From: an uncultured Nitrospirales bacterium
GTDB taxonomy: Bacteria > Hydrogenedentota > Hydrogenedentia > Hydrogenedentales > GCA-2746185
DNA length: 64,000 nt
Direction of reading: 5' to 3'
NCBI GenBank assembly: GCA_964620045.1
Contig: CAZUJL010000011.1
Location: 31,477-95,476 of the forward strand
Shown: positions 1-64,000 of the stretch, piece after piece
How positions within the stretch are numbered: position 1 is the first letter of the stretch
Layout: every line of letters begins with the position of its first letter
Made by a program: the position numbers and the translations under genes
The notes under the pieces: generated by a model
What the model was told of the DNA's origin: nothing
The model's input: the letters and a program-made list of their open reading frames with translations, nothing else
Database searches by the model: none

Positions 1-974
1 TGCTCATCATCGGCCCGTGGCCGCATGGCGGCGAGCAGACGGTCGGGGATTTCACGTTTCCGGAAAAGACCAAGTTCCAGTGGACGCGCCTTGCGCATCA
101 GTTCCTGCGGCACTGGCTGCTGGGCGAGGACAACGGGATCATGGATCAGCCGGCGGTGCACTACTACGTGCTCGGCGACTTCGTCGATCCGAACGCACCG
201 GGCAATGAGTGGCGCACGGCCGAGGATTGGCCGCCGTATCCAACCACGGCGACCTCGTTCTACTTCGCGCAGGATGGCGCGCTCTCGCAGACTGCGCCGA
301 ACTCGGCGGATTCGTTGCGTCGCTTTACCTTTGATCCCACCAACCCCACTCCGTCCGTCGGCGGGCCGAATGTCGCTATTTCGGGCGGGCCGCGCGATCA
401 GCGCCTGATCAGTTCGCGGCCGGACGTGTTGAAGTTCGAGACTGCCCCGCTTACGGAAGCCATGGAAGTGACCGGCGCGATCACGGTGTCTTTGCATGTA
501 TCGACCGACGCGCCCGACACCGACTTCCACGCGAAATTGATCGACATCTATCCGGATGGCCGTGAAATTAACTTGTGCGAAGGCGCGGCGCGGTTGAAGT
601 TTCGCGAGGGCCGCGAACAACCAAAGCCGGTTGTGCCGGGAACGGTCGTGCCGCTCGAAATTCGCTGCGAGTCGGTCAGCGTTGTGTTCAACACCAGTCA
701 CCGGATTGGTGTGCTCGTGTCCAGCAGCAACTATCCGCGCTTTGAGTTGAATCCCAATACAGGTGCGGATCGCCCGGTATACACCGTCACGCCTGCAGCC
801 GGCGCGACGCCGACCCTCGCCAGTCAGGTACAGATGAATCGCACGCCGGGTGAACCGCCGGAGGTCATTGCCGATCAGGTGCTCGACGCCTCCAGCGTCC
901 GCAATGCCCGCAACACGGTGTATATGGATCGCGAACGGCCGAGCGCGTTGGTTCTGCCCGTCCGCGCGCGTTGA
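1..974 (+). CDS. CocE/NonD-family hydrolase (X-Pro dipeptidyl-peptidase-like), C-terminal part; the 5' end lies outside the window
   Basis: Frame 3 is open from base 3 (LIIGPWPHGGEQTV...) and continuous with ORF 141..974. The beta-sandwich C-terminal domain pattern matches CocE/NonD-family hydrolases. Confidence 0.55.
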   Translation, partial: LIIGPWPHGGEQTVGDFTFPEKTKFQWTRLAHQFLRHWLLGEDNGIMDQPAVHYYVLGDFVDPNAPGNEWRTAEDWPPYPTTATSFYFAQDGALSQTAPNSADSLRRFTFDPTNPTPSVGGPNVAISGGPRDQRLISSRPDVLKFETAPLTEAMEVTGAITVSLHVSTDAPDTDFHAKLIDIYPDGREINLCEGAARLKFREGREQPKPVVPGTVVPLEIRCESVSVVFNTSHRIGVLVSSSNYPRFELNPNTGADRPVYTVTPAAGATPTLASQVQMNRTPGEPPEVIADQVLDASSVRNARNTVYMDRERPSALVLPVRAR

Positions 975-1033
975 AGCACTCGCGGCGCTCAGCGATAATC
1001 TGCGCTCAACGCCGTACTTGGAGGCCATCCGCA

Positions 1034-1594
1034 ATGCCGCGCATTCCGAAAGCCCGCATCGAAGCCTTGCACGACGAGGAAGCCTGGACCGCGCCGCAGC
1101 GCGAGATTCTCGTGCCGATTTCGCGCAACGGCCGGCTCTACAATGTCCACGCGACGATGGCGAACCATCCGGCGCTGGCGAAGGACTGGATGACGTTCGC
1201 GGGGCATATCGTGCGCCGCAGCACCGTGCCGCCGCGTGATCGCGAACTCGTGATCCTGCGCACGGCGTGGCTCTGCAAAACGGAGTACGAGTGGGCGCAC
1301 CACACGCGCCTGGGCCGCAAGGCGGGCCTCAGCGAGGCGGACATTACCAACATCACCAAAGGCCCGGACGCGCCCGACCTCACGCCGCAGGACAAGCTGC
1401 TGCTGCAGGCGGCGGACGAGCTCCACAAGGACCAGTTCCTGTCCGACGCGACGTGGAATGCGCTCGCGAAGACCTACAGCAAAGAACAGCTCATGGATCT
1501 TGTGTTCACGGTCGGGCAATACACGCTCGTCTCGATGGCGCTGAACAGCTTTGGCGTGCAGCTCGACGAAGGCCTTGAGGGATTCCCGAAGTAA
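1034..1594 (+). CDS. Carboxymuconolactone decarboxylase (CMD/AhpD-like) family protein
   Basis: ORF 971..1594; an internal ATG at 1034 gives about 186 aa, the usual CMD size. The AhpD-like helical pattern is present (RTAWLCKTEYEWAHH). Confidence 0.6.
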   Translation: MPRIPKARIEALHDEEAWTAPQREILVPISRNGRLYNVHATMANHPALAKDWMTFAGHIVRRSTVPPRDRELVILRTAWLCKTEYEWAHHTRLGRKAGLSEADITNITKGPDAPDLTPQDKLLLQAADELHKDQFLSDATWNALAKTYSKEQLMDLVFTVGQYTLVSMALNSFGVQLDEGLEGFPK

Positions 1595-1616
1595 CCATTG
1601 ACGTTGAATTCGCTTG

Positions 1617-1639
1617 TAGGGGCGGGGCCCGCCCCTACC
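1617..1639. terminator. GC-rich perfect palindrome between convergent genes (GTAGGGGCGGGGCCCGCCCCTAC), flanked by an A6 tract on the + strand
   Basis: A 23-nt perfect inverted repeat read directly from the sequence. It sits between the CMD gene (+) and the SRPBCC gene (-). No clear U-tract follows on either strand, so terminator function is uncertain. Confidence 0.35.
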
Positions 1640-1646
1640 GAAAAAA

Positions 1647-2099
1647 TTAACGCCGCTTCGCTAGAAACTTCTCCAGCTTGTCGAAACCGCTCTCGGATCC
1701 GGTTTTGTGCGCGTCGCGTGTCGCTGCGTCTGGATAGCCGCGCTGCGTAAGCGTCGCGAAGGTGCCGTCTGGAGTTTCGCGTAGTTCGAGCAGTCCGTGC
1801 ATTACACCAGTATCGCCGAATCCGTCCACCGGCGTGGAGGTCCATTTCAGGATCGTCGGCGCGTTCACCTGTTGATAGTCCATGTCCCAGGTGTAGGTGT
1901 CGCCGGCGCCGCCTGTCATCGAGAACCGCGTCCCGCGGCCCGTCTTCGGGTCGACCTGTATGTTCGTGAACCGGAAGCCCTCGGGACACCACCACTGGCG
2001 GAGGTCCGCGGGATCGATATAGGCCTTGAATACGCGCGCGATCGGTGCCTGAAACCGGCGTGTGATTTGAAATGATGTGTCTGCAGCATGGTCGGCCAT
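1647..2099 (-). CDS. SRPBCC / AHSA1-like (polyketide-cyclase fold) protein
   Basis: ORF 1647..2168; the internal Met (MADHAADTSFQITRRF...) gives about 150 aa with AHSA1/SRPBCC-like composition. Confidence 0.5.
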   Translation of the reverse strand: MADHAADTSFQITRRFQAPIARVFKAYIDPADLRQWWCPEGFRFTNIQVDPKTGRGTRFSMTGGAGDTYTWDMDYQQVNAPTILKWTSTPVDGFGDTGVMHGLLELRETPDGTFATLTQRGYPDAATRDAHKTGSESGFDKLEKFLAKRR

Positions 2100-2217
2100 C
2101 GCGTTTGCCTCCCGCACTACCGTTCTCGACCTTTTGATTCGGTTTGTCAAGGCCCGCGTGGAGCACATTGATCCAGCCCGATATCAACGTTACGGTAAAG
2201 GGCTTCGGAGGAACCTT

Positions 2218-3657
2218 ATGCGCCGGTTTGTTCGCATTGTCGTCGCCATCGCGGTCGTATCCCTGTCATTCGCGGCATCCGCCGCGCCGCGCAACATTGT
2301 CCTGATCCTGACCGACGACCAGCGTTTCGATGCGCTTGGTGTGCTGAATCCGTACTTCGAGACGCCGAACCTCGACGCGCTCGCGAAGAACGGCATCCTG
2401 TTCGAAAACGCCTTTGTGACCACGGCGCTGTGCTCGCCGAGCCGGGGCTCGATCCTGACGGGACAATGGGCACACAAGCACGGCGTGCTCGACAACGTGA
2501 CCGCGCTGCCCGAGGACACGCCGACGTTTCCGCGCATGCTGCAGCAGGCGGGCTATGAGACGGCATTCATCGGCAAGTGGCACATGGGCGGCGAGAGCGA
2601 TGCGCCGCGGCCGGGGTTCGACCACTGGATCTCTTTTCGCGGCCAGGGGATTTATTTGAACCAGGTCTTCAACATCAACGGCAAGTCCGTGCCGACACAG
2701 GGTCACAATGTCGATCGCGTGACGGATTTCGCGCTGGAATACCTGCGCCAGAAACACGACAAGCCCTTCATGCTGTATGTCTCGCACAAGGCGGTGCATG
2801 CGGACTTTGTGCCGGCAGAGCGCCACGCGGGCAGCTATGCCGGCCGTGACTATCCGCACCCCGCCACGATGGCGGACACCGAGGAAAACTACGCCGGCAA
2901 ACCGAACTGGGTGCGCGCGCAGCGGAACTCGTGGCACGGTGTCGACGGGATGTACAACAAGACCGTGGACTTCGACGACTTCGCGCGACGCTACGCGGAA
3001 ACGCTGCGCAGCGTGGACGACAGCGTGGGCCAGATCGTCGCGGAGTTAAAGGCCCAAGGCCTGCTCGAGTCCACGCTGCTGATCTTCAGCTCGGACAACG
3101 GCTTTCTGTTCGGCGAGCACGGTCTCATCGACAAACGCACGATGTACGAGCCGTCCATCCGCGTGCCGTTTATCGCGCACTGCCCGGAACTCTTCGCCGG
3201 CGGGCAACGCCGCGCGCAGATGGTGCTAAACGTCGACCTCTGCCCCACCTTTCTCGAGGCCGCGGGCGTGGCGATTCCGGATACCGTGCAGGGCAAATCG
3301 TTTTACCCCATTCTGACCGATGCGCAGGCGCCGGGCCGCGATGCGTTTGTGTACACCTACTTCTGGGAGCGCGATTTCCCACAGACGCCAACGGTGCTCG
3401 GCGTGCGCACGGACCGTTACAAGCTGATGCGTTTTCAGGGCGTGTTCGACCGCTACGAACTGTATGACCTGCAGGCCGATCCGGACGAACGCCATAACCT
3501 CGTGGGCGACTACTACGTGACCACCGAAGCCGGCCGCGTCGAATATCGCATCCGCTCGGAAGCCGACGCCGACACGAAGGCCATCTTCAATCAGCTCGAT
3601 ACGCGCCTGAACCAACTGCTCGACGAAATTGGTTGTGCCCGCGAACCGCATTGGTGA
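2218..3657 (+). CDS. Formylglycine-dependent sulfatase (arylsulfatase family), secreted
   Basis: Signal peptide (MRRFVRIVVAIAVVSLSFAASA). Sulfatase signature C-S-P-S-R (LCSPSRGSILTG), and LILTDDQR at the N-terminus. Confidence 0.85.
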   Translation: MRRFVRIVVAIAVVSLSFAASAAPRNIVLILTDDQRFDALGVLNPYFETPNLDALAKNGILFENAFVTTALCSPSRGSILTGQWAHKHGVLDNVTALPEDTPTFPRMLQQAGYETAFIGKWHMGGESDAPRPGFDHWISFRGQGIYLNQVFNINGKSVPTQGHNVDRVTDFALEYLRQKHDKPFMLYVSHKAVHADFVPAERHAGSYAGRDYPHPATMADTEENYAGKPNWVRAQRNSWHGVDGMYNKTVDFDDFARRYAETLRSVDDSVGQIVAELKAQGLLESTLLIFSSDNGFLFGEHGLIDKRTMYEPSIRVPFIAHCPELFAGGQRRAQMVLNVDLCPTFLEAAGVAIPDTVQGKSFYPILTDAQAPGRDAFVYTYFWERDFPQTPTVLGVRTDRYKLMRFQGVFDRYELYDLQADPDERHNLVGDYYVTTEAGRVEYRIRSEADADTKAIFNQLDTRLNQLLDEIGCAREPHW

Positions 3658-3678
3658 TCGACTGCCGAGGATCGCTCG

Positions 3679-4479
3679 ATGAGCATGAAGAACAAGGTGG
3701 TCGTGGTCACGGGTGCCGGCGGCGACGCCTCGGGCCGCGCCATTGCGCGGCGATTCGCGCGGGCCGGTGCGCAGGTCGTCGTGTCGGACATCAACGAGCG
3801 CGGCATGCGCGACACCGAGCGCTTGATCGAGGGCGACGGCGGGCGCGTGGCCGCCTGTCGCGCTGACGTGCGCGATCCGAAGGCCGTGCGACGACTTGTG
3901 GCCTATGCCGAAAAAACCTTCGGCGGGCTTGACGTGATGGTCAACAACGCGAGCGGGAAAATCGTCCCGGAAGTCACGATGGACGACTGGTTCGGCAATC
4001 TCGAGGTCGATCTGCTCGGCGCGATGTACGGCGTGCGCTATGCCATCGAAGCGATGCGCCGTGCCAAGGGCAAACGGGGAGGCGCGATCGTCAACATCGG
4101 ATCGACCTCGTCTCTCGGCTATGGTCCGCCCCACTCCTCCCTGCCCGGCTATGATGCGGCGAAAGCCGCCATCATGCACCTCAGCGCGTCGCTCGCCGGC
4201 CTGAAGGAGGAAGGCATCCGCGTGAATTGTCTTGTGCCGGACTGGATCGCGTCGGGCGACGTGCTCGCCGGAATCGCGGGCCTGTCGGCGAAGGAACGCA
4301 CGGCGTGGCGTGTTCCGAAAACACTGACGACGCCGGGGGAAATCGCCGATGCGGTCTTCGAACTCGCCCGGAACCCGCGGCTCGCGGGCCGCGTGATGGT
4401 GTGGTGGAGCGGTCGCAAGCCGGGCTTCCTGCCGCAAGCCGAGCGCGGTTACACGCGGCTCGAACGAAAGCCGCGGTAG
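3679..4479 (+). CDS. Short-chain dehydrogenase/reductase (SDR)
   Basis: The Rossmann motif VVVVTGAGGDASGRAIA is at the N-terminus. SDR catalytic region is present (...SSLGYG...YDAAKAA, i.e. the YxxxK motif). Confidence 0.8.
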   Translation: MSMKNKVVVVTGAGGDASGRAIARRFARAGAQVVVSDINERGMRDTERLIEGDGGRVAACRADVRDPKAVRRLVAYAEKTFGGLDVMVNNASGKIVPEVTMDDWFGNLEVDLLGAMYGVRYAIEAMRRAKGKRGGAIVNIGSTSSLGYGPPHSSLPGYDAAKAAIMHLSASLAGLKEEGIRVNCLVPDWIASGDVLAGIAGLSAKERTAWRVPKTLTTPGEIADAVFELARNPRLAGRVMVWWSGRKPGFLPQAERGYTRLERKPR

Positions 4480-4483
4480 CCTT

Positions 4484-5935
4484 ATGCGCATCACGCGTTT
4501 CATCTGGATCACGATCGCCGTTATGTGTGCCGCAGGCGCAGGGGCACAGCCCACGCCCGCGCGGCCGAATGTGCTGATCATTCTGAGTGACGATCAACGA
4601 GCCGACACCATCTCGGCCTACGGCAATCCACGCATCAACACGCCCAACCTCGATCGCCTCGTCGCGCGTGGATATAACTTTCGCCGCACCTACTGCATGG
4701 GTTCGCCCCACGGCGCTGTGTGCATCCCCAGCCGCGCCATGCTGCTGACGGGCCGGTCGTATCTCCGCATCCCGCTCGACCTCGGCAATGTCGATACGCT
4801 GCCGCAGCGCCTCCGCGCGGCCGGTTATACGACGTTCATCACCGGCAAGTGGCACAACGAAGCACCGAGTCTGCTCAAGAGTTTCGAGCAAGGCCGCGCG
4901 ATCATGCTGGGTGGCATGTCCAACCACGAAGCCGTGCCACTGGCGGATATTGGCGACGGCACACTGGTGAATCAACGTACAGACACGCGGTTTTCGTCGG
5001 AAATTTTCGCGGACACGGCCATCGATTTTCTGAAAAATGCGCCCGCGGACAAGCCGTTTCTGTGCTACGTGCCTTTCACCGCGCCGCACGACCCGCGCAT
5101 GCCGCCGCCGGCCTACCGCGAGAAGTACTATGCGAAGCGTCCGCCGCTGCCACCCAATTTCATGTCGCAGCACCCGTTCGACAACGGCGGTCTGCTCACG
5201 CGCGACGAAAATCTCGCGCCGTGGCCGCGTACGCAGGATGTGATCAGCGATCAGCTCGCGGAGTACTACGGGCTTATCGAGCATCTCGATGTGCAAATCG
5301 GCCGCGTCCTCGATGCGCTGGCGGCTTCGCCTTTCGCGGAGAACACCTACATCGTGTTCGCCGCCGACCACGGCATCGCGCTCGGCAGCCATGGCCTGCT
5401 CGGCAAGCAGAGCGTCTACGAGCACAGCATGCGCGCGCCGCTGATCATCGCCGGGCCCGGCATTCCACACGGCGAGACGCGCGCGCTCACCTATCTGCTG
5501 GACGTGGCGCCCACGCTGTATACCCTGCTCGGCATCGACGCGCCGGGCCCGCTCGACGGCGTTTCGCTCGCGCCGGTGTGGCGTGGTGAAAAATCATCTG
5601 TGCGCGACGCCATCTTTCTGGCATACGAAAACAGCCAGCGCGCGATTGTGGAATCGCAGTGGAAACTGATCCGGTATCCGCTGATCAACTACACACAACT
5701 GTTCGACCTCGCAAACGATCCCTACGAGATGCAGAACCTGGCCGAGATTCCCGAATACGCCGACCGCGTGGACGCCCTGATGGATCGCCTGCGCGCGGAG
5801 CAGGCCCACTACGGAGACGGGGCGCCGCTTACCGTCGAGCGCCCCGCCCGGCGCCAGGTCGACCTCACCGGTATGCGCGGCGAACCCGATCCCTGGCAGC
5901 CCGAGTGGATCATCGAAAAGTATTTCCACCGCTAA
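4484..5935 (+). CDS. Sulfatase (second paralog), secreted
   Basis: Signal peptide. LIILSDDQRAD; C-I-P-S-R signature (AVCIPSRAMLLTG). Confidence 0.85.
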   Translation: MRITRFIWITIAVMCAAGAGAQPTPARPNVLIILSDDQRADTISAYGNPRINTPNLDRLVARGYNFRRTYCMGSPHGAVCIPSRAMLLTGRSYLRIPLDLGNVDTLPQRLRAAGYTTFITGKWHNEAPSLLKSFEQGRAIMLGGMSNHEAVPLADIGDGTLVNQRTDTRFSSEIFADTAIDFLKNAPADKPFLCYVPFTAPHDPRMPPPAYREKYYAKRPPLPPNFMSQHPFDNGGLLTRDENLAPWPRTQDVISDQLAEYYGLIEHLDVQIGRVLDALAASPFAENTYIVFAADHGIALGSHGLLGKQSVYEHSMRAPLIIAGPGIPHGETRALTYLLDVAPTLYTLLGIDAPGPLDGVSLAPVWRGEKSSVRDAIFLAYENSQRAIVESQWKLIRYPLINYTQLFDLANDPYEMQNLAEIPEYADRVDALMDRLRAEQAHYGDGAPLTVERPARRQVDLTGMRGEPDPWQPEWIIEKYFHR

Positions 5936-6066
5936 CAAAGGCACGAATCGGCGCGAGCATCTGCTCGTATAATTGCAAGCGAACATAGTTATCTAGTTCT
6001 AATTATTAGTCTTTCTAAACACTCGGAAATTTCGACGGTTTCGTCGGTCTTTTTGGTGTTCGGGCA

Positions 6067-6095
6067 TTGACAGATCGTCACAGATGTCCTACTAT
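6067..6095 (+). promoter_or_regulatory. Near-consensus sigma70-type promoter (TTGACA, 17 nt spacer, TACTAT) upstream of the cytochrome c monooxygenase-like gene
   Basis: TTGACA at 6067-6072 and TACTAT at 6090-6095, inside a roughly 200 bp AT-rich intergenic stretch. GGGAG lies 8 nt before the ATG at 6144. Confidence 0.4.
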
Positions 6096-6143
6096 GCAAC
6101 GTGGAAAAAGAGGGGACGTTTCGTCCTAATCGGGAGCTCGACG

Positions 6144-7412
6144 ATGATTCGGTTGTCGTATGCAGTCCGCTTTGGCGGCACGCTGCTCGCCTGCGCCTTT
6201 GTTGCGCCGGGCGTGTTCGCTGCGTCGCAAGAAGGCGGCACGGTTACCTACACGAAAGACGTGTTGCCCATCCTGCAGAAAAACTGTGAGATCTGCCACC
6301 GCGCCGGCGGGCAGAACCTCGGCGGCATGGTCGCGCCGATGGCCTTCACGAACTACGAAGAGACGCGCCCGTGGGCAAAGGCGATCGGCAAGGCGGTCGC
6401 CAACAAATACATGCCGCCCTGGCACGCCGCGCCGCAGCACCACGGCCAGTTCGAAGGCGAACGTGGCCTGACCGACGACGAGATTGCCACGATCGTCCGC
6501 TGGGTGGAAACCGGCGCGACGCGCGGTAACCCGACCGATGCGCCCGCTCCGCTGGAATGGCCGCAGATCGATGGCTGGACGATCGGCGAACCCGATCTCG
6601 TGATCTCGATGCCCGAGCCCTATTTCGTGCCGGATGACGTGCTCGACGAAACGAAGTACTTCCCGATGAAGCTCACGGAAGAGATGCTTCCAGAGGATCG
6701 CTGGGTCAAGGCTGTCGAGTTCCGGCCGGACAGCGAAGTGGTGCACCACATGATCGCGTCGCCGTTTGGCGGACTCGCCCCCGGCAACATGCCGATCGTG
6801 TACCAGGAGGGCTACAGCGCGAAAGTAACCAAGGGCGAACAAGTCACTTGGAATATGCACTACCACAAGGAGCCGGGCCCCGGCACAGGCCGCTGGGACC
6901 AGTCTTCGCTCGCGGTGAAGTTCTATCCGAAGGATTACCAGCCCAAGCACGTGCTTTCGCTGATCCCGCTGGGCCCGATGGTGTTTAAAATCCCGGCGGG
7001 CGACCCAAACTATCCGGGGACGGCCGAGTATGTGTTTGCGAAGGACACGCTCATCAATTCGATGATGCCGCACATGCACTACCGCGGCAAATCAGTGCAC
7101 TATGAACTCCTTTATCCGGATGGTCGGAAGGAAACGCTGCTGGACGTCCCGCACTTCGACTTCAACTGGCAGACAACCTACCGCTTTAAAGAGCCCAAGG
7201 CCGTGCCGGCCGGCACGAAGGTGATGATCACCGGTTGGTGGGACAATTCCGCCGACAATATCTGGAATCCGGATCCGACGGCCGATGTGACGTGGGGTGA
7301 AGCCACCCACGAGGAAATGCTCTTCGGCTGGCTCTCCTTCACGAACGCGGATGAGGACGCCACGGCGCACCAGGGCATCCAGAGCTTCAGCGAACTGAAC
7401 GGCGACGACTAA
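6144..7412 (+). CDS. Secreted cytochrome c (CxxCH, planctomycete PSCyt1-like) fused to a copper type II monooxygenase-like (DBH/PHM-like) domain
   Basis: Signal peptide. DVLPILQKNCEICHR heme-binding motif. Histidine clusters are present (VHHM, MHYH, HMH) followed by conserved Met. Confidence 0.6.
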   Translation: MIRLSYAVRFGGTLLACAFVAPGVFAASQEGGTVTYTKDVLPILQKNCEICHRAGGQNLGGMVAPMAFTNYEETRPWAKAIGKAVANKYMPPWHAAPQHHGQFEGERGLTDDEIATIVRWVETGATRGNPTDAPAPLEWPQIDGWTIGEPDLVISMPEPYFVPDDVLDETKYFPMKLTEEMLPEDRWVKAVEFRPDSEVVHHMIASPFGGLAPGNMPIVYQEGYSAKVTKGEQVTWNMHYHKEPGPGTGRWDQSSLAVKFYPKDYQPKHVLSLIPLGPMVFKIPAGDPNYPGTAEYVFAKDTLINSMMPHMHYRGKSVHYELLYPDGRKETLLDVPHFDFNWQTTYRFKEPKAVPAGTKVMITGWWDNSADNIWNPDPTADVTWGEATHEEMLFGWLSFTNADEDATAHQGIQSFSELNGDD

Positions 7413-7433
7413 GACATCGCTACAAATGACAAT

Positions 7434-7476
7434 CGGCCCGCGGAGACGATCTCCGCGGGCCGATTTGTGTTTTTCG
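7434..7476 (+). terminator. Rho-independent terminator-like hairpin (13-bp stem CGGCCCGCGGAGA/TCTCCGCGGGCCG) followed by a T-rich tract
   Basis: Read directly from the sequence, immediately 3' of CDS 6144..7412. Confidence 0.6.
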
Positions 7477-7544
7477 TCCGTTAAACAAAAGTCGACTCAC
7501 GGATGCTTTCATGGTGCTCTGTGGTGAGCTGACGGAGTAGAGCG

Positions 7545-8063
7545 CTAGTCGCCGATGGGAATGGGACCGAGACAATCCAGCAGATCGAGGAGCTCGGATT
7601 CGGCACCGAGTGCGACATAAAACTCTCGGCAGCCAGGGCACACCGTGCGGGACTCAAAACTAAACGCGGATTCGTGAAGTTCGCGGTGCCAATGGAACAG
7701 GCAGTGTCGGCGCGGACACTGGAGATCCTCGGGCTCCAGCAGGGCGTTCTCGTTCAGCGCGCCAAGTTGGGTCCGCGCGACGAGGTAGCACGTCCGCATG
7801 TACTCGATGCTGGAGATGCCCGAGTATTTGGCGAGCTCGCGACTTTCCCGGGTCGTGATGCGCGCGAGATTGCGGTTCACGAGATAGACCGGCCGGGGTT
7901 GGGCTTCGTTTGTGAAGCAGAAGTGCACGTGCTTCACAACGAGGTCCTCTGCATGCCTGGGCGAACCGTGTTCGCCCACGAAAAATTGCGCGAGTTCCTT
8001 CAAATCAATAGCGGACTCATAGGTCGAGTACACCGCAATCGGTTTTGCAGCAGGCATAGACAT
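7545..8063 (-). CDS. Hypothetical protein with a C-terminal Cys/His zinc-ribbon-like motif (CPRRHC...H..H...CPGC)
   Basis: ORF 7545..8273. Sequence upstream of 8063 drops to about 35-40% GC, so the start was set at an internal Met (MSMPAAK). The true N-terminus is uncertain. Confidence 0.4.
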   Translation of the reverse strand: MSMPAAKPIAVYSTYESAIDLKELAQFFVGEHGSPRHAEDLVVKHVHFCFTNEAQPRPVYLVNRNLARITTRESRELAKYSGISSIEYMRTCYLVARTQLGALNENALLEPEDLQCPRRHCLFHWHRELHESAFSFESRTVCPGCREFYVALGAESELLDLLDCLGPIPIGD

Positions 8064-8834
8064 CCACGCATGTGTGAGGTTTACGTTGTAATTACCGATT
8101 TGGTCTAGAACATTACAGATTGCCCACGCAAAATTAGTAAATAGCGACTCAACCGGCGATGTTTTTTCATAATTATTGTATTTATTAGCAGGGCCGAACC
8201 TGTTTGCAGAAACCCGCTGAGGCATGGTTCTAAAGGCCGGGCCCGACACAGCAAGGGGACGAAACGCCCTCAATTTGTTTTGCCGGGACTACGTCGAAAT
8301 GCGGATGCGGTTTCTGGTGCACCGCTCCGGCTGCGACATTGCCGAGGAACTGCTCCACGTTCTCAACCAGGTGACACTACAGTCATTCATGGAGCAACAA
8401 AGGGGCTGTCCAATGGGACCGGAAACCACCGCAGCGATCATGTTCTCTCCAGATCCACTTCCAAATAGTTCCCGACAGTGGCAACGTCACCGTCACGAAT
8501 TTTTTGCCCACGAGAGAAGATTTCTTGAACGCCCTTGGTGGACTTGCGTTCAAGGATTATTTTGGCCGCGCGCGAAGCACGTATTCCGCCGCGGAACTGG
8601 GGCTGTTCGCACGCAGACGGCGATTGGGCGTACTACCACGAAGCTGAAGCGGGTGTTGATGGAAACCGAAGCCCCGGATGTGCCGGACGGCGCGGCCTGT
8701 ATATCGACGGAGACCTCCAAGCAGTGCAACGGCGATTCCGGGGCCAGCGATGGTTGCTGATCCAAACCGGAAAATCTGCTCGGCGAATAACGGAGGGTAT
8801 GCGCGAACGCGCGCATTCAGTCAGACTTAAAAGC

Positions 8835-8911
8835 TGGCGTACCCGGAAGGATTCGAACCTCCGACCTCTTGGTCCGTAGCCAAGCGCTCTATCCAGCTGA
8901 GCTACGGGTAC
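8835..8911 (-). tRNA. tRNA-Arg (anticodon ACG)
   Basis: Manual fold: acceptor stem GTACCCG/CGGGTAC, D-arm GCTCAGCTGGATAGAGC, anticodon loop CTACGGA, T-arm GGTTCGAATCC, genomic CCA. Confidence 0.85.
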
Positions 8912-9086
8912 GCAGGAATGGCAGCCGCAGAGTGTAGCAAATGACGGCGGGGCGCTCAACTGCGCGGGCATCTGGCTGACCTGCATGGAAAATTCCGTGG
9001 CGTCCCTGAATGACCGGGCCTGCGCGAGGCGGACTATCCGTATCAAAGATGAGTCCGCTTCTGGAATTTCGTAGTCTTTCCCTGAC

Positions 9087-9974
9087 ATGGACACTTCATT
9101 GTTGCGGGAAAAACTCGATGCGCTGTATGCGCGCCTCAACCGTCGCGCGTTCGTATCGCCCGACCCGCTCGAAGTCGTGTATCGCTATGAAGACCCGCGC
9201 GATCGGGAGGTTGCTGGATTAATCGCGGCGGGTCTGGCCTATGGCCGTGTCGCGCAGATTCTGCGCAACCTGCATGCCTTGCTCGATACGCTCGGGCCGT
9301 CGCCCGCGGCGCGAATCCGGCAAAAAGGGGGCGCGGCGCTCGCCGGTGCGCCGGAATTTCGCCATCGATGGACCGATGCTGCGGAAATGAGCGCCTTTCT
9401 CGATGCCATCGGCGAAGCGCTGCATCGGCACGGTTCGCTTGAAGCGTGTTTTCTCGCGCACCGTGCGGCGCACGCGGAACACACGCTCGGCGCGCTTGAA
9501 GGATTCACGCGTGAATTGCGCAAGGGCGGTCCGCCCACAAGCTTGCTCTCCGCGCCGGAAAAAGGCAGCGCGTGCAAGCGGCTTCATCTTTATCTGCGCT
9601 GGATGGTGCGCCGTGACGATGTCGATCCGGGTTGCTGGAAAACCGTGTCACCGCGGATGCTGCTCATCCCGCTCGACACGCACATGCACCGGCTTTCGCG
9701 CGCGCTGGGCCTCACCAAACGCAACCAGGCAAACCTTGCGACGGCAATCGAAATCACCGAAGCCTTCCGGCGCATCAACCCGGATGATCCGCTGAAATAC
9801 GATTTCGCGCTGACCCGGCTGGGAATTCGCGGCGAGCTCGATCCGCAGGATTTTCTGCGCGAATGCAATGTGCCACAGGCGCGGTTGCAAAAACTATGGC
9901 CGCGAAACGGGGCTACGCCGCGCGCGCCACGCCGGCCGGGACTGTCGACACGACGGACGTCGCCACGCCCGTGA
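9087..9974 (+). CDS. TIGR02757/DUF2400-family protein (distant HhH-GPD-like)
   Basis: Family recognised by eye, including an Endo III-like LIPLDTHMHRLSRALGL segment. The 3' end overlaps ispE convergently. Confidence 0.5.
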   Translation: MDTSLLREKLDALYARLNRRAFVSPDPLEVVYRYEDPRDREVAGLIAAGLAYGRVAQILRNLHALLDTLGPSPAARIRQKGGAALAGAPEFRHRWTDAAEMSAFLDAIGEALHRHGSLEACFLAHRAAHAEHTLGALEGFTRELRKGGPPTSLLSAPEKGSACKRLHLYLRWMVRRDDVDPGCWKTVSPRMLLIPLDTHMHRLSRALGLTKRNQANLATAIEITEAFRRINPDDPLKYDFALTRLGIRGELDPQDFLRECNVPQARLQKLWPRNGATPRAPRRPGLSTRRTSPRP

Positions 9975-10810
9975 ACTGTGCGGCCACGCGCTCGGCATGC
10001 GCGCGATCCTTGCACAACCCAAAGAGGGTCGGCCCGCTGCCGCTCATCAGCGCACCCGCACAGCCCGCATCGAGCAACCGCTGCTTCATCACGGCCAACT
10101 CGGGGTATTCCAAAAACACCGGTGTCTCCATCGCGTTGTAAAACACATCGGCAATCGCTCCGCGCGCGACTGCGCCGAGCACGCCTTCGAAACTCGGCGT
10201 GATGCCGTGGATGCGTTCCTCGCGGCTCTTGCGCAGCGCCGGATGGTTGTAGACGCGCGCGGCACTCACTTCGAGCGCGGGATGCAGCAACACGAACCAG
10301 CTCTCGCGCAACGGATCGAGCGCCTGCAAAACTTCGCCGCGGCCTATGCCACGCGCCGTGCCGCCGGACACCAAAAAAGGCACGTCGGATCCGATTTCGG
10401 CGCCGAGCGCGCGCAGCGATTCGCTGGAAAGGTTTGTCTGCCAGGACTCGTTCAGCGCGACCAACACGGCGGCCGCGTCCGTCGAGCCGCCGGCCAGTCC
10501 TGCTGCCACGGGAATCCGCTTGGTGAGCGCGATCCGTGCACCACGACCCGGGGCATGCCGATCGCGCAGCAGCGATGCCGCGCGCAACGCGAGGTTGTCA
10601 TCCTTCTCCAGCGCGGCGATGTTGCAGGTCAGCGTTAGTTCGCCGGCGGCCGGTGTAACGTGGATCTCGTCGGCAAGGCCGACGGTCTGAAAAATTGTTT
10701 CGATGTCATGGTATCCATCGGGTCGGCGATCGATCACCGACAGATACAGATTGATCTTCGCAAAGGCGTTGTAACGGGCCGGTGCACTCGCGGCCGACCG
10801 CGTGTCGGGC
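9913..10810 (-). CDS. ispE: 4-diphosphocytidyl-2-C-methyl-D-erythritol kinase
   Basis: N-terminal FAKINLYLSV...RRPDGYHDIETIF and the GHMP-kinase motif PVAAGLAGGSTDAAA. The start ATG overlaps the upstream stop (TAATG). Confidence 0.85.
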
Positions 10811-10811
10811 A

Positions 10812-12428
10812 TTAGGGCGCGTTCCCGCCCTTCTTCGCCGTCTGCGCCGGCTCGGCCAGGCAGCACGCACGACCCACCGCGTCGCGCACATCCTTCTTCG
10901 GCGTGCCAGTCACTTCCACGGGGCCTTCGTACGCGGAAATCGCGGTTGCCAGGTCTTTCGAGACGGTTGAAATTTTGTCCGTGTCCACTTGCACCGGGCC
11001 CGAAGACGCGCCATAGGCCACGAGCGCTTCCGTGGAATTAATCGCTTCGCGCCAGCGCGACAGTTCGCCGCCGATCGTGAGTGCCGGTGACGGCATCACC
11101 GGACGATCGCGCACGGCTTCCGACAACGCCTGGAAGGCGAACAGGTCCACCTGCGCGCGCGTCACGTTGAACTTTTCCAGCACGTCGTCTGGCATCGTGG
11201 ACGGGCCGACGACGAAGAACGTGTAGCCCATGCCCGCCAGTTTCTCGGCGGCTTTCTTCACCTGTTCGCGCGCCTGCGGCTTGCTCAAATCGAGCCAGCG
11301 CGTACCATCCGCGGCGGCCACGGTCCAATCCTTCGTCTCGTCCGTCGCCAGCGGATCAAACGTAATCCCCGGTTTCATGCCGCGCTTCACAAGTTCGCCG
11401 GCCACCTTGCTCATGTCTTTCGGGTAACCCGGTTCCTTGCCCTGCAACGAACCCGAGGCCGCCTGCCAACCCGCCGGCACCAGCACGTGGTCCACGGAAT
11501 GATCCACCCACGCCTCGGCGATTTTGTACACTTCGGCCGCGGGCGCACCGCGCTGCGCCGTCGCCCAGCCGCGCGGGGCCACCGGGCCTTGCGCAGGCTG
11601 ACGGCCTTGCGCATCCGCCCACGCGTAAAACTTCGAAACTTCGCCCGCCTGCGGCACAAACTGCGACATCCATACCGGGTCGCAGCCAACCTTCGTGCCC
11701 GGCTTGATCGCGAGCAGCGGCAAGTAGCGGCAATGCACGGCGCCCACATACGACTTGCCGGAGGGCTGGAGATCGACCGACGAATTCATCATGCCCGACT
11801 GCAGCAAGCCAATGCCGAGTGTCATCGCGGGTTTCTTCACTTCGAACACAACCAGGCCGGCCGAGGCGCCGTCGTTCACGACCGAGTAGTTGCCGCGGCG
11901 CTGTGTGCGCGCCTGGGTCACCACGGTCGCATCGCCGATATCGGCCACCGCGCCCGGATCGAACACCACCGGCCGCACTTCCTTGATCAGCACGGGTTTC
12001 TTACCCAGGTTTGTCATGTTCAGATGCACCAGCATCGCGGGGTGGTCCAGCAGCCGCGATACGGAGAAGTCGATTTCGAGCTCATCGGGCGTCACGAAGA
12101 CAGAATGGAAGCGGGTGCCCTTACCGAGCGGGCCATCGAAGGATTCCCGGGAATCGCGCACGGCCTTCAGCGAGCTCAGGCGCAGCACGCGGCCGTCGGC
12201 ATACTCCAGCTCGCACTGCGCGTCCTTCACGAGCACGCCCAAGCCGTTGACCTCGATCATCCATTCGGCGGTCTGCACGTCGACTTTCAGGACCGAACGA
12301 TCGCCCTCGAATGAATAGTGGTCACGCAGCGCCCACGGCTTGTAATCCGCTTTCGGCGCATCGGCCGCCATGGCAGCGCCAGCAACAGCCAGCAGCGCCA
12401 ACCCAAGGCACACCCGGAATTTACACAT
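10812..12428 (-). CDS. Secreted protein of unknown function
   Basis: Start at MCKFRVCLGLALLAVAGAAMA (signal peptide) with a GGGGG Shine-Dalgarno just upstream. Long, well-balanced ORF; translationally coupled to ispE. Confidence 0.6.
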   Translation of the reverse strand: MCKFRVCLGLALLAVAGAAMAADAPKADYKPWALRDHYSFEGDRSVLKVDVQTAEWMIEVNGLGVLVKDAQCELEYADGRVLRLSSLKAVRDSRESFDGPLGKGTRFHSVFVTPDELEIDFSVSRLLDHPAMLVHLNMTNLGKKPVLIKEVRPVVFDPGAVADIGDATVVTQARTQRRGNYSVVNDGASAGLVVFEVKKPAMTLGIGLLQSGMMNSSVDLQPSGKSYVGAVHCRYLPLLAIKPGTKVGCDPVWMSQFVPQAGEVSKFYAWADAQGRQPAQGPVAPRGWATAQRGAPAAEVYKIAEAWVDHSVDHVLVPAGWQAASGSLQGKEPGYPKDMSKVAGELVKRGMKPGITFDPLATDETKDWTVAAADGTRWLDLSKPQAREQVKKAAEKLAGMGYTFFVVGPSTMPDDVLEKFNVTRAQVDLFAFQALSEAVRDRPVMPSPALTIGGELSRWREAINSTEALVAYGASSGPVQVDTDKISTVSKDLATAISAYEGPVEVTGTPKKDVRDAVGRACCLAEPAQTAKKGGNAP

Positions 12429-12570
12429 GAATACCCCCTGAAAAACTGCCCCAAAAAGCCAGCCCATTTCCCTTTACATTATACCGGACTATCCGGCATC
12501 GTGTGTAAAACCGTCTTAAAGCGCGACGGGTCGGACTTGGTGCGCCGCGGTTGCGGCATGATGTGGATTT

Positions 12571-14340
12571 TTGGTGGAAAACCCGATCGGTAAAGGACTT
12601 GCAGACTTCGCGGCCGCCCTCAATCGGCTGGACGAAGCCCTCGTCCTTGCGCCCGGCCTACACGATCGTGTGTTCGGTGGCACCCAGCCTTGGCGCGACC
12701 TGCTGACCTACAAACTCGTGCCGCATATGGCGGGCGCGGGCTGCCTGGTCGCGGCGGTGACCGGGGGGACGAACACCGGCAAGTCCACGGTTTTTAACCT
12801 GATCATCGGCCGGGCCGCCAGCCCCATCGTGAACACGGCGGCCGCCACCTGCCACCCCGTGCTCGCGGCAAATGCGCAGCGCCGGGCCGAGTGCCTAGAA
12901 GCCAAGCTGGTGCCCGAGTTCCAGCCGCGTCCACTGGAAAACCCCGGTCAGGCGACCGATGGCAGCTTGCCGGCCGAGGCGTTGTTCGTGGTGCTGGAAC
13001 CGTCCCTGCCGGATCACCTCGTCGTCATGGACACGCCCGATATCGACTCGATCGAAAAGCGCAACTGGGATGTCGCCGCGCATTTGCGCGCCGCGGGCGA
13101 CGTGATGGTGGCGGTGCTCACGGGCGATAAATACAAAGACGAGCGCGTGGTGGACTTTTTCCGGCATGCGGTCGCCGCCGACCGTGTTGTGATCCCGGTG
13201 ATGAACAAGGCCAACCCGGAAAACAGTTTCGATGTCGCGCGGCGGCAGCTCGCCGAGTTCCGCAAGGACACCGGCACAAGCGCTCCGGGATTCACGATTG
13301 CCCACGACTTCCACATCGGCAACAACCTGAAGCGGCCGATCGCGGCGATCGACGGCGCGGGCGATCTGCGCGCACACCTCGAATCGCTGGATGTGCCCGC
13401 GATCAAAGCGCGTGTGTACGAAGGAACAGTCCGCCGTTTCGCCAGTGAAGCGGAGGGGTTTCTTGCCAATCTTGAGATGAATGCCGGCGGCCTGCAACAG
13501 GTCACTTCGGCCTTTCACACGATTGCCGAGACCGCTTCGCACCAGTACGATCCGGCCCCCGGCAAGGAAGTCGGCGGACTCTTCCACGCCTTTGTGCAGT
13601 CCAAGCGCGGGCCGGTCCGCCGCACGATCGGGGCCACCAGCGCCACGTTTGCGCGGGGCGTCGGCGCGGCGGGGCGGTTCGTGCGTTCGGCGTTCGTCAA
13701 GCGCGCCACGATGGACTCGCCCGAAGACGAACAGGCCACGGATGCGCTGCACGCGGTGCACCGTGAAACCATCACGCGGATCGCGCGCGAAACCGCCGCC
13801 GCCTGCGCCGAGCGCGCGCGCACGATCGCCTCGCCGGCGCGCGAGATGATCGGGAATCGTTTCGAGCAGCTCGATGCCGAAGCCGCGGCCGAGGCCGTTG
13901 CCGCGGAGGTATTGAAAGCCGTCCCGGTTTCGGAAGCCTTTGCACAACACGCGCAGCAGATGCTCGAAACCTGGTGGACCGATCACAAAGGCCGCCGCCG
14001 CGCCCTCGAAGCGCTTGACGCGGTGCTCGCCGTGATGCCGGCCGCGATCGCCGCGCCTTTTGCCTTGCACACCGGCGGCCTCGGCGCCGCCGAGGCCGTG
14101 TTGCTGGCGGGACCCGTCGCCGCGCAGTTCGCCACGCGCGTGATGGAATTCCAGTTCGGCGACGCGCTCTTCGATTTCCTTTCGCCGTGGAAAGCCGAGC
14201 AGCAGACACGCCTGCGCGACGCGCTGCTGCGCCATATCGTCCATGCCGGCACGCAGCCGGTGGACGCCGCGGTCGACGCCATGTCTGGCGACAATGCCGC
14301 CCAGCTTAGGAGCGCCCTCGACGCATGCCATACTCGCTAA
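12571..14340 (+). CDS. Bacterial dynamin-like GTPase (first of a pair)
   Basis: P-loop GGTNTGKST, DTPDIDS (G3), NKAN (G4-like), and a long helical C-terminal region. Confidence 0.75.
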   Translation: MVENPIGKGLADFAAALNRLDEALVLAPGLHDRVFGGTQPWRDLLTYKLVPHMAGAGCLVAAVTGGTNTGKSTVFNLIIGRAASPIVNTAAATCHPVLAANAQRRAECLEAKLVPEFQPRPLENPGQATDGSLPAEALFVVLEPSLPDHLVVMDTPDIDSIEKRNWDVAAHLRAAGDVMVAVLTGDKYKDERVVDFFRHAVAADRVVIPVMNKANPENSFDVARRQLAEFRKDTGTSAPGFTIAHDFHIGNNLKRPIAAIDGAGDLRAHLESLDVPAIKARVYEGTVRRFASEAEGFLANLEMNAGGLQQVTSAFHTIAETASHQYDPAPGKEVGGLFHAFVQSKRGPVRRTIGATSATFARGVGAAGRFVRSAFVKRATMDSPEDEQATDALHAVHRETITRIARETAAACAERARTIASPAREMIGNRFEQLDAEAAAEAVAAEVLKAVPVSEAFAQHAQQMLETWWTDHKGRRRALEALDAVLAVMPAAIAAPFALHTGGLGAAEAVLLAGPVAAQFATRVMEFQFGDALFDFLSPWKAEQQTRLRDALLRHIVHAGTQPVDAAVDAMSGDNAAQLRSALDACHTR

Positions 14341-15980
14341 CCGATCTCTTCCGCCAGCTCGAGGGTCTCGCCGCGTACCAAGGACCCTGGGCGCCGCTGC
14401 GGCAGGAAGCCCCGCTGTTGCAGACGCGGCTGGCGGAACTCCGCGAGCGCGAGGTGCGGTTGGACGACCTGCTTGTGGTCGCGCTGGTGGGCGGTTCGGG
14501 TGTGGGCAAATCGACGCTGCTGAACGCGCTCGCCGGCGATGAACTCGCCAAAACGTCCGAGTTCCGCCCCTGCACTTCGGTGCCGACCGTCTACCATCCG
14601 CCGGGCGCGCGTCTGCCGTTTGGCGAAGGCTGGGTGGCGAAATCCGGCTCGGCGCTGGAACATCTCGTGATTGTCGACACGCCCGACTCCGACACGATCG
14701 CGCGCGAGCATCGCGTACTGGTGCAGGCGGCGTTGCGCGAATGCGACTTGATCCTCGTCTGCGCGGATTCGGAGAAATATCTCGACGAGGCCACGTGGTC
14801 GCTGCTGCGTCCGCTGAAGGACGAGCGCGCGCTTGTGTGCGTGGAAACCAAAGGCTCACCGGCGGCCAGCATCCGCGAGGATTGGCTGCGCCGGCTCAAA
14901 GCCGAAGGCTTCCGTGTCTCTGGGTATTTCCGCGTGAACAGCACGCGCACCTTTGACCGCAAGATTTCCGGGCGCGCGCCGGCGGCTGACGAATACGAGT
15001 TCCAGGGTCTTGAGACCTTTCTCGCGAACGAACTGACCGCCGACCGCATCCGCCGAATCAAGCGCTCGAACACGGCCGGGTTGCTGACGAAAACCGTGCG
15101 CACGCTCGACGAGCGCGTGGCCGCGCGTACGCCCGATCTCGCCCGCGCCGATCAGGTATTGCGCGAAGCGGAGACGGCCCTCGCCAAGGACGGTTTCGAC
15201 GTCGTCCGGCGGCGGCTGTTCAGCGAGCCGCATCTGTGGAACTACGCGCTGGGCCGTGAAATCAGCGTGCGCTCCAAGGGCGTTGTCGGCCTGTTGTACC
15301 GCGTGGTGGAGGCTGCGCGCTCATTGCCGGCGCGCTTGGCGGGTTGGTCGCCGTGGTCGCTGCGCTCCACAACCGGCCATCGCGCGGCGACGCTGCTTGG
15401 CGAAGGCGGCCTGCTCGACGCGCCGCTCGATCTCGGCTCTACCGAATTGCGGCGGCGCTTCGACGATCACGCGAGCACCGTGCGTGTGGCGCTGGCCCAG
15501 GCCGGTTTCGATGGCGGCGCGGATACGCAAAATTTTGATCGGTACGCGGCGGTGCTCGCGCGCGGCGTGGAGGAGGTCCTGCGCGGGCCGGCGCGCGAAC
15601 GCGTGGTGGCGCGCGCCCGAATCCTGAGCAGTTGGCCGATCGCGCTGGTGCTGGATGCCGCGCCGATCGCGTTTTTCGGCTACTCGGCGTATGCGCTGGT
15701 GCGCGATTACTTCTCGCAGGTGTATTGGAGCGCGGGCGAACTGGTGCATGCCGCGACGGTGCTGGGCATCATCCTCGCCGCGGAGCTGCTGTTGTTTTCG
15801 ATCGCGACTCGCATGCTTGCGTGGGGCGCACGCACGGGCGCGTCACGCGATTTACGCCTCGCCTTGGCGCCGGGCATCGCGGCGTTTACCGATGAACACG
15901 GGGCCATCGCACACGCGCAGGCCCTCGCCGCGGAGATTCAGGCTATCCAGCACAGCCTCGATCACGAAGCTGCGCGGTAG
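14325..15980 (+). CDS. Bacterial dynamin-like GTPase (second of a pair) with C-terminal hydrophobic segments
   Basis: P-loop GGSGVGKSTLLNAL and DTPDSD. Its start overlaps the upstream stop by 16 nt. Two predicted transmembrane/paddle segments near the C-terminus. Confidence 0.75.
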   Translation: MPYSLTDLFRQLEGLAAYQGPWAPLRQEAPLLQTRLAELREREVRLDDLLVVALVGGSGVGKSTLLNALAGDELAKTSEFRPCTSVPTVYHPPGARLPFGEGWVAKSGSALEHLVIVDTPDSDTIAREHRVLVQAALRECDLILVCADSEKYLDEATWSLLRPLKDERALVCVETKGSPAASIREDWLRRLKAEGFRVSGYFRVNSTRTFDRKISGRAPAADEYEFQGLETFLANELTADRIRRIKRSNTAGLLTKTVRTLDERVAARTPDLARADQVLREAETALAKDGFDVVRRRLFSEPHLWNYALGREISVRSKGVVGLLYRVVEAARSLPARLAGWSPWSLRSTTGHRAATLLGEGGLLDAPLDLGSTELRRRFDDHASTVRVALAQAGFDGGADTQNFDRYAAVLARGVEEVLRGPARERVVARARILSSWPIALVLDAAPIAFFGYSAYALVRDYFSQVYWSAGELVHAATVLGIILAAELLLFSIATRMLAWGARTGASRDLRLALAPGIAAFTDEHGAIAHAQALAAEIQAIQHSLDHEAAR

Positions 15981-15986
15981 CGTCCA

Positions 15987-17984
15987 TTAGTTCGACGGCG
16001 CCGGGTTTTCCGCAGCCGGTGTTTCCGCAGCGGGCGCTGCAGCGCCTTCAGCCGGAGCAGCTTCTGGAGCGATCTGAACTTCTGGCGTATCGGCGGCCGG
16101 GGCCGACGCAGTCGCCGGCGCCGCGGCCGGGGTCGTCGACAGCGGTTCAATCTGCAGAATCTGGTAAATCAGGTCTTCGTCTTCCTGCACCAGCGCCGCA
16201 TCGACGAATTTCGTGCGCAACTGCTGCATGTAATCCATCTGCAACTGCTGGCGGCGCGTGCGCACGACGTCCTCGCGAATGGCGGCCTTTTCCGTGGCGT
16301 ACTGCTGTTCCCACGTATCGCCCTCGGGCACGGTTTTCTCCACCACTTCGACGAAATGCGGGATCTGCAGCATGTCGTAAATCGGGCCGCCGAACTCGCC
16401 GGGGTTCTTGTTTACCAGGCGCTCGAGGAGCCGCCGGCCTTCCATGAACAGGCCCTGCTGGAACAGCATGTCGTTCAGACCGAAGGATTCGGTTTCCTTG
16501 ATTTCGACGTCCAGCTCGGGGAATTTCGCCTTCATGTCCTCCAGGCTCTTGCACTCCTGCTGGACCTTGATCACGTATTCGGCGACTTTTTGCCGGTAGT
16601 CGGGCGTTTGTTTTTGCTGCGCGACCGCGGACAGGCGCGCGTCTTCTTTTGCTTCCTCGTACGCACGCTGCGCGGGCGGCACGATCTCGACGATCTCGGC
16701 CACGTACACGTTGTGCGTGCCTTCGATCACCGGCGACACAATACCCATGGTGAGCTGCAGGGCATTGCTGCGGAAGGCCAGCATGTCTGCCTCGTCGATG
16801 TTTTCAATTTCAGAGGACTTATTGCTGAACCGACCGGTCTTCTTGGCTTCGAGGCCCTCGGCGGTGGCCAGCGCCGCGATGCTCAGCGACTCGGCCTTCG
16901 CTTTCGCGGAAAGCGCCGTCGCGCGTTCCATCCGCGCGGCGCGTTCCGCATCCGGCAGCTCCGCGCGCAGCACGATTTGCCGTGCTTTCACTTCGCGCAC
17001 GCCGTCCACAGTACGGGTTTCTTCAACTTTGTAGATGTGCCAGCCGATGAAGCTCTCGATCGGGCCGCGGATTTCGCCGACGGCCATTTCGAACAGCGGC
17101 TTTTCGTGGTCGCGCAGCGCGGGGGATTCCTTGATCCACTCCATCTCGCCGCCCTTGTCCGCGTCGATGCCTGAGGAATTTGTGCGCGCCAGTTCGGCGA
17201 AGTCCTCTCCGTTCTTGGCGCGGGTGATGAGTTCCTCCGCGAGAGGCGGCACGGGCGCGCGCAGCGAAATCGCGATGAAATCCGCCGTGCGTTCTTCCGG
17301 CGTCATGAATTCGACGAGGTTGGCGTCGTAGTAGGCCTTGATCTGTTCTTCGGTGAGTTCAACCTTCGGCGCGACCGCGGCGGCCTTCACTTTCATCGTG
17401 GTGTTGCGCGCGTAGAACTGCTGCTTTACTTCGCTCTCGGGCACGCGCACCGCGGCGCCAATCAAGGCCATGTACTTCTGGCGGTTGACCTGCTCGGCCA
17501 TGCCGGCGAAGATCTCGTCCCAGTTCGCGCGAACCTGGTTCTGGCGCTCCACCCACTGGTTGTACAGGCCCGGATCGAATTCCCCTTTTTCATTCTGGAA
17601 GCTGGGGTCCTTGCGCAGGGCGTCTTCCAAATACGCCTGGCTCGGGTGAATCGGTTCGTGCTTCGTCTTTTCGGTCACCAGCGCTTCTTCAATCAGCGCG
17701 TCCATGATCAGGCCGACCGTGCCGTCGTCCACCATGTCGCGCGCGCTCGCCGGCTGGCCGAACTGATTGCGCTGGTCTTGCACCATCATGTAGCGGTTCA
17801 CGAAGGTCTGCGCGGTGACGGGTGTCTTGCCGACCATCGCCACCGGCTGCTCCGCCGAGGCGCCTCCGCGGAAACGGTTCAGCTTGTTCACGCCGGGGAT
17901 GAAGAGCAGCATCGGCACGCCGATAAACAGCAGAATGAAAAGGCCCACAAGGCTCTTGTGGCGGTGAAGTTGGTTCAAAAGCAC
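15987..17984 (-). CDS. ppiD: Periplasmic chaperone PpiD/SurA-like with a parvulin PPIase domain
   Basis: N-terminal TM anchor, SurA_N-like region, a parvulin-like segment (GGEMEWIKESPA...) and an acidic/Ala-Pro-rich tail. Confidence 0.7.
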   Translation of the reverse strand: MLLNQLHRHKSLVGLFILLFIGVPMLLFIPGVNKLNRFRGGASAEQPVAMVGKTPVTAQTFVNRYMMVQDQRNQFGQPASARDMVDDGTVGLIMDALIEEALVTEKTKHEPIHPSQAYLEDALRKDPSFQNEKGEFDPGLYNQWVERQNQVRANWDEIFAGMAEQVNRQKYMALIGAAVRVPESEVKQQFYARNTTMKVKAAAVAPKVELTEEQIKAYYDANLVEFMTPEERTADFIAISLRAPVPPLAEELITRAKNGEDFAELARTNSSGIDADKGGEMEWIKESPALRDHEKPLFEMAVGEIRGPIESFIGWHIYKVEETRTVDGVREVKARQIVLRAELPDAERAARMERATALSAKAKAESLSIAALATAEGLEAKKTGRFSNKSSEIENIDEADMLAFRSNALQLTMGIVSPVIEGTHNVYVAEIVEIVPPAQRAYEEAKEDARLSAVAQQKQTPDYRQKVAEYVIKVQQECKSLEDMKAKFPELDVEIKETESFGLNDMLFQQGLFMEGRRLLERLVNKNPGEFGGPIYDMLQIPHFVEVVEKTVPEGDTWEQQYATEKAAIREDVVRTRRQQLQMDYMQQLRTKFVDAALVQEDEDLIYQILQIEPLSTTPAAAPATASAPAADTPEVQIAPEAAPAEGAAAPAAETPAAENPAPSN

Positions 17985-18209
17985 GCGGAAAACTCCTTCG
18001 CTTTACAGTGGTCGGCGCTGCGCTGCACGTCGCCCCGATACAGGCGCGCATCCAAGCCGAGTAGGCTACCACACGCCGAAAAACCCTTCAAAGCCCGGCC
18101 CGCCTGCGCGGCGAGGCATGCTCGGGCGTCCCGGAGCGCGGCGCGCGCGTTGACTCATGCCGGAACGCACCGTATAATTCCCGTTCTGCCGCAAGACCGC
18201 GTTTTTCGT

Positions 18210-18285
18210 GGGGGTATAGCTCAGTTGGGAGAGCGCTTCGCTGGCAGCGAAGAGGTCAGGGGTTCGACTCCCCTTACCTCCACCA
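18210..18285 (+). tRNA. tRNA-Ala (anticodon GGC)
   Basis: Manual fold: GGGGGTA acceptor, D-arm GCTCAGTTGGGAGAGC, anticodon loop CTGGCAG, T-arm GGTTCGACTCC, CCA encoded. Confidence 0.85.
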
Positions 18286-18295
18286 CTTACGCGGT

Positions 18296-20164
18296 TTAGT
18301 CCTCTTTCGTCGGCCCGACGAGCAGCCCTTCGCCAACACCCTCCGGCAGCGGGCGATTGCCTATCAGTAGGTATTTCTCGCGCGCATAGGGCCCGCCCAG
18401 CACGGTAAAACTGTCCGCTCCCGCGGCCGCTTCCAGCTCTTTGAGCTGCCGCTGGCGGAAGAAGTAGTAGTACGGTTCATCGCCGTGCAACGCTTCGCCC
18501 ACCTTCGCGAAATCCGGCTGCAGCGGGATGAGCGTGCGCACATAGAACGCGACCGGGGCGCGCACGACGAAGGCCTCGACCTTATCGCCGCGATCGTGAA
18601 GCTCGCGCATCGTCACGCCGAGCGCGCGTGGTGATTCGAGGCCCTGGTAGTGATACGACTGCATCACGAGACCTTGCGTCACACCGATCAGCGTCAATAC
18701 GGCCACGCCCAATGGCCGGCGCGCCGGACGCCACAGCATCGGCGCGACGCCGAGCGCCACAGCGGCGAAAATCCATTCCTCGATCACCAGCGAGGTCTTG
18801 CCGCCTTCGGTGACTGTGGCAAAGATCGCAACGCCAACCGAACCCGCCGCCAGCAACGGGAGCAGTGCTGCGGCCCAAATCCGAAAAACGCGGTCTGGCC
18901 AGCCCGGCACGCCGAGCGCCAGTGCATTCACAAGCCCCCCGAACGCGATCGCCATTACGGGATAGGCCGAGAGAACATAGTCCCCTTCCTTGCCCGCGAT
19001 GAGCGAGAAAATCGCGATCGACACGATCGCGGTCAGCCCGCTCGTGCTCCATGCGGGCGCGGCCGCCGCGTCGCGCACGGATTTCGAAAACACCAGCGGC
19101 GTTAACAAACACCACGGCGCCATATTGGCCAAAAAGCCGATGAGGTAGAAGAAATGCGAGCCGCTGTTGATCTCGGTGGCGACGTAGGTGCGGTCCACCG
19201 CCTGATCGTGCAGCAGCGACTGCCAGTAGTCCCACCCCAGCGCGCGCACGGCGAGCAAAAACCACGGCGCCGCGATCACGATGCCGATGCCGGCCACGGC
19301 CCCAAGCACACCCAGCCGACGCAGCCGATCCGCCGGGCCATGCCGAAACGCGAACCACAGCCACAGCGTCGCCGTGGCGATCAGTCCGTAGGGCGGCGTC
19401 AATACGCTGTGAAGCAACGCCGGCGCATTCTGCGGCACGAGGGCGTGGACGAGATTCAGCACCCAATCGGCGACGAAAAAAATCAGGGTTGCGATCAGCC
19501 CCGTGCGCGCGGTCTGCGCCGATCGCGGTCCGTGCACAATCGCGTGGATCGCCCACGCCGGAATGACAAACAAGGCCGCGACGGGGCCCTTCAGCAGAAT
19601 CGCCGCGCCGAAGGCCAGGCCGGCGGCCACTGTCCAAAATATCCGGCGCGTTTGCGTCTCCAGCGCCGTCCACATCCACAGGATCGCGAGGGTGGTGGTG
19701 AACGCGAGCGGCATATCCAGATCGCACACGCGCGAGCGCTGCAACACGATGGGCGTCGCCGCGGCCACCACGGCCGACCACAAAGCCGCGCGTTGGCCCA
19801 GCGTCCGCCGCGCATACCAATACACGGCCACAATCGTGAGCACGCCGCTGAGGGCATTCGGCACGCGCGCGATGAATTCGTTGATCGTGCCCGTGAGCCA
19901 GTACAACGCCGCGAGCGTCCAGTACAGCAGCGGCGGCTTGACGATGTAGACCTCGCCGTTGATCCGCGGCACGATGAAGTCGCCGGTCTGCAGCATTTCG
20001 ATGCCGGGCACGGAGCGCTGGCCTTCGTAAATAATCGTGACGTCTGCCCGGCCGAGCTCGAAGAAAATCGCCACGGCGCCCGCCGTCACAATTGCCCACA
20101 CCGCCCAGCGGCCGAAAGGGTGCGCGGGCGAGGCACTGGCGGGTGCGGAATCGGATGCGGACAC
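18296..20164 (-). CDS. GT39/GT83-type (ArnT/PMT-like) membrane glycosyltransferase
   Basis: Polytopic membrane protein with more than 10 TM helices. Family recognised from overall architecture and loop motifs. Confidence 0.6.
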   Translation of the reverse strand: MSASDSAPASASPAHPFGRWAVWAIVTAGAVAIFFELGRADVTIIYEGQRSVPGIEMLQTGDFIVPRINGEVYIVKPPLLYWTLAALYWLTGTINEFIARVPNALSGVLTIVAVYWYARRTLGQRAALWSAVVAAATPIVLQRSRVCDLDMPLAFTTTLAILWMWTALETQTRRIFWTVAAGLAFGAAILLKGPVAALFVIPAWAIHAIVHGPRSAQTARTGLIATLIFFVADWVLNLVHALVPQNAPALLHSVLTPPYGLIATATLWLWFAFRHGPADRLRRLGVLGAVAGIGIVIAAPWFLLAVRALGWDYWQSLLHDQAVDRTYVATEINSGSHFFYLIGFLANMAPWCLLTPLVFSKSVRDAAAAPAWSTSGLTAIVSIAIFSLIAGKEGDYVLSAYPVMAIAFGGLVNALALGVPGWPDRVFRIWAAALLPLLAAGSVGVAIFATVTEGGKTSLVIEEWIFAAVALGVAPMLWRPARRPLGVAVLTLIGVTQGLVMQSYHYQGLESPRALGVTMRELHDRGDKVEAFVVRAPVAFYVRTLIPLQPDFAKVGEALHGDEPYYYFFRQRQLKELEAAAGADSFTVLGGPYAREKYLLIGNRPLPEGVGEGLLVGPTKED

Positions 20165-20307
20165 GCGGGATCTCCGCGCGCGTTATACCGCTTGGGGCCG
20201 CGCGCGCTCAACACCCGCCGCCCGATTCGCGCGAAATCCGCAGGCTTTTCGCGGGGCCATTCGCGCCGCTATGATGCGGGATTCGGATTGATGCCAAGGA
20301 GAACACC

Positions 20308-21510
20308 ATGCCGGCGCTCGACGGTTTACGCATTCTCGACATGACGCAATACGAAGCGGGCACATCGTGCACGCAGGCGCTCGCGTGGCTCGGCGCCGAC
20401 GTCGTCAAGATCGAAAAGCCCGGTGTGGGCGATCCCGGCCGCGGACTCGACCTCGGCCTCTTCGAGGACGCCGAATATTTCGTCAACTGGAACAGCAACA
20501 AGCGCAGCGTGACGCTGAATCTCGATTCCGCCGAAGGCCGCGCGATCCTGCTCAAAATGCTGCCGAAGTACGACGTGTTCGTGGAGAATTACGGCCCCGG
20601 CGTGATCGAAAAAATGAACCTCGGCTACGACGTCATGAAGGCCGTGCATCCCGGAATCATCTACGGGCGCATCAAGGGTTTCGGCACCAGCGGACCGTAC
20701 GCGAAGTACAAGAGTTTCGACGTCGTCGCGCAGGCGGCCTCGGGTGCGCTTTCGACCACGGGCGAAGCCGGCGGCCCGCCCACGCGCAACGGCCCCACGA
20801 TCGGCGACGTCGGCACGGGCGTGCAGATGGCGCTCGCGATTACGGCGGCCTATGTGCAAAAGCTGCGCACCGGCGCCGGCCAGCTCATCGAGATCAGCAT
20901 GCAAGAGGCTGTGACGTACTTCATGCGGACAACCATGGCGCTCGGCTCCAAGTGGGGTACGCGCCCGGCGGAGCGCCGTGGCAACGGCATCAACCCGGTC
21001 ATCAACCTCTACCCGTGCACGCCCTTCGGCCCGAACGATCACGTGTACATCATGTGCGTGACGCAGCGACTCTTCGAACGGCTCTGCACCGTCATCGGCC
21101 GCGAAGACTTGCTCACGGATCCGCGCTTCGCGCAGCCCAAGGCGCGCCGCGAGCACGCCGACGCGCTGCGCGCGGAACTCGAAAAATGGACACGTCCGCG
21201 CACGAAGCGCGAGGCGATGCACATTCTGTGCGAGGGCGGCGTCCCGGCGAGCGCGGTCTTCGACACGACGGACCTCTTCAGCGATCCGCACCTGCAGTCC
21301 CGCGGGTTTATCCACAAGATCCCGCACGAGGCGCTTGGCGAGATTCCGCTCCTCGGCTGGCCGGCGCGGCTGTCCGAAAGCCATGTGCCCATCACGGCCT
21401 CGCCGCTGCTCGGCAAACACACGGCGGAGGTGATGGCCCAGGACCTGGGCCTGACCGAGGCCGAAATCGCCCTTCTGCGCGACGCCGGCACTCTCGGCAA
21501 CGAGCGCTAA
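20308..21510 (+). CDS. CoA-transferase family III (CaiB/BaiF/Frc-like)
   Basis: N-terminal LDGLRILDMTQYEAGTSCTQALAWLGADVVKIE and the conserved GRxKxxG region. AAGGAG RBS before the ATG. Confidence 0.8.
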   Translation: MPALDGLRILDMTQYEAGTSCTQALAWLGADVVKIEKPGVGDPGRGLDLGLFEDAEYFVNWNSNKRSVTLNLDSAEGRAILLKMLPKYDVFVENYGPGVIEKMNLGYDVMKAVHPGIIYGRIKGFGTSGPYAKYKSFDVVAQAASGALSTTGEAGGPPTRNGPTIGDVGTGVQMALAITAAYVQKLRTGAGQLIEISMQEAVTYFMRTTMALGSKWGTRPAERRGNGINPVINLYPCTPFGPNDHVYIMCVTQRLFERLCTVIGREDLLTDPRFAQPKARREHADALRAELEKWTRPRTKREAMHILCEGGVPASAVFDTTDLFSDPHLQSRGFIHKIPHEALGEIPLLGWPARLSESHVPITASPLLGKHTAEVMAQDLGLTEAEIALLRDAGTLGNER

Positions 21511-21517
21511 AAACGAA

Positions 21518-21556
21518 GAGGCGCCCGCGCGATGCGGGCGCCTCGTGCTTTTTCTG
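21518..21556. terminator. Bidirectional rho-independent terminator (11-bp stem GAGGCGCCCGC/GCGGGCGCCTC; T-tracts on both strands)
   Basis: Between the convergent CoA-transferase gene (+) and cytochrome c gene (-). T5 follows on the + strand; on the - strand the stem is followed by TTCGTTTTTTA (T-rich). Confidence 0.65.
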
Positions 21557-21565
21557 TAGTCGCGA

Positions 21566-23104
21566 TTACTTCGCGAGTTCGCCAGGGATCGTGATTGTCT
21601 GGCCGTTGCCGATGGGCAGCGTCAGTTTCAGCGCGTCGCCCTCGACGGTGCCGGCGATGGACATCGGATCCTGACCGGGAACCATCGCGGTGCCGGTGAA
21701 GCTGGTGCCGGTCCACACGATGTCCTTCACGGCGGCGCGGCCGACGATCTGGCCGAACTTCACGTACCAGCCGCCTTCGCCCGATTTCGGGATGTGCAGC
21801 GCGCTCGGCTCAAGCTGCGGGCCGTTCGCCTGGATCATTACTTTGAAGACATCGCCCGGGTGCGCCGCGGCGAGTTCCGCGAGCTTCGCGATCACGGGGC
21901 TGTCGGCGGTCGCGTCTTTCGGACTCACGCCTTCGGCCACGACATAGTCCACGAAGCCGATCATCATTTCGTCGTACGACTCGGGACCGAAGCTGATGTC
22001 TTTGGTCGGGTCCGGGTTGTGCGGGTTGTTCGACGAGTTGTCCCAGTGCGCGACGCAATCGATGCGCGAACCCTTCGGCACGGACACCGGCTCGTCGAAT
22101 TCATACACCGTCTGCCAGTTGAAGTCGTACTTGCTCACCTTGAGCAGGTCGCGCGTCTGGCCGTCGGGCGTCGTCAGCGTGTAGCTGAAATCCTTGCCAC
22201 GGTAGTGCATGTGCGGTGTCAGCGTGTGAATGATGCTGTCCTGCGCGAAGGTGAAGGTCGAAGTCGCTTCGTAGTTCGAATCGCCGGCCGGGATGCGGAA
22301 ATCGGCGTTCATCACCCACAGGTTGACGAGCTCCTTCTGCACGTCCTTCGCCTCGGCGAAGTGCAGGCCCACGCGCGTCTTGTCTTTCGTCGCTTCGCCG
22401 GTCAGGTGGTAGTGCATGTCGCCCACGATCGGCTGGCCCTTCTTCAGCAGGCGCGCCGTGCCATCGGGGAAGGAATCCGGGCCCGCGCCCGCGGCCCACG
22501 CGCTGATCCAGCCGTTCGGGTTGCCCTGGCTGCCCTGCCACAGGATCACGTGGTGCACGACCTTCGAGTTGCCCGGGAGAATTTCCACGCCCGTGATCCA
22601 CTTGTCTTCGGCGAAGTCTGTCTTGCCGACGAGGTTGTAGAACTCATCCGAACCGGTCGCCGGGAGATCGATTTCATCGAAGGTCACGACGTAGTCCGGT
22701 TCGCCCAACTGCCATTCGCCCGTCGGGAATTTCGGGGCCACGGGGAGGTCAGACTTGTTGCCTTCCGGCGCGCCGGCCTTCGCCCATTCGAGGATCAGAT
22801 CTTTTTCATCCTGCGTGAGCGAGCGATCGTTCGAGAAAGGGCCAAAGCCTTTGTCGGCATGCCACGGGGGCATCACATTGTCGCCGACATTTTTCTGAAT
22901 CGCCTTCACCCACGGCCGGACTTCGTCGTAGCTCAGGAGCGACATCGGACCAATCTGGCCCGGGCGGTGGCACTCGACGCACTTGGCGTTCATAATCGGC
23001 GCGACGTCTTTGCTGTAGGTCGGCTTCGCGGCGTCAGCGGTCCCGCCGATCAAACCAGCCGCGCCCACCGTGCACGCCGCCACTATTCCCTGAATCGCTT
23101 TCAT
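21566..23104 (-). CDS. Secreted cytochrome c (CxxCH) / copper-monooxygenase-like fusion; paralog of 6144..7412 with an extra roughly 110 aa C-terminal domain
   Basis: Signal peptide, KDVAPIMNAKCVECHRP, the VVHHV / MHYH / PHMHYRGK clusters, and YDFNWQT...WDNSSNNPHNPDP. It is collinear with the protein from 6144..7412. Confidence 0.6.
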   Translation of the reverse strand: MKAIQGIVAACTVGAAGLIGGTADAAKPTYSKDVAPIMNAKCVECHRPGQIGPMSLLSYDEVRPWVKAIQKNVGDNVMPPWHADKGFGPFSNDRSLTQDEKDLILEWAKAGAPEGNKSDLPVAPKFPTGEWQLGEPDYVVTFDEIDLPATGSDEFYNLVGKTDFAEDKWITGVEILPGNSKVVHHVILWQGSQGNPNGWISAWAAGAGPDSFPDGTARLLKKGQPIVGDMHYHLTGEATKDKTRVGLHFAEAKDVQKELVNLWVMNADFRIPAGDSNYEATSTFTFAQDSIIHTLTPHMHYRGKDFSYTLTTPDGQTRDLLKVSKYDFNWQTVYEFDEPVSVPKGSRIDCVAHWDNSSNNPHNPDPTKDISFGPESYDEMMIGFVDYVVAEGVSPKDATADSPVIAKLAELAAAHPGDVFKVMIQANGPQLEPSALHIPKSGEGGWYVKFGQIVGRAAVKDIVWTGTSFTGTAMVPGQDPMSIAGTVEGDALKLTLPIGNGQTITIPGELAK

Positions 23105-23267
23105 CCAATCTTTCCTCCAAAAGTCCCACGCGGGAACGCTGGCCAGTGTAACACCCTTGGCCCGCTAAAGTTTCGTATTCACGGGCCTTTTCGTTAGACG
23201 CGCGACCGTAAACAAGGGTTTCACGCAGAGGGATGACATTTCGTCACACTGGCGAATGGCGCGGAAA

Positions 23268-24971
23268 TTAGCGGTGTCGAATCCGCGCCAGCATCAACGG
23301 ATGCAGCAGGAACGGCAGCAGCGGCACTACCGAAATGCCCACCCACAGGGGCCAATTCATCGGGTGCGGAAATCGCTGCGCCCAATCTTTCGTGCCGGGC
23401 GGCACTTCCCACTGCACCATGGAATGCGCGAAGGCCCAGCTATATGCGAGCCACAGCGCGGCGCACACCCACGGCACGGCAGGGTGCAGCAGTCCGCGCC
23501 GGTTCGCCTGCCACGCGAGCACGAACAGGCCCAGCACCGCCAAACCTGCCCCCGCCCAATACGCGACGGGCGACCCCGTCGCTGCGTATTCCGTGGCCTT
23601 GGCAGGATCCAGCAGACCCACCAACGCACCGCCGAGCAACGCGCCGCGGAGCGGCACAAGCAGAATCAAAAAAGCGCCCGCGGCGAAGAGGTAGCTCGCC
23701 GGCCATGCGCACGCCCACATGAGCACGTACAAGAACCCGAAGTGCATCGCCACCACAAGCGCCTGCGGCAGGTGCGTGTAACCCTGGTGCAGGAACGCGC
23801 CGAAGCCGGTGGACTCACCCTGCGACCGCACGAATGCCTCGATCGCGAGCACGATGCCGGCGAGTTCCATCAGCGCGAGCAGCCCGCCGACGCCAATCAC
23901 GATCAGGCGCGCGTTCGAGATGCGGGTGAGCGTGAGTGGACGCGTGAGCAGATAACTCGAGTTCGAGTTCCAGTGGCCGCCGCGCATGAACAGCACGCCG
24001 CCGACCATCAATCCGCCCAGAAACGCGGCGAGGAACAGCCCCATCCACACGTACTGCGCGCTGGAGAACCAGTCGATGCGGAACAACGGCTCGCCGGAGG
24101 ACTTGCCGGTCACGTTCGTTGCGCGGAACAGCCCCACGACCAGCGGCATGCCGATGAAGTAGGCGGCCGCGGATCCGCCGACATAAATCGGCAGGAGCAG
24201 TCCGTATTGCCGCCATTCGAACCAAAACTGCGCCGCACGCGCGGAGCCGAAGGCGCGTCGTACACGAGTCTTCGCCACGGTCACGCTACGCCGCGGCAGA
24301 CTCGCCGCCCAGCCGCCGCGCCGCTGCACGACCAGTACGGCACACGTAAGTAGCGTCACAATGACCAGGGTCACACCGAACACGATCGCGCCCCGTGCGG
24401 GTGCGCTGCCGTCGAACAAGGTCCGCACCCAGGGCCGTTGCACGAGCGCGGCCAAGCTGCCGAAATACAGCACGAAGGAGACCAGCGCCACGCGCGGAGA
24501 GGCCTTGCCCATCGTGTAGGCCCAGAGCTGCGCGATCGGCATGAAGGCCATCGCGCCGAGCACGGGCTTCCACCACGTCATCTCTACCTTTAGCACGAAC
24601 GGCAACGGCACCGCCGCCGCGAGCGACACCACCGCGCCGACGGATGCGCCAAACGCGAGGTGGATAAGGGCCAATTTCCATGTGCGCAACGGCATGCGCA
24701 GCACACGATCCGGCAAGCCGATTATCAGGCGCTCCGCGTCGCTGTTGCTCAGGATCACGGCGGCCGCGCCGACGAGATTTGCGACGCCAATCAGCATCAG
24801 CGCGATCATGAAATCTTCGGAGGCGTCGCGGTTTTGCGCGCGCAACCCCTGCGCCTCGGCCAACCACAAGCCCACAAACGCCAGCGCAAGCCCCGCGAAC
24901 ACGATCAGGAGAATCTTGCGCACGCGCCGCCAGAGGCCGGCGTACAGCGTCCATACCGCGCGGTTCGCCAT
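23268..24971 (-). CDS. Polytopic membrane protein; probable ABC-2-type transporter permease
   Basis: At least 12 predicted TM helices. Its start overlaps the stop of the ABC ATPase gene immediately upstream. Confidence 0.55.
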   Translation of the reverse strand: MANRAVWTLYAGLWRRVRKILLIVFAGLALAFVGLWLAEAQGLRAQNRDASEDFMIALMLIGVANLVGAAAVILSNSDAERLIIGLPDRVLRMPLRTWKLALIHLAFGASVGAVVSLAAAVPLPFVLKVEMTWWKPVLGAMAFMPIAQLWAYTMGKASPRVALVSFVLYFGSLAALVQRPWVRTLFDGSAPARGAIVFGVTLVIVTLLTCAVLVVQRRGGWAASLPRRSVTVAKTRVRRAFGSARAAQFWFEWRQYGLLLPIYVGGSAAAYFIGMPLVVGLFRATNVTGKSSGEPLFRIDWFSSAQYVWMGLFLAAFLGGLMVGGVLFMRGGHWNSNSSYLLTRPLTLTRISNARLIVIGVGGLLALMELAGIVLAIEAFVRSQGESTGFGAFLHQGYTHLPQALVVAMHFGFLYVLMWACAWPASYLFAAGAFLILLVPLRGALLGGALVGLLDPAKATEYAATGSPVAYWAGAGLAVLGLFVLAWQANRRGLLHPAVPWVCAALWLAYSWAFAHSMVQWEVPPGTKDWAQRFPHPMNWPLWVGISVVPLLPFLLHPLMLARIRHR

Positions 24972-24974
24972 TGC

Positions 24975-25861
24975 TCAGAATCCCACGCGCGCCACGAAAA
25001 TGTCTTCGAGCGTCGGCCGTGATTCCTGCACGATTTTCGCACCCATTCGCGCGGCCTGCGCCTTCACGCCCTCCGCCGCGCCGTCGCACAGCACGCGCCA
25101 GGCCGTGCCCGCGCCGTCGCAGTGCAGCGCGCCGTCCAGCTTTGGCGCTTGTGTTTGCGCTTGCGGAAATTCGAGATGCAGGTGGCGGTGCGCGCTCAGA
25201 ATATTTTCGAGCCGATCGCACAGGAGCACCTTGCCGCGGTGGATGATCGCGACGTAGTCCGCGACGCGCTCCACTTCGTCGAGCAGATGCGACGAAAACA
25301 GAATCGTGCGGCCTTCGGCGGCCACGCTGCGCATCACGGCGCTTAGGATGTGCCGCCGCACGACGGGATCGAGGCCCGAAGACGGCTCGTCCAGGATCAG
25401 CAGTTCCGGCCGGTGCGCCAGCGCGCAGATGAGGCCGACCTTGGCCTTTTGCCCCTTCGACAGCGTGCCGATTTTCTGCGCCGGGTTCAGATCGAACCGC
25501 TCGCGCAATTCCTGCGCGAAGGTGTCGTCCCACTTCGGATATAGCCCGCGCGTGTAGCGCATTAACTCATCGACGCGCATCCAGCCCGGCAGATCGCGAT
25601 CTTCGGACAAATACCCTATGCGCCCGAGCGCGCCCTCCGGATCCGCGATCGGATCGCGGCCGAGCACGCGCACGGTGCCCTGCTGCGGTTTCAGCAGGCC
25701 GATCAAATGCCGGATCAGCGTCGTCTTGCCCGCGCCGCTCTCGCCCAGCAACCCGAATACGCACCCCGCCGGCACCTGCAGCGACACGTCGTCCGCCGCC
25801 ACCTTGCCCTTGTACACACGGCGCAGGTTCTGCACATCGATTACGGGTTGTTTATCTGGCA
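24975..25861 (-). CDS. ABC transporter ATP-binding protein
   Basis: Walker A GESGAGKTT, signature LSKGQKAKV, Walker B LLILDEPSSGLD. A GTG start with GGAG 7 nt upstream is proposed; the ORF tool extends it to 25916. Confidence 0.8.
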
Positions 25862-25954
25862 CAAAAGCTCCTCGAAAGCTGGCGCGACCGCCCAAAAGCG
25901 GCTTACTATTGCGCACGAACGGCCGGTGAATCCAGCCGCCGAAAGGAATGGGTG

Positions 25955-26239
25955 ATGTCCAAACCTCGCGTCGAAATCGTCTACTGCACGCAGTGCCGCT
26001 GGCTGCTTCGCGCCGCGTGGCTTGCGCAGGAACTGCTGACCACCTTCGAGCAAGAACTCGGCGAAGTGGCGCTCCAGCCCGGAACGGGCGGCGTCTTCGA
26101 GGTCCGCGCGCAAGGCCGGCTCGTATGGTCGCGCGTGGCCGACCACGGTTTCCCCGACGCCAAGGAACTCAAGCAGCGCGTGCGCGACGTCATCGCGCCG
26201 GAAAAGGACTTGGGGCATAGCGATACGCGGCCATCCTGA
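25955..26239 (+). CDS. SelW/SelT/Rdx-family small redox protein (CxxC variant)
   Basis: VEIVYCTQCRW motif at the N-terminus; about 95 aa. Confidence 0.6.
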   Translation: MSKPRVEIVYCTQCRWLLRAAWLAQELLTTFEQELGEVALQPGTGGVFEVRAQGRLVWSRVADHGFPDAKELKQRVRDVIAPEKDLGHSDTRPS

Positions 26240-26251
26240 GAAAAGCGACGG

Positions 26252-27160
26252 TTATTGCACCCCTTTGGGGTCCAACTCCGCCACGCGCCGGCGGCAGTCG
26301 TCGATCAAATCGATCATGGTGTCGAAGGACTTCCGCGTCTCGGGATTTTTGAACACAATCCTTCGTTGTTCCGGCTGTACCTTCCAGTCTCCCCAGTCGC
26401 CGATCAGGATATCCAGCAACGAGCCCACGTAACCCGTCATGAGCTGGTGAAGCTTGATGAGTTCGAGAATTTCGGAGTTGTTCCGCGATAGACCTCCGAC
26501 GAATTCCGTCCGGATCTTGGCGCGGGCGCTTGTGCCCACACCCCGCTGGATCAACCGCTCGTCGAGCACGGCCTCGATATCGGTAAAGTAGCGCGCGCAC
26601 TCCTCCGCGGCGCGCTCATGATTCGCCACGGCTTCCTTGTACGCCTCAAGCTCCTCCCGGGAAGTTATCTGCGTGACAATGTTGATGAGCATTTGCGTGG
26701 TGCGATCCGCTGTGCTCATCAGGTTGTTCACCGACTCGCGGATATCGTCCAAGAGTTCCCGCATTGCGGCGTACGCGCGGCCTTCGTCGATATCGTCGGG
26801 TGCCGTCGCATAGGGGTGTCCCGTCAGATATTTCTCGGTGTAGACAATCGGGTCCCAAGGGCCAATATTGCGGGCCGCGATCACGGCCCGCTCGATGCGC
26901 TCGGCGCGGACGTGGGCAACAGACCCAATGATCAGGATAATGCCGAGCAGAATCCCGACGCTGTATCCAACCTCCGCGGCGATCTCGCTGCGGTCGCTCA
27001 CCATCCACGCCGCCCCGCCGAGGATCAACGACAGAATGATCACTCCCGCGACCACGGCCGAAAGGAACGCGGCCGAACTGGCCGGCAGGGCGTCGCTGAG
27101 CAAAGGCACCACGGCCATCAGCAGGAGAAACAGGGTCAAGCTGGCGCTTACGATTCGCAT
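26252..27160 (-). CDS. Hypothetical membrane protein (3 N-terminal TM helices plus a helical soluble domain); paralog of 27549..28253
   Basis: Shares the C-terminal motif [IL]x[DE]WG[DN]W and a collinear helical segment with the downstream paralog. Confidence 0.55.
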   Translation of the reverse strand: MRIVSASLTLFLLLMAVVPLLSDALPASSAAFLSAVVAGVIILSLILGGAAWMVSDRSEIAAEVGYSVGILLGIILIIGSVAHVRAERIERAVIAARNIGPWDPIVYTEKYLTGHPYATAPDDIDEGRAYAAMRELLDDIRESVNNLMSTADRTTQMLINIVTQITSREELEAYKEAVANHERAAEECARYFTDIEAVLDERLIQRGVGTSARAKIRTEFVGGLSRNNSEILELIKLHQLMTGYVGSLLDILIGDWGDWKVQPEQRRIVFKNPETRKSFDTMIDLIDDCRRRVAELDPKGVQ

Positions 27161-27248
27161 GGGGTCGCTCTACGTTTCTACGAATCGTAACAATATACAG
27201 AAAAGGGGCCAGCGCGTTATCGCGCTGGCCCCTTTTAGACTTCGGTTT

Positions 27249-27420
27249 TTACGCCGCGACCGTGCTACCGCCGCGCACTTCGTCGCCGAAGCGCACCGAT
27301 ACGATTTGCGATACGCCGCGTTCCTGCTGGGTCACGCCGTACATGCCGGCAGCCTGCGCCATCGTCTGTTTGTTGTGCGTAATCACGACGAACTGGGTGT
27401 CGACCGTGAACTCTTCGACC
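27249..27420. repeat. Direct repeat copy A (~170 bp); partner at 28287..28458
   Basis: Aligned by eye: a core of about 150 bp differs at one position, with flanks becoming degenerate. Confidence 0.85.
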
Positions 27421-27452
27421 ACACTATGCAAATGCCGATGTTTACGATTCAT
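27249..27452 (-). pseudogene. Detached duplicate of the last ~57 codons of smc
   Basis: 27268-27417 is identical to 28306-28455 apart from one mismatch. It encodes the same C-terminal peptide as SMC (VEEFTVDTQFVVITHNKQTMAQAAGMYGVTQQERGVSQIVSVRFGDEVRGG). Confidence 0.7.
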
Positions 27453-27548
27453 CGCACCGGTTACGGTTTTGCGAATAGCACGGACGTTCTCCGCGCGCCT
27501 GTTAAAAAAAGTGCGCTTAGGTTGCAGCGTGCCTCCCGTTACCGATCC

Positions 27549-28253
27549 TCACGGGGCGGCTGCAGCTTCCTCCAGGAGTTTGACCTCTTGGCGTTTCGCA
27601 ACAACCAACGCTTGGGCTGCTTGTGCCTTTTCAAACAAAGCTTGGTACTTCGCGTGCATTTCAGAATCCGGGATCATGACTGCGACGTTTTCCCGGTCGA
27701 CAGACCAATTTCCCCATTCCTGGATCGCTAGCTTTAACATGCCCTGAAGGTGTGCCGCAAGATCAAGATTCGCGGCGCAGTATTCATTCACGAGCTGTTG
27801 ACCTTGGGGATCCTCCTTCGCATGCCATGCCGCCATTTCTGCCTGGCGGCGAGCGGGACTGATACCGTGCAATTGCATTTCCTGTTCCCAAGATTCACCG
27901 GCGGCGTTGTACGCTTGAATGAAACGCTGTGTTGCGGCTTCGAAGGTTTCGAGTCGTTGCAACGCCGTTTCGAGTTCCTCGCGTGAATCGGCAATCCCCA
28001 TGTTCACGTCCGGTTGGGCGACCACATCGTTCATGGCCGTCTTCCAATCGGACTTGAGTTGCGCGGCGCGTTTCTCCACTGCTGCAGCGGCAATAGCCAC
28101 GCGTTCATCGTCGATGTGTGTTTGCAGGGCTTCGTTAGCATCGCGGGATTGCTTCGCCGCATAGAACCAAAACGCGGCAGCCAATATAACTAGGACCGCA
28201 GTAGCGCAATTCGCGATGACATTGAGGCGTCGCATACCGCACCACCATGTCAC
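27549..28253 (-). CDS. Hypothetical membrane-anchored protein (1 TM plus helical domain); paralog of 26252..27160
   Basis: N-terminal TM helix and the motif AIQEWGNWSV (compare LIGDWGDWKV in the paralog). Confidence 0.55.
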   Translation of the reverse strand: MTWWCGMRRLNVIANCATAVLVILAAAFWFYAAKQSRDANEALQTHIDDERVAIAAAAVEKRAAQLKSDWKTAMNDVVAQPDVNMGIADSREELETALQRLETFEAATQRFIQAYNAAGESWEQEMQLHGISPARRQAEMAAWHAKEDPQGQQLVNEYCAANLDLAAHLQGMLKLAIQEWGNWSVDRENVAVMIPDSEMHAKYQALFEKAQAAQALVVAKRQEVKLLEEAAAAP

Positions 28254-28286
28254 ACGGTCCGTACTAGCGACAAATCCGCTATCGAA

Positions 28287-28458
28287 TTACGCCGCCGCGT
28301 GGCTCCCGCCGCGGACTTCGTCGCCGAAGCGCACCGATACGATTTGCGATACGCCGCGTTCCTGCTGGGTCACGCCGTACATGCCGGCAGCCTGCGCCAT
28401 CGTCTGTTTGTTGTGCGTAATCACGACGAACTGGGTGTCGACCGTGAACTCTTCAACC
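28287..28458. repeat. Direct repeat copy B (the 3' end of intact smc)
   Basis: See copy A. Confidence 0.85.
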
Positions 28459-31400
28459 ATCGACACAAAGCGGCCGATGTTCGCGTCGTCCAGCGGGGCG
28501 TCCACTTCGTCGAGCACGCAGAACGGGCTCGGCTTGGCCTTGAAGATGCCGAACAGCAGCGCGATCGCCGTCATGGCCTGCTCGCCGCCGGACAGCAGCA
28601 TGATGCTCTGCGGCTTCTTGCCGGGTGGACGCGCTTCGATCTCGATGCCGCACTCCAGCGGGTCGTTTTCGTCGGTCAGGAACAGGCGCGCCTGGCCGCC
28701 GTTGAACAACCGTCGGAAGTAGTTCTTGAAGTTTTCCGCGACCGCGTTGAAGGTCTCCACGAACATCGCGGTGATGGTCTTGTCGATGCGCTGGATCACG
28801 CCGAGCAGCGCTTCGCGCGCCTTGCGCAGGTCCTGATCCTGCGCCACCAGGAACGCGTGCCGCTCGACGAGCGCCTCGTGTTCCTCGATCGCCATCAGGT
28901 TCACCGGGCCGAGCCGTTCCAGACGCTCGCGGATATCGGCGACCATCTTTTCGCGCGTCTCCGCGTCGTGCTCGTCCGCGCCGACTTCTTCTTCGGTCAG
29001 CGACGCCAATGCCACGTGGTACTCGTTCAAAATCCGCTCGCGGAAGAATTCCAACTGGCTCTCGTCGTGCCGCAGTTCCATCTCGGTCTTGTGCACGAGC
29101 GTCTGCGCCTCGCGCACTTCCTCGCGCAGCACCTTGAGCGCCTTTTCGATCGTGTCGGATTCATCGAGCACTTCCTGGCGCCGGTTCTCGGCTTCGACCA
29201 CGCGCGTCCGCGCTTCCTCGCGCGCTTCGGACAAGGCCTTCGAGCGTTCGAGGTGTTCGGTAATGTCGGTTTCGAGCAGGCCCACCTGCGTGCGGAAGTC
29301 TTCGATCGCCTGTGCGCGACGGCCGGCTTCGCTGCGCGCATGCGCACACTCGCGCTGCACGCGCTGGTGCTCGCGCGCGGTCTCTTCGACCGACTTCGCC
29401 AGTTCAGCGATGTGCACGCGCAGGTCCGCCAGCGCCGCCGCCATCGTGGCGTGCGCCGTGCGCGCTTCGGCCGAGGCCTCCTGCGCCATGGTCAGCGCGC
29501 GCTCTAGCGACATTGCTTCCAGTTCCAGCGCCGCCGCCGCGTCCTGCTGCTGCGTGCGCTGGGTCGTGAAATCGTCGCGGCGCGAGACGAGCACATTGCG
29601 CTCGGCCTCGTTGTGTTCGGCGGATTTCTCCAACCGGGCGATTTCGCGCGACAGGCGGTCGCGTTCCGCAGCCACTTTGGCCCGGCCCGTGCGCACCGCG
29701 TCCATGCGCTGAGTCAGCGCCTCGCGCAGCTCGGTCTGCGCCGCCAAATGCAACGCCACGTCTTCGTTTTTCCACGCTGCGTGCGCCAGGCGGAATTCCA
29801 CGTCCGCCAGCGCCGCGTCGAGCCGCTCGATCTCCGCGCTGCGGCCGAGCAACCCGCGGCTTTCGTTTGCCGCGCGGCCGCCGGTCACCGCGCCCGAGGG
29901 CACGATCACCGAACCGTCCGCCGTCACGAAGGATCGGCGCGGCCGAACTTCGCGCGACAGGCGCAGGGCCTCGTCGAGCGAATCTGTAAGGTACGTGTCG
30001 CCCATCAAATAACGCACGATCGCGCTGTAGCGTTCATCGAAATTGACAAGGCTCAGCAGCGAACGCGCGGGGATGCTCTCGGCGTTTTCCGTCACGGCCG
30101 CTTCAATCGCATCGAGCGGCAAGAACGTCACGCGGCCGGCTTGTTGTTCCGACAAATAGGCAATCGCGGCCGCGGCATCTTCGCTGCGCTCGACCACGAC
30201 ACAATTCACATACGCGCCCAGCGCCGCTTCGACCGCGCGCTCGAATTCCGGGGCCGTGCGCACGAGATCGCCGACCGGCCCGATCACGCCGGACGCCGCC
30301 GGATGCGCCGTCTGCTTTGCGTGCATGATCGCTTTCACGCCCGCCGCGAAACCTTCGTACGAGTCGCGCAGTTCGCGGAAACTCGTCAGACGCGCTTCGA
30401 CACGGCCGCGCTCTTCGCGCAACCCTTGCCAAATCGCGCGCGCGGTTTCGCGTTCTTCGCGCAGGCGTTTCTCCGCGATGTTCGCTTCGCTGAGTTCGCT
30501 CTCGACACCCGCCAGCGCGGCGGCTTCCGCCTGCTCGCGCTGCTCGGCATCGGCCAGCGCAGCATTCAACGATTCGCGCTGCCGTGCTTCCTCGGCGAGA
30601 CGCGTATCGAGCGCCGCGAGCTGTTCTTCCATGTGCGCGATGTTGACGGTGAGCTTCTCAATCGCCGTCTCGGCGCGCGAGCGCTGGTTCATCGCATCTA
30701 CTGTCTTACGCCGCGATTCTTCAAGTCGCGCGTCCGCTTCCTTCACGCGCTCCGACGCCTGCTGCAGCTCGGCCTGGCGCGCGGCGAGCACGGCGTCGAT
30801 TTCGGCCTGCTCCGCACGCAACGCCTCGAGCCGCGCGGCCACTTCAGTGCCCTGCGTTTCGAGCGAATTCCCTTGTATTTCCAGAGATTCCCGCTCCGCC
30901 GCGGCCTTCTGCTCCTGGTCGCGCGAGAACGTGATCTGCTGCCGCACGAGCGCCACGTGCCGCTCGATTTTTTCCATCTCCACGTCGATCTCGTGCACCG
31001 CTTCGCGCCGCGCGTGGAGGTTGCGATCCGCTTCGAGTTTCGCGAGGCTGAGTTCTTCGTGCCGCGCCTCGAGCTCGCTCATCTCGGCGTTTTTCTTTTC
31101 GTACGTGTCCTGCGCCTGCGCGAAGCGTTCGTTCAACTCGGCCAATTTCGCGGTGAGGTCGCGCTGCTTGAGCCACGACGCGCGGATTTCCAGCTCGCGC
31201 AGTTGCGTGGTGAGTTCGCGGTGCCGCAGCGCCGCGTTTACCTGGCGCTTCAGCGATCGCATCTGCCGCTCGACTTCGTGAACGATGTCGCCGAGGCGCA
31301 ACAGATTTTGATCCGCGCCTTCGAGTTTGCGCATCGCGATCTTCTTGCGCGTTTTGTATTTGATGATCCCGGCGGCTTCTTCGAACAGGAAGCGGCGGTC

Positions 31401-31865
31401 TTCCGGCTTCGAGCTGAGCACCATGCCGATCTTGCCCTGCCCGATCATCGAGTACGCGTTCGTCCCGATGCCGGTGTCCATGAACAGTTCCTGCACATCG
31501 CGCAGGCGGCATGGCGCCTTGTTGATCAGGTACTCGCTCTCGCCCGAGCGGTACACGCGGCGGGTGACCTGCACCTCGGCAAATTCGATCGGCAGCGCGC
31601 CGTCGGCGTTGTCGAAAGTCAGCGTCACTTCGGCCATGCCCATGGCCGCGCGCTCTTCGCTGCCGTTAAAAATCACGTCCTGCATATGCGCGCCGCGCAG
31701 GCTCTTGGGCTTCTGCTCGCCCAGCGCCCAGCGCATCGCGTCGAGAATATTGCTCTTCCCGCAGCCGTTCGGCCCCACCACCGCGGTCATGCCCGCGTCG
31801 AGGTCCACAATGGTTCGGTCCGCGAAGGACTTAAAGCCGATCATTTCGATTCGTTTGAAATGCAT
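28287..31865 (-). CDS. smc: Chromosome partition protein SMC
   Basis: MHFKRIEMIGFKSFADRT...VVGPNGCGKSNILDAMRWALGEQ, a long coiled coil, the LSGGEQAMTAIALLF signature, and a C-terminal Walker B segment. Confidence 0.9.
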   Translation of the reverse strand: MHFKRIEMIGFKSFADRTIVDLDAGMTAVVGPNGCGKSNILDAMRWALGEQKPKSLRGAHMQDVIFNGSEERAAMGMAEVTLTFDNADGALPIEFAEVQVTRRVYRSGESEYLINKAPCRLRDVQELFMDTGIGTNAYSMIGQGKIGMVLSSKPEDRRFLFEEAAGIIKYKTRKKIAMRKLEGADQNLLRLGDIVHEVERQMRSLKRQVNAALRHRELTTQLRELEIRASWLKQRDLTAKLAELNERFAQAQDTYEKKNAEMSELEARHEELSLAKLEADRNLHARREAVHEIDVEMEKIERHVALVRQQITFSRDQEQKAAAERESLEIQGNSLETQGTEVAARLEALRAEQAEIDAVLAARQAELQQASERVKEADARLEESRRKTVDAMNQRSRAETAIEKLTVNIAHMEEQLAALDTRLAEEARQRESLNAALADAEQREQAEAAALAGVESELSEANIAEKRLREERETARAIWQGLREERGRVEARLTSFRELRDSYEGFAAGVKAIMHAKQTAHPAASGVIGPVGDLVRTAPEFERAVEAALGAYVNCVVVERSEDAAAAIAYLSEQQAGRVTFLPLDAIEAAVTENAESIPARSLLSLVNFDERYSAIVRYLMGDTYLTDSLDEALRLSREVRPRRSFVTADGSVIVPSGAVTGGRAANESRGLLGRSAEIERLDAALADVEFRLAHAAWKNEDVALHLAAQTELREALTQRMDAVRTGRAKVAAERDRLSREIARLEKSAEHNEAERNVLVSRRDDFTTQRTQQQDAAAALELEAMSLERALTMAQEASAEARTAHATMAAALADLRVHIAELAKSVEETAREHQRVQRECAHARSEAGRRAQAIEDFRTQVGLLETDITEHLERSKALSEAREEARTRVVEAENRRQEVLDESDTIEKALKVLREEVREAQTLVHKTEMELRHDESQLEFFRERILNEYHVALASLTEEEVGADEHDAETREKMVADIRERLERLGPVNLMAIEEHEALVERHAFLVAQDQDLRKAREALLGVIQRIDKTITAMFVETFNAVAENFKNYFRRLFNGGQARLFLTDENDPLECGIEIEARPPGKKPQSIMLLSGGEQAMTAIALLFGIFKAKPSPFCVLDEVDAPLDDANIGRFVSMVEEFTVDTQFVVITHNKQTMAQAAGMYGVTQQERGVSQIVSVRFGDEVRGGSHAAA

Positions 31866-32041
31866 GGTTTCCCGCCTGAGTTGATGCGCCCGAGATCCCC
31901 CAGCACGCGATCGCGCAGCTTCGAAAAAGCACGGCACAGCCGCCGCGCCAATCGAGGGGTGGGCTTCCGCCCAAAGATACCGCCCCACCGCCCAGCCCAT
32001 TGTCGGCGCTGGGGTTAGGGAATGTCAATCGCGAAATAACC

Positions 32042-33604
32042 CTACTTCGCGAGCTCCGAGGACCGCGTTTCGCGCACGACCGTGATCCGGATTTGGCCGG
32101 GGTAGGTCACGTCGCTTTCGATCTTTCGCGCGATGTCCCGCGCGAGCTGTTGCGACTGCGCGTCGTCCACCGAATCCGGCCGGACGACCACCCGCACCTC
32201 GCGGCCGGCCTGAATCGCGTAGCTCTTTTCGACGCCCGGGAAGGCGTCGGCAATTTCCTCAAGCTGCTTGATGCGCTTGATGTAGGTATCCACCGTTTCG
32301 CGCCGCGCGCCGGGCCGGGCGGCCGACAGGGCGTCCGCCGCCTGCACCAGCACGGCAATGACGGAATTTTGGGGCATTTCGTTGTGGTGTGCGCCCACGG
32401 CATTCGCGATCAGCTCGGATTCGCCATATTTTTTGCACAAATCGTAGCCCAGCACCGCGTGGGAGCCTTCGACTTCGTGGGTCAGCGCCTTGCCCATGTC
32501 GTGGATCAGGGCCGCGCGCTTGGCAACCTGGATGTCCTCGCCGATTTCGGCCGCCATGATGCCGGCCAGGTGGCAGACTTCCTGGCTATGGCGCAACACG
32601 TTCTGGCCATAGGACGTGCGGTATTTCAACCGGCCAATCAGCTTTACGATTTCCGGGTGCAGCCCGTGCACGTCCACTTCCATGCACGCCGCGTCGCCCC
32701 ACTCGCGGATGTTCTGATCCATTTCCTGGCCGACCTTCTCGACCATTTCCTCGATGCGCGCGGGATGGATGCGGCCGTCCTGGATCAGGCGCTCCAACGT
32801 AATGCGCGCGATTTCGCGCTTGATGGGATCGAAGCCGGAGAGCACCACGGCCTCGGGGGTGTCGTCGATGATCAGGTTGATGCCGGTCGCCGTTTCCAGC
32901 GCGCGGATGTTGCGCCCTTCGCGGCCGATGATGCGGCCCTTCATTTCGTCGCTGGGCAGCGCGACCACCGACACGGAATGCTCCGCGATGTGGTCCGCCG
33001 CGCAACGCTGCACGGCCTCGCTGAGAATCTTCTTGGCCTTCTTCTCGGAATTCTCGACCAGCTCGTCTTCAATGCGCTTGAGCCGCAGCGCCGAGTCGCG
33101 CCGCACTTCCTGTTCCAGCTTCTCGAAGATCTGCTCGCGCGCGGCGTCCGCCGTTAACCCGGCAATCTGCTCCAGTTGCTTGAGTTGCTGCTGGATAATT
33201 TCGTCGACGCGGGTCTCTTTTTTCTTCAGATTGTCCGCGCGGCCCTGCAATTCCTTGTCGCGTTTCGAGAGGTTTTCGGTCTTTTCTTCGAGGGCTTCCA
33301 GGCGGGAATCGAGGCTCTCTTCCTTCTTCAGGATACGTTTTTCAAGGTTCAGCAGCTCGGTGCGCTGTTTGGAAGATTCCTCCTCCATGCGCTCGCGGAG
33401 CGAAATTTCCTGCTCCTTCACGGAAGTCTTGGCTTCTTTGGCCATGGCCGCGGCATTGCGTTCCGCGTCGGACAGAATCTGCGCCGCTTCGCGCCGCGCG
33501 GCCTTCAGCGCGCCTTGCCCGCGCATGGTCATCAGCACGATACCGCCGCCGGCGCCAAGGACCAGCGCGACGACTACCAAGGCCCACATAATGGGATCGG
33601 ACAT
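32042..33604 (-). CDS. rny: Ribonuclease Y
   Basis: N-terminal TM helix, coiled coil, KH domain ([13 protein letters not shown]) and HD domain (LIHDMGKA...). Confidence 0.85.
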
Positions 33605-34133
33605 GTTTCATCATCTCCTCGGGGACCGAAGAGACGCAGATCGGGGATGGTGTGAGAACGGACTTACGCGGATGGGCGAAGCGGTGCGGTCATAAAATCG
33701 ATGTACCGCCCTGGATCAAGGCTCACTCGTTGTGCTTCGCCGAAACTACAGATCGCGGCAGTCGTGCCGCGCATCCGTCGTTCTTCGGCGGAGCGGTCAA
33801 GGCAAACGCCTGTCATTCACCAACCTATCGCTAAACGCCCCGTGAAGGGACGAAGTCACGTTCTCTGGCGCAAATCGCGCCAACCGGTCCGCCGCGCACG
33901 AGCGCCGCGTCCTCGTTGCGTCTTTGGGTCACCCAGTCAGTTTCTACTCGGTGATGTATATGTGTAACGGCGATTGGCTTACTTCCGCCCCAAATCGCCG
34001 ACGGGCCATTATAGGGAGCGCTGGCAGGGCAGTCAATGAAATCTGGCCTTCAGGCCCCTGTTTGATCCGGCCCTGCGCTTCACGCTACTTTCGCGTCACG
34101 AAGCCTGCGTCGGATCCTCACGCCAAGGAAGCC

Positions 34134-36134
34134 ATGGCCCCGAACGACCCCACCATCAACGACGCCGAGGCGCTGGTTCGCCAGCAAATCGTGTCCTCTG
34201 AAGACATGGCCGAGGCCCTCAAGCGCGAAGAAGCTGGCGGTGCGCCGTGGTATCGCCAGCTTGTGCACATGCGCAAGCTCAGCTTCGGCAATGTCAGCGA
34301 CATCCTCCATTACGAATTCCATTCGCCGGCCGCGCGGCAAAGCCATGCGCAGCTCGGCGAAGCGCTCGTACACTCCAACGTGCTCACGCAGGAGCGTCTG
34401 CAGGAGGCGCTCGCGCTGCAAAAGCGCAGCGGCAAACTGCTCGGCTCCGTTCTGGTGGATGCCGGGTTCGTCACGCCGGATCAGATCGCGCAAGTCCTGG
34501 CTGCGCAGTACGGCCTCGAGTACGTCCCGCTCGACAAAACGCCCAGCCGCCGCGAGGCGCTCGACCTTGTGCCGGAAAACATCGCCGTGCAAAAGGCGCT
34601 TATTCCCGTGCATGTCGAGGGCGATCGCCTCACGGTCCTGATTACGGGTCCACAAGCCCCCGATCGCCTGAAGGCGGTCGGCATTCTGCTGGGCGTGCGC
34701 GTGCACCCGAAGATGACGGCGGTCGCCGACCTCGAAGCCGAAATCAAACGGCGCTATGAGGGGCGGCCGAAGCACCTACACGCACCCGCGCCGGCTCCCG
34801 CACCGGCGGCCAAGGCGCCTCCCAAACCTGCACCGCCCCCGGCCCCGCCGCCGGCCGCTGCGCCTGTGGCTGCAGCACCCGTGGCAAAACCGGAATCGCC
34901 GAAACCAGCGCCGACCAAGGAAACAAAAAACATGACGCAGAACGAAACATCCGAGCCGAAACGCTTCGAAGAAATCGCGCGCGAAGCCCAGGGCGTTCCG
35001 GTGGTGAAGCTCGTGACCACCATCATCGAGGGCGCGGTGAACTCCGGCGCCACGGACGTGCACCTCGATCCACAGGACCCCGAGATGCGCGTGCGCTACC
35101 GCATCGACGGCGTGCTGCACGACGTGATGAGCATTCCACGGGACATCGAGAGCGCGGTCGTCTCGCGTCTGAAAATCATGGCCGACATGGACATCACCGA
35201 AACGCGCCGGCCGCAGGACGGCCACATCAGCATGACCATCGGCGAAGGCGAGTTCGATATCCGCATCGCGACGCTGCCCGCGTTCCTCGGCGAACGCATC
35301 GTGCTGCGCCTCTTGGACCAGTCCTCGGTGCTGTCGGGGATCCGCGATCTCGGCCTCGAGCCGGACGACGAGAAGCGGCTCCAGCGCATTATCGAGCAGC
35401 CCTACGGCATGATTCTCGTGACCGGCCCCACGGGCAGCGGTAAAACGACGACGCTTTACTCCTGCCTGAACGAAATGGATGTGCTCACGCAAAGCATCGT
35501 CACGCTTGAAGACCCGGTCGAATACCAGCTCTCGGGCATTAACCAGGTGCAGATCGATCCGGATATCGATCTCACCTTTGCCAACGTGCTGCGCGCCTCG
35601 CTGCGCCAGGACATTGACGTTCTGCTCGTCGGCGAAATTCGCGACCCCGAGACCGCGCGCATCGCGATCCGCGCCGCGATGACGGGCCATCTGGTTTTTA
35701 GCACCCTGCACACCAACGATGCGCCGGAAGCTATTTCAACACTGCGCAACATGGACGTGCCGTCGTACCTTGTCGCGTCGGCGCTCACCGCAATCATCGC
35801 GCAGCGCCTGGTGCGCTGCATCTGCACCGAATGCAAAACAGCGTATACCCCGACGAAGCCGTTGCTGAATTCCATCCGTCTGCCTGAGACGACGAAAAAA
35901 CTTTACAAGGGCGCCGGTTGCAGCAACTGTTATCACACGGGTCACCACGGCCGCACGGGTATCTTCGAAATCCTCGAACTCAATGAAGCCATCCGCAAAA
36001 TGGTGGTCGCCGACGATCCGGTGGAAAAAATCGCGAAGGCCGCGAAGCTGCAAACCATGGCCGATCGCTGCCGGACGAAGGTGAAAAATGGTGAAATTAC
36101 CGCCGAGGAATTTCTGAACGTCATCCGGACGTGA
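34134..36134 (+). CDS. GspE/PilB-family secretion ATPase with two N-terminal T2SSE_N/MshEN-like domains and a Pro/Ala-rich linker
   Basis: Walker A GPTGSGKTT, Asp box, Walker B DVLLVGEIRD, His box, and a tetracysteine motif (CTECK...CSNC). AAGGAAG RBS before the ATG. Confidence 0.85.
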   Translation: MAPNDPTINDAEALVRQQIVSSEDMAEALKREEAGGAPWYRQLVHMRKLSFGNVSDILHYEFHSPAARQSHAQLGEALVHSNVLTQERLQEALALQKRSGKLLGSVLVDAGFVTPDQIAQVLAAQYGLEYVPLDKTPSRREALDLVPENIAVQKALIPVHVEGDRLTVLITGPQAPDRLKAVGILLGVRVHPKMTAVADLEAEIKRRYEGRPKHLHAPAPAPAPAAKAPPKPAPPPAPPPAAAPVAAAPVAKPESPKPAPTKETKNMTQNETSEPKRFEEIAREAQGVPVVKLVTTIIEGAVNSGATDVHLDPQDPEMRVRYRIDGVLHDVMSIPRDIESAVVSRLKIMADMDITETRRPQDGHISMTIGEGEFDIRIATLPAFLGERIVLRLLDQSSVLSGIRDLGLEPDDEKRLQRIIEQPYGMILVTGPTGSGKTTTLYSCLNEMDVLTQSIVTLEDPVEYQLSGINQVQIDPDIDLTFANVLRASLRQDIDVLLVGEIRDPETARIAIRAAMTGHLVFSTLHTNDAPEAISTLRNMDVPSYLVASALTAIIAQRLVRCICTECKTAYTPTKPLLNSIRLPETTKKLYKGAGCSNCYHTGHHGRTGIFEILELNEAIRKMVVADDPVEKIAKAAKLQTMADRCRTKVKNGEITAEEFLNVIRT

Positions 36135-36522
36135 TCGGCCAGAAAACCGCGTATTATTGGGCTTTGCGCCTTGTAAAGCCCCTGAGCCTTTGTTAGCATG
36201 AAGTCGCTGCACGGGGTTCTGCGGGCAGCGCTTCCCGGGGTTGAGATCTCCACAGGTTTGTTGGATATGTGGAGAATTGTTTGTGAATCGCACTCCAAAA
36301 ACGCGCGGTTCATCAACACGAATTCAGACCCCATGAAGCGGCGGGATGGTGGTATGGGGAGTGCGGGGAATGATCGTGCATTTTTTCCGCAAGTCATCCA
36401 CCGGCCAACCAGTGTCGCGCCATGGGGTTGGAAGGTTTTCACAATAACTCACACGACCACTACTACGATTACTTAATTTATAAATTAAGAAAAGAACCAT
36501 TACTACACGAGGATATTGTGAA

Positions 36523-37632
36523 ATGAAGATCATCATCCCGAAGCAGGATTTACTGGACGCGGTCAATAAAGTGAAGACGGTAGTGTCCGCGAAATCCGCG
36601 TTGCCGATCCTCTCTCACATCCTCATCGAAGCGGAAAAGGGAAAGATTCATCTTTCCGCGACGGATTTGAAAGTCAGTCTGGAATGCACAGTTGATTGTG
36701 AAGTGAAGAAAGCCGGTTCATTGACGGTGTCTTCACAGCGTCTTGCATCCATCCTGGCTGAGCTTCCGGATTCGGATATCACGATTGAACTGGGTGAAAG
36801 CAATGTGATTCGCATTGAATGCGGGAAAATCCACACCCGCTTGTTCAGTATGTCACCCGAAGAGTTCCCGCCCGCGCGGCAGTTGGAAGATGTGGAGCCG
36901 CTGGTTCTGCCACAGAAGTTACTCCGGGATATTTTTGAGAAGACCTCTTTCGCGATTTGCACCGACCAGGCCCGCTACAACCTTACAGGACTTTTGATGG
37001 AGCTCAAGAACGGCGTGCTTACCGCCGTGGCCACGGATGGTCGCCGCATGAGCCTTTACAAGGAAGATGAAGGCATCATCGATGGTGTCAACGTAAAGGT
37101 GATTGTTCCGGGAAAATTGATCCAGGAATTGATGCGTTTGCTGGGTGATGAAGGTGATGTGCAGGTGTATTTCGGCGAGAATCAGGCCGCCTTCGAGTTT
37201 GATTCACTCCGCTTGACGACGGCCCTTATCGAAGGTTCGTTCCCGAATTACGAGATGGTCGTGCCGCAGAAGCACGACAAACAGGCCAAGGTCGATACCG
37301 CTGCCTTTATCGAAGCGGTACGCCGTACGCGCACAATGACCAACGAAAAATTTAACTCCGTTCGCTTTAAGCTCGACAACGGACTAGTCCGCCTGAGCGT
37401 AGTAACCCCTGAAGTTGGTGAATACGAAGAAGAGCTGCAACTCGAGTACAAGGGCGACACAATCGAGATCGCGTTCAATCCTGATTTCCTGCTTGATATT
37501 CTCAAACACATCAACTCTGATTCATCCATCTTGGTGCTGAAGGACGCGATGAGCCCGGGCATCGTAAAGCCGGTGGCCGAGAACGGCACCGACAAGTACA
37601 TCAACGTCGTGATGCCAATCCGCATATCCTGA
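36523..37632 (+). CDS. dnaN: DNA polymerase III beta sliding clamp
   Basis: MKIIIPKQDLLDAVNKV...ILSHILIEA..., about 369 aa, typical DnaN. Confidence 0.9.
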   Translation: MKIIIPKQDLLDAVNKVKTVVSAKSALPILSHILIEAEKGKIHLSATDLKVSLECTVDCEVKKAGSLTVSSQRLASILAELPDSDITIELGESNVIRIECGKIHTRLFSMSPEEFPPARQLEDVEPLVLPQKLLRDIFEKTSFAICTDQARYNLTGLLMELKNGVLTAVATDGRRMSLYKEDEGIIDGVNVKVIVPGKLIQELMRLLGDEGDVQVYFGENQAAFEFDSLRLTTALIEGSFPNYEMVVPQKHDKQAKVDTAAFIEAVRRTRTMTNEKFNSVRFKLDNGLVRLSVVTPEVGEYEEELQLEYKGDTIEIAFNPDFLLDILKHINSDSSILVLKDAMSPGIVKPVAENGTDKYINVVMPIRIS

Positions 37633-37648
37633 GGGCATGTGGGAAAGT

Positions 37649-37657
37649 TGTGGATAA
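37649..37657. promoter_or_regulatory. Perfect DnaA box TGTGGATAA in the AT-rich region 3' of dnaN
   Basis: Exact 9-mer consensus, inside a 234-bp AT-rich intergenic region that also contains a nearby AAACCATT...AATGGTTT inverted repeat and a TATATATATAAATT tract. Confidence 0.4.
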
Positions 37658-37866
37658 CCCAGGTTTCATTCGGGAATATCTTGACCGTACTGCTACTCAC
37701 ACCCATCAAAATTGAAAACTACTCTGCAACACGATCACTATAAACCATTTATCATCAATGGTTTATATATATAAATTGACGCTTGGTTTTTAGACCCTTG
37801 GGATTTCCCAGCTAGCGAAGTTTTGCGTCAACTGATCATACGCGCGGTGCATAACTCCTTTAATTC

Positions 37867-38847
37867 GTGAGATGTTTCCTTGTCGCGGGAGGTAGCGTTC
37901 TGGCGAAGTATCTGGTGACCGGCGGCGCTGGATTCATCGGCGGCCATTTGGTCGAAGCGCTCGTTCGGCGTGGCGAAGATGTCCGTGTATTGGACAACCT
38001 CGCCACCGGGAAGATTCACAACCTCGCGAATTTTCGCAACCAGATCGAATTCATTGAGGGCGATATCTGTGATGCGGATACGCTCGCCCGCGCGATGAAC
38101 GGCGTCACATACTGCCTGCACCAAGCGGCGCTCGGTTCTGTCCCGCGCTCAATCGCCAACCCTCTGGCCAGCAACGAGGCCAACGTTATCGGCAGCATCG
38201 CTGTCTATCTCGCCGCGCGCGACGCCGGCGTAAAGCGTGTGCTCGCCGCATCGTCGTCGTCCGTGTATGGCCCGCGGGCGCCGGTGCCCACGCCGGAATC
38301 GTCGCCGCTCTCGCCGGCCTCTCCCTACGCCGTGTCGAAAGCCGCGGCTGCGATGTACGGCGAAGTTTTCTCGCAAATATACAGCACGGAGATCGCCCTG
38401 CTTCGCTACTTCAACGTATTTGGTCCACGACAGGATCCAACCTCGCAGTACGCGGCCGTGATCCCGCGCTTCACGACGTCGCTGTTGAACGGTCAGGCGC
38501 CCACAATCAACGGCGACGGCCAGCAGTCCCGCGACTTCACCTTTGTGGAGAACGTAGTGGAGGCCAACCTCGCGGCCTGCGCCGCGCCCACGCGCCTCAG
38601 CGGTACCTACAACGTGGCCTGTGGCGGCACGACGACGATCCTGCGGTTGTACGAGCTGATCTCGCAGGAATTGGGCGTGAGTATTGCCCCGATCCACGGC
38701 CCGCCGCGCGCGGGCGATATTACGCGGTCTTTCGCCGACATCACGCGCGCCAAAGAAGGCTTTGGATATACGCCGCGCGTCAGTGTGGAAGATGGGATCA
38801 AGCGCACGGTGGCCTGGTACCGCGCGCAACACGCGCAGCGCGCTTAG
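37867..38847 (+). CDS. NAD-dependent epimerase/dehydratase (GalE/WbpP-like UDP-sugar 4-epimerase family)
   Basis: VTGGAGFIGGHLVEAL Rossmann motif and YAVSKAAAAMY (YxxxK). The start is uncertain (GTG at 37867 or downstream). Confidence 0.75.
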   Translation: MRCFLVAGGSVLAKYLVTGGAGFIGGHLVEALVRRGEDVRVLDNLATGKIHNLANFRNQIEFIEGDICDADTLARAMNGVTYCLHQAALGSVPRSIANPLASNEANVIGSIAVYLAARDAGVKRVLAASSSSVYGPRAPVPTPESSPLSPASPYAVSKAAAAMYGEVFSQIYSTEIALLRYFNVFGPRQDPTSQYAAVIPRFTTSLLNGQAPTINGDGQQSRDFTFVENVVEANLAACAAPTRLSGTYNVACGGTTTILRLYELISQELGVSIAPIHGPPRAGDITRSFADITRAKEGFGYTPRVSVEDGIKRTVAWYRAQHAQRA

Positions 38848-39848
38848 AGCAGCTCCGCGATCTGCACGGCGTTGTAGGCGGCGCCCTTCAGCAGGTTGTC
38901 CGACACGATCCACATATTCAGCGCGCGCGGATGTGATCCGTCTTCACGGATGCGGCCTACGAACGTTTCCCAGTGGCCCGCGGCGGTGGTCGCCAGGGGA
39001 TAGAGCTGATTCGCGAGGTCGTCCTGCACGATCACGCTCGGCGCTTTGCGCAACAGCTCACGCGCCTTGTCGGCCGTCAGCTTCTCGCGCGTTTCTACGT
39101 TGACCGATTCGCTATGGCTCGTGCGCACGGGCACGCGCACAGTGGTCGCGGTCACACGGATGCTGTCGTCGCCCATGATCTTCTTTGTTTCTTTGATCAT
39201 CTTGATTTCTTCGGTCGAGTAGCCGTCGTCTTCAAACGCGGCGCTCTGGGGAATCTGCGGGATGCAGTTGAACGCAATCTGGTGAGGAAAAAGCTGGTTG
39301 ATCGGCTGTTTGCCGTCGAGCACCGCGCGGGTTTGCGCGTCGAGTTCTTCCAGGGCTTTTACGCCCGCGCCGGATACCGCCTGGTAGGTCGATACCACGA
39401 TGCGCTCAATCTTTGCTGCATCGTGCAACGGCTTGAGCACAACCACCATCTGGATCGTCGAGCAGTTCGGGTTGGCGATGATGCCCTTGTGCGTCTTGAT
39501 GGCCGCGCTGTTTACCTCGGGTACCACGAGCGGCACATCGGCATCCATGCGCCATGCGCTCGAATTGTCGATCACTATGCAACCGTCTTTCGCCGCGAAC
39601 GGCGCGAATTTCTTGCTTGTGCTACCGCCGGCGCTGAACAGCGCCACTTCGACGCCCTTGAACGAGGACTCCGTGAGCACTTCCACCGGGATTTCTTCGC
39701 CGCGGAACGTCATCCGCTTGCCTTTGGACCGCTCGGAGGCGAGCAATTTGATTGATTTTACGGGGAATTTGCGCTCTTCGAGGGTCTGCAACATGCGCTG
39801 GCCGACCAATCCGGTGGCCCCGGCGACGGCGACGGTCTTACTGGACAT
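38844..39848 (-). CDS. asd: Aspartate-semialdehyde dehydrogenase
   Basis: VAVAGATGLVGQ at the N-terminus and the active-site NPNCSTIQ motif; the 3' end overlaps the epimerase gene convergently by 4 nt. Confidence 0.85.
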   Translation of the reverse strand: MSSKTVAVAGATGLVGQRMLQTLEERKFPVKSIKLLASERSKGKRMTFRGEEIPVEVLTESSFKGVEVALFSAGGSTSKKFAPFAAKDGCIVIDNSSAWRMDADVPLVVPEVNSAAIKTHKGIIANPNCSTIQMVVVLKPLHDAAKIERIVVSTYQAVSGAGVKALEELDAQTRAVLDGKQPINQLFPHQIAFNCIPQIPQSAAFEDDGYSTEEIKMIKETKKIMGDDSIRVTATTVRVPVRTSHSESVNVETREKLTADKARELLRKAPSVIVQDDLANQLYPLATTAAGHWETFVGRIREDGSHPRALNMWIVSDNLLKGAAYNAVQIAELL

Positions 39849-39920
39849 TGCGATGGCTCCGTTCGGTTGGATGTGGTTCCGGTAGAAGCGGACAGTATGC
39901 CTACTTTCGGCCCCGGTCGG

Positions 39921-39957
39921 CAAGAAGAAAGCGGTGGTTCACGAATGAACCACCGCT
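39921..39957 (-). terminator. Rho-independent terminator downstream of trxA (12-bp stem AGCGGTGGTTCA/TGAACCACCGCT followed by TTCTTCTT)
   Basis: Perfect hairpin with a U-rich tail on the minus-strand transcript. Confidence 0.65.
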
Positions 39958-39979
39958 GATTTCCTTACTTAAATGGTAC

Positions 39980-40294
39980 TTAGGCTGCGTCGATCGCCGC
40001 GGCAATCTTGGCCTTCGGCTGCACGCCTACCAGGCGGCCCTTCTCCTGGCCGTCCTTAATCACGAGCAGGGTGGGGATCGAATTCACGCGGAAGCGCGCC
40101 GCGAGGTCGCCCTCGTTGTCGACGTTTACCTTCGCCACGCGGGCTTTGCCCTGATACTCGCCGGCCAACTCGTCCAGCACGGGCGCAATCATCCGACACG
40201 GACCGCACCACTCCGCCCAGAAGTCCACCAACGTAACGCCGTTGCTTGTTTCTTGGTCGAAGTTTTGCGTCGTCAGTTCAGTTGCTTTGCCCAT
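39980..40294 (-). CDS. trxA: Thioredoxin
   Basis: WCGPC active site; about 104 aa. Confidence 0.9.
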   Translation of the reverse strand: MGKATELTTQNFDQETSNGVTLVDFWAEWCGPCRMIAPVLDELAGEYQGKARVAKVNVDNEGDLAARFRVNSIPTLLVIKDGQEKGRLVGVQPKAKIAAAIDAA

Positions 40295-40462
40295 CTGAAA
40301 TTACCTCCACTCTGGCTTCGAGAAGGAAACCGGCCCCCGGGAACCAATATTCCCGATGCCCTAACACGGTGTGAAGTATACCGTTACCGTGCAATTCCGC
40401 TCAACGCGGCCGTCCGTTCCGTTGAAGGCCGCGCCGATGCACCGTATACTACCGGCCCTTCG

Positions 40463-40552
40463 GGAGAGATGGCCGAGTGGCTGAAGGCGCTCGCTTGGAA
40501 AGCGTGTGTACGTGAAAACGTACCGAGGGTTCGAATCCCTCTCTCTCCGCCA
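40463..40552 (+). tRNA. tRNA-Ser (anticodon GGA) with a long variable arm
   Basis: Manual fold: GGAGAGA acceptor, D-arm GCCGAGTGGCTGAAGGC, anticodon loop TTGGAAA, long variable arm, T-arm GGTTCGAATCC, CCA encoded. Confidence 0.8.
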
Positions 40553-40949
40553 TTCAAGGCTACGAAAATTCTCCCCTGGCGAAATGCGCCGTGACGACTA
40601 CCGAACGGCTGCATGACCAGGCGAAGAAGTTTGCTGACCCTACGCCCTCGACAGCCTAGCAATATGCCATACTGCTCTGCCGTGCAAGATGCACCAATTC
40701 CACATGCGCTAGCGGTTCCGCCAAGATGTCGCCCCAAACACCGGAAGTGCTCTCATAATGTCTATGAGACGAGGTCGAGAATGGGCAGTGGTGATCCTGC
40801 GGTGAGAACCCGCAATGATTTCCACTTTGAGGCCGGCTGTAAAGTGTGATGAACCCAAAGACAAATCTGCCACACACTGGGCGTTGCGCGTGAAATCCCG
40901 TTTAGAGTCTCTGCGACCGAAGAACGCATCAATAGGCCTCCGCGAAAGC

Positions 40950-42677
40950 ATGCCTCATGACGAATTTCTGCGGAGAATCTATATCGGTTGCGCGATTGCG
41001 GCCGTTGCCACGAAGATTTGGCTTACCTTGGCGTTTCAGATGCGTGCCGCGAATACGCCGGCCGATGATCTGTTGTATATGCGGTTAGCAGAGCAAATTC
41101 TCCATGGCGAGTGGCTCGGCCATTATGATCAGTACACGCTGGCAAAAGGACCGTTCTTTTCCATCTGGATTGCCGGCGCGTTCCTTCTCAATATTCCGCT
41201 GTTATTGTCCTACCAGCTTCTACATGCCTTGGCGTGTGTGCTGATGATAATCGCGCTCATGCCGTTACTTCGCCCAAGATTCCTCTGCTTGGCGCTCTTT
41301 CTGTTGCTCCTCTTCGATCCGTCTACATACAGCCCGATCGCATCATGGGTAATCCGTGAAAGCATCTATGCTTCTCTGACGATGATGGTTTTGGCGGGAA
41401 TGATCGCGCTGATTGTGAGACTCGAACGGCGTCCCGGCGCGCTTGTGTTTTGGGCTATCGAACTTGGGATAGCTGCCGGCGCATTTGCAACGTTGCGCGA
41501 AGAGGGCGTTTGGATACTGCCCGCGGTAATATTGGCGTTGCTCTACGCCACGATAATGATCTGTCGTACGGACCGACAAAGGACTGCGAAGTTGGCACTT
41601 GTTTTCATGCCCGCTGCAATCGCGGTCGCATGGGTTCTCGGCATCTGCACGCTAAACCAGCGCTATTACGGAATATTCGAGGTAACCGATTTTAAGAGCG
41701 AAGGCTTCTTGCGAGCGAACGGAGCGCTGATGCGCGTGAAGCATGCCGAAATAAACCAATTCGCGAATGTGCCCAAAGAAGTACGAGAAAAAGTATATAA
41801 GGAGAGCCCCACATTCGCCGAGTTAGAAGTTTACCTTGAGGGTCCCTTGGGGCAAGCGTGGGGAAAGATCTCGGAGAAATGGCTCTCCGGAGGCACCCCC
41901 AACGCGGCCGATATTCGCGGCGGTTTCTTCGTGTGGGCCATGCGCGACGCGGTCGGGAGACTGGGCCATTACCAAACGGCCGCGGAAACAGACGCCTATT
42001 ACACGAAAGTGGCAAACGAAATTAATTCGGCTTGCGACGCGGGCAGACTTGATTGTTGGGCGGAGCGTTCGTCCCTTTTGCCTCCCTGGCGCCGCAGTTT
42101 ATTTACACCCGCAATCGCGAGCATTCGTAAGGGAGTTCGCATGGTGGCAACGCTCGACGAGCTTGATCCGGGTAACATGCCCACGCAAGGGTCCGCCGAT
42201 ATTGCGGTTATGTTCGAGGATTTGGGCCGTTCGCGCCTTAGCCCGCGGGTGTTTCATTCTGAGGAGACTCCGCGGTTAGCAAACCAAGCGCAATTGGACA
42301 AATTTCGATTCGGGGTATTGAATCGGTTGAATCATGCGTTCCGGGTCTTATGGCCTTTCGCGACGGCTGTTGGCTGCTTGTCCTTTCTAATTGCTTGCGT
42401 GATCGAGGTTCGGGTGCGCACATTCGATCCCGTTTTGCCCATTCTCATGGTTTTGATTGCGTCTTTCGCCGCCCGATTGGGAATTCTCGCGCTGGTTTCC
42501 ATCACCTCGTTCGAAGCCATGCAATATCGCTTGCTGCTGCCCGTGTATCCCATGGTGATCCTGTTTTGGTTTCTTTCGACGTATCGCGCGGGAAAGCTCG
42601 GCATTTCGCACCTTTCTGCCGCGCGACGGAGTAGACGCGAAGATGAGAAGTCGGAATTGTCGTCCCGTGCCGGATGA
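40950..42677 (+). CDS. GT-C fold membrane glycosyltransferase (ArnT/PMT-like)
   Basis: A first-loop acidic motif ADDLLYMRLAEQILHGEW resembles ArnT DExRYAEIxREML. Multiple TM helices. About 52% GC. The start could be as early as 40815. Confidence 0.5.
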   Translation: MPHDEFLRRIYIGCAIAAVATKIWLTLAFQMRAANTPADDLLYMRLAEQILHGEWLGHYDQYTLAKGPFFSIWIAGAFLLNIPLLLSYQLLHALACVLMIIALMPLLRPRFLCLALFLLLLFDPSTYSPIASWVIRESIYASLTMMVLAGMIALIVRLERRPGALVFWAIELGIAAGAFATLREEGVWILPAVILALLYATIMICRTDRQRTAKLALVFMPAAIAVAWVLGICTLNQRYYGIFEVTDFKSEGFLRANGALMRVKHAEINQFANVPKEVREKVYKESPTFAELEVYLEGPLGQAWGKISEKWLSGGTPNAADIRGGFFVWAMRDAVGRLGHYQTAAETDAYYTKVANEINSACDAGRLDCWAERSSLLPPWRRSLFTPAIASIRKGVRMVATLDELDPGNMPTQGSADIAVMFEDLGRSRLSPRVFHSEETPRLANQAQLDKFRFGVLNRLNHAFRVLWPFATAVGCLSFLIACVIEVRVRTFDPVLPILMVLIASFAARLGILALVSITSFEAMQYRLLLPVYPMVILFWFLSTYRAGKLGISHLSAARRSRREDEKSELSSRAG

Positions 42678-42777
42678 TGGGCATCAGAATCCACTCATCG
42701 GCTAGTGAGCACGTGTTGTAGTATTCGAACTCGTTACTTGGTTCTGCGTGGATCTCTGAGATTCTTTGCCAACTCCC

Positions 42778-43947
42778 TCAATGTACGGCGATTGGCGGCG
42801 TCGCGGTCTCGTGAAGGTCTGTCAGAATCGCTTGAGCGATGTAGCCGCCGGCGACGCTGGCGCCCTGCGCATTAAAGTGGCAGTCGTCAACGAAAAACTC
42901 GGCGCGGCCGTTCATAAACGACAGATCGACGATAGGCGCTTCCATTTCGCGGCAAACCTGCAGACTGACTGAGTTCAGCATGTCCGCCAACTGCCGAAGA
43001 CTGGACGTGCTCAGAAACTGGCCGGCAATCGCGGTTCGTCCGGTCCAGATGCGGCGTTCGTCCTCCTCCGGCAAATCATTTGCCCAGAGCACGGCTTGAG
43101 TCACGAATACCGGCCTAATCTTCAGCCGCTTGCACGTCGAAATAATCGCTTCTATAGTCGATCGATACTCTCGCAAGAAATCCTGTGGCGATGGAAAGTC
43201 ATCCACTAGAACCGATGCCGTACTGTTCCCAAACAGGCCTAAGCGGGCGCCGGTCATCAGGGCCGGCGGTGGATTTCCGCGTGATGGGGGCGCAGGGGCA
43301 CCACCTTCAGCCCCGCGCACGTTCGCGCCGACCCACGCGAGCACATCGTTTATTCCGATCAGGAAGACAAGGTGGGTATACCGGGGCACGGAAGCATCCG
43401 TATGTAGGTATTCCAAATGGTGTTTCGACAAGTACCCCGGGATCCCCGCACCTCCGACCCAGGCCGGGCTTGCAGGCAGGCGCCGATTCATTTCATTCAT
43501 GACAACATGAGTCCATGCTTCTGAATCGTCGAGATAGGCGCACTGCGTGACGCTATCGCCGACACACAGTATGCGATACAGCTTCTCTCGATTGAACTCG
43601 GGACCACGGATTCCTTCCGAATTTGTTGAGTAAATGCGCCGTGGCGTTTCGTGGAGACCCGACAGGCTGATCGACAGATTTGGCGTGACAAAGTGGAATT
43701 TCGGCTTTGGTGCGCTAACGAGGTTCCATCGGTCGCTGAACGTAAAGTGCCGATCGACAAAAATGCCATATCTCAGGGGAGCAAGGCGTAAGGAATCGAT
43801 GCTCCACGTCCAGACGGGGAATTTTGCCTTTGGGGTGGGCGAGGATTGCGTTTGAGTCTGGACGTACCACACTGACGGGAGCAGCAGAATAACCAGGAAT
43901 CCTGCGATCCGCGCGATGTATATAAACTTGAGCAAGATTGAAGGCAT
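42778..43947 (-). CDS. SGNH/GDSL hydrolase (polysaccharide O-acetyl transferase/esterase-like, AlgJ/PatB-like)
   Basis: N-terminal TM anchor, then the block I motif LCVGDSVTQ, block III LIGINDV and block V DDCHFN (DxxH). Confidence 0.6.
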   Translation of the reverse strand: MPSILLKFIYIARIAGFLVILLLPSVWYVQTQTQSSPTPKAKFPVWTWSIDSLRLAPLRYGIFVDRHFTFSDRWNLVSAPKPKFHFVTPNLSISLSGLHETPRRIYSTNSEGIRGPEFNREKLYRILCVGDSVTQCAYLDDSEAWTHVVMNEMNRRLPASPAWVGGAGIPGYLSKHHLEYLHTDASVPRYTHLVFLIGINDVLAWVGANVRGAEGGAPAPPSRGNPPPALMTGARLGLFGNSTASVLVDDFPSPQDFLREYRSTIEAIISTCKRLKIRPVFVTQAVLWANDLPEEDERRIWTGRTAIAGQFLSTSSLRQLADMLNSVSLQVCREMEAPIVDLSFMNGRAEFFVDDCHFNAQGASVAGGYIAQAILTDLHETATPPIAVH

Positions 43948-43950
43948 CGG

Positions 43951-45429
43951 TTAGAACCGGAAATAGATGAAGGGGTTCTCGCGCTGTACACTTAGCAGGA
44001 TGCACGACAGCACGAGTATGCCGAATACGAACATCGTAATCACCAATTGACTTGATGCTGCGAGCACCGTGGCCGTAGAGCCCTGAGCGCGCTGTATCCG
44101 GGTTTCGATCCATCTCCCCGCGGTCGGCGCCCAGGGGGTGGACCCGATAATTCCGAGTGCGAGCGCCAGCCAGATCTGGTTGTTCCAAAACTCATTGAAT
44201 GGCGGCTCGCCGGGAACGGCCAACTTCAAGCTGAACATTGCGCGCAGAAATACTCCAATTTGCGAGAACGTCTCGGCACGAAATATCAACCATCCAAAAA
44301 ATACCACGGAGAGCGCGTAGACGTGCCGCACAGGCGCCCAGAACCGGTCCATGAAAGCGAGCGCACTCGATCGCTCCAAGACGAGGAAAACCCCGTGGTA
44401 CAGTCCCCAGGTAACGAAGGTCCAACTAGCGCCGTGCCACAATCCACACAAGAAAAATACGATCATAAGATTGAGATAGGTCCGCACGGTTCCGCCTCGA
44501 TTGCCTCCGAGCGGGACGTAGAGGTAATCCCGGAACCAGGTGGACAGCGAGATGTGCCAGCGCCGCCAGAACTCTTGCACGGATTTGGAAATATAGGGGT
44601 AGTTGAAGTTTTCGAGAAAGTGGAACCCGAACATTTTGCCGAGTCCGATGGCCATGTCCGAGTAACCGGAAAAATCGAAATAGATCTGGAGCGTGTAGCA
44701 AAGTACCGCGAACCACGCGAGCCCCGTAGAAACCCGCTCGTCGGGTAACGCGAAAATCTGATCGGCCGGGCCGGCCAGGGCATTGGCGATGATGACCTTC
44801 TTTCCCAACCCGAGGACGAATCGGCGGACGCCCTCGGAAAATACTTCGATCGACACCTTTCGCTCTACGAGGTCACCGGCGACCTGAACATAACGAACGA
44901 TCGGCCCCGCGACAAGCTGCGGAAACAGGCTCGAGTAGGTGGCGAAGTTGATGAAGTTCCTGGTGCGGCGCACATCGCCGCGATACACGTCGATGACGTA
45001 GCTCATGCCGTGGAATGTGAAAAAGCTGATGCCCAGCGGCAAGGTCACACGCATTGGATCGTCAAGAATTAGTGTCCGGGCGTCTAGCCCCGCCACGAAC
45101 GCATTCCATGAGTCAACAGCGAAATTGAAGTATTTGAAGAAGGCCAGTAGTGCGAGATTTGCCGCGATCGTGATTGCTAGCGCGAAGCGACGTCGACGCG
45201 AACCTGCGTTTCCAGAAACCGGATCGCCGATGGCAAGACCCGCGACATAGTTGATCGCGATCACCAGGAGAAACAATCCGACGAAAAAAGTCTCCCCCCA
45301 AGCGTAGAAGAGAAGGCTCGCCAGCAACAGCAGGGTGTTGCGGAGTTTGCGCGGCGCCAGGTAATAAAGCACCAGAACCGTCGGCAAAAAAATAAATAGG
45401 AACAGCTTGGAACTGAATACCAACGCGTT
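43951..45429 (-). CDS. MBOAT-family membrane-bound O-acyltransferase (AlgI/PatA/DltB-like)
   Basis: VFSSKLFLFIFLPTVLVLYY N-terminus typical of AlgI, and a conserved His-containing C-terminal half. TTG start with GGAG upstream is proposed; the ORF tool extends it to 45483. Confidence 0.7.
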   Translation of the reverse strand, partial: NALVFSSKLFLFIFLPTVLVLYYLAPRKLRNTLLLLASLLFYAWGETFFVGLFLLVIAINYVAGLAIGDPVSGNAGSRRRRFALAITIAANLALLAFFKYFNFAVDSWNAFVAGLDARTLILDDPMRVTLPLGISFFTFHGMSYVIDVYRGDVRRTRNFINFATYSSLFPQLVAGPIVRYVQVAGDLVERKVSIEVFSEGVRRFVLGLGKKVIIANALAGPADQIFALPDERVSTGLAWFAVLCYTLQIYFDFSGYSDMAIGLGKMFGFHFLENFNYPYISKSVQEFWRRWHISLSTWFRDYLYVPLGGNRGGTVRTYLNLMIVFFLCGLWHGASWTFVTWGLYHGVFLVLERSSALAFMDRFWAPVRHVYALSVVFFGWLIFRAETFSQIGVFLRAMFSLKLAVPGEPPFNEFWNNQIWLALALGIIGSTPWAPTAGRWIETRIQRAQGSTATVLAASSQLVITMFVFGILVLSCILLSVQRENPFIYFRF

Positions 45430-45671
45430 TCTCCTGAACGGCTGTGCCGCGCAACCGACGGATGTCAGAGCATGGAGGCGCAACGCGGCCGAACGATGTG
45501 TTGGAAATCAGTCTCGCGTCGACAATGTCCGCCCGGGTGCTCTGAGCGCAGTCCGAAAGTATACTCGAATTCAGAGAATTGGACGGCAGAGAAGAGTTCG
45601 AGCGCAACTCGCTACACAGCCATACACACGCCTCTCATCCTTGCTGACGAGTTCGGCCGCGCAGGACGCTT

Positions 45672-48206
45672 TTATTGCGCGGCGTTCGGCGCGGCGCTGA
45701 GCTTTTTCCAATCGGATTCGCTGATCGGCTTGGTGAAGTTTTTGTTGGGCAGCTTTTTGTTGAGTATCGCCTGCTCAATCGCGTCGTGCTGATCCACGGG
45801 GTAGTGAATAAGGTAAGGCATGCAGGAAACTTTTTGGGCGTTGTACACCACATTACGCTGAAATATCTCGGTGTACGGAATGCGGCCGCTGTTGCTTACT
45901 TTGTTTGTGAAGATCCCCAGCCCGAACCCAGAGCCGAGATCGCGCGGCATCGAGTAATCCAGCACGGTCCGGTCGTCCACCACGGGTGGAATTCCTTCCA
46001 CAAACTTCGCCAGTTCGGGCGGGCCGAACAGGAACATCGCGAAAATATCCTCGGGTGTGTGAAGTTGACAGAATTCCATGTCGCGTCGAATGCGTGGCGC
46101 GGACATCTTTTCCTGCACGCGTGTATAGTCCAGGCGGAGCGGCTGCTTGCCGCTGATCAGCAATGTGGGCCCCACCCACGTCAATTGCCGCCACACGGTT
46201 CCTTCCGGAAAGACTTCGTAGAACGATCGAAACAACATCTTCTCCTGTTCCAGCGGGCCCTCTCCCGTCGGAATCCAATGCATGAAAATGCCGTCGTCGT
46301 TCAGACGCTCGCGCACCAGTTTGTAAAACTCCGTCGTGTACAGGTTGATCACGCCCGCGCTGAACGTATCGGGCGGTTCCAGCAGGATCACGTCATATTT
46401 CGACTCGGTCGCCATGATGAAATTTCGGCCGTCGTCGATGATCGTGTTCACCTTCGGATTTTTCAGCACATTGTCGTTGGTCCAGAAATACGGCGCGGCA
46501 TCAAGCACGTGCGGGCTCAGCTCCACGCTGTCTATTCGTGTGAGCGAATCGTGCGACGCCGTCGCCGAGAGGCTGTTGCCGACGCCAAAACAGATGTGCA
46601 GCGCGGTTTTCGGCTCGCCCGGGTGCAACAGCACAGGCAGGTGTCCCAATAGAAAATTCCATTGGTACGACCACGTCGAGGCGGTGCCGCGCATGTCCTC
46701 ATACATGATGTGGCGCTGGCCGTCTGACTCCAGCACCCCCACCGTATCCGTCGCGCCTTCCTTGTAAAACACCAAGGCGGAATCGGCCCCCGACATAAAC
46801 CCCACGATCTTCGCGGCTGACCGCTCGAAGGTAGTTTTGAACACATCGCTTCGAACGGTGGCGATGATCGAGACGGTCCCGATTACGGCCACCGGAACAA
46901 GCGCGATCCGCGCACGTTTGAGGCCAAATTCGGCGATCAGCAGCAACGCCGCGACGGTGATCGTGCATCCCGTCAGCACGGCCACCGTGCTGCTCATTCC
47001 GATCGACGGGATTAGTACGAAGGTCGCGACTATGCTTCCAAAAATACATCCCAGCGTGTTGACCGCGTAGATCGTGCCCACGGTGGCGCCGACGCCGGTA
47101 TTGTTTCGTACGCAAATGTCCGTGGCGGCTGGAAGCGCGGCCCCCAAGCACACCGCCGGCAACAAAAACACCACCATCGCCGACAACGACAGCATCCCCA
47201 CGGTTTCGCTGAACGAATTAATTTCGCCGCCGGTGAATCGCGCCGAGATCGCGGGGAGATCGGCAAATAACATCAGCGAGATCACGAATCCGATCGCCAC
47301 GCCAAATTCCAACAATGCGAACAACAGCATGGGCCGCTGCTTGCGAAGCGGCAAGCGCGGGTACAGCGCGCTGCCAATGGCCAAACCCGCCAGGAAGACG
47401 GTGAGTATGGTCGAAAATGCGTAGGTGCTGTTGTAGACGTACCGCAGCAGCGCGCGCGTCCACAGGACTTCGTGCGCCAGCGATACAAATCCTGAAACGC
47501 CGGTCGCGATCACGGTGACCCGAACCGCAAACGCGGAAAGCGGAACCAGTTGTGTGTCCGATTGCGAGGGAGCTGGTGCAACAGTCTCGCGATCCCCACG
47601 CAGACCGCTCCACAACAGCAAGGGGCCGGCTGCCAATGCGAAATTGGTGATAACCGCCACCCGTGTCGTACCGGTGTTGCCCAAATATTCAATGAGGTAG
47701 AAACCGGCCAGTGCGCATCCGGCCACGGCCCCGGCCGTATTCACGAAATAGAGCATCGCGATTCGGTTGGAGATTTCGCGCTGCGATCGCACCAGAAACT
47801 TCGCGAGCACGGGCAATGTTCCGCCCATCAGGATTGTCGGCGGCAATAGGACCAGACACACAAGCAACGCTCGGCCGAGCACGAGCCCGCTATGGGGCAG
47901 GTCGAGTCGATACAGGTGGATGTACGGCGTCCGCAGCAAACCGAATAAGTCGGCAACAAAAAAACCGTACACGCCGATGCCGATTTCCAGCAGGGCATAC
48001 ACGAGAAGCGGATTCTGGGTGCGATCAGCCACCCGCCCAAACAGCCGGCTGCCGATTGACAAGCCACCCATGAACACCGCCAGCACCGTCGCCATGGCGT
48101 AGGTTGTCGCGCCGAACACGACGGACAACTGCCGAATCCATACGATTTCGTATACCAGCGAGGCTGCGCCAGATAGGAAGAAGATCGGGAAAATCGCCCA
48201 GCGCAT
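45672..48206 (-). CDS. Fused polytopic membrane (MFS-like) / spermidine-synthase-like (PABS aminopropyltransferase fold) protein
   Basis: About 12 TM helices, then a PABS-like domain (ICFGVGNS...VELSP...DVILLEPPD). 844 aa. Confidence 0.6.
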   Translation of the reverse strand: MRWAIFPIFFLSGAASLVYEIVWIRQLSVVFGATTYAMATVLAVFMGGLSIGSRLFGRVADRTQNPLLVYALLEIGIGVYGFFVADLFGLLRTPYIHLYRLDLPHSGLVLGRALLVCLVLLPPTILMGGTLPVLAKFLVRSQREISNRIAMLYFVNTAGAVAGCALAGFYLIEYLGNTGTTRVAVITNFALAAGPLLLWSGLRGDRETVAPAPSQSDTQLVPLSAFAVRVTVIATGVSGFVSLAHEVLWTRALLRYVYNSTYAFSTILTVFLAGLAIGSALYPRLPLRKQRPMLLFALLEFGVAIGFVISLMLFADLPAISARFTGGEINSFSETVGMLSLSAMVVFLLPAVCLGAALPAATDICVRNNTGVGATVGTIYAVNTLGCIFGSIVATFVLIPSIGMSSTVAVLTGCTITVAALLLIAEFGLKRARIALVPVAVIGTVSIIATVRSDVFKTTFERSAAKIVGFMSGADSALVFYKEGATDTVGVLESDGQRHIMYEDMRGTASTWSYQWNFLLGHLPVLLHPGEPKTALHICFGVGNSLSATASHDSLTRIDSVELSPHVLDAAPYFWTNDNVLKNPKVNTIIDDGRNFIMATESKYDVILLEPPDTFSAGVINLYTTEFYKLVRERLNDDGIFMHWIPTGEGPLEQEKMLFRSFYEVFPEGTVWRQLTWVGPTLLISGKQPLRLDYTRVQEKMSAPRIRRDMEFCQLHTPEDIFAMFLFGPPELAKFVEGIPPVVDDRTVLDYSMPRDLGSGFGLGIFTNKVSNSGRIPYTEIFQRNVVYNAQKVSCMPYLIHYPVDQHDAIEQAILNKKLPNKNFTKPISESDWKKLSAAPNAAQ

Positions 48207-48349
48207 GGGAAATGCACCTCCAAATGTGCGCCGGATTTCGGTAATAGGCGCGATGCATGCTGTGGCGCATGCAGGAAGCGGATTTAATCACGGGCACGCG
48301 TGGCATCGCAACTACAAAATGAATCAAACAACAGCCGTGCGTGGCGTCA

Positions 48350-49516
48350 CTATTGGATGATTTCGGTTGTCAGCGTGCCCAGGCGGTCGATGTGAATCGA
48401 CACGGTGTCGCCGGGCTTCAGGTAGCGGTCGTTCTTCTTTTCCGTGGCGATATACGATTCGATGACGTGGTCGGTAACGGGTTTTCCCCAGCCTCCGGCG
48501 ACCCAATGTAAAAGGCCGGATGCCATGGCGGATTTTGGGATTCCGTCGAACACGGTGCCCGCCGGGGTGCCGGCCAGGATCAGCGTGCGTGCGGGGATCG
48601 CGCCATTTACCACCGGCAGTTGTGCAGTCTCGCCGTTGTAGTCCCACCGTGCGTCCTTGCGCGCGTCCGTCTGGCGCAGCAGCTCGGCGATGTCCCAAAT
48701 TGCCAGTGTCATATTGGCCTGCTGGCGCAATTCCTCATTTACGGCCAGCCTCAGATTCAGTGCGCTCGCGAAGGCCTCGAGATCGCGCGGAATTACAAAC
48801 AAGTTGCCGACCGGCAGATACCCCGGCGCGCTTTTGCCGGTGGTGAATCCGTCGCCCGAGGTCACGTCGTCGGGATTCACGTGACGCAACAATGCCGCGC
48901 GGTTCGTGAAGTCGTTCACGGCGATCAGACCCATGTGCTTGGGCGTCCCGGGCAGCGGTGTGTCGTTCAGCGTTACAAACGCCACTTCGACTTCGTAGTC
49001 GAGCAGCGCGTCGCCCGCCGATACCGGTGCGCGGAAGGGGGTCGGCTCGACGAGTTTCGCGAACAGGAAAGGGCCGTCTTCGACTTCGGATTCTTCCGCG
49101 TGCTCGGCGAAGTTTGTTCCCGCGGCCACGTGTGCGCTGGTCAAATCGACCGGCAGGATTAGCGATTCCAGTGGCACTGTTGCGGACGCGTGTGCGAACG
49201 CCGCCGCGATCCGGGCCTGCAGTGCGTCGTACCCGAATCCGTTGAAGGCCGCGATCGGATCGGTGTACTCCGGCCCCAGCTCTTTCGTCAGATTGACCGC
49301 TGTTACCTCGTTGTTCTCGGCCTTGCTGACCGCGAGCAACTGAATGCCGCCATCGGCCTGTATGCGCGCAAAGGTGAGCGCCTCTTCGAGCGGCGCAATC
49401 GCGATGGAGTGTGGAAAGTTCGCGGCCGTGTGTGTTTCCGGCTCACCAGAACACCGCGCGAGCAGCGCAATCAGGCTCATCGTTGCAACGATATTTCTCA
49501 TGGACTGGCCTTTCAT
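48350..49516 (-). CDS. Fumarylacetoacetate hydrolase (FAH)-family protein with a lipoprotein-type signal (LLARCSG)
   Basis: C-terminal FAH-fold pattern (…ILAGTPAGT…PGDTVSIHIDRLGTL…). Confidence 0.55.
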   Translation of the reverse strand: MKGQSMRNIVATMSLIALLARCSGEPETHTAANFPHSIAIAPLEEALTFARIQADGGIQLLAVSKAENNEVTAVNLTKELGPEYTDPIAAFNGFGYDALQARIAAAFAHASATVPLESLILPVDLTSAHVAAGTNFAEHAEESEVEDGPFLFAKLVEPTPFRAPVSAGDALLDYEVEVAFVTLNDTPLPGTPKHMGLIAVNDFTNRAALLRHVNPDDVTSGDGFTTGKSAPGYLPVGNLFVIPRDLEAFASALNLRLAVNEELRQQANMTLAIWDIAELLRQTDARKDARWDYNGETAQLPVVNGAIPARTLILAGTPAGTVFDGIPKSAMASGLLHWVAGGWGKPVTDHVIESYIATEKKNDRYLKPGDTVSIHIDRLGTLTTEIIQ

Positions 49517-51261
49517 CGGTTGATCGTTTCGCTGCGCGCGGACTGCGCGGTCGCGGCGTCCAAAATCGCCTTCAACGTTTCGTCGTCACAAACACTGCTT
49601 GTACCCCGCCACGCGATGTGACCATCCGGGCGCACCAATAGCACCTGATCCGGCGGAAAGAGACCCGGCGGATATTCGGAGCTATCGACGACGTGAATAG
49701 TTGAGCTTTTATCCACGCCAGAATGGTGTTTTGTGGTTAATAGGCTGAATCTCGTGTAGCACAGGTCGTCGTGCACGGCGCGCCGTCCATTCGCCGTGAC
49801 AATCCATCGATGCGGCAGCCGCGCTCCGGGCATTGTGCTTGGGATGTATTCGGCCACGTCGTTCAAGGGCGCTGCATGGGCGCTACCATCTGACAGCAGC
49901 GCGCCTTCACTGTAGACATATCCGATATCCAGTCCTAGCCGATCGAAGTGATTTGTCTGTTCGGCGATCGCCGCAGCCACACGCTCGCGCCGCGCGCCCG
50001 GCCGCAACGCCCTTCCGATCAGCCAGTACACGGGCCGCGTCACCGCGCGCTTTGCGATCCCTCGAAGGCGCGCCGGCAACGCGCGCATCAGCCGCGCGAG
50101 GTGTTTCATGCCGCCCGGATCGATGCCGAGCGCACGAATCACGTCGAACATTTTTTCGAAATTGGTGTGGCTCTCCGCGCAGTTTTTCTGCGCCACGGGC
50201 CGCCGTTCGTGTTCATAGGTATCCAGCAGCGCATCCCCCGCGCCGCCCGCCAGCACGAGCCCGAGTTTCCACGCCAGGTTGTGCGCGTCGCCGATGCCGG
50301 TGTTCATGCCGAGCCCGCCTGTGGGCGGGAATCGGTGTGCCGCATCGCCCAGTAGAAAGACACGTCCGCGGCGATAGCGTTCGGCCACCTGCGCCGTCAT
50401 GCGCCAGGTGCTCAGCGAGTGGACCTGCACATCGGGCGCATCGAACCCCAGCGCGCCGGCAATGCGCGCGCGCATGACGTCCTTCGTAAAATCCTCTGGC
50501 TGCTCCCAAGGCTGTTCGACCGGCACCGCATACACCCAGCGCTTTTCCATGTGGTGCGCGATAAAGGCCCCTGCGTATTCCGGATGCATGATCCAGTACA
50601 GCTTGGCCGGCGTGCGCACGCGATCGCGCAGATTGGCGTTGAAGAACGCGTTTACGAAGGTCTGAATTTCGGCCGGGCCATCCATGGCAATTCCGGCTGC
50701 CTGTCGAACGCGGCTCGAAGCGCCGTCACAGCCCAGTAGATATTGCGATTGGATCGTGTACGGCGCGTCGGACTCGACGACACTGCTGACATACGTGCTG
50801 GCGCTTTCATACGAGGCCCACTTATGCCCGAACCGCAGGTCAATCAGCGGGCATTGCCGTGCATGCGCGACGAGAATTTTCTCGAACTCAGACTGAGATA
50901 GGTTCAGGTACGGCAGCGTTTGCCGCAGATTTTCTTCGTACTTACGCCGGCGCGCGGGGTCGGCCAGCAAATCGATCCGGCCCAGTTCTTCGTTGATCGT
51001 CCTGCAGAACAGCACCCGCGAGGCATCTTCGAGCGGCGAGGCCTCTGCCGCCAGCTCCTGCTCTGCAATGCCGGCGTCGCGCAGGATCTCGATCGAGCGC
51101 GCGTTGATCTCATGCGCTTTGGGGTGATCGATCGTCTCCGTATTGCGCTCGACGACGATGCTCCGCACGTTCCACCGCGCCAGCAGCAGCGCCGTCACGA
51201 GCCCTGAAGGCCCGGCGCCGGCGATGAGGACATCGGTGGCTTCGGTGCGGCCGCTCGTCAC
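49513..51261 (-). CDS. FAD-dependent aromatic-ring monooxygenase (PHBH/PheA-like)
   Basis: DVLIAGAGPSGL dinucleotide-binding motif, GDAAHRFPPTGGLGMNTGIGDAHNLAWKL motif, and a C-terminal thioredoxin-like extension. Confidence 0.75.
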   Translation of the reverse strand: MTSGRTEATDVLIAGAGPSGLVTALLLARWNVRSIVVERNTETIDHPKAHEINARSIEILRDAGIAEQELAAEASPLEDASRVLFCRTINEELGRIDLLADPARRRKYEENLRQTLPYLNLSQSEFEKILVAHARQCPLIDLRFGHKWASYESASTYVSSVVESDAPYTIQSQYLLGCDGASSRVRQAAGIAMDGPAEIQTFVNAFFNANLRDRVRTPAKLYWIMHPEYAGAFIAHHMEKRWVYAVPVEQPWEQPEDFTKDVMRARIAGALGFDAPDVQVHSLSTWRMTAQVAERYRRGRVFLLGDAAHRFPPTGGLGMNTGIGDAHNLAWKLGLVLAGGAGDALLDTYEHERRPVAQKNCAESHTNFEKMFDVIRALGIDPGGMKHLARLMRALPARLRGIAKRAVTRPVYWLIGRALRPGARRERVAAAIAEQTNHFDRLGLDIGYVYSEGALLSDGSAHAAPLNDVAEYIPSTMPGARLPHRWIVTANGRRAVHDDLCYTRFSLLTTKHHSGVDKSSTIHVVDSSEYPPGLFPPDQVLLVRPDGHIAWRGTSSVCDDETLKAILDAATAQSARSETINR

Positions 51262-51725
51262 TGCGCGGCAGCCCGAATGCGGGGCTCAACGCGGAAAAAC
51301 AGCAGGCCCAGCGCCACTATATAAAACGTGCTCAGCACGCCGAACACGAAGACGTTTTCGTCGATGCCGAGAATGGGGATGTGCTCGTGCGGCACTGTGA
51401 CCATGCCGTCGTATTGCGGCGCCCACACCACGGCGAGCCAGAAGCCCAAAAAGTTCGTCGCCAGCCACGCGAACGAGGTGTACAGATGGATCAATCGCAG
51501 CGGTCGCACGAACCAGATCAGATAGACGTTCGCGATTCCAGAGAACAGGAAGAACCCGAGCAGCCACATCATGTGCACGCGCGCGTGCCCGACCCAGTCT
51601 GGATTAAACAAGTGCGACTGCGAGTAATCGCGGCCCCACGGCCCGAAGAACTCGAACGCGCAGACCGTCATTAAAATGCGAACCAGCAACAGCCCTTTTA
51701 CCGGCCCTTTAATCGCCTCATACAT
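51258..51725 (-). CDS. Small membrane protein (4 TM), unknown function
   Basis: Overlaps both the tetR stop and the monooxygenase start; hydrophobic profile. Confidence 0.5.
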   Translation of the reverse strand: MYEAIKGPVKGLLLVRILMTVCAFEFFGPWGRDYSQSHLFNPDWVGHARVHMMWLLGFFLFSGIANVYLIWFVRPLRLIHLYTSFAWLATNFLGFWLAVVWAPQYDGMVTVPHEHIPILGIDENVFVFGVLSTFYIVALGLLFFRVEPRIRAAAQ

Positions 51726-52395
51726 GCGTGGGTGTCTCCTGGTTTAGCGATCCTTGCGCGAGCAGGCAATCGAGCATGGCCAGCACCACCGCCACATGCC
51801 GCTGTACAAAAGCCTCGTCGGTTACGTTCTGATTGAACAGCGCCTTCACTTCGCCCGGCAGCGAGAACACCATGTTGCACGCGCCGAGCAGCGCGTACCG
51901 CACGTGCGGGTCGTTCTCCAGCAACGCGAGCACCGGGTCGACCGCGCCGATCTGCCGGTTCAGTTCACGCAGCGGCCGCAGAAAGTTTTCGATCACCCAC
52001 TGCGTGCGCCACGACGGCGCCGCGTTCTCGCGGATCATGAGTTGATTGAGGTGCGGCGCCTCCGCCGAGGTGCGCACGAATCGTTCGATCAAAAAGCGCA
52101 TGCGCGTGCGGCCGTCGAGCGCGCGCAGCAATTCCACCTGTCCGCGCAGCGCGTCGAGGTACGGCAGAAATGAAAACGTGAACGCCGCCTTCCAGATGTC
52201 CTCCTTGTTGCCGAAGTGATACGTCACCACGCCGCGATTGACGCCAGCGGCCTGCTCGATGTCGCGAATGCCGGTGCCGTCGTAGCCCTGTTCTGCGAAC
52301 ATGCGCGTGGCGACACGCAAAATTTTTTCGCGCGTCTGTCCGCCTTTTGTGGACGCCGCATCGAGCGGCCACTCTGCAGTACTTGTGTTCGACAT
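51718..52395 (-). CDS. TetR/AcrR-family transcriptional regulator
   Basis: HTH region ILRVATRMFAEQGYDGTGIRDIEQAAGVNRGVVTYHFGNKE. Confidence 0.8.
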   Translation of the reverse strand: MSNTSTAEWPLDAASTKGGQTREKILRVATRMFAEQGYDGTGIRDIEQAAGVNRGVVTYHFGNKEDIWKAAFTFSFLPYLDALRGQVELLRALDGRTRMRFLIERFVRTSAEAPHLNQLMIRENAAPSWRTQWVIENFLRPLRELNRQIGAVDPVLALLENDPHVRYALLGACNMVFSLPGEVKALFNQNVTDEAFVQRHVAVVLAMLDCLLAQGSLNQETPTHV

Positions 52396-52502
52396 CGAGG
52401 TGCTCCTTGGAAGAATTTGTATATAGTATAGTAAATTTATACGAGATGCAAGTATTTTAATAGACGCAATAAAGTTAATTGAATCAATAGGTTATGAATG
52501 GG
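52396..52502. promoter_or_regulatory. AT-rich (about 30% GC) promoter/operator region upstream of the tetR-led operon
   Basis: GTATATAGTATAGTAAATTTATAC-type imperfect palindromes read from the sequence, in an otherwise 65% GC context. Confidence 0.35.
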
Positions 52503-53282
52503 CTACGCCCGGCGAATTGTCAGGCCGCCGTCCACGGGCAGCGCGATCCCGGTAACGAACGAGGCCGCCGGCATGCAGAGGCTCAGCGTCATGTGCGCGA
52601 CTTCTTCGGGCTCGCCGTAGCGGCGCAGCGCGGTGCGACGCCGCGCGTAGATCTGCTTTTCTTCGTCGCCGATGCCCGCCGTCATACCGGTGTTGACCGG
52701 TCCCGGGCAGATTGCGTTCACCGTGATGCCTTCCTTGCCAAGTTCAATCGCGAGGCTGCGCGTGAGTCCGATGACGCCCGTCTTCGCCGCGGCGTAGGCG
52801 CTGTTGCCGCCCGTCGCGCCGAGGCCTTCGGTGGACGCGATATTCACGATGCGCGGATGCTCCGCCTTGCGCAGGTGCGGCAGCACTTCGCGAACGAGCA
52901 ACACTTGTGCGGTGAGCAACACGCGGTGTGTGAGCTCCCAGATCGCCATATAGTTGTCGGTATCGACCGGCGTCGGCAACGCAATGCCGGCGTTGTTCAC
53001 CAAAATATCCAGCCCGCCGAATTCGCGCACGACCTCAGCGACGACTTCGCGAATGCGCTCCGGCTTCGACACATCCAACGCCCAGGCCTTCGCCTGACCA
53101 CCCGCCGCGCGAATCTGCGCCGCAACGTCTTCGGCGCCGTCCGCGTGCATATCGGTGACGGCCACCCGCGCGCCTTCGTCGCCAAACAGCATCGCGGTCG
53201 CCCGCCCCATGCCGCTCGCGCAGCCGGTAATCAGCACGCGCTTTCCGGCAACGCTGCGGCTCAGTTTCGACAATCGCGGCAT
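52503..53282 (-). CDS. SDR-family oxidoreductase
   Basis: KRVLITGCASGMGRA (Rossmann), NNAG, and the YAAAK (YxxxK) catalytic motif. Confidence 0.8.
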   Translation of the reverse strand: MPRLSKLSRSVAGKRVLITGCASGMGRATAMLFGDEGARVAVTDMHADGAEDVAAQIRAAGGQAKAWALDVSKPERIREVVAEVVREFGGLDILVNNAGIALPTPVDTDNYMAIWELTHRVLLTAQVLLVREVLPHLRKAEHPRIVNIASTEGLGATGGNSAYAAAKTGVIGLTRSLAIELGKEGITVNAICPGPVNTGMTAGIGDEEKQIYARRRTALRRYGEPEEVAHMTLSLCMPAASFVTGIALPVDGGLTIRRA

Positions 53283-53284
53283 GG

Positions 53285-54094
53285 TTAGGCCTCCGTCTCG
53301 TACTTCGGTTTCCGCTTCTCGGTGAATGCCCGCGCGCCTTCGCGGAAATCGCCGCTCATCACGGCCAGCGTCTGCGTGCGGTTTTCCATGAACAGCGCGG
53401 CCTCGAGGCTCTGCGCGTCGATCGACTGGTTCAGCACTTCCTTCGTCATTCGCAGGCCAAACGGCGCCTTCTCAAGCATGATGCGCGCGGTCTCCAGCGC
53501 GGCATTCACCGCCTCGCCGTCCGGCACGACGCGCGACACATACCCAATCCGCTCGGCCTCGGCCGCCTCCATCGTGCGGCCCGTGTACAGCAGGTCCGCC
53601 GCGCGCGACAGTCCAATCAGCCGCGGCAGGAAGTACGTGCTGCCGATCTCGCCGGAGCTGAGCCCGATGTTGATGTACGAGCATACGAACCGCGCGCTTT
53701 GCGCCGCGATGCGGATGTCCGCCGCCATGGTGAGCGAGAAGCCGCCACCGGCCGCGACGCCGTTGATCGCCGCGATGATTGGCTGCGGGATCCGGCGCAT
53801 GTGCTGCACCATGTCGGCGATGTACCGCTGCGAACTCGTTTGCTTGGACACGTTCATCGGTTCGCCGTCCGCGCTGCGGCTCGATTTCAGGTCCGTGCCC
53901 GCGCTAAATCCGCGGCCCGCGCCGGTGAGAATCACTACGCGCACGCGGTTCGACGATTCGAACTCCGTCAAGCACGCGTGGATTTCTTTCACGGTTTCGT
54001 AATCAAACGCATTCAGCCGATCCGGCCGGTTGATGGTCACCACGGCGATGCCCGGCTCCGGCTCCTGCACCAACAGCGATTTGTACGTAGTCAT
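53285..54094 (-). CDS. Enoyl-CoA hydratase/isomerase (crotonase) family
   Basis: VVTINRPDRLNAF...VILTGAGRGFSAGTDLK and the AAINGVAAGGG oxyanion-hole motif. Confidence 0.8.
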   Translation of the reverse strand: MTTYKSLLVQEPEPGIAVVTINRPDRLNAFDYETVKEIHACLTEFESSNRVRVVILTGAGRGFSAGTDLKSSRSADGEPMNVSKQTSSQRYIADMVQHMRRIPQPIIAAINGVAAGGGFSLTMAADIRIAAQSARFVCSYINIGLSSGEIGSTYFLPRLIGLSRAADLLYTGRTMEAAEAERIGYVSRVVPDGEAVNAALETARIMLEKAPFGLRMTKEVLNQSIDAQSLEAALFMENRTQTLAVMSGDFREGARAFTEKRKPKYETEA

Positions 54095-54217
54095 GCGGCC
54101 TCCCTTTGCAACCCGCGCGCACTCTAGCCCGCGTCCCGGCCAAACGCAATCGTCCTGCGGATACCTTCGCCCGCCATCTGATAGTCTCTCTAAAATCCGC
54201 AATTCGGAGGACCGCGC

Positions 54218-56509
54218 GTGCGCACATTGCTGGTACTCTCGCTGCTTCTAGCCGCGTCCGCCTCTTCGGCGCCGGCCGATATGCCCAAGGGCTCCTTGCT
54301 GATCGCCGAGCACGGCGTGGCCCACGGCCGTATCGTGGTGGCCGACGATGCATTACCGTCCACGCTCTATGCCGCGGCTGAATTGCAGCGCTTCCTGAAC
54401 GAAATGAGCGGCGCGCGGATCCCCATCGTGCCCGCCACGGAACGTTTGCGCCGGGGCGATATCGTGCTCGGCCAAAGTCCGAACTACCGTCGCCGCATTG
54501 GCATAAAGTACGACACGGCTCCGGCGCGGCCCGAAACCTACTTTCTGAACACACATCAGGGCTGCCTCTACATCAATGGCGCTGAACCGCGCGGGGTGTT
54601 GTATGGGGTCTACGCCCTGCTCGAAGACGTGCTCGGCTGCCGCTGGTTTACGCCCGAAGTCAGTCGGATTCCTAAGGCCGATTCCCTCGTGATTCCGCCG
54701 CTCAGCGTGTCACACGCTCCCGCGCTCGAATACCGCGAACCTTTCACCGCCGAGTGCCGCGACGGGGAGTGGGCCGCGCGCAACCGCATGAACAGCAGTG
54801 CCGCAGATCTCACAGAGGCCCAGGGCGGCAAAGTGACCTACTTTGGTTTCGTGCATACCTTCGACCAACTTATACCGCCGGCGCAGTATTTCGACACGCA
54901 CCCCGAGTACTTCTCGCTGGTCAAGGGCAAACGCCTGAAGGAGCGTTCGCAGCTCTGCACGACCAACGAGGATGTCGTCCGCATCATCACCGACGAAATC
55001 CGCAAGCGCATGCGCGAACACCCGGAAGCGACCGTGTTCTCCGTCTCGCAGAACGACTGGTACAACTACTGCGAGTGCGACAAATGCACTGCGATGGCCC
55101 AGGCCGAAGGCTCGCAGATCGCGCCGGTGCTCTGGATGGTCAACCGCGTCGCGGATGCGGTCAAGGACGAGTTCCCCGACAAAGCCATCGATACGCTCGC
55201 CTACCAATGGACCCGCAAACCGCCGCGCACGATGCGCCCGGCGTCCAACGTGATTATGCGCCTGTGCAGCATCGAATGCTGCTTCGCGCACTCCTTCGAA
55301 GCCTGCAATAGCCCCGAAAACAGGGCCTTTGTGGAGGATGTGAAGGGCTGGTCGACCATGTGCGACCGCCTGTGGGTGTGGGACTACGTCACCAGTTTCG
55401 GCCACTACCTCACACCGTTCCCGAACATGCGCCTGCGCGACGACAACATCCGTTTCTTCGCCGAGCACAACGTCACCGGCATCTTCGAGCAGGACGTTTA
55501 CACCACGAAGAACGGCGAGCTTTCCGCGCTCAGTGGCTATGTGGGTGCGAAGCTGTTGTGGAATCCGGACGCCGACGCACAGATCGCCACAACGGAATTC
55601 CTCGATGGCGTCTACGGCGCGGCCGCGCCACACATCCAGCGCTACCTCGATTTGATCCACGATCACGTCGAGCAGGAAAACCATCACGTCATGATCTGGG
55701 CGAGTCCTTCGGATCCGTATCTGAACGAGGCGCTGCTGGCGCAGGCCGACACCATCTGGGACGCCGCCGAAGCAGCCGTTGCCGCCGAGCCGGATACGCT
55801 CGCGCGCGTGCAGACGGCGCGGCTGACGGTTGATTATGCGATCATCGAACGTGCACGCCAGCGCGGCGATCGGCCCTACTCCATCGATCACGCCACCTAC
55901 ACCGTCACGCCAAACCCGGAGTTCCGCGCGCGGGCGGATCGCTTCTTTACCATCGGCGAGCGTAGCCACATTGAAAGCCTGCGCGAGTCCAGTTTCACGC
56001 TTGCGGACTACGCCAAGTTGATCGAGCCGATGATGAGCCCGGTGACGCTCAAGCCGATTTCCGCAAAATCCCATCCGTCCGGATTGCAGCCGGGCCTCAA
56101 TTTCCAATACTACGAAGGCGATTTTACGGACCTGCCCGATTTCAATGCGCTTACGCCCACCGCCACCGGCTGGACAGGCCGCGTGTCCCTCGATCCTTCG
56201 CCGCAAACAAATGCGCTTGCCCTGCGCTTCGAAGGCTATATCGAAATTCCCGCCGACGGCGTCTACACCTTCAACACGCGCTCCAACGACGGCAGCCAGC
56301 TTTTCCTCGGCGACAAGCTCCTGGTCGACAACGGAGGCCAGCACCCGATGCGCGGCCAGTCGGCCTTCATCGCGCTGCGAAAAGGGTATTATCCCCTCCG
56401 CGTGACGTACTTTCAGGCCGGGGCCCTCTATGGCCTTGAGCTCTACTATTCCGGCCCGGGGATCGAGATGCAGCAAGTCCCGACGTCCGCGCTGTGGCGC
56501 AGGCCGTAG
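54218..56509 (+). CDS. Secreted DUF4838-like (GH-like TIM barrel) protein with a C-terminal PA14 domain
   Basis: Signal peptide; a long domain typical of DUF4838 glycan-active proteins; PA14-like segment LNFQYYEGDF...GYYPLRVTYFQ. Confidence 0.5.
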   Translation: MRTLLVLSLLLAASASSAPADMPKGSLLIAEHGVAHGRIVVADDALPSTLYAAAELQRFLNEMSGARIPIVPATERLRRGDIVLGQSPNYRRRIGIKYDTAPARPETYFLNTHQGCLYINGAEPRGVLYGVYALLEDVLGCRWFTPEVSRIPKADSLVIPPLSVSHAPALEYREPFTAECRDGEWAARNRMNSSAADLTEAQGGKVTYFGFVHTFDQLIPPAQYFDTHPEYFSLVKGKRLKERSQLCTTNEDVVRIITDEIRKRMREHPEATVFSVSQNDWYNYCECDKCTAMAQAEGSQIAPVLWMVNRVADAVKDEFPDKAIDTLAYQWTRKPPRTMRPASNVIMRLCSIECCFAHSFEACNSPENRAFVEDVKGWSTMCDRLWVWDYVTSFGHYLTPFPNMRLRDDNIRFFAEHNVTGIFEQDVYTTKNGELSALSGYVGAKLLWNPDADAQIATTEFLDGVYGAAAPHIQRYLDLIHDHVEQENHHVMIWASPSDPYLNEALLAQADTIWDAAEAAVAAEPDTLARVQTARLTVDYAIIERARQRGDRPYSIDHATYTVTPNPEFRARADRFFTIGERSHIESLRESSFTLADYAKLIEPMMSPVTLKPISAKSHPSGLQPGLNFQYYEGDFTDLPDFNALTPTATGWTGRVSLDPSPQTNALALRFEGYIEIPADGVYTFNTRSNDGSQLFLGDKLLVDNGGQHPMRGQSAFIALRKGYYPLRVTYFQAGALYGLELYYSGPGIEMQQVPTSALWRRP

Positions 56510-56533
56510 TCGAAGTAAAGGAGTCGTCCTCGC

Positions 56534-57832
56534 ATGAAGCACTCTCGCCGCACCTTCCTGAAAGGCACGCTTGCCGGGGCCGCCGGCTTCGCGTTTCTGC
56601 CTTCGCGTCGCGCCACGGCGGCCCGTGTTGGGCCGAACGACACCGTGCGTCTCGCCGTCGTCGGCTGTGGTGGCATGGGCCGCGCGCACATCTATTCGCT
56701 GGCCTATCAGGACGGCTGTGAAATCGTCGCGCTGTGCGACGTATACAAGCCGCGCTACGAAGAAGTCGTGCAGAACGTCACCACGATTTATCACGACAAG
56801 CGCAACATGCCGGACAAGACGCCGGTCGGCTACCAGGACTTCCGGCACGTCCTCGATCGCGACGATATCGATGCGGTGTTCTTTGCCACGCCGGACCACT
56901 GGCACGCGCTGATGACGATCATGGCCTGCCAGGCCGGCAAGGATGTTTACGTGGAAAAGCCCTGCTCCACCACGGTGGACGAAGGCCGCAAGATGGTCGA
57001 GGCCGCGCGCCGCTATGGCCGTGTCGTGCAGGTGGGCACGCAGCAGCGCTCCATGCCGGTCTTCCACGAGGCTATGAAGATCATCCACAGCGGCGTGCTT
57101 GGCCCGATCACGACCGCCACCGCGTGGATCGGCACGAACTACACCGGCGAACGCATGACCTATGAGCCTGTGCCCGAGGGCCTTGATTGGGACCTCTGGC
57201 TCGGCCCGGCGCCGGAAGTGCCCTATTCGCCCGAGCGCTTTGGCGCCTTCCGCGGCTGGCACGAATACGCCCGCGGCGGCGAGCTGACGAACTGGGGCGT
57301 GCACCTTGTCGACATCCTGCACTGGGGCATCGGCCAGGATGCGCCGCTCAACATTCAGGCGACCGGCGGCAATTACATCACCGGGGGCGGCGCGGACAAC
57401 TATGAAGTCGTCGACGCGCTCTTCGAATATCCCGGTTGCACGCTCACGTGGGAGCAGCGCCACACGAACCAGCACGCCTCGCTCGGCTACGGCATGAAGT
57501 TCCAGGGGCCGAACGGCCAGCTTGCTTGCGACCGAGGCCGGCTCTTTGTCGAACCCGACACGCTCGGCATCGCGCCGATGATTTTCCCGCCGGAAGAGAC
57601 CTGGGCGAATCGTGATCATCACCAGAATTTCTTCGACTGCGTGCGCACGCGCCGTCGGCCCGCCGCCGATATCGAGCAGGGTCATCGCTCCACGACGGCG
57701 GTGCTGCTTGCCGGCATCGCGCTGCAGTCCGACCGCGAACTGCACTGGGATCGCACCACCGAAACCTTCCTGAACGATCCGCAAGCCAACCGCCATCTGT
57801 CGCGGCCCTACCGCGCCCCGTGGCATCTGTAG
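56534..57832 (+). CDS. Gfo/Idh/MocA-family oxidoreductase with a twin-arginine (Tat) signal
   Basis: RRTFLKG Tat motif and VGCGGMGRAH Rossmann motif. Confidence 0.8.
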   Translation: MKHSRRTFLKGTLAGAAGFAFLPSRRATAARVGPNDTVRLAVVGCGGMGRAHIYSLAYQDGCEIVALCDVYKPRYEEVVQNVTTIYHDKRNMPDKTPVGYQDFRHVLDRDDIDAVFFATPDHWHALMTIMACQAGKDVYVEKPCSTTVDEGRKMVEAARRYGRVVQVGTQQRSMPVFHEAMKIIHSGVLGPITTATAWIGTNYTGERMTYEPVPEGLDWDLWLGPAPEVPYSPERFGAFRGWHEYARGGELTNWGVHLVDILHWGIGQDAPLNIQATGGNYITGGGADNYEVVDALFEYPGCTLTWEQRHTNQHASLGYGMKFQGPNGQLACDRGRLFVEPDTLGIAPMIFPPEETWANRDHHQNFFDCVRTRRRPAADIEQGHRSTTAVLLAGIALQSDRELHWDRTTETFLNDPQANRHLSRPYRAPWHL

Positions 57833-59931
57833 AAGGCTGTGAAATGACGTCGAAATTCTACAATTTATTGGCGAAAACCCTCGTTTTTGGCTTGGCGCTG
57901 GCGGCCACCTTCTCGGCCTCCGCCCAGATCGCGCGCCACGAATTGCTGCGCATGATGCGGAGCGACAATGCGAAGGAGCGCGCCCTCGCGCGTCAGCTTC
58001 TGCCGCGCGAAGGCGTCGATGTTGTCGAGGACGTGCTGCCCGCGCTCGCCGACGGCAACGAGGCTGTGTGGCGCACGGCGTCGAACATCCTCAGCGATAT
58101 CGGCAACGAAGTCTCCGCGCCCGGCTTCGAAGCCAATCGGCGCCACTACTCGGATCTGCTGCTTGCGCGCCTTGCCGCTAAACCGGAAGCGGCCGAAGTT
58201 ACGCGCCTGCTCAACATCGTTCCGTTTGCACTGCCCGAAGGCACCGATGTCGCGCCCGTCGCCGCGTATCTGGCCGATCCCGCGTTGCGCTTCAACGCCC
58301 GCAATGCGTTGCAGCTTGCGGCCACAACAGAGTCCAAGACCGCCTTGCGCACGGCGCTGAAGGGTGCCGACGGCACCTTTGCGCTCGCGCTCATCGACAC
58401 GCTCGACAAGCTCCGCGATGCCGCCGCCCGCGAGCAATTGACCGCCCGCATGCGCGATCGCGACCCGGCCATTCGCGCCGCCGCCGCGCGCGCCCTGGCG
58501 TGGACGGGAGATACGAGCCTCGTTCCCGCGTACCGCGAGATCATCAAGAACGCCACGCCCGAAACGCAGATTGAAGCCGGCAACGCCATCTTGCTGCTGG
58601 CGGATGCCGTGGTGGTGCGCGGCGGCCAATACGATTTCGCCATGGAGATTTATCGCTGGGCGCTGCAGAACCTGGACGGCCTGGTGCTCAAGGGCGCCGC
58701 CATGGCCAGCATGGGGCGTTACGGCGATGACCGCGTCGTGCCCTGGATTCTGGATGCCGCCGCGGCCGCTCCCTCTGGCACGCTCGATCATGGCGCCCTG
58801 GAGGCCTTTGCTGCCTTGAAAGGCGACACCTGCGCGCACGTACTCGTGGCAAACCATGAAGCTTCGCTGAAGCAGTTCGGGCCTTCGATTTACGGTGCGT
58901 ACGGCCGCCGGCCTGAAGAAATTTTCTTATCGCTGCTGCTCGACGCGGTCAACAGCGATGACGCCTACACGCGCCACGTCGTTACGCTGGCGCTGCTCGA
59001 TACGGACCGTCCGCAGGCGATTCAGGTGGTCGCGCAGCGCGGCGTAGGTCTCGAAGGCGAACCCCGCGCGATTCTCATCGACACCCTCGAACTCAAGGCC
59101 GCCAAATACCGCCGGGCGAACAACGCCGCGGCCGCCGGCGCTGCGTATGCCGGCCTCTATCGTCTCGCGACGACCGACGAAGACCGCCATTTTGCGCTGG
59201 ACGGCATGATGCGGTATCCCTCCGAGGAAGCCTTCACGCTGGTGAAAGACCTCATTGGCCAGGACCAGCTCAAGGACCTGTCCGTGCCCTTCCTGGCCGG
59301 CATTGCGCGTGCGCTCTACGCGGCCAATCGCCCCGAGGACGCAGGCCGCATTCTTGACTCCGTCGTGCCGCGCATCGTCACCAGTGCCGACATGCAGGCC
59401 TTCATGGGCGCCGTGCAGGGTGGCGGACCGGAACTCGCCCGTGCGCTTGGCTTCATCACGAAGTGGCAGGTGATCGGCCCCTTCCCGTGGTCGATGGCCG
59501 ATGCGTTTTCGGCAAATCCCATCGGCGCGCCGGACGTCGATCTTGGTAAGACGTACTCCGTATCCAAAGGCGATCCGCGCGCGTGGAAGGCTGCGGAAGC
59601 CGGCGGCGCGAACGCCATCGTCGATCTGACTGGGCTCTTTGGTATGCAGTCCAATGCCGCGGCCTACGCTTACGCCGAGATCAACGCCGCAGAGGCGACG
59701 CCCATTGTGCTGCGCGCCGGTAGCGACGACGGCATCAAGATTTGGGTCAACGGCACCGTGGCCCACGAGCACAACATCGATCGCGGCCTTGCCGTCGATC
59801 AGGATCAAGCCAACGCCGGGTTGGTTGTCGGAAAGAATCGTATCCTCGTCGAGATTACGCAGGGCGGCGGCGGTTGGAATTTCTGCCTGCGGCTGACCTA
59901 TCCGGATGGTCGCCCCTACTCGGCGAAGTGA
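57826..59931 (+). CDS. Secreted HEAT/PBS-lyase-repeat protein with a C-terminal beta-sandwich (lectin/GH-like) domain
   Basis: Signal peptide, repeated DPAIRAAAARALA-type HEAT units, and a C-terminal WQVIGPFP...IKIWVNG domain. Confidence 0.5.
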   Translation, partial: SVEGCEMTSKFYNLLAKTLVFGLALAATFSASAQIARHELLRMMRSDNAKERALARQLLPREGVDVVEDVLPALADGNEAVWRTASNILSDIGNEVSAPGFEANRRHYSDLLLARLAAKPEAAEVTRLLNIVPFALPEGTDVAPVAAYLADPALRFNARNALQLAATTESKTALRTALKGADGTFALALIDTLDKLRDAAAREQLTARMRDRDPAIRAAAARALAWTGDTSLVPAYREIIKNATPETQIEAGNAILLLADAVVVRGGQYDFAMEIYRWALQNLDGLVLKGAAMASMGRYGDDRVVPWILDAAAAAPSGTLDHGALEAFAALKGDTCAHVLVANHEASLKQFGPSIYGAYGRRPEEIFLSLLLDAVNSDDAYTRHVVTLALLDTDRPQAIQVVAQRGVGLEGEPRAILIDTLELKAAKYRRANNAAAAGAAYAGLYRLATTDEDRHFALDGMMRYPSEEAFTLVKDLIGQDQLKDLSVPFLAGIARALYAANRPEDAGRILDSVVPRIVTSADMQAFMGAVQGGGPELARALGFITKWQVIGPFPWSMADAFSANPIGAPDVDLGKTYSVSKGDPRAWKAAEAGGANAIVDLTGLFGMQSNAAAYAYAEINAAEATPIVLRAGSDDGIKIWVNGTVAHEHNIDRGLAVDQDQANAGLVVGKNRILVEITQGGGGWNFCLRLTYPDGRPYSAK

Positions 59932-59938
59932 AGTGGAC

Positions 59939-61084
59939 TCAGGTTGCCATCACTTCTAGAAAGACTTTCTTAAAGGTCTCCATCTCGTCCGGCGTGCCGA
60001 TCGAGATGCGCGCGTGCGTCGGCCACGAAGACCACGGCCGGCCGATGTATACGTCGCGTGCGGCCATGCGCGCGATGACGTCCTGCGCCGGCCGGTGGGT
60101 GTCGACCATCATTTTATTGCTCTGATTCAGCGCAAACGTGTAGCCGTTTTTCGTGAAAAAGTCCTGCAAATCCTTACGCCGCTCGTCGTATAGCGCTTTG
60201 CGCTCCGGCACCACCGTCGAGTCGGCCAGCATCGTGCGCGCCGCTGCCATGGCCGGCGCCGGCATCGCGCCCGCCTGCATGCCGCGCATGGGCGTCACCT
60301 TGTCCGGCGACCCGATTGCAAAACCCGCGCGCAGCCCCGCCATGCCGTAAATCTTGGAGAAGGTCCGCAGCACGACCACGTTGCGCCCGTCACGCACATA
60401 CGCTGTGCCGCGGGGCTCATCGGTAAAGTGGATATACGCCTCGTCCAAAATCACAGTTACATCGCTTGGACAGTTTTCTATTATATATTTCACGTCGGCA
60501 TCCGGCACCACGGTCCCGGTCGGATTGTTCGGATTGCAGAGATAAATCGCGCCCGCGCCTGTAGCTGCTTTCACCATGCTCTGCACGTCCTGCCGGCCGT
60601 CTTTGGCGAGCGGTACGCGCGTGACCGGCGCGCCCATCCACCGTGCAGCACCCGCAGCCGACTCATATCCTGGGTCGGACGTAACGAGCCCGCGCGACGG
60701 AGACGTGTATGCGATGACCGCCTGGTGCAACGCGAGACTCGATCCCGGATAGACCAATATGCCGCGCGGATCCACGCCTTCCTGCTCGGCAAACAGGCCG
60801 ACGAGGTCGGAGGCTTCTTCGTAGTTGTAGCGTCCGCCATCACGCGCCACGGCCGTATATGCGTCCAGCGCCGCGGGCGTGATCCCCATCGGGTTTTCGT
60901 TCGCGTTGATCTTCACCGCGCCCGCCCCGAGCCGCCTTCCCAAGGCCGACGCCTGCGCCATCGCGGCTTCGTTGTAGAAGGAGAGCGTCGCCGCGCCCGC
61001 GCCGAGCAGGGTCGCGATCTTGAAGAAGTCCCGGCGCGAGTGGCCGAGTTTGATCAGGGTCTCCGCCGTCTGTTCGGTCAGCAT
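59939..61084 (-). CDS. Class I/II PLP-dependent aminotransferase (HisC-like) with an N-terminal Tat signal peptide
   Basis: SRRDFFKIATLLGAGAATL...AMA Tat signal, INANENPMG (HisC-type), and the PLP-binding Lys region TFSKIYGMAGLRAG. Confidence 0.7.
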   Translation of the reverse strand: MLTEQTAETLIKLGHSRRDFFKIATLLGAGAATLSFYNEAAMAQASALGRRLGAGAVKINANENPMGITPAALDAYTAVARDGGRYNYEEASDLVGLFAEQEGVDPRGILVYPGSSLALHQAVIAYTSPSRGLVTSDPGYESAAGAARWMGAPVTRVPLAKDGRQDVQSMVKAATGAGAIYLCNPNNPTGTVVPDADVKYIIENCPSDVTVILDEAYIHFTDEPRGTAYVRDGRNVVVLRTFSKIYGMAGLRAGFAIGSPDKVTPMRGMQAGAMPAPAMAAARTMLADSTVVPERKALYDERRKDLQDFFTKNGYTFALNQSNKMMVDTHRPAQDVIARMAARDVYIGRPWSSWPTHARISIGTPDEMETFKKVFLEVMAT

Positions 61085-61523
61085 CGCGAATCCTCCGAGG
61101 AAAAAGTATATCCCTATTTAGCAACGACGATGCCACGAAATTTTCACACGATCTACGCTAAAACGGGCTGTTTTTAAAATCCCCGCGTGCCTTGGTGCCA
61201 CGGAAGACACCCTCCCGTAAGTTTCGCACAGCGAGCTACCGCCGGGTAGAAAAAGCGCACGCGGCCGATCTGGAGTTTGTTGAAATTAGAGCTATATAAG
61301 CATAATAGTATTTATGTATAGCTCGAAAATCGGCGATTTTTGGCGGTCTGTCGCAAACGGGGGCAATATTTTGAGGAGTATCCTGCGTGGAAGTGGCGCC
61401 TTACGTGAATAACTTGGGGATAACCGCACTTTTTGGTCGACGAATGGTGCTTGGGGCGCCAGGTAGGGCTAGTTATAGGGGCGATTCTCCCTATTTTGGC
61501 TGATTTGGGTCTGTGGTGCCATT

Positions 61524-61532
61524 TGTGGATAA
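61524..61532. promoter_or_regulatory. Perfect DnaA box TGTGGATAA in the 480-bp AT-rich non-coding region beside rsmG (a second box-like TGGGGATAA at 61415..61423)
   Basis: Exact consensus 9-mer read from the sequence; the region 61085..61563 has no convincing ORF and is AT-rich. Confidence 0.4.
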
Positions 61533-61563
61533 GTTGGGTGCTTCGATGGGTTCCACGTGGAAC

Positions 61564-62202
61564 CTAGCGGGTTAGTCTATAGAGCTTGCCACGGCGCAGC
61601 CCGCTGCCTTCGAAGGCATCATGCACCGGCACGCACTCCGTTACCCCATGCACGCCGGCTGTCGCAGCCTCTCGTTGCATCAAGTACACGTCTCCGGGCC
61701 GCAATTGCTTTATTAGTTCAGAGTCGAAGGCTTCAGGGCGTTCCACGGCTCGCGCGGTATAGATGCGGCCCTTCGGGGCGTCGAGTTGTAGGGGATATTG
61801 GCCTGCCACCACATGGCCCGAGGGCAGGTCGAGCGCCCTCAGCGCCTGGCGTAGATAGTCGGACTTCCGTTCGGAGCGTTCGACCAACCATACCGCCCGG
61901 TCCCCCAGCGCGACAGCGATTGGTAGGGCGGGGAATCCTCCTCCCGATCCGATATCGACATAGGCCAGATCTGGTCGGCCCTGGATCTCTGGACAGAGGG
62001 TCAGCGAATCGGCGATATGCTCGTCGAAGCGTTCACCGAGGTCGCCTTTGGACATCAACTTCGCGGCAAGGTTCCACGTGGAACATAGCCGATGGAAGAC
62101 CTCAATCCGCGCCAGGAAGGTATCGTGATCAATATCAATCCCGAGCGACAGGAGGACATTAAGGGCCTTGGTGGTTTGAGGAAAGCCATAGGAAGAAATC
62201 AT
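61564..62202 (-). CDS. rsmG: 16S rRNA (guanine527-N7)-methyltransferase RsmG (GidB)
   Basis: STWNLAAKLMS...DIGSGGGFPALPIAVAL SAM-binding motif; the start (ATG 62202 or TTG 62262) is uncertain. Confidence 0.75.
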   Translation of the reverse strand: MISSYGFPQTTKALNVLLSLGIDIDHDTFLARIEVFHRLCSTWNLAAKLMSKGDLGERFDEHIADSLTLCPEIQGRPDLAYVDIGSGGGFPALPIAVALGDRAVWLVERSERKSDYLRQALRALDLPSGHVVAGQYPLQLDAPKGRIYTARAVERPEAFDSELIKQLRPGDVYLMQREAATAGVHGVTECVPVHDAFEGSGLRRGKLYRLTR

Positions 62203-62300
62203 GGAAATTACTTGCGTTTTGGCCAATAAATTCGATACATTCGGCAAATCCTGTAAGAGCAACCCACAAGCCTAATCACGCACATCTTGGGAGATACCCC

Positions 62301-63530
62301 GTGAAATTCTTGGTCCTTTTGGGGGACGGCATGGCCGATTTCCCGCATCCGGATTTGGACAATAAGACCCCGCTTCAGTACTCGAAAACTCCCGCGATGG
62401 ATGCCGCCGCGCGGTCGGGCGTCTCCGGGTTGTTCTGTCCTATCGCTGACGGTCTGCCTGCCGGCAGTGACATTGGCAACCTGACCGTCTTCGGATACAA
62501 CCCCCGCGAGACCTTCACCGGCCGTGCTCCGTTGGAGGCCGCGAACCAGGGAATCGTGCCCACCGACAACGAACTAGTCTTCCGCTGCAATCTAGTGACG
62601 CTGGAAGACGGCAAAATGCGGGATTTCACGGCCGATCATATCACGAACGAAGAAGCGCGCGAGCTGATCGGGGCGATCAACGCCGCAATGGGCCGGCCCG
62701 GCCTGCGCTTCGCGCCCGGCGTGAGCTATCGCAACCTGTGCATCGTGGGCACGACGCCCTCCACGCGCGAGCCCTTGCGCACCCTGCGCTGCACCCCTCC
62801 GCATGATATTACAGGACAAAACTATGATACGCATTTACCCTCGGGTCCGCAGCAGGATGCGGTCCGCGCGCTGATGGAGGCCTCGCGGCCCGTTCTCGCG
62901 GATCACCCTGTAAATAAAGCTCGCCGCGCGGCCGGAAAGCTCCCGGCCACGAGCATTTGGCTCTGGGGCCAGGGCGGCGCGCCGCGGATCGCGCCCTACC
63001 GCGAACGCTTCGGGATCAGCGGAGCCGTCGTGTCCGCGGTCGATCTTGTCAACGGCATTGGCCATTGCGCCGGCTTTGAAGTCCTCCGCGTTCCGGGTAT
63101 CACGGGCTATCTCGACACCAACTACGAAGGCAAAGTCAGCGCCGCGCTGGATGCCTTCGATCGCCACGACTTTGTCTACCTCCACGTCGAAGCGCCAGAC
63201 GAAACAGCCCATCAGGGACGCCCGGATCTGAAGGTTCAGGCCATCGAAGACTTCGACAAGCGCGTCGTGGCCCCCTGCCTGGAAGCCGCCCGCCGCCGCG
63301 GCGACATCCGGATTCTCATTGCACCGGACCACATCACCTCGCTGGCCAGCCGCACCCATGCCGGCGGCCCTGTTCCTTTTGTTCTGTGCGGCCCCGGCAT
63401 CCGTCCCAACGGCCTGCGGTCGTACGACGAAGCCGAGGCCGCGCGCGCCGGCGTGTTGTACCCGGACGGCCACATGCTCGTGCCCGCCATGATTCGCGAG
63501 CAAGAGATCGCCTTCCCCCATGTGTCATAA
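62301..63530 (+). CDS. Cofactor-independent phosphoglycerate mutase, archaeal-type (ApgM family)
   Basis: MKFLVLLGDGMADFP at the N-terminus and the metalloenzyme-domain pattern; about 409 aa. Confidence 0.7.
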   Translation: MKFLVLLGDGMADFPHPDLDNKTPLQYSKTPAMDAAARSGVSGLFCPIADGLPAGSDIGNLTVFGYNPRETFTGRAPLEAANQGIVPTDNELVFRCNLVTLEDGKMRDFTADHITNEEARELIGAINAAMGRPGLRFAPGVSYRNLCIVGTTPSTREPLRTLRCTPPHDITGQNYDTHLPSGPQQDAVRALMEASRPVLADHPVNKARRAAGKLPATSIWLWGQGGAPRIAPYRERFGISGAVVSAVDLVNGIGHCAGFEVLRVPGITGYLDTNYEGKVSAALDAFDRHDFVYLHVEAPDETAHQGRPDLKVQAIEDFDKRVVAPCLEAARRRGDIRILIAPDHITSLASRTHAGGPVPFVLCGPGIRPNGLRSYDEAEAARAGVLYPDGHMLVPAMIREQEIAFPHVS

Positions 63531-63555
63531 TCGGCGGCCCTAAAGGAAGATTTTC

Positions 63556-64000
63556 GTGCAGCCCCAAGTGGTCGACATCTACGACGTCACCCTGCGTGAC
63601 GGCGCCCAAGGCCCCGGCATCAAGTTTTCGGCCGAGGACCAGCTCCGCGTTGTTAAGGCGCTCGACGATTTTGGGGCGAAATTTGTCGAAGGCGGCCAGC
63701 CGGGCTCGAATCCGAAAGCGGCCGAGTTCTTCGAACGCGCGCGCGACATGGACCTCAAGCATGTAAAGCTCGCGGCCTTCGGCAGCACGCGCCATTCCTC
63801 GCTCGCGCCCGAAGACGACGCGAACCTCGCCGCCTTGCTCAGCGCGCAGACGGACGTCGTCACGATCTTCGCCAAGTCCTCGCCCACGCATGTCCGCGAA
63901 GTATTGCGCGTGAGCCTCGATGAAAATTTGAAGATAGTAGAAGAGTCAGTTTCCTATCTCAGAGCAAATAAACGGCGTGTCTTCCTGGACGGAGAGCATT
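63556..64000 (+). CDS. Citramalate/2-isopropylmalate synthase family (CimA/LeuA-like), N-terminal fragment; GTG start, runs off the window
   Basis: IYDVTLRDGAQG HMGL-like motif; AGGAAGA RBS 6 nt before the GTG; no stop codon before the window ends. Confidence 0.65.
   Translation, partial: MQPQVVDIYDVTLRDGAQGPGIKFSAEDQLRVVKALDDFGAKFVEGGQPGSNPKAAEFFERARDMDLKHVKLAAFGSTRHSSLAPEDDANLAALLSAQTDVVTIFAKSSPTHVREVLRVSLDENLKIVEESVSYLRANKRRVFLDGEH

Follow-up and report, generated by a model that had tools for sequence, protein, structure and literature searches.

Textbooks present the non-coupled binuclear copper monooxygenases as eukaryotic enzymes that depend on ascorbate. In PHM, the CuM site, of His2Met type, is specially suited to binding O2 in its Cu(I) state, while the long-range transfer of electrons between CuH and CuM has been a long-debated step in both PHM and DBH. 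To our knowledge, all characterised members of the PHM/DBH fold are C-H hydroxylases, and we know of no precedent for dehydrogenase chemistry within it. A 2020 review of metalloproteomes places PHM and DBM under eukaryotes only (PMC7435645). The gene described here lies in a 64,000-nucleotide stretch of bacterial DNA, hereafter the window, and encodes a protein whose C-terminal region, a two-domain beta-sandwich, is homologous to the catalytic core found in PHM, DBH and tyramine beta-monooxygenase. Preceding this core is a domain predicted to be a class-I-like monoheme cytochrome c.

A preliminary description of the locus had named both domains, a cytochrome c and a DBH/PHM-type copper domain, and both assignments agree with the fold and the metal ligands recovered here. 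The AF2 model of the protein has a mean pLDDT of 81.9 and a pTM of 0.77, and its 31 best Foldseek matches in the PDB, with E from 6e-12 to 3.5e-9, consist of PHM and DBH structures only (next match 1.9e-6). When a family profile of 159 sequences was aligned by hhalign to rat PHM, whose sequence had been verified against the PDB, the two matched over 231 columns with 98.4% probability (E 3.5e-14). The breadth of this profile was needed: a narrower one of 50 sequences gave a marginal match to PHM (E 0.047), and a plain HMMER search of the PDB found no PHM match starting from either the protein or the 50-sequence profile. In the alignment H201, H202 and H239 fall on the CuH ligands of PHM (H107, H108 and H172) and H310, H312 and M392 on its CuM ligands (H242, H244 and M314), while Q343, Y346 and E391, all three invariant in the family, correspond to Q272, Y275 and E313. 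The histidine clusters VHHM (H201/H202), MHYH (H239) and PHMHYRGK (H310/H312) and the downstream Met (M392), which had been likened to copper ligands, are all present, and they occupy PHM-equivalent positions one to one within a Cu2-monooxygenase fold, so that neither of the two conditions named earlier as refuting the assignment applies. The exception is H241 of MHYH, which is not conserved: among the 159 sequences this position is most often Thr, and H239 alone is kept there.

Conservation of the six candidate ligands is nearly complete. All 50 homologues compared have the five histidines, and at least 90% of them have M392. Among the 159 diverse relatives, H201 is retained in 157 and each of H202, H239, H310, H312 and M392 in 158. 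Pfam and NCBIfam models yield sub-threshold matches only for the window protein. Of the two Pfam families that had been suggested as a check on the copper domain, Cu2_monoox_C (PF03712) does match, at 15.2 bits against a cut-off of 23, but Cu2_monooxygen (PF01082) gives no match in the Pfam scan of this protein. A paralogue encoded elsewhere in the window reaches 22.1 bits for Cu2_monoox_C and some relatives pass the cut-off (P0169, 24.4 bits; best E-value in the family, 2.5e-7), so that the family sits at the edge of this Pfam model.

The CxxCH heme motif reported earlier is present as KNCEICHR (C48, C51 and H52; 6285-6299), and M90, a candidate located within YMPPW (6411-6413), is probably the distal heme ligand. 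All four residues are invariant in the 50 homologues, as is the MPPW motif, and 259 of 260 complete homologues have a CxxCH followed by MP[PA] shortly ahead of the copper core. Pfam scores for the window protein lie below threshold for both Cytochrom_C (20.6 bits, cut-off 21.3) and Cytochrome_CBB3 (18.7 bits, cut-off 27), and PSCyt1, proposed earlier as a domain to look for, had no Pfam match; scores are higher among relatives, the best Cytochrome_CBB3 E-value being 1.3e-7. In the PDB, the family profile matches hydrazine synthase alpha at its heme c domain (E 0.008); a copper nitrite reductase with a fused cytochrome c domain (PDB 2zoo) is matched weakly at that domain by both the profile and the query protein. 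The heme-free AF2 model has helices at residues 36-48, 71-86 and 111-122, with the CxxCH directly after the first helix and a low-confidence loop at 54-66.

The reading frame and its boundaries were given correctly in the preliminary description (Table 1). A longer start at ATG 6084, yielding 442 aa, is unlikely because it falls inside the promoter spacer, is not conserved at the orthologous locus of a related genome (L001), and would exceed the 403-426 aa of close orthologues. The N-terminus, MIRLSYAVRFGGTLLACAFVAPGVFA/AS, resembles a signal peptide, as had been claimed, with a basic n-region, a hydrophobic core and an AxA-like site; in the AF2 model this region is disordered (pLDDT <50). A lipoprotein signal (LLAC) was considered and rejected, since its Cys is not conserved in the consensus of the homologues.

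Table 1. Features of the gene, its flanking regions and its paralogue, in window coordinates; L001 is the orthologous locus of a related genome.
Feature	Coordinates	Strand	Basis or remark
Hairpin CGACGG-TTT-CGTCG, then T-run	6032-6047	+	Terminator-like scan; kept in L001
AT-rich intergenic region upstream of the gene	5936-6143	.	Composition profile; GC about 0.44-0.50 against 0.62 for the window
Sigma-70-type promoter-like site TTGACA-17-TACTAT, 10/12 matches	6067-6095	+	Scan; L001 conservation
Palindrome TGAC-N5-GTCA, candidate operator, overlapping the -35 hexamer and spacer	6068-6080	.	Identical in L001
Shine-Dalgarno-like GGGAG, 7 nt before ATG 6144	6132-6136	+	Read from sequence; L001 has GGAGGAG there
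Coding sequence, 422 aa: predicted signal peptide, predicted monoheme cytochrome c and PHM/DBH-type dicopper core	6144-7412	+	ATG 6144, stop 7410-7412
Predicted signal peptide, residues 1-26, cleavage VFA/AS	6144-6221	+	Read from sequence
Predicted cytochrome c domain, residues about 30-130	6231-6533	+	Near-threshold Pfam, family profile, model
N-terminal beta-sandwich of copper core, CuH-type site; H201/H202 at 6744-6749, H239 at 6858-6860	6591-6968	+	
C-terminal beta-sandwich of copper core, CuM-type site; H310/H312 at 7071-7079, M392 at 7317-7319	6969-7373	+	Pfam Cu2_monoox_C (residues 304-371), hhalign, conservation
Intrinsic terminator: 16-bp stem with 11 G-C pairs, 3-nt loop, then T-run	7431-7465	+	Terminator-like scan
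Paralogue, 512 aa, 37% identical	21566-23104	-	tblastn E 8e-83; BLASTP alignment
Second copy of TGAC-N5-GTCA, 130-142 nt upstream of the paralogue start codon	23234-23246	.	

The AT-rich region ahead of the gene, described earlier as unusual for this genome, is genuine: GC is 0.44 over 5900-6099, compared with 0.62 in the window as a whole, which places it with the most GC-poor 200-bp segments of the 64 kb. It is not unique, being one of several intergenic dips. The near-consensus promoter that had been placed within it is there as well. By itself the site is not significant in a 4-kb scan, with one found against 1.2 expected, although the whole window has only five of the same quality on both strands; its support comes from L001, which has TTGACA-18-TACTAT with the first 16 bases identical. 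The promoter block is conserved there nearly base for base despite a different upstream gene. The hairpin and T-run farther upstream likewise recur in L001, and they either terminate the sulfatase gene that lies upstream or form a conserved element of the upstream region. The palindrome TGAC-N5-GTCA occurs twice in the entire window, at 6068 and 23234, each time upstream of a gene of this family. Running from its own conserved sigma-70-type promoter, as predicted, to a strong intrinsic terminator just past the stop codon, the gene is predicted to be monocistronic on account of that terminator.

Across 84 loci no conserved neighbour gene was found. Sulfatases adjoin the gene both in the window and in L001 and are adjacent at only 6 of the 84 loci; without a conserved partner, a role in sulfatase maturation (formylglycine formation) and a dedicated operon were both dropped. 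In Pseudomonadales genomes the flanking genes encode a DAO-like oxidase and a NosR-like FMN/4Fe-4S membrane protein, an arrangement that may reflect phylogenetic inertia. PHROGs and PADLOC scans of the neighbouring orphan ORFs gave no matches.

This bacterial family is very large and appears to be uncharacterised. At E<=1e-30 it comprises 1,871 clusters at 50% identity and spans at least eight phyla, and it is prevalent in the polymer-degrading Planctomycetota, Acidobacteriota, Hydrogenedentota, Verrucomicrobiota and Sumerlaeota. Multiple divergent paralogues per genome are common and tandem copies occur; the paralogue in the window agrees in its heme residues and all six copper ligands and adds a C-terminal extension of about 100 aa. 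In about 36% of 149 family representatives an AhpC/TSA/Redoxin domain lies directly N-terminal of the cytochrome c domain, and occasional relatives are fused to CBM48, esterase or SGNH modules. Databases name the homologues only as 'hypothetical protein' or 'mono/diheme cytochrome c family protein', and a full-text literature search, with most subscription journals outside its coverage, found no publication on a bacterial cytochrome c-PHM-like fusion.

With moderate confidence, we favour the view that the protein is a Sec-exported, single-chain periplasmic copper monooxygenase, self-sufficient in being fed by its own heme. The heme would take up electrons one at a time from the pool of periplasmic or respiratory cytochromes and deliver them to the His3 CuH site (H201, H202 and H239), taking the role of ascorbate in the animal enzymes. 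From CuH the electrons would pass to the His2Met CuM site (H310, H312 and M392), where O2 would be activated and a C-H bond of the substrate hydroxylated. The loading with copper and heme that this presupposes, the direction of electron flow and the oxygenase chemistry are what we infer in addition to the observed fold, ligand equivalence and family conservation. That a heme c domain is fused in all but one of the complete homologues suggests a cytochrome rather than ascorbate as the donor. In favour of a self-sufficient monooxygenase count the stand-alone gene, which has a promoter and terminator of its own and no neighbour conserved across the 84 loci, and the precedent for a fused heme among periplasmic copper enzymes, the cytochrome c domain of 2zoo being one of those matched; against it count the scores below Pfam cut-offs, the missing match to Cu2_monooxygen and the absence of the PHM disulfides.

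Heme electrons might instead serve to reduce O2, H2O2, superoxide or a nitrogen oxide at the coppers with no hydroxylation, which would make the protein a protective or respiratory oxidase, peroxidase or small-molecule reductase that cooperates, in the longer relatives, with their thiol peroxidase-like domain. The frequency of the redoxin domain directly before the cytochrome c, in about a third of relatives, could indeed indicate peroxide or thiol chemistry instead of O2-dependent hydroxylation, the fused nitrite reductase supplies a structural precedent, and the CuM site accepts small ligands, as the Foldseek matches include crystal structures of PHM in complex with azide, nitrite, CO and O2. 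We nevertheless regard this as unlikely. The window protein has no redoxin domain, and the characterised members of the fold known to us are, as noted above, all C-H hydroxylases. Invariance of the full PHM ligand set, Met included, and of the equivalents of Q272, Y275 and E313 argues for a conserved oxygen-activation chemistry, and divergent paralogues and tandem copies are more readily explained by substrate diversification than by a housekeeping role in detoxification.

Since the direction of electron flow cannot be read from sequence alone, the copper core could also work as a dehydrogenase that oxidises its substrate, with the heme c as the exit to the respiratory chain. We hold this to be distinctly improbable: it would require chemistry for which we know of no precedent in the PHM/DBH fold, at a His2Met site specialised for binding O2 as Cu(I), and no linked partner oxidase or acceptor gene was found across the 84 loci. 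Periplasmic copper enzymes with c-type cytochromes as acceptors do exist, an example being thiocyanate dehydrogenase with cytochrome c552 (PMC9456337). Very little credence can be given to a non-catalytic or otherwise catalytic beta-sandwich joined to the cytochrome c, be it a copper-binding or -sensing protein or a PNGase F-like glycan- or peptide-binding module, for while the CBM48, esterase or SGNH modules of some relatives and the sulfatases beside the gene in the window and L001 would suit it, the scores of PHM and DBH are roughly double that of PNGase F, the six invariant metal ligands of PHM are lacking in PNGase F, and so few loci have an adjacent sulfatase.

Returning to the copper monooxygenase, a broader picture can be sketched, tentatively and with more doubt than the enzyme assignment itself. 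The window protein may be the pared-down representative of a very large bacterial clade of PHM/DBH type in which a covalently attached cytochrome c replaces ascorbate and wires C-H hydroxylation to the respiratory pool. The family could then comprise an unrecognised class of oxidative enzymes, secreted or periplasmic, that attack complex organic matter (glycans, peptides or aromatics) in an ecological role akin to that of LPMOs; this role is suggested by the paralogue expansion, the polymer-degrading phyla and the occasional CBM48, esterase and SGNH fusions. If the proposal is true, chemistry deemed eukaryotic would be widespread in bacteria, and nature would have a solution to electron delivery that needs no ascorbate. 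It would also offer a single-chain system in which transfer from heme to CuH to CuM could be followed optically. A self-sufficient, cytochrome-driven C-H hydroxylase could serve biocatalysis, and the family may point to unrecognised oxidative steps in the turnover of carbon in the environment.

Among described systems, PHM (the catalytic core of PAM; PDB 1phm, 1opm and 1sdw) shares with the window protein the positions of the CuH (HH...H) and CuM (HxH...M) ligands as well as the second-sphere residues. Corresponding motifs are readily paired (VVHHM with TVHHM, MHY with VHY, PHMHxRGK with VHTHHLGK, and EEM with DEM, PHM second in each case), even though overall identity is only 14-18%. PHM is a secretory-granule enzyme supplied by soluble ascorbate, whereas the window protein is bacterial, is predicted to be Sec-exported and would draw on a covalently bound heme c domain. 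The copper core of the latter contains no Cys, hence none of the disulfides of the PHM core, and has no PAL lyase partner. The peptide-binding residues R240, N316 and Y318 of PHM are M308, F394 and W396 here, at positions that vary across the family; because the residues binding the carboxylate and backbone are replaced, a PHM orthologue acting on glycine-extended peptides was ruled out.

A parallel in domain layout is found in the group of DBH, tyramine beta-monooxygenase and MOXD1 (PDB 4zel), where DBH likewise carries an extra N-terminal domain ahead of the CuH domain. In DBH this is a DOMON beta-sandwich, whereas the window protein has a predicted c-type cytochrome; DBH is also ascorbate-dependent and has a C-terminal dimerisation domain, and nothing points to a phenylethylamine substrate for the window protein. 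The design of a heme domain as built-in or dedicated one-electron donor to a periplasmic or secreted copper enzyme is shared with the fused copper nitrite reductase and with LPMOs fed by cellobiose dehydrogenase. Their catalytic copper domains, a cupredoxin trimer in 2zoo and a histidine brace in LPMOs, are unrelated to the one described here, and the heme domain is C-terminal in 2zoo but N-terminal in the window protein. Counterparts within the same family are uncharacterised bacterial database entries that combine AhpC/TSA, cytochrome c and Cu2_monoox_C domains, contain the same module at 35-45% identity and in some cases pass the PF03712 threshold. Ahead of the heme domain these proteins carry an additional N-terminal domain of thioredoxin fold, which contains a conserved G-T-x-C-P motif and a second Cys; the window protein has no such domain and presents the architecture in its minimal form.

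The copper part of the 422-codon gene (Table) could be identified from its predicted structure. Pfam matches to the product lie only near or below threshold, with Cytochrom_C at 20.6 bits (cut-off 21.3), Cytochrome_CBB3 at 18.7 bits (cut-off 27) and Cu2_monoox_C, over residues 304-371, at 15.2 bits (cut-off 23), and neither NCBIfam nor direct sequence comparison with the PDB contributed further information on the copper part. An AlphaFold2 model built from 50 homologues (mean pLDDT 81.9, pTM 0.77) places the CxxCH motif among three helices, followed by an all-beta region at approximately residues 150-401. The best 31 Foldseek matches of this model are all peptidylglycine alpha-hydroxylating monooxygenase (PHM) or dopamine beta-hydroxylase (DBH), with E-values from 6e-12 to 3.5e-9, and the next match follows at 1.9e-6. 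Structure prediction thereby settles the identity of the copper part: the modeled domain has the PHM/DBH fold, as the preliminary description had proposed from sequence alone. Because Cu2_monoox_C is matched at E<=1e-3 by 25 of 73 scanned relatives, some above the curated cut-off, the family lies at the margin of that Pfam model.

Residue equivalences were drawn against the rat PHM catalytic-core sequence, checked against PDB chains including its numbering offset. A 50-sequence profile brought the histidine motifs into register without statistical support, and a profile of 159 domain sequences aligned over 231 columns with 98.4% probability (E 3.5e-14). The ligands of CuH, one of the two copper sites of PHM (H107, H108, H172), fall on H201, H202 and H239, those of the other site, CuM (H242, H244, M314), on H310, H312 and M392, and the second-sphere residues Q272, Y275 and E313 on Q343, Y346 and E391; PHM Q170 corresponds to N237, where the family consensus is Gln. 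Each of the six putative copper ligands is kept in 157-158 of the 159 sequences, and Q343, Y346 and E391 in 158-159. The motifs first cited as resembling CuH/CuM ligand sets are thus all present and aligned with PHM ligands, including VHHM (H201, H202), PHMHYRGK (H310, H312) and the downstream Met (M392); within MHYH, H239 is the aligned CuH ligand and H241 is unconserved in the 159-sequence alignment. As judged by alignment, the protein retains the two metal sites of PHM together with three residues of the second sphere. The residues with which PHM holds its peptidyl-glycine substrate (R240, N316, Y318) are replaced by M308, F394 and W396, at variable positions, and the protein therefore does not qualify as an orthologue of PHM. 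Without any cysteine in its copper core, it also lacks the PHM disulfides.

The heme domain is also highly conserved. C48, C51 and H52 of KNCEICHR, the proposed cytochrome c signature, and an MPPW motif with M90 are invariant in 50 homologues. Directly upstream of the copper core, CxxCH and MP[PA] each occur in 259 of 260 complete homologues, almost all with exactly one CxxCH, indicating that the heme domain is an obligate part of the module and no accident of one gene. Weak matches of the family profile are to hydrazine synthase alpha, in its heme c domain (E 0.008), and to a fused copper nitrite reductase, in its cytochrome c domain. By inspection of the sequence, the N-terminus (MIRLSYAVRFGGTLLACAFVAPGVFA/AS) has the features of a Sec signal peptide, consistent with an exported protein carrying a covalent-heme motif; a lipoprotein signal is unlikely because the N-terminal Cys is not kept in the homologue consensus.

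The gene appears to form an autonomous transcription unit. Its promoter-like match is the single site in a 4-kb scan, which equals chance expectation, but only five sites of that quality occur in the entire 64 kb of the window, counting both strands. The near-consensus promoter noted earlier is nonetheless conserved: in L001, a related metagenomic contig with an orthologue of the gene (87% identical), the block TTGACAGATCGTCACA...CCTACTAT is kept nearly base for base despite a different upstream gene. With its own conserved promoter and a terminator after the stop codon, the gene is therefore predicted to be monocistronic. The AT-rich upstream region is real (GC 0.44 against 0.62 for the window); it is not unique, several other intergenic regions being similar. 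GGGAG lies 7 nt before the assigned start. The alternative start ATG 6084 was rejected because it falls inside the predicted promoter spacer, is not conserved at L001 and would give a product longer than any close orthologue (403-426 aa).

Table. Features of the window
Feature	Position	Strand	Remark
Cytochrome c-PHM-like gene	6144-7412	+	
Promoter-like match	6067-6095	+	sigma-70-type, TTGACA-17-TACTAT; promoter scan
Palindrome TGAC-N5-GTCA	6068-6080		overlaps -35 hexamer and spacer
Hairpin GGACGTTTCGTCC	6114-6126		predicted 5' untranslated region, between promoter and ribosome-binding site
Terminator	7431-7465	+	16-bp stem and T-run, downstream of stop codon
Orphan ORF	7545-8273	-	242 aa, between terminator and tRNA-Arg
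Low-GC patch	~7950-8300		GC 0.42-0.47, at orphan ORF
tRNA-Arg	8835-8911		
Dynamin-like/MMR_HSR1 GTPase gene	12571-14340	+	
Dynamin-like/MMR_HSR1 GTPase gene	14325-15980	+	adjacent to preceding
Promoter-like match	18150-18178	+	TTGACT-17-TATAAT (11/12)
tRNA-Ala	18210-18285		
Paralogue	21566-23104	-	512 aa, 37% identical, 14 kb from gene
Palindrome TGAC-N5-GTCA	23234-23246		

The strongest sigma-70-like match in the window lies just upstream of tRNA-Ala, suggesting that promoters of this type are in genuine use in the organism. The palindrome occurs only twice in the window, once upstream of the gene and once upstream of its paralogue; the extended copies ([T/A]TGACA-NNN-CGTCACA) are identical at 13 of 16 positions, the first is identical in L001, and the pair may be a shared candidate operator. 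The hairpin sequence is not kept in L001.

Two sulfatases and a short-chain dehydrogenase precede the gene, and the low-GC orphan ORF, tRNA-Arg, a DUF2400 gene and ispE follow it. Gene order in L001 matches that of the window on the side of ispE and departs from it in the surroundings of the gene. The orphan ORF has no match in Pfam, PHROGs or PADLOC; L001 carries a sulfatase at the corresponding position, which suggests replacement or insertion of the segment beside the tRNA. The two GTPase genes keep their order in L001 and are similar to bacterial pairs of dynamin-like proteins. Clustering of all ORFs revealed no conserved neighbor among 84 loci, the largest non-self clusters being DUF1501 (9), short-chain dehydrogenase (8) and sulfatase (6). 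Tandem duplication is frequent, with 90 copies in 65 loci. The paralogue in the window retains all heme and copper residues (CxxCH, MPPW, VVHH, MHYH, PHMHYRGK, DEMM) and adds a C-terminal extension of ~100 aa. Loci L002-L004 hold a tandem pair of family members (420-448 aa; ~6371-7717 and 8001-9263) among PSCyt2/PSD1 and DUF1501 genes, a Planctomycete-like setting. Local synteny is found in a Pseudomonadales/Pseudohongiella clade (L029, L033, L034, L039, L040), where a DAO-type FAD oxidoreductase, the cytochrome c-PHM-like gene, a 330-aa secreted protein without Pfam matches and a NosR-like FMN_bind and Fer4_5 membrane protein follow one another. NosR-type proteins are generally regarded as electron suppliers of N2O reductase, a periplasmic copper enzyme, which makes this neighbor suggestive; the clade-limited order may represent a dedicated electron-supply or substrate pathway.

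The family is large. A word-indexed search gave >5,800 matches, whose names, where there are any, are 'hypothetical protein' or 'mono/diheme cytochrome c family protein'. When 50%-identity representatives were searched exhaustively, 14,409 (E<=1e-3), 8,277 (E<=1e-10) and 1,871 (E<=1e-30) proteins matched. Species-representative genomes contain at least 595 loci, in Hydrogenedentota (the closest relatives, at 70% identity), Acidobacteriota (several classes), Planctomycetota, Sumerlaeota, Gemmatimonadota, Verrucomicrobiota, Nitrospirales and Gammaproteobacteria (e.g. Pseudohongiella). The window itself probably derives from a heterotroph akin to Hydrogenedentota. Among 149 representatives, 66 have the minimal form of the window protein, 56 an N-terminal extension of ~200 aa, identified as AhpC/TSA/Redoxin in ~53, and 46 a C-terminal extension; C-terminal additions in relatives include EF-hand pairs, CBM48, TPR, alpha/beta-hydrolase and SGNH. 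The AhpC/TSA thioredoxin-fold domain, N-terminal in about one third of representatives (within homologues P0122-P0268, e.g. P0169, P0181, P0190), conserves F-x-G-T-x-C-P-(L/I/V)-(A/S), with CPxC in a few, and contains another conserved Cys, within G-C-L/I-I-G-R, ~25 residues ahead of the heme domain.

The protein is probably a heme-fed CuH/CuM monooxygenase acting on a non-peptidylglycine substrate, a reading we hold with moderate confidence. The heme would accept single electrons from periplasmic donors and reduce CuH in the stead of ascorbate, which has no known periplasmic reductant role in bacteria. CuH would reduce CuM, and CuM(I) would bind O2 and hydroxylate a C-H bond of a substrate other than a glycine-extended peptide. 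Reduction of O2, peroxide or a small molecule without oxygenation, suggested chiefly by how often AhpC/TSA is fused to the module, seems unlikely. Reversed electron flow, as in a dehydrogenase with heme exit, is improbable, and a non-catalytic or PNGase F-like role more improbable still.

Taken together, the fusion protein is real, with good structure-level support. No description of a bacterial enzyme of this type was found in full-text searches that reached few subscription journals, and in a 2020 review (PMC7435645) PHM and DBM are listed as cuproproteins of eukaryotes alone. The fold assignment would not wholly surprise a database curator, as PF03712 already matches some members. By modeled fold and aligned ligands, the protein is homologous to PHM and DBH and predicted to work alike; it falls short of the Pfam thresholds and lacks the PHM substrate residues. 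It differs from PHM and DBH in its donor, a fused cytochrome c, in its bacterial host and in lacking disulfides. Cytochrome c-fused copper nitrite reductases offer a parallel design, and the DOMON-plus-core layout of DBH parallels the heme-plus-core design described here.

Follow-up and report, generated by a model that had tools for sequence, protein, structure and literature searches.

The gene pair and its junction

The window (the whole stretch of 64,000 nucleotides that was analysed) contains two consecutive large P-loop genes on the forward strand, which also carries all the features located below apart from one antisense ORF. Gene A (12571..14340) codes for an A-type dynamin-like NTPase of 589 aa with a TTG start in the ORF list, and gene B (14325..15980) for a B-type dynamin-like NTPase of 551 aa that starts with ATG. 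For a protein identical to A, the public gene call begins one codon later, at the GTG at 12574, giving 588 aa. Both the sizes of the genes and the overlap of the second start with the first stop had been described in the initial annotation and were confirmed: the overlap measures 16 nt (14325..14340), with the ATG of B at 14325-14327 and the TAA of A at 14338-14340. A Shine-Dalgarno-like AGGAG for gene B (14308..14312) is located within the 3' end of gene A, 12 nt before the B ATG. The A to B order was found in 78 loci of related genomes, and in 75 of them the stop and the start overlap, by 4 to 28 nt and always with identical relative frame; a GGAG-like sequence appears at the equivalent site in most of the related loci.

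A 654-aa antisense ORF (12895-14859) lies wholly inside the span of A and B, and we take it to be a putative shadow ORF. The possibility that A and B themselves are chance GC-rich ORFs was rejected because of their numbers of homologues (269 for A and 523 for B; among the best 120 listed for each, nearly all are full-length, with 48-100% identity) and the presence of relatives in 138 species-level genomes.

Predicted architecture

Both proteins have a compact G domain (~170-190 residues, nearer in size to Era-like domains), a helical neck (BSE/HB1, formed by N- and C-terminal helices) and a helical trunk (stalk/HB2). The long helical regions reported earlier downstream of both G domains are indeed seen in the AlphaFold2 (AF2) models. 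In each protein, hydropathy and AF2 models alike reveal a hydrophobic hairpin placed after the middle helices and before the last helix, so the hydrophobic C-terminal segments that had been assigned to B alone are real in B (residues 433-502) but are present in A too (residues 477-526). The membrane-binding domain of BDLP (PMC4159319) and the transmembrane helices of mitofusins (PMC5827413, PMC6104087) occupy this same position.

Protein A begins with three helices before the G domain (residues 5-49, 12583..12717; AF2 helices 5-24, 28-35 and 39-49). They probably belong to the neck/HB1 bundle, since the alignment of A to an Fzo1 GTPase+HB1 construct extends over 305 residues, more than the ~190-residue G domain could account for. 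The hydrophobic helical hairpin of A (13999..14148), a predicted paddle or membrane insertion, reaches a 19-residue mean Kyte-Doolittle (KD) hydropathy of at most 1.93 (family mean 1.76), and its helices (473-488, 490-501 and 504-526) are modelled with low pLDDT; the hairpin separates the middle helices from the long helices at the end. These last helices (residues 530-588, 14158..14334; AF2 helices 530-572 and 574-588, pLDDT >90) would be GED-like by their position. In B, the two hydrophobic helices (15621..15830) are predicted to be transmembrane or to form a re-entrant hairpin; their KD maximum is 2.27 (family mean 2.25), and the corresponding AF2 helices (437-463 and 470-514, pLDDT ~90) contain two invariant acidic residues, D444 and E487. 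Judging from their length, these segments could be permanent anchors, and B looks permanently anchored. The last, amphipathic helix of B (residues 522-550, 15888..15974, a single AF2 helix) appears GED/HR2-like by position.

Fold and family placement

The best matches of the AlphaFold models of both proteins were dynamin-superfamily structures (Fzo1, MFN2, BDLP1, Cj-DLP1/2, IniA, SynDLP and EHD4). For A, all 37 Foldseek matches at E<=1e-3 belonged to the dynamin superfamily or to IRG GTPases, which are related to it, with Nostoc punctiforme BDLP1 (PDB 2j68/2j69) at the top (E 7.5e-9). A and B are paralogues, as indicated by their hhalign alignment (probability 98%, E 2.5e-13), which spans the G domain and the first stalk helix. 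The Pfam Dynamin_N model (PF00350), proposed earlier as a check, gave a divided answer, B scoring over the 27-bit cut-off (37.1) and A under it (21.8).

That the two proteins could be ribosome-associated GTPases of the Era/EngA/YihA type (MMR_HSR1) with long helical tails seems to us extremely improbable. Both are above the cut-off of Pfam MMR_HSR1, a generic domain, and PDB sequence searches with A and B return EngA/Der and Era first. However, most of these matches cover the P-loop region only, and the NCBIfam models for Era and Der reach 12-29 bits against cut-offs of 116-307 (10-29 bits against 116-380 when YsxC and MnmE are included); none of the NCBIfam models run on A and B attained its cut-off. 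Neither a KH domain nor a second G domain is present, and the ~350 residues of helical bundle and hydrophobic hairpins are without counterpart in Era, EngA or YihA. In full-length fold searches the dynamin superfamily ranks first, Era/YphC appearing among the matches of A only past E 1e-3. The stalkless small GTPase of Era/EngA type, which the initial annotation had named as the outcome speaking against its reading, was therefore not what the fold searches recovered. The source names given to A/B-type proteins (mostly '50S ribosome-binding GTPase', 'ABC transporter/EcfA2' or 'hypothetical'), the first of which would fit a ribosomal role, warrant re-annotation. The models point instead to a dynamin/mitofusin fold, membrane-anchored by prediction, and the altered nucleotide site sets the pair apart as what would be an unstudied branch of this membrane-remodelling superfamily.

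A nucleotide site partly kept and partly altered

The G1 motif GxxxxGK[ST] is present in both proteins, and the two P-loops recognised initially were confirmed: GGTNTGKST at residues 65-73 of A (12763..12789; G65, G66, T67, N68, G70, K71 and S72 invariant in 39 orthologues) and GGSGVGKST at residues 56-64 of B (14490..14516; invariant in 40 orthologues). The form GGTN[VT]GKS is a marker of A-type proteins, those of other phyla included. From its place between G1 and G3, the stretch TAAATCHP of A (residues 89-96, 12835..12858; T89, A90, A91, A92, T93 and P96 invariant) is the putative switch I/G2, with T93 as the candidate Thr. The equivalent in B would be RPCTSVPT (residues 81-88, 14565..14588; R81, P82, C83, T84 and P87 invariant), where the invariant T84 is likewise assigned its role from position; RP[CT]T is seen again across the wider family. 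Neither family shows variation in the P-loop Lys/Ser, in the Walker-B Asp or in one switch-I Thr.

The other two motifs depart from what is known in the superfamily. The described bacterial dynamin-like proteins (BDLPs) carry canonical G1-G4, and the DxxG of G3 is common to all (B)DLPs (PMC5827413), being referred to elsewhere as the 'classical DXXG' (PMC4159319). Both A and B do contain the DTPD initially identified as G3, within DTPDIDSI in A (residues 154-161, 13030..13053, after beta-strand 150-154) and DTPDSDT in B (residues 118-124, 14676..14696), but this is not a normal G3: Asp replaces the Gly of DxxG in all 39 orthologues of A, in all 40 of B and in 112 of the 113 distant representatives. 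In A, D154, T155, P156, D157, D159, S160 and I161 are invariant (39 orthologues), the whole motif of B is invariant in 40/40 orthologues, and the switch-II pattern of the family, distant representatives included, is DxPDxD[ST].

The Asp that specifies guanine in G4, (N/T)KxD or RD, is missing in both. The degenerate G4 of A is NKAN (residues 212-215, 13204..13215), where strand 206-214 ends; the MMR_HSR1 match on A stops at residue 213. Its fourth position is N in 37/39 orthologues and D in the other two, the A-type relatives in other lineages show NKGA, NKCT or NLLP, and the motif is degenerate in A-type proteins of nearly all lineages examined; a canonical G4 is present in the A proteins of loci L037, L044 and L045. 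The counterpart in B is TKGS (residues 175-178, 14847..14858), where HMMER pairs ...CVETK with the ...VVNK of the NKxD of Der. Of the 40 B orthologues, 19 have S at the fourth position, 9 have D and 4 have A; in the wider B-type relatives it is the canonical D in 85/113.

Since both proteins have Asp for the G3 Gly and no G4 Asp, neither the name 'GTPase' nor canonical membership is established. As read from these motifs, the nucleotide chemistry of A and B is non-canonical, and hydrolysis and even nucleotide binding remain predicted. Because of the same two changes the pair may run on a fuel other than GTP alone, and, given the state of its G4, the A-type subunit may be a regulatory partner. 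The initial assignment to paired bacterial dynamin-like proteins consequently stands as regards a BDLP/mitofusin-class architecture (AlphaFold models, Foldseek) and falls as regards canonical GTPase motifs.

An alternative that we consider unlikely is that the dynamin fold serves here without any membrane remodelling, as a membrane-anchored nucleotide switch or scaffold by which another machine is regulated or recruited, with one or both subunits catalytically dead. The G3 and G4 replacements in both proteins fit such a role, as does the nearly general degeneration of the A-type G4. B also has a weak match to the NCBIfam model of CrfC, which in E. coli binds the clamp, and a dynamin-like GTPase partner system is said to signal to the cyclase DgcE. 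LeoA by itself binds no nucleotide (PMC4159319). The invariant P-loop, Walker-B and switch-I residues argue nonetheless for conserved binding and hydrolysis, and the hydrophobic tips and BDLP topology are typical of membrane-active members. Moreover, the genes flanking the pair vary between loci, and there is no conserved third gene hinting at a client.

Distribution and genomic context

Relatives are found in 138 species-level genomes, almost all of them Hydrogenedentota, with identities decreasing continuously from 100% to 32%. The initial annotation had looked to PVC genomes; the genome belongs to Hydrogenedentota, and related A/B pairs do occur on distant Planctomycetota-type contigs. Single relatives were detected in Verrucomicrobiota and Actinomycetota, and a profile search at E<=1e-10 collected 1,561 clusters (50% identity), more distant GTPases included. 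Pairing is not obligatory, since some relatives are singletons (L086, L044). In two lineages a pair of membrane-flanked bacterial PH-domain genes lies between A and B, all in one overlapping operon, which speaks for a membrane link.

The neighbours of the pair in the window are a GHMP kinase (ispE-like), a protein with SurA_N and rotamase domains (PpiD-like) and a PMT/PMT_2 glycosyltransferase. The setting among envelope genes put forward initially is correct insofar as these genes are there, but when neighbourhoods were compared over 80 loci they were mostly not retained: ppiD is nearby in 5/80, a GT39-like gene in 0/80 and ispE (divergent) in 22/80. Besides, ispE encodes an isoprenoid-pathway kinase and is not an envelope gene as such.

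These data also bear on the possibility that A and B are a module for defence against phages or stress, either LeoABC/Eleos-like or with a role like that of DynA, which would act on the membrane during infection and delay lysis or abort the infection. A and B have the architecture of the superfamily to which these systems belong, paired bacterial DLPs had been linked to phage tolerance in the initial annotation, and DynA of B. subtilis reportedly confers it. PADLOC models give matches to LeoA (11.7 bits for A, 23.5 bits for B) and LeoBC (16.7 bits for B), but these are weak and partial, restricted to the P-loop region in B and to a short helical stretch in A. No viral relatives were found in IMG/VR, the GC content resembles that of the surroundings, and the neighbours are housekeeping genes rather than a variable defence or pathogenicity island. 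With relatives in 138 genomes of essentially one phylum, continuous identity and partly kept ispE synteny, the pair behaves as a vertically inherited core gene and not as a mobile island gene, and a defence role is in our opinion very unlikely.

A proposed heterotypic membrane-inserted pair

The core of the initial annotation, a coupled and conserved pair of dynamin-like large P-loop NTPases, holds, whereas its canonical G3, PVC placement, envelope setting and single hydrophobic tip do not. The reading we favour, and consider probable, is that of a heterotypic, membrane-inserted dynamin-like pair, made in a ratio close to 1:1, whose task would be tethering, fusion or repair of the cytoplasmic membrane. 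A and B would form a self-contained two-gene operon of ancient dynamin-superfamily paralogues with a BDLP/mitofusin-like layout, namely N-terminal helices, compact G domain, helical neck and trunk, hydrophobic tip and C-terminal GED-like helix. The start codon and ribosome-binding site of B inside the end of A would couple translation and yield approximately equal amounts of both proteins, whose hydrophobic hairpins would then enter the cytoplasmic membrane. There they could assemble into a hetero-oligomer, by analogy with what was shown for Cj-DLP1/2, and the G domains of A and B, by dimerising in a nucleotide-dependent manner, might drive a conformational change of the helical bundles by which the membrane is tethered, fused or resealed. 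The role would be one of housekeeping membrane maintenance.

A bolder proposal, possible although we regard it as doubtful, is that A and B belong to a large dynamin-superfamily clade defined by the DxPDxD[S/T] switch II, comprising the A-type (GGTN[VT]GKS), devoid of the G4 Asp in nearly all members examined, and the B-type proteins. Its coupled A to B operon would predate the split of Hydrogenedentota and Planctomycetota, the extra acidic residues might handle the γ-phosphate or a cation, and the mechanism or the nucleotide specificity (ATP, or any NTP) would be unlike that of any dynamin characterised so far. A would then be an obligate co-subunit of non-canonical type. We found no description of a clade with this switch II.

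Paired bacterial dynamins are known, but few have been studied (BDLP1, DynA, LeoABC, IniA, Cj-DLP1/2 and SynDLP), and this pair is kept within an uncultured phylum, in no fewer than 138 species-level genomes. The switch-II Gly to Asp change combined with the loss of the G4 Asp provides a natural experiment on what is truly essential in a dynamin nucleotide site, and the pair bears on how one subunit of a heterotypic pair becomes specialised. If membrane-active, it would offer a compact system (~550-590 residues per subunit, defined stoichiometry) for heterotypic tethering and fusion of relevance to mitofusins.

Comparison with known systems

Among eukaryotic systems, the EHD ATPases (EHD4, PDB 5mtv) illustrate that a dynamin fold can use ATP, which is relevant given that A and B both lack the G4 Asp. 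EHDs keep an NKxD-type G4 and carry an EH domain that is absent from A and B. Mitofusin/Fzo1 proteins (MFN1/2 and the Fzo1 minimal GTPase domain; PDB 9kfd, 6jfk) share the succession of G domain, helical region, two hydrophobic helices and C-terminal helix; they are among the best structural matches of A and B, and B has an analogous hydrophobic helix pair. Unlike A and B, they are eukaryotic proteins of the outer mitochondrial membrane with a much larger G domain. The G3 and G4 of mitofusins are the canonical DxxG and NRWD. The mitofusin-specific Pfam models had no match in A or B, and the relation is one of architectural resemblance, not of family membership.

In most cases the genes of bacterial DLPs stand in pairs within one operon. 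LeoA/LeoB/LeoC of ETEC ('Eleos' in PADLOC) have tandem DLP genes, a membrane anchor and a partner-dependent nucleotide site (PMC4159319), features that A and B share, the last two by prediction, but LeoBC, a split gene, has the classical DXXG in place of DTPD (PMC4159319), and LeoABC resides on a pathogenicity island whereas A and B have a core-genome location. The mycobacterial IniA/IniC (PDB 6j72) are also operon-linked DLP paralogues, with a proposed stress-linked membrane function (PMC6715688). However, IniA binds GTP through D141 in G3 and K200/D202 in G4, an Asp that A and B do not have, and sits with IniC in the drug-induced iniBAC operon (PMC6715688), while the A/B operon consists of two genes only. 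No sequence-level relation of A and B to IniA/IniC was found, and the actinobacterial relative P0455 gave no PDB match.

BDLP1, besides being the first structural match of A, is the top PDB profile match of the B family (E 9.7e-6), in the P-loop region only. It occurs in tandem with a second DLP, BDLP2 (PMC5827413, PMC4159319), and shares the plan of neck, trunk and paddle. The two genes are separated by a 525-bp non-coding gap (PMC4159319) where A and B overlap, the G domain of BDLP1 is larger, and its paddle attaches transiently (PMC6104087) while B looks permanently anchored.

The Campylobacter jejuni proteins Cj-DLP1 and Cj-DLP2 (PDB 5owv/5oxf) are, like A and B, two different DLPs adjacent in an operon, with a hydrophobic lipid-binding tip on the trunk that A and B have by prediction. 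The sequences are no more than 9-15% identical, neither A nor B has an equivalent of the 119-residue assembly domain of Cj-DLP1, the canonical G1-G4 of known BDLPs contrast with the DxPD and the Asp-less G4 found here, and the hydrophobic segments of B are, in distinction to theirs, long enough for permanent anchors. Alone, Cj-DLP1 and Cj-DLP2 show negligible GTP hydrolysis; activity requires a 2:2 tetramer, and the same tetramer is an efficient lipid binder that tethers liposomes (PMC6104087). This activity, confined to the heterocomplex, is the model that we propose, by analogy, for A and B.

Two overlapping genes with a conserved junction

The pair consists of two large genes on the plus strand, gene A (12571-14340, 589 aa, with a TTG start in the ORF list) and gene B (14325-15980, 551 aa, with an ATG start). 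In DNA of 64-68% GC the length of an ORF alone is little proof of a gene, and a 654 aa antisense ORF on the minus strand (12895-14859), wholly contained within A and B, is regarded as a shadow ORF due to the high GC content rather than a gene. Database homologues number 269 for A and 523 for B, and almost all of the best 120 in each list span the whole protein (48-100% identity); together with the ORF list and the 16-nt overlap, they confirm the two consecutive, overlapping genes described in the initial annotation. The exact start of A is uncertain by one codon, because an identical public protein (588 aa) begins at GTG 12574, one codon later. At the junction, the ATG of B (14325-14327) lies 16 nt inside A, whose TAA stop is at 14338-14340, and an AGGAG (14308-14312) is found 12 nt upstream of this ATG. 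Scanning of positions 12300-16200 revealed no sigma-70-like promoter 5' of A on the plus strand and no excess of terminator-like sites over chance. The GC content of both genes is that of their surroundings and no third copy of either family was found in the 64-kb window.

A and B were compared by tblastn with 85 related loci. B is located 3' of A at every locus where the contig reaches far enough, and in 75 of the 78 loci that have both genes the A stop and the B start overlap by 4-28 nt, most commonly by 19 nt (25 loci), 16 nt (24) or 28 nt (13). Throughout, the two genes keep one relative frame, and upstream there is a GGAG-like sequence. The overlap is thus a conserved property of the pair and no accident of this genome, hence the translation of A and B is probably coupled.

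The genes around the pair behave very differently from the pair itself. The initial annotation had placed A and B among envelope genes, and all three of these (ispE-like, PpiD-like and PMT/GT39-like) are indeed found in the window, but they are not conserved elsewhere: a divergent ispE-like GHMP kinase is upstream in 22 of the 80 species loci, a PpiD-like gene downstream in five, and a PMT/GT39-like gene near the pair in none, while four distant genomes have wholly different neighbours. The envelope neighbourhood therefore carries little weight for function, and we dropped it as a functional clue, the ppiD and GT39-like genes being non-syntenic in the other loci. A further gene divergent from A (10812-12467, minus strand, 551 aa) has a signal-like hydrophobic stretch at the N terminus and no Pfam match. 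Its homologues are recognisable 5' of A in 14 of 80 related loci, so that, like ispE, this gene shows partial synteny with A and B. The region is flanked by tRNA-Arg(ACG) (8835-8911, minus strand) and tRNA-Ala(GGC) (18210-18285, plus strand).

Two Hydrogenedentota lineages have a pair of bacterial PH-domain genes between A and B (locus L037, 2357-3690; locus L045, ~7800-9073), which makes a four-gene operon in which all genes abut or overlap. The inserted genes belong to Pfam bPH_2 (E 1e-15 to 1e-18) and are membrane-flanked and YdbS/YdbT-like. Neither the window nor any of the other 80+ loci showed a bPH gene close to A and B. This insertion suggests a further link of the pair to the membrane.

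Predicted dynamin-like architecture

Sequence methods recognise A and B as generic GTPases only. Pfam MMR_HSR1 is above its cut-off for both; the Dynamin_N search proposed in the initial annotation succeeded for B (37.1 bits against a cut-off of 27) but failed for A (21.8 bits). No NCBIfam model reaches or comes near its cut-off for either protein, the weak matches including the slr1306-family and CrfC. Searches of PDB sequences, with single sequences and with family profiles, matched EngA, Era, Toc34 and BDLP, for the most part at the P-loop level; apart from confirming where the G4 motif lies, they did not help to classify the proteins. Comparison by hhalign (98% probability, E 2.5e-13) aligned residues 62-341 of A with 51-317 of B, a region that covers the G domain and the first long helix, and shows that the two are paralogues.

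AlphaFold2 models, built from alignments of 39 (A) and 40 (B) sequences, are reasonably confident (pLDDT 79 and 82, pTM 0.68 and 0.67 for A and B, respectively). In both, two or three helices precede a compact alpha/beta G domain (A ~56-245, B ~48-215), followed by long helices spanning some 300 residues, a hydrophobic hairpin of helices and one or two last long helices. With the model of A as query, all 37 Foldseek matches in the PDB at E<=1e-3 are dynamin-superfamily proteins or IRG GTPases, a related group, among them BDLP1 (7.5e-9), Cj-DLP1/2, SynDLP, Drp1/Dnm1, OPA1, dynamin-1, IniA, Fzo1, MFN1/2, EHD4, MxA and Irgb6. Paired bacterial dynamin-like proteins, as first proposed from the sequence, is an essentially correct description, and we are highly confident of the dynamin-superfamily architecture. 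An Era/EngA-type placement without stalk or paddle, against which the initial annotation had set its proposal, is not what Foldseek returned, Era-type proteins appearing only beyond E 1e-3. Many database names do imply ribosome GTPases of this type, yet both the fold searches and the NCBIfam scores speak against such an identity, which we regard as hardly credible. Homologues of A and B are for the most part mislabelled in databases, as '50S ribosome-binding GTPase', 'EcfA2', 'ABC transporter' or 'hypothetical'.

An altered nucleotide site

The motifs common to all (B)DLPs are G1 (GxxxxGKS/T), a G2 T/S, G3 (DxxG) and G4 (RD or N/TxxD) (PMC5827413), and LeoB carries a 'classical DXXG' (PMC4159319). 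Both A and B have an intact G1, the P-loops being where they had been reported (A GGTNTGKST, residues 65-73; B GGSGVGKST, residues 56-64), and an invariant Thr at the expected place of G2. The DTPD previously read as G3 (A residues 154-157, B residues 118-121) does occupy the G3 place, right after the Walker-B strand, but it is not a DxxG, since Asp replaces the glycine, as it does in all 39 A and all 40 B orthologues aligned. In GTPases the backbone amide of this glycine contacts the γ-phosphate. G4 was located at the end of the next-but-one strand, where the MMR_HSR1 match of A ends and where HMMER pairs ...CVETK of B with ...VVNK of Der. It reads NKAN in A, the fourth position being N in 37 of 39 orthologues, and TKGS in B, with S, D and A at the fourth position in 19, 9 and 4 of 40.

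The full library was searched with the B-family profile, which gave 3,843 clusters at E<=1e-3, 1,561 at <=1e-10 and 104 at <=1e-30, and 113 full-length representatives were aligned to it. The consensus is GG[TS]GxGKS for G1, RP[CT]T for G2 and D-x-P-D-x-D-[ST] for G3. Because Asp stands at the glycine position in 112 of the 113, DxPDxD[ST] is the signature of a clade. In this wider family G4 is canonical ([NT][KRH]xD) in 85 of 113 representatives, and loss of the G4 Asp in B is chiefly a trait of Hydrogenedentota. A-type proteins (relatives of A) of other phyla have GGTNVGKS and DSPDIDS, and nearly all have a degenerate G4 (NKGA, NKCT or NLLP).

The Asp of G4 specifies guanine, and when it is changed to Asn the protein becomes specific for xanthine nucleotides; ATP is the nucleotide used by YchF/OLA1, whose G4 is degenerate. 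EHD4, a dynamin-fold protein that uses ATP, ranks high structurally for both A and B. From this likeness, the altered G3 and G4 and what is known of GTPase biochemistry, we infer that the pair may not be strictly GTP-specific, and A may be a specialised or regulatory subunit. The altered motifs would also suit a membrane-anchored switch or scaffold, similar to CrfC and devoid of remodelling activity, but the catalytic-core residues are invariant and no client gene is conserved, which makes this reading unlikely.

The tight A/B overlap is broken in exactly three loci, L037 and L045, which carry the bPH insertion, and L044, where there is no B within 6 kb. The A proteins of these three keep the canonical G4 NKAD, as opposed to the NKAN of 37 of the 39 aligned A orthologues. 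Loss of the G4 Asp in A may correlate with tight coupling to B (n=3).

Hydrophobic tips

Kyte-Doolittle plots show a hydrophobic stretch near the C terminus of both proteins. In B, for which such segments had been noted in the initial annotation, it comprises two helices (residues 433-502; maximum 2.27 for the single sequence and 2.25 for the family mean); A has one as well (residues 477-526; maximum 1.93, family mean 1.76). In both it separates the middle helices from the last one; this is where BDLP has its membrane-binding domain (PMC4159319), and mitofusin/Fzo1 and OPA1 have membrane-anchoring helices at the tip of the trunk (PMC5827413, PMC6104087). The second helix of B is hydrophobic enough to serve permanently as a transmembrane or re-entrant anchor; the stretch of A looks more like a paddle. 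D444 and E487 are invariant inside the two hydrophobic helices of B and R503 just past them; these residues may make polar contacts within the membrane or form a site at which a partner binds.

Distribution and origin

All named homologues of A or B come from Candidatus Hydrogenedentota/Hydrogenedentes. When one genome per GTDB species was scanned, relatives of A appeared in 138 genomes, with identities down to 32%, and nearly all the records listed are labelled Hydrogenedentota; the window therefore does not come from a PVC bacterium, as had been assumed in the initial annotation. Other titles are borne by a group of third-party bins ('uncultured Nitrospirales/Nitrospiraceae'), by a few records called just 'uncultured bacterium', 'FCB group bacterium' or 'metagenome', and by one bin each named Rhodothermaeota and Bathyarchaeia. 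Among the records of loci L006-L085, many 'binchicken' or SRP-derived bins with clear Hydrogenedentota-type A/B pairs have the Nitrospirales/Nitrospiraceae title, and we suspect that most of the off-phylum titles reflect wrong taxonomic labels or contamination of the bins.

The wider B-type family (relatives of B) extends beyond the phylum, its named members being 'hypothetical protein' entries of Verrucomicrobiota and Planctomycetota. Two distant contigs carry a complete pair: L088 (4397-7680), with genes of 533 and 559 aa separated by 2 nt, and L090 (4169-7803), with genes of 611 and 600 aa overlapping by 4 nt. The upstream gene is in each case of A-type, by its match to the A profile (E 5.5e-35 and 2.1e-29), and the downstream gene of B-type (E 4.5e-52 and 3.2e-44), which suggests that the A/B duplication and the order of the two genes are older than Hydrogenedentota. 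The named homologues of the L090 A-type protein are mostly from Planctomycetota, one being already labelled 'dynamin family protein'. Pairing is not universal, and B-type singletons exist, such as a Verrucomicrobiota relative (L086, 7001-8794) and L089 (5510-7827), which has Planctomycetota-type neighbours and is preceded, with a 4-nt overlap, by a gene for a 164 aa hydrophobic protein without a Pfam match. More distant proteins with DAPDIDS or DTPDIDS include a 'dynamin family protein' of the actinobacterium Motilibacter aurantiacus (P0455), which was discarded as a sequence link from the clade to IniA/IniC because it has no PDB sequence match at E<=0.1.

No relatives were found among the IMG/VR viral contigs scanned. 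Phage defence of the LeoABC/Eleos or DynA kind could be read from PADLOC matches to LeoA/LeoBC, but these are weak and partial (11.7-23.5 bits only) and were set aside, and the pair behaves genomically as a core gene; we consider this role quite improbable. Since the distribution is phylum-wide, apparently vertical and without link to defence islands, we favour a housekeeping role in membrane maintenance rather than a dedicated anti-phage one.

Other features of the window

A dnaN gene (DNA polymerase III beta, with all three Pfam domains; 36523-37632) is located in the lowest-GC part of the window (36-38 kb, GC 0.51 against ~0.63). The gene 5' of it encodes a T2SSE/MshEN ATPase (33924-36134) and not dnaA. 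Matches to the DnaA box (36268, 37649, 38544) are scattered and not above chance, so that no clear replication origin is discernible near dnaN. A tRNA-Ser(GGA) (40463-40552), which with the tRNA-Arg and tRNA-Ala makes up all the Rfam/ARAGORN matches of the window, is followed by a block of lower GC (0.55-0.56) coding for a 620 aa ORF without Pfam match, a GDSL-like lipase/acylhydrolase, an MBOAT O-acyltransferase and an 843 aa protein with a spermine/spermidine-synthase domain; the region (40463-48206) may be an island for polysaccharide O-acylation.

Proposed mechanism and comparison with known systems

Most bacterial DLPs are operon-encoded pairs, and a precedent comes from Cj-DLP1 and Cj-DLP2, which hydrolyse negligible GTP when alone but as a 2:2 tetramer hydrolyse GTP, bind lipid efficiently and tether liposomes (PMC6104087). 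LeoA does not bind nucleotide when alone, and heterodimerisation across the G domains has been proposed for this protein (PMC4159319). By analogy, and in keeping with the anatomy of A and B, coupled translation would supply A and B in approximately equal amounts, the hydrophobic tips would anchor both in the cytoplasmic membrane, and the two would assemble as a hetero-oligomer in which nucleotide-driven dimerisation of the G domains shifts the helical bundles, so that the membrane is tethered, fused or resealed. Taken as a whole, we consider this coupled, membrane-anchored machine a fairly probable description of the pair.

We found no study of this A/B pair in the literature and no experimental work on the DxPDxD[ST] clade; the one paper found to mention Hydrogenedentes together with dynamin treats evolution broadly. 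Paired bacterial dynamin-like proteins are already known as a kind; what is new is the combination of a large clade with invariant Asp in place of the switch-II glycine, distinct A-type and B-type subunits, and the lack of the guanine-specifying Asp in nearly all the A-type subunits examined. A and B are thus dynamin-like in fold and in their probable mode of action, but not canonical BDLP GTPases, since the DxxG that defines these is absent from both.

Follow-up and report, generated by a model that had tools for sequence, protein, structure and literature searches.

The two-copper monooxygenases PHM, DBH and TBM are textbook enzymes that, to our knowledge, have been studied almost only in animals and depend on ascorbate. 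PHM, the catalytic core of PAM (PDB 1PHM, 1OPM, 1SDW), is built from two beta-sandwiches, with copper ligands in the pattern His-His...His at the CuH site and His-x-His...Met at the CuM site, and its CuH domain is the electron-entry domain. In DBH (PDB 4ZEL), which is grouped with tyramine beta-monooxygenase and MOXD, the copper core lies between an extra N-terminal domain, a DOMON, and extra C-terminal sequence, a dimerisation domain. Bacterial sequence databases also hold uncharacterised fusions of AhpC/TSA, cytochrome c and Cu2_monoox-like regions, in which a peroxiredoxin-like domain of ~200 aa stands at the N-terminus and EF-hand, CBM48, DUF1080 or M56 modules are often present. Proteins of the bacterial family described below are publicly annotated only as 'cytochrome c' or 'hypothetical protein', and full-text literature searches found no paper on bacterial cytochrome c–PHM-like proteins.

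The protein studied here is encoded in a 64-kb window (the whole stretch of DNA that was analysed), which also carries a second member of the family. The features referred to in the text are as follows.

21566..23104, minus strand: complete coding sequence for a signal peptide, cytochrome c, PHM-like two-copper core and C-terminal beta-barrel.
23113..23118, minus strand: Shine-Dalgarno sequence GGAGGA, read from the sequence, 9 nt upstream of the ATG at 23104.
23030..23104, minus strand: probable Sec signal peptide, residues 1-25 (MKAIQGIVAACTVGAAGLIGGTADA, followed after the cleavage site by AKP), read from the sequence.
22760..23023, minus strand: monohaem c-type cytochrome domain, residues 28-115, with three helices in the AF2 model, C42-x-x-C45-H46 and a probable distal ligand, M78, in an MPPW motif.
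22967..22981, minus strand: haem-attachment motif CVECH, residues 42-46, identified from sequence and near-invariance.
22331..22732, minus strand: first beta-sandwich, equivalent to the PHM N-domain, residues ~125-258, with predicted CuH ligands H184, H185 and H231 (Foldseek, hhalign, conservation).
21929..22330, minus strand: second beta-sandwich, equivalent to the PHM C-domain, residues ~259-392, with predicted CuM ligands H298, H300 and M380 (Pfam, hhalign, conservation).
21569..21907, minus strand: subfamily-specific module, residues 400-512, in which a helix (403-414) is followed by an eight-stranded up-and-down beta-barrel.
21518..21544, no strand assigned: GC-rich hairpin, terminator-like by consensus match only, in which both strands have T-runs.
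6144..7412, plus strand: the other paralog, alike in signal, cytochrome c and two-copper core, without the C-terminal barrel.

The open reading frame at 21566..23104 was confirmed in the ORF list as 512 aa plus stop, and its product is identical to a protein in public data (P0001). Just downstream lies the hairpin, which is bidirectional and shared with a convergent CoA-transferase gene. The full-length AF2 model has a pLDDT of 86 and a pTM of 0.79; the N-terminus, which has the look of a Sec signal with an A-x-A site, is disordered in it (pLDDT <50 at residues 1-3 and 9-23). The protein may be exported to the periplasm or secreted, and a signal-like N-terminus fits periplasmic maturation of haem c.

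The N-terminal domain shows the features of a class I c-type cytochrome, namely CxxCH, the conserved M78 and a helical fold, and is fused straight onto the N-terminus of the CuH domain. Profile matches to it are weak: the Pfam hits to Cytochrome_CBB3 (19.6 bits against a curated cut-off of 27), PccH and Haem_bd are all below threshold, and no NCBIfam model matches the 512-aa protein. The haem domain of the 6144..7412 paralog gives a weak SoxX-like NCBIfam match. C42, C45, H46 and M78 are invariant in alignment A1, and across 339 family cores (among them 107 representatives of 50%-identity clusters) M78 occurs without exception. Because M78 is conserved throughout the family while M54 is clade-specific, M78 is the probable distal haem ligand.

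The relationship of the remaining core to PHM and DBH emerged from structure and profile comparison. When the AF2 model was searched with Foldseek, the best match was human DBH (4ZEL; E 1.1e-12, probability 1.00), accompanied by about 30 rat PHM structures (E ~1e-11 to 1e-10; TM-score up to 0.65 on the PHM side), while the next unrelated matches lay at 1e-5 or worse; identity to PHM in these alignments is about 16-17%. Alignment with hhalign of a 46-sequence family profile to rat PHM (a sequence identical to PDB 1SDW_A, with the numbering checked) placed VVHH on the TVHH of PHM (H184/H185 on H107/H108) and MHYH on VHYG (H231 on H172) at the CuH site, and PHMHYRGK on VHTHHLGK (H298/H300 on H242/H244) and DEMM on DEMC (M380 on M314) at the CuM site. 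The copper ligands therefore follow the same order at aligned positions in both proteins, which also share the motifs H-x-H-x-x-G-K and D-E-M. Against the single PHM sequence, hhalign gave a probability of only 42% (E 2.7e-4), and in Pfam the 512-aa protein stays below the cut-offs of both PF03712 (Cu2_monoox_C; 22.1 bits against 23) and PF01082 (12.2 bits against 30), although some relatives exceed that of PF03712. Because these Pfam and hhalign scores are low, it is chiefly the fold prediction and the pattern of ligands that support the PHM/DBH-type assignment. Sequence searches of the PDB with the single protein and with the family profile found neither PHM nor DBH, only weak matches of the haem motif to hydrazine synthase alpha and CcoP, so that fold search and hhalign were needed to make the link.

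The predicted metal ligands are strongly conserved. In the 339 cores, H184, H231, H298 and H300 were found without exception and H185 with one substitution; all six copper ligands, CxxCH and M78 are thus near-invariant, the remaining departures being one to three gapped sequences at C42, C45, H46 and M380 (two at the CxxCH residues and three at M380). H233 was considered as a universal fourth CuH ligand and rejected, as it is clade-specific and replaced by Thr in most of the diverse relatives. Equally characteristic are motifs of the family's own, found across thousands of diverged sequences (R302, W330-Q331, D355-N356-S357, N360, N363 and E379) and including DFNWQ and WDNSxxNxxNPD in the second sandwich, which are invariant in this family and set it apart from PHM. 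Unlike PHM, the family has no conserved disulfide cysteines, and hhalign aligns the carboxylate-binding R240, N316 and Y318 of PHM with T296, I382 and F384, the first of which is variable in the family (T/A/L/M/F). Where PHM depends on free ascorbate, the bacterial and putatively exported 512-aa protein has an N-terminal haem c domain, to which a C-terminal barrel is added. The arrangement recalls DBH in having extra domains on both sides of the copper core; however, a helical class-I-like cytochrome c with CxxCH (weak cytochrome c matches only) stands in place of the DOMON, and a calycin-like barrel in place of the dimerisation domain.

The preliminary description had asked whether the C-terminal residues form a carbohydrate-binding or Ig-like domain. 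The model shows no beta-sandwich there; instead, the predicted topology is that of a small up-and-down barrel of avidin/lipocalin (calycin) type. Of the 120 closest database relatives, 114 retain the module, which is therefore a genuine domain and no product of read-through. In 28 members scanned with Pfam at E<=10 the module gave no match, including to the lipocalin, avidin and DUF3471 models, and Foldseek gave no match to the barrel below E 0.04. The closest known counterparts are small calycin-type barrels, namely avidins, bacterial lipocalin-like lipoproteins, the Cap15 barrel and the C-terminal barrels of PBP-like beta-lactamases, which show no sequence likeness to it (6-13% identity). 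A relation to DUF3471 was also considered and is not detectable: hhalign against a DUF3471-bearing relative gave a probability of 0.2%. The barrel marks one subfamily. Separately, a DUF3471 barrel occurs in some members of the clade of the 6144..7412 paralog.

The two window proteins had been described as collinear from the haem motif through the copper core, and this is borne out. BLASTP aligned the 512-aa protein with the other product over 411 columns (37% identity, 56% positives, E 1e-89), spanning residues 6-400 of the former and 32-428 of the latter and taking in CxxCH, VVHH, MHYH, PHMHYRGK, DFNWQT, WDNSxxNxxNPDP and (D/E)EM, so that the likeness is not limited to the cytochrome c domain but covers the whole copper core. 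All metal-ligand residues are kept in the paralog. The ~110 extra C-terminal residues noted earlier likewise hold up, residues ~400-512 having no counterpart in the other protein. The mechanical ORF of the second copy is 6084..7412 (plus strand, 442 aa); a start at 6144 corresponds to its Met21 and agrees with the 417-420 aa length of its orthologues. With both proteins as queries, tblastn found these two copies only in the 64-kb window.

The same description took the pair to suggest a family expansion with substrate specialisation. Expansion is sustained only in the broad sense that several copies per genome are common in the family; a recent or local duplication is not, as the two proteins fall into different clades of a neighbour-joining tree of 168 family cores, in which the 442-aa protein ranks 85th by distance from the 512-aa protein. 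Each gene has separate orthologues, at up to 82% (512-aa) and 87% (442-aa) identity, and both types co-occur elsewhere, on one 1.97-Mb contig (P0067 and P0179) and in one MAG (L021 and L050). Since they belong to separate subfamilies, the window pair are old paralogs and not the product of local duplication. The gene neighbourhoods of the two differ, and neither is conserved within its own subfamily; specialisation for different substrates is plausible.

The wider family numbers 17,000 or more clusters at 50% identity, and it is represented in lineages, Thermoanaerobaculia and Hydrogenedentota among them, whose habitats include low-oxygen ones. Many relatives have an N-terminal AhpC/TSA peroxiredoxin-like domain fused to cytochrome c and copper core; they are 37-47% identical to the 512-aa protein over these shared parts, which are alike, whereas the 512-aa protein has none of their additional modules and carries the barrel instead.

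Genomic context offered no hint as to the substrate. An ABC ATPase and a 567-aa membrane protein upstream of 21566..23104 recur at only two other loci, near-identical or 75%-identical, and relatives of 61% and 53% identity have neighbourhoods that bear no relation to that of the window. Clustering of neighbours at 82 loci found no conserved partner beyond close relatives, only lineage-restricted synteny of a PQQ dehydrogenase and a PD40 propeller in a Thermoanaerobaculia/Holophagales group; one large neighbour 'cluster' was an antisense ORF of the gene itself and was discarded. A sulfatase link of the 6144..7412 paralog, seen in the window and at the 87% orthologue, was inconsistent further out. 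The absence of a conserved partner gene suits a self-contained enzyme. About a dozen Thermoanaerobaculia/Holophagales loci have a PQQ-dependent dehydrogenase adjoining a gene of this type, and one Hydrogenedentota locus has one nearby; the 64-kb window has none. PQQ-dependent dehydrogenases commonly reduce c-type cytochromes; such an enzyme as electron donor is a lead only, since the adjacency may reflect lineage synteny and nothing else.

Taken together, these observations lead us to favour, at somewhat better than even odds, an O2-dependent copper monooxygenase, periplasmic or secreted, whose electrons arrive via its own haem c and not from ascorbate. Domain order, fold and the near-invariant metal ligands are direct results of the analysis; metal loading of both sites, the use of O2 and an inward flow of electrons are what we infer. 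Haem c would take single electrons from the periplasmic pool (soluble c-type cytochromes or cytochrome-reducing dehydrogenases) and hand them to the adjacent CuH, the role played by ascorbate in the animal enzymes, from a position that in DBH is occupied by the N-terminal DOMON. CuM would then bind and activate O2 and hydroxylate, at a C-H bond, a substrate lodged in the interdomain cleft. The C-terminal barrel may be an accessory module for ligand binding or presentation or for the docking of a partner, and it is what sets this subfamily apart from the 6144..7412 type.

The reverse direction of electron flow has to be weighed against this, with the copper core oxidising a substrate and haem c feeding the electrons into the respiratory chain, in the manner of quinohaemoprotein dehydrogenases and enzymes of SoxAX type. 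Such outward-passing dehydrogenases are usually built as a periplasmic catalytic domain with a cytochrome c fused to it, and both the SoxX-like match of the paralog and the low-oxygen lineages among the family would agree with it. However, a near-invariant His2Met CuM together with a His3 CuH is the signature of the O2-activating PHM/DBH enzymes, and we know of no dehydrogenase with this fold, so that we regard a dehydrogenase or oxidase as unlikely. Lower still is our estimate for a protein without catalytic activity, an electron carrier, copper store or chaperone reusing the PHM fold: the database name 'cytochrome c' and the lack of an operon tying the gene to a pathway would suit it, whereas two complete, near-invariant copper sites and the family-specific motifs speak for an active site under constraint rather than for mere binding of metal.

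The AhpC/TSA domains fused to the same core in many relatives bear on a further reading, in which the protein handles peroxide, either as a peroxygenase or peroxidase that uses H2O2 instead of O2 and two electrons, or in the detoxification of periplasmic ROS. LPMOs and other mononuclear-copper oxygenases can use H2O2; yet Pfam finds no peroxiredoxin domain in the 512-aa protein, and we give this function only a small chance. The fusions would also fit an O2-activating enzyme able to leak peroxide, and they are ambiguous because the AhpC/TSA fold also spans thiol-disulfide and copper-chaperone functions. The least credible of the readings, in our judgement very improbable, is that of a genuine peptidylglycine alpha-hydroxylating monooxygenase in bacteria, serving to amidate secreted peptides. 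PHM is among the two best structural matches and every copper ligand aligns, but its carboxylate-binding residues are replaced, one of them by a position that varies within the family, the overall identity is low, and no PAL-like lyase or precursor-peptide gene was a conserved neighbour at the loci examined. For the haem-fed copper monooxygenase that we favour, the substrate is thus probably something other than a glycine-extended peptide.

The contribution of the 21566..23104 gene itself is modest: it defines the subfamily that a calycin-like barrel marks, and it reveals the window's two copies to be paralogs of long standing. The family as a whole represents known chemistry in a new setting, a two-copper core fused to haem c in a large and unrecognised bacterial group that keeps both copper sites and in which, as we propose, a fused c-type haem takes the place of an external reductant. 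We tentatively suggest, at rather less than even odds, that it forms a large bacterial class of 'haem-wired' PHM/DBH-type copper monooxygenases, in which the periplasmic cytochrome c pool, possibly fed by neighbouring PQQ dehydrogenases, would drive O2 activation at CuM in place of ascorbate. Interchangeable end modules (the calycin barrel, or EF-hand, CBM48, DUF1080 and peroxiredoxin domains) would steer the reaction towards different substrates other than peptides. If this is true, PHM/DBH chemistry could no longer be seen as essentially an invention of eukaryotes, and electron delivery to CuH inside one polypeptide could be followed in a natural system. Members of the family could likewise bring to light new C-H hydroxylation reactions in the periplasm or outside the cell in Hydrogenedentota, Acidobacteriota, Planctomycetota and Nitrospirales.

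The two family copies in the window, and the signals flanking the longer gene, were located as follows.

6084-7412, forward strand: listed ORF of 442 aa, the other (short-type) paralog
21518-21544, between the 512-aa gene and a convergent CoA-transferase gene: 12-bp GC-rich hairpin with T-runs on both strands
21566-23104, reverse strand: listed ORF of the 512-aa protein
9 nt 5' of the ATG of the 512-aa ORF, reverse strand: ribosome-binding site GGAGGA, read from the sequence

The hairpin looks like a bidirectional intrinsic terminator. For the 442-aa ORF, the start at 6144 used in the preliminary description corresponds to Met21 and agrees with the lengths of orthologues (417–420 aa). A BLASTP alignment of the two proteins (411 columns, 37% identity, E 1e-89) starts in the signal region and extends as far as residue 400 of the 512-aa one; the similarity therefore takes in the haem motif as well as the entire core resembling a copper enzyme, and is not limited to the cytochrome c part. 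Residues ~400–512 had no counterpart in the shorter paralog, confirming the earlier observation of a second paralog with an added C-terminal domain. A tblastn search of the window found no third copy.

Sequence models barely detect the 512-aa protein: it scored 22.1 bits against the Pfam model Cu2_monoox_C (cut-off 23), 12.2 against Cu2_monooxygen (cut-off 30) and 19.6 against Cytochrome_CBB3 (cut-off 27). No NCBIfam model matched, and a sequence search of the PDB returned only weak matches at the haem motif. A full-length AlphaFold2 (AF2) model built from 46 family sequences was confident (pLDDT 86, pTM 0.79), with these elements in order.

N-terminus: disordered, signal-like
Residues ~28-115: three helices around CxxCH
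Residues ~125-392: two beta-sandwiches
Residues 403-414: helix
Residues 419-510: eight more strands

Searched against the PDB with Foldseek, the model matched human dopamine beta-hydroxylase (DBH; E 1.1e-12) and ~30 entries of rat peptidylglycine alpha-hydroxylating monooxygenase (PHM; E ~1e-11; highest TM-score, with PHM as the reference length, 0.65), unrelated folds following no earlier than E 1e-5. The family profile was also aligned by hhalign (E 2.7e-4, probability 42%) with the rat PHM catalytic core, whose sequence was checked to be identical to PDB 1SDW_A and whose index plus 42 gives standard PAM numbering. This alignment predicts ligands for both copper sites, CuH and CuM.

H184/H185 (VVHH), aligned with rat PHM H107/H108 (TVHH): predicted CuH
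H231 (MHYH), aligned with rat PHM H172 (VHYG): predicted CuH
H298/H300 (PHMHYRGK), aligned with rat PHM H242/H244 (VHTHHLGK): predicted CuM
M380 (DEMM), aligned with rat PHM M314 (DEMC): predicted CuM

The six predicted copper ligands, together with C42, C45, H46 and M78, did not vary in the 46-sequence alignment and were near-invariant across 339 core domains, 107 of them from diverse cluster representatives; exceptions were limited to one substitution at H185 and 1–3 alignment gaps at C42/C45/H46 and M380. Judged by its conservation, M78, which lies within an MPPW motif, is the probable distal ligand of the haem. H233 and M54 were conserved only in the two subfamilies represented in the window, and were thus ruled out as core ligands. 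The family also has invariant motifs of its own (R302, W330-Q331, D355-N356-S357-x-x-N360-x-x-N363-P-D365 and E379). Taken together, model and alignments show in what order the domains follow each other, that the fold is that of PHM/DBH, and that a c-type haem motif stands beside two complete and near-invariant sets of copper ligands.

When modelled separately, the C-terminal domain (pLDDT 86) comprised one helix and eight consecutive strands. None of 28 C-terminal segments matched Pfam, even at E<=10, and Foldseek gave no significant match for the domain; its top non-significant rows were CRBP, FABP and lipocalin proteins. In the AF2 model the domain is a calycin-like barrel, and the Ig or carbohydrate-binding sandwich raised beforehand was rejected. 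Of the 120 relatives closest to the 512-aa protein, 114 matched an HMM of the barrel; none of the 120 closest to the other paralog did, and among 149 diverse representatives 17 did. Proteins of the other paralog's clade lack this C-terminus or carry EF-hand repeats or DUF3471 in its place, the latter with no detectable sequence relation to the barrel.

When 1.84 billion cluster representatives were searched exhaustively, the family numbered 17,161 clusters at E<=1e-3, falling to 10,543 at E<=1e-10 and to 2,960 at E<=1e-30. Named genomes belong to Hydrogenedentota, Nitrospirales, Planctomycetota, Sumerlaeota and Acidobacteriota (Thermoanaerobaculia, Holophagales, Blastocatellia, Bryobacterales). 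Architectures around the cytochrome c and copper core vary: some relatives carry an N-terminal AhpC/TSA peroxiredoxin-like domain, others C-terminal EF-hands, CBM48, a DUF1080/3-keto-disaccharide-hydrolase domain or an M56 peptidase domain, and in some the core is doubled in tandem, giving proteins of 860–1250 aa (variants are seen in database relatives P0241, P0259, P0283, P0296, P0303, P0346 and P0034).

When 168 cores were placed in a neighbour-joining tree, barrel-bearing sequences came close to forming a single clade (of the 50 leaves descending from their common ancestor, 43 have the barrel), and the 442-aa protein, 85th of the 168 in distance from the 512-aa protein, fell in a separate 31-leaf clade without a barrel. 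Since both types also occur together outside the window, its two genes are old paralogs of different subfamilies, and local duplication was rejected. Family expansion, as the preliminary description proposed, holds only in the broad sense that several genomes have two to four copies; its interpretation is partly supported, standing for paralogy through the core and for the extra domain, but not for an expansion within the window or for the Ig or carbohydrate-binding fold that it suggested checking. At one relative's locus (L084), two 420-aa genes lie in tandem (5455-6717 and 7001-8263) among planctomycete-type PSCyt1/PSCyt2/PSD1 and DUF1501 genes; one is the queried short-type paralog, the other, of equal length, has no Pfam match on record.

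The genes adjoining the two copies were as follows.

2077-3657, forward strand: sulfatase, in a tight run upstream of the other paralog
3679-4479, forward strand: short-chain dehydrogenase (SDR), same run
4484-5935, forward strand: sulfatase, last gene of the run, immediately before the other paralog (6144-7412)
23268-24971, reverse strand: 567-aa multi-pass membrane protein without Pfam match, immediately upstream of the 512-aa gene
24975-25916, reverse strand: ABC-transporter ATPase, upstream of the 512-aa gene on the same strand

Only a near-identical contig and one locus at 75% identity have this arrangement of ATPase and membrane protein; loci at 61% and 53% identity had unrelated neighbours, and clustering of neighbours at 82 loci gave lineage-restricted synteny only. 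Sulfatases also flank an 87% orthologue of the other paralog (L082), but not its more distant orthologues. In ~12 loci of the Thermoanaerobaculia/Holophagales/Multivorans group, the barrel-type gene has a divergently oriented PQQ-dependent dehydrogenase upstream of it, and one lies less than 2 kb away, with its own cytochrome c domain, in one Hydrogenedentota locus (L027, 4852-6999). It could be an electron donor, or this may be mere lineage synteny. These PQQ-dependent genes, of the glucose/alcohol-dehydrogenase beta-propeller kind, adjoin the barrel-type gene of that group in L012 (3279-5699), L013, L015, L018-L020, L023, L025, L026 and L040.

The window is ordinary chromosome (SMC, RNase Y, dnaN, T2SS ATPase, SurA-like chaperone). 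Beside the other paralog, GC falls to 0.49–0.50 at 7545-8400 (window mean 0.62), a stretch holding a 242-aa ORF without Pfam match (7545-8273, reverse strand); at L082, which is syntenic, this ORF's place between paralog and DUF2400 gene is taken by a sulfatase, so a short piece of DNA may have been replaced or inserted here. Two adjacent, slightly overlapping genes at 12571-15980 (forward strand) encode a bacterial dynamin-like GTPase pair (589 and 551 aa), also present in syntenic locus L002. An FAD aromatic-ring hydroxylase (49513-51261), a fumarylacetoacetate-hydrolase-family protein (48350-49516) and a TetR regulator (51718-52395), all on the reverse strand, look like a small aromatic-catabolism cluster. 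A 763-aa protein (54218-56509, forward strand) combining a GH67 N-terminal-like region, DUF4838 and a PA14 domain is followed by a GFO/IDH/MocA oxidoreductase, probably forming a glycan-degrading unit.

Overall, the protein reads somewhat more readily as a haem-fed, O2-activating copper monooxygenase with an accessory barrel than as anything else. The protein is probably exported, and its haem would pass single electrons from a periplasmic pool to CuH, as suggested by its fusion to the CuH domain, the electron-entry site in PHM. CuM would then activate O2 and hydroxylate a substrate in the cleft, and the barrel may bind or present a ligand or dock a partner. The AhpC/TSA fusions would fit an O2-activating enzyme able to leak peroxide.

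That the protein works instead as an outward-directed dehydrogenase seems unlikely, and we give still less credence, equally, to an enzyme that uses or detoxifies peroxide and to a redox or copper protein without catalysis. Least probable is a genuine, peptide-amidating PHM, because the glycine-carboxylate anchors R240, N316 and Y318 of PHM are not kept, their aligned positions being T296, I382 and F384.

In its modelled fold and predicted copper ligands, the 512-aa protein has the features that define both PHM and DBH, but it does not reach the curated Pfam thresholds of the superfamily and lacks the PHM substrate anchor and the DOMON domain of DBH; it is therefore classed as a divergent bacterial branch of the PHM/DBH superfamily and as no orthologue of either. 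Public records name these proteins 'cytochrome c', 'mono/diheme cytochrome c family protein' or 'hypothetical protein', and no description of the family was found in full-text literature, coverage of which leaves out much subscription literature, so that absence is not proof. It is the whole family that is of interest, and to it the 512-aa gene itself contributes a subfamily marked by the barrel.
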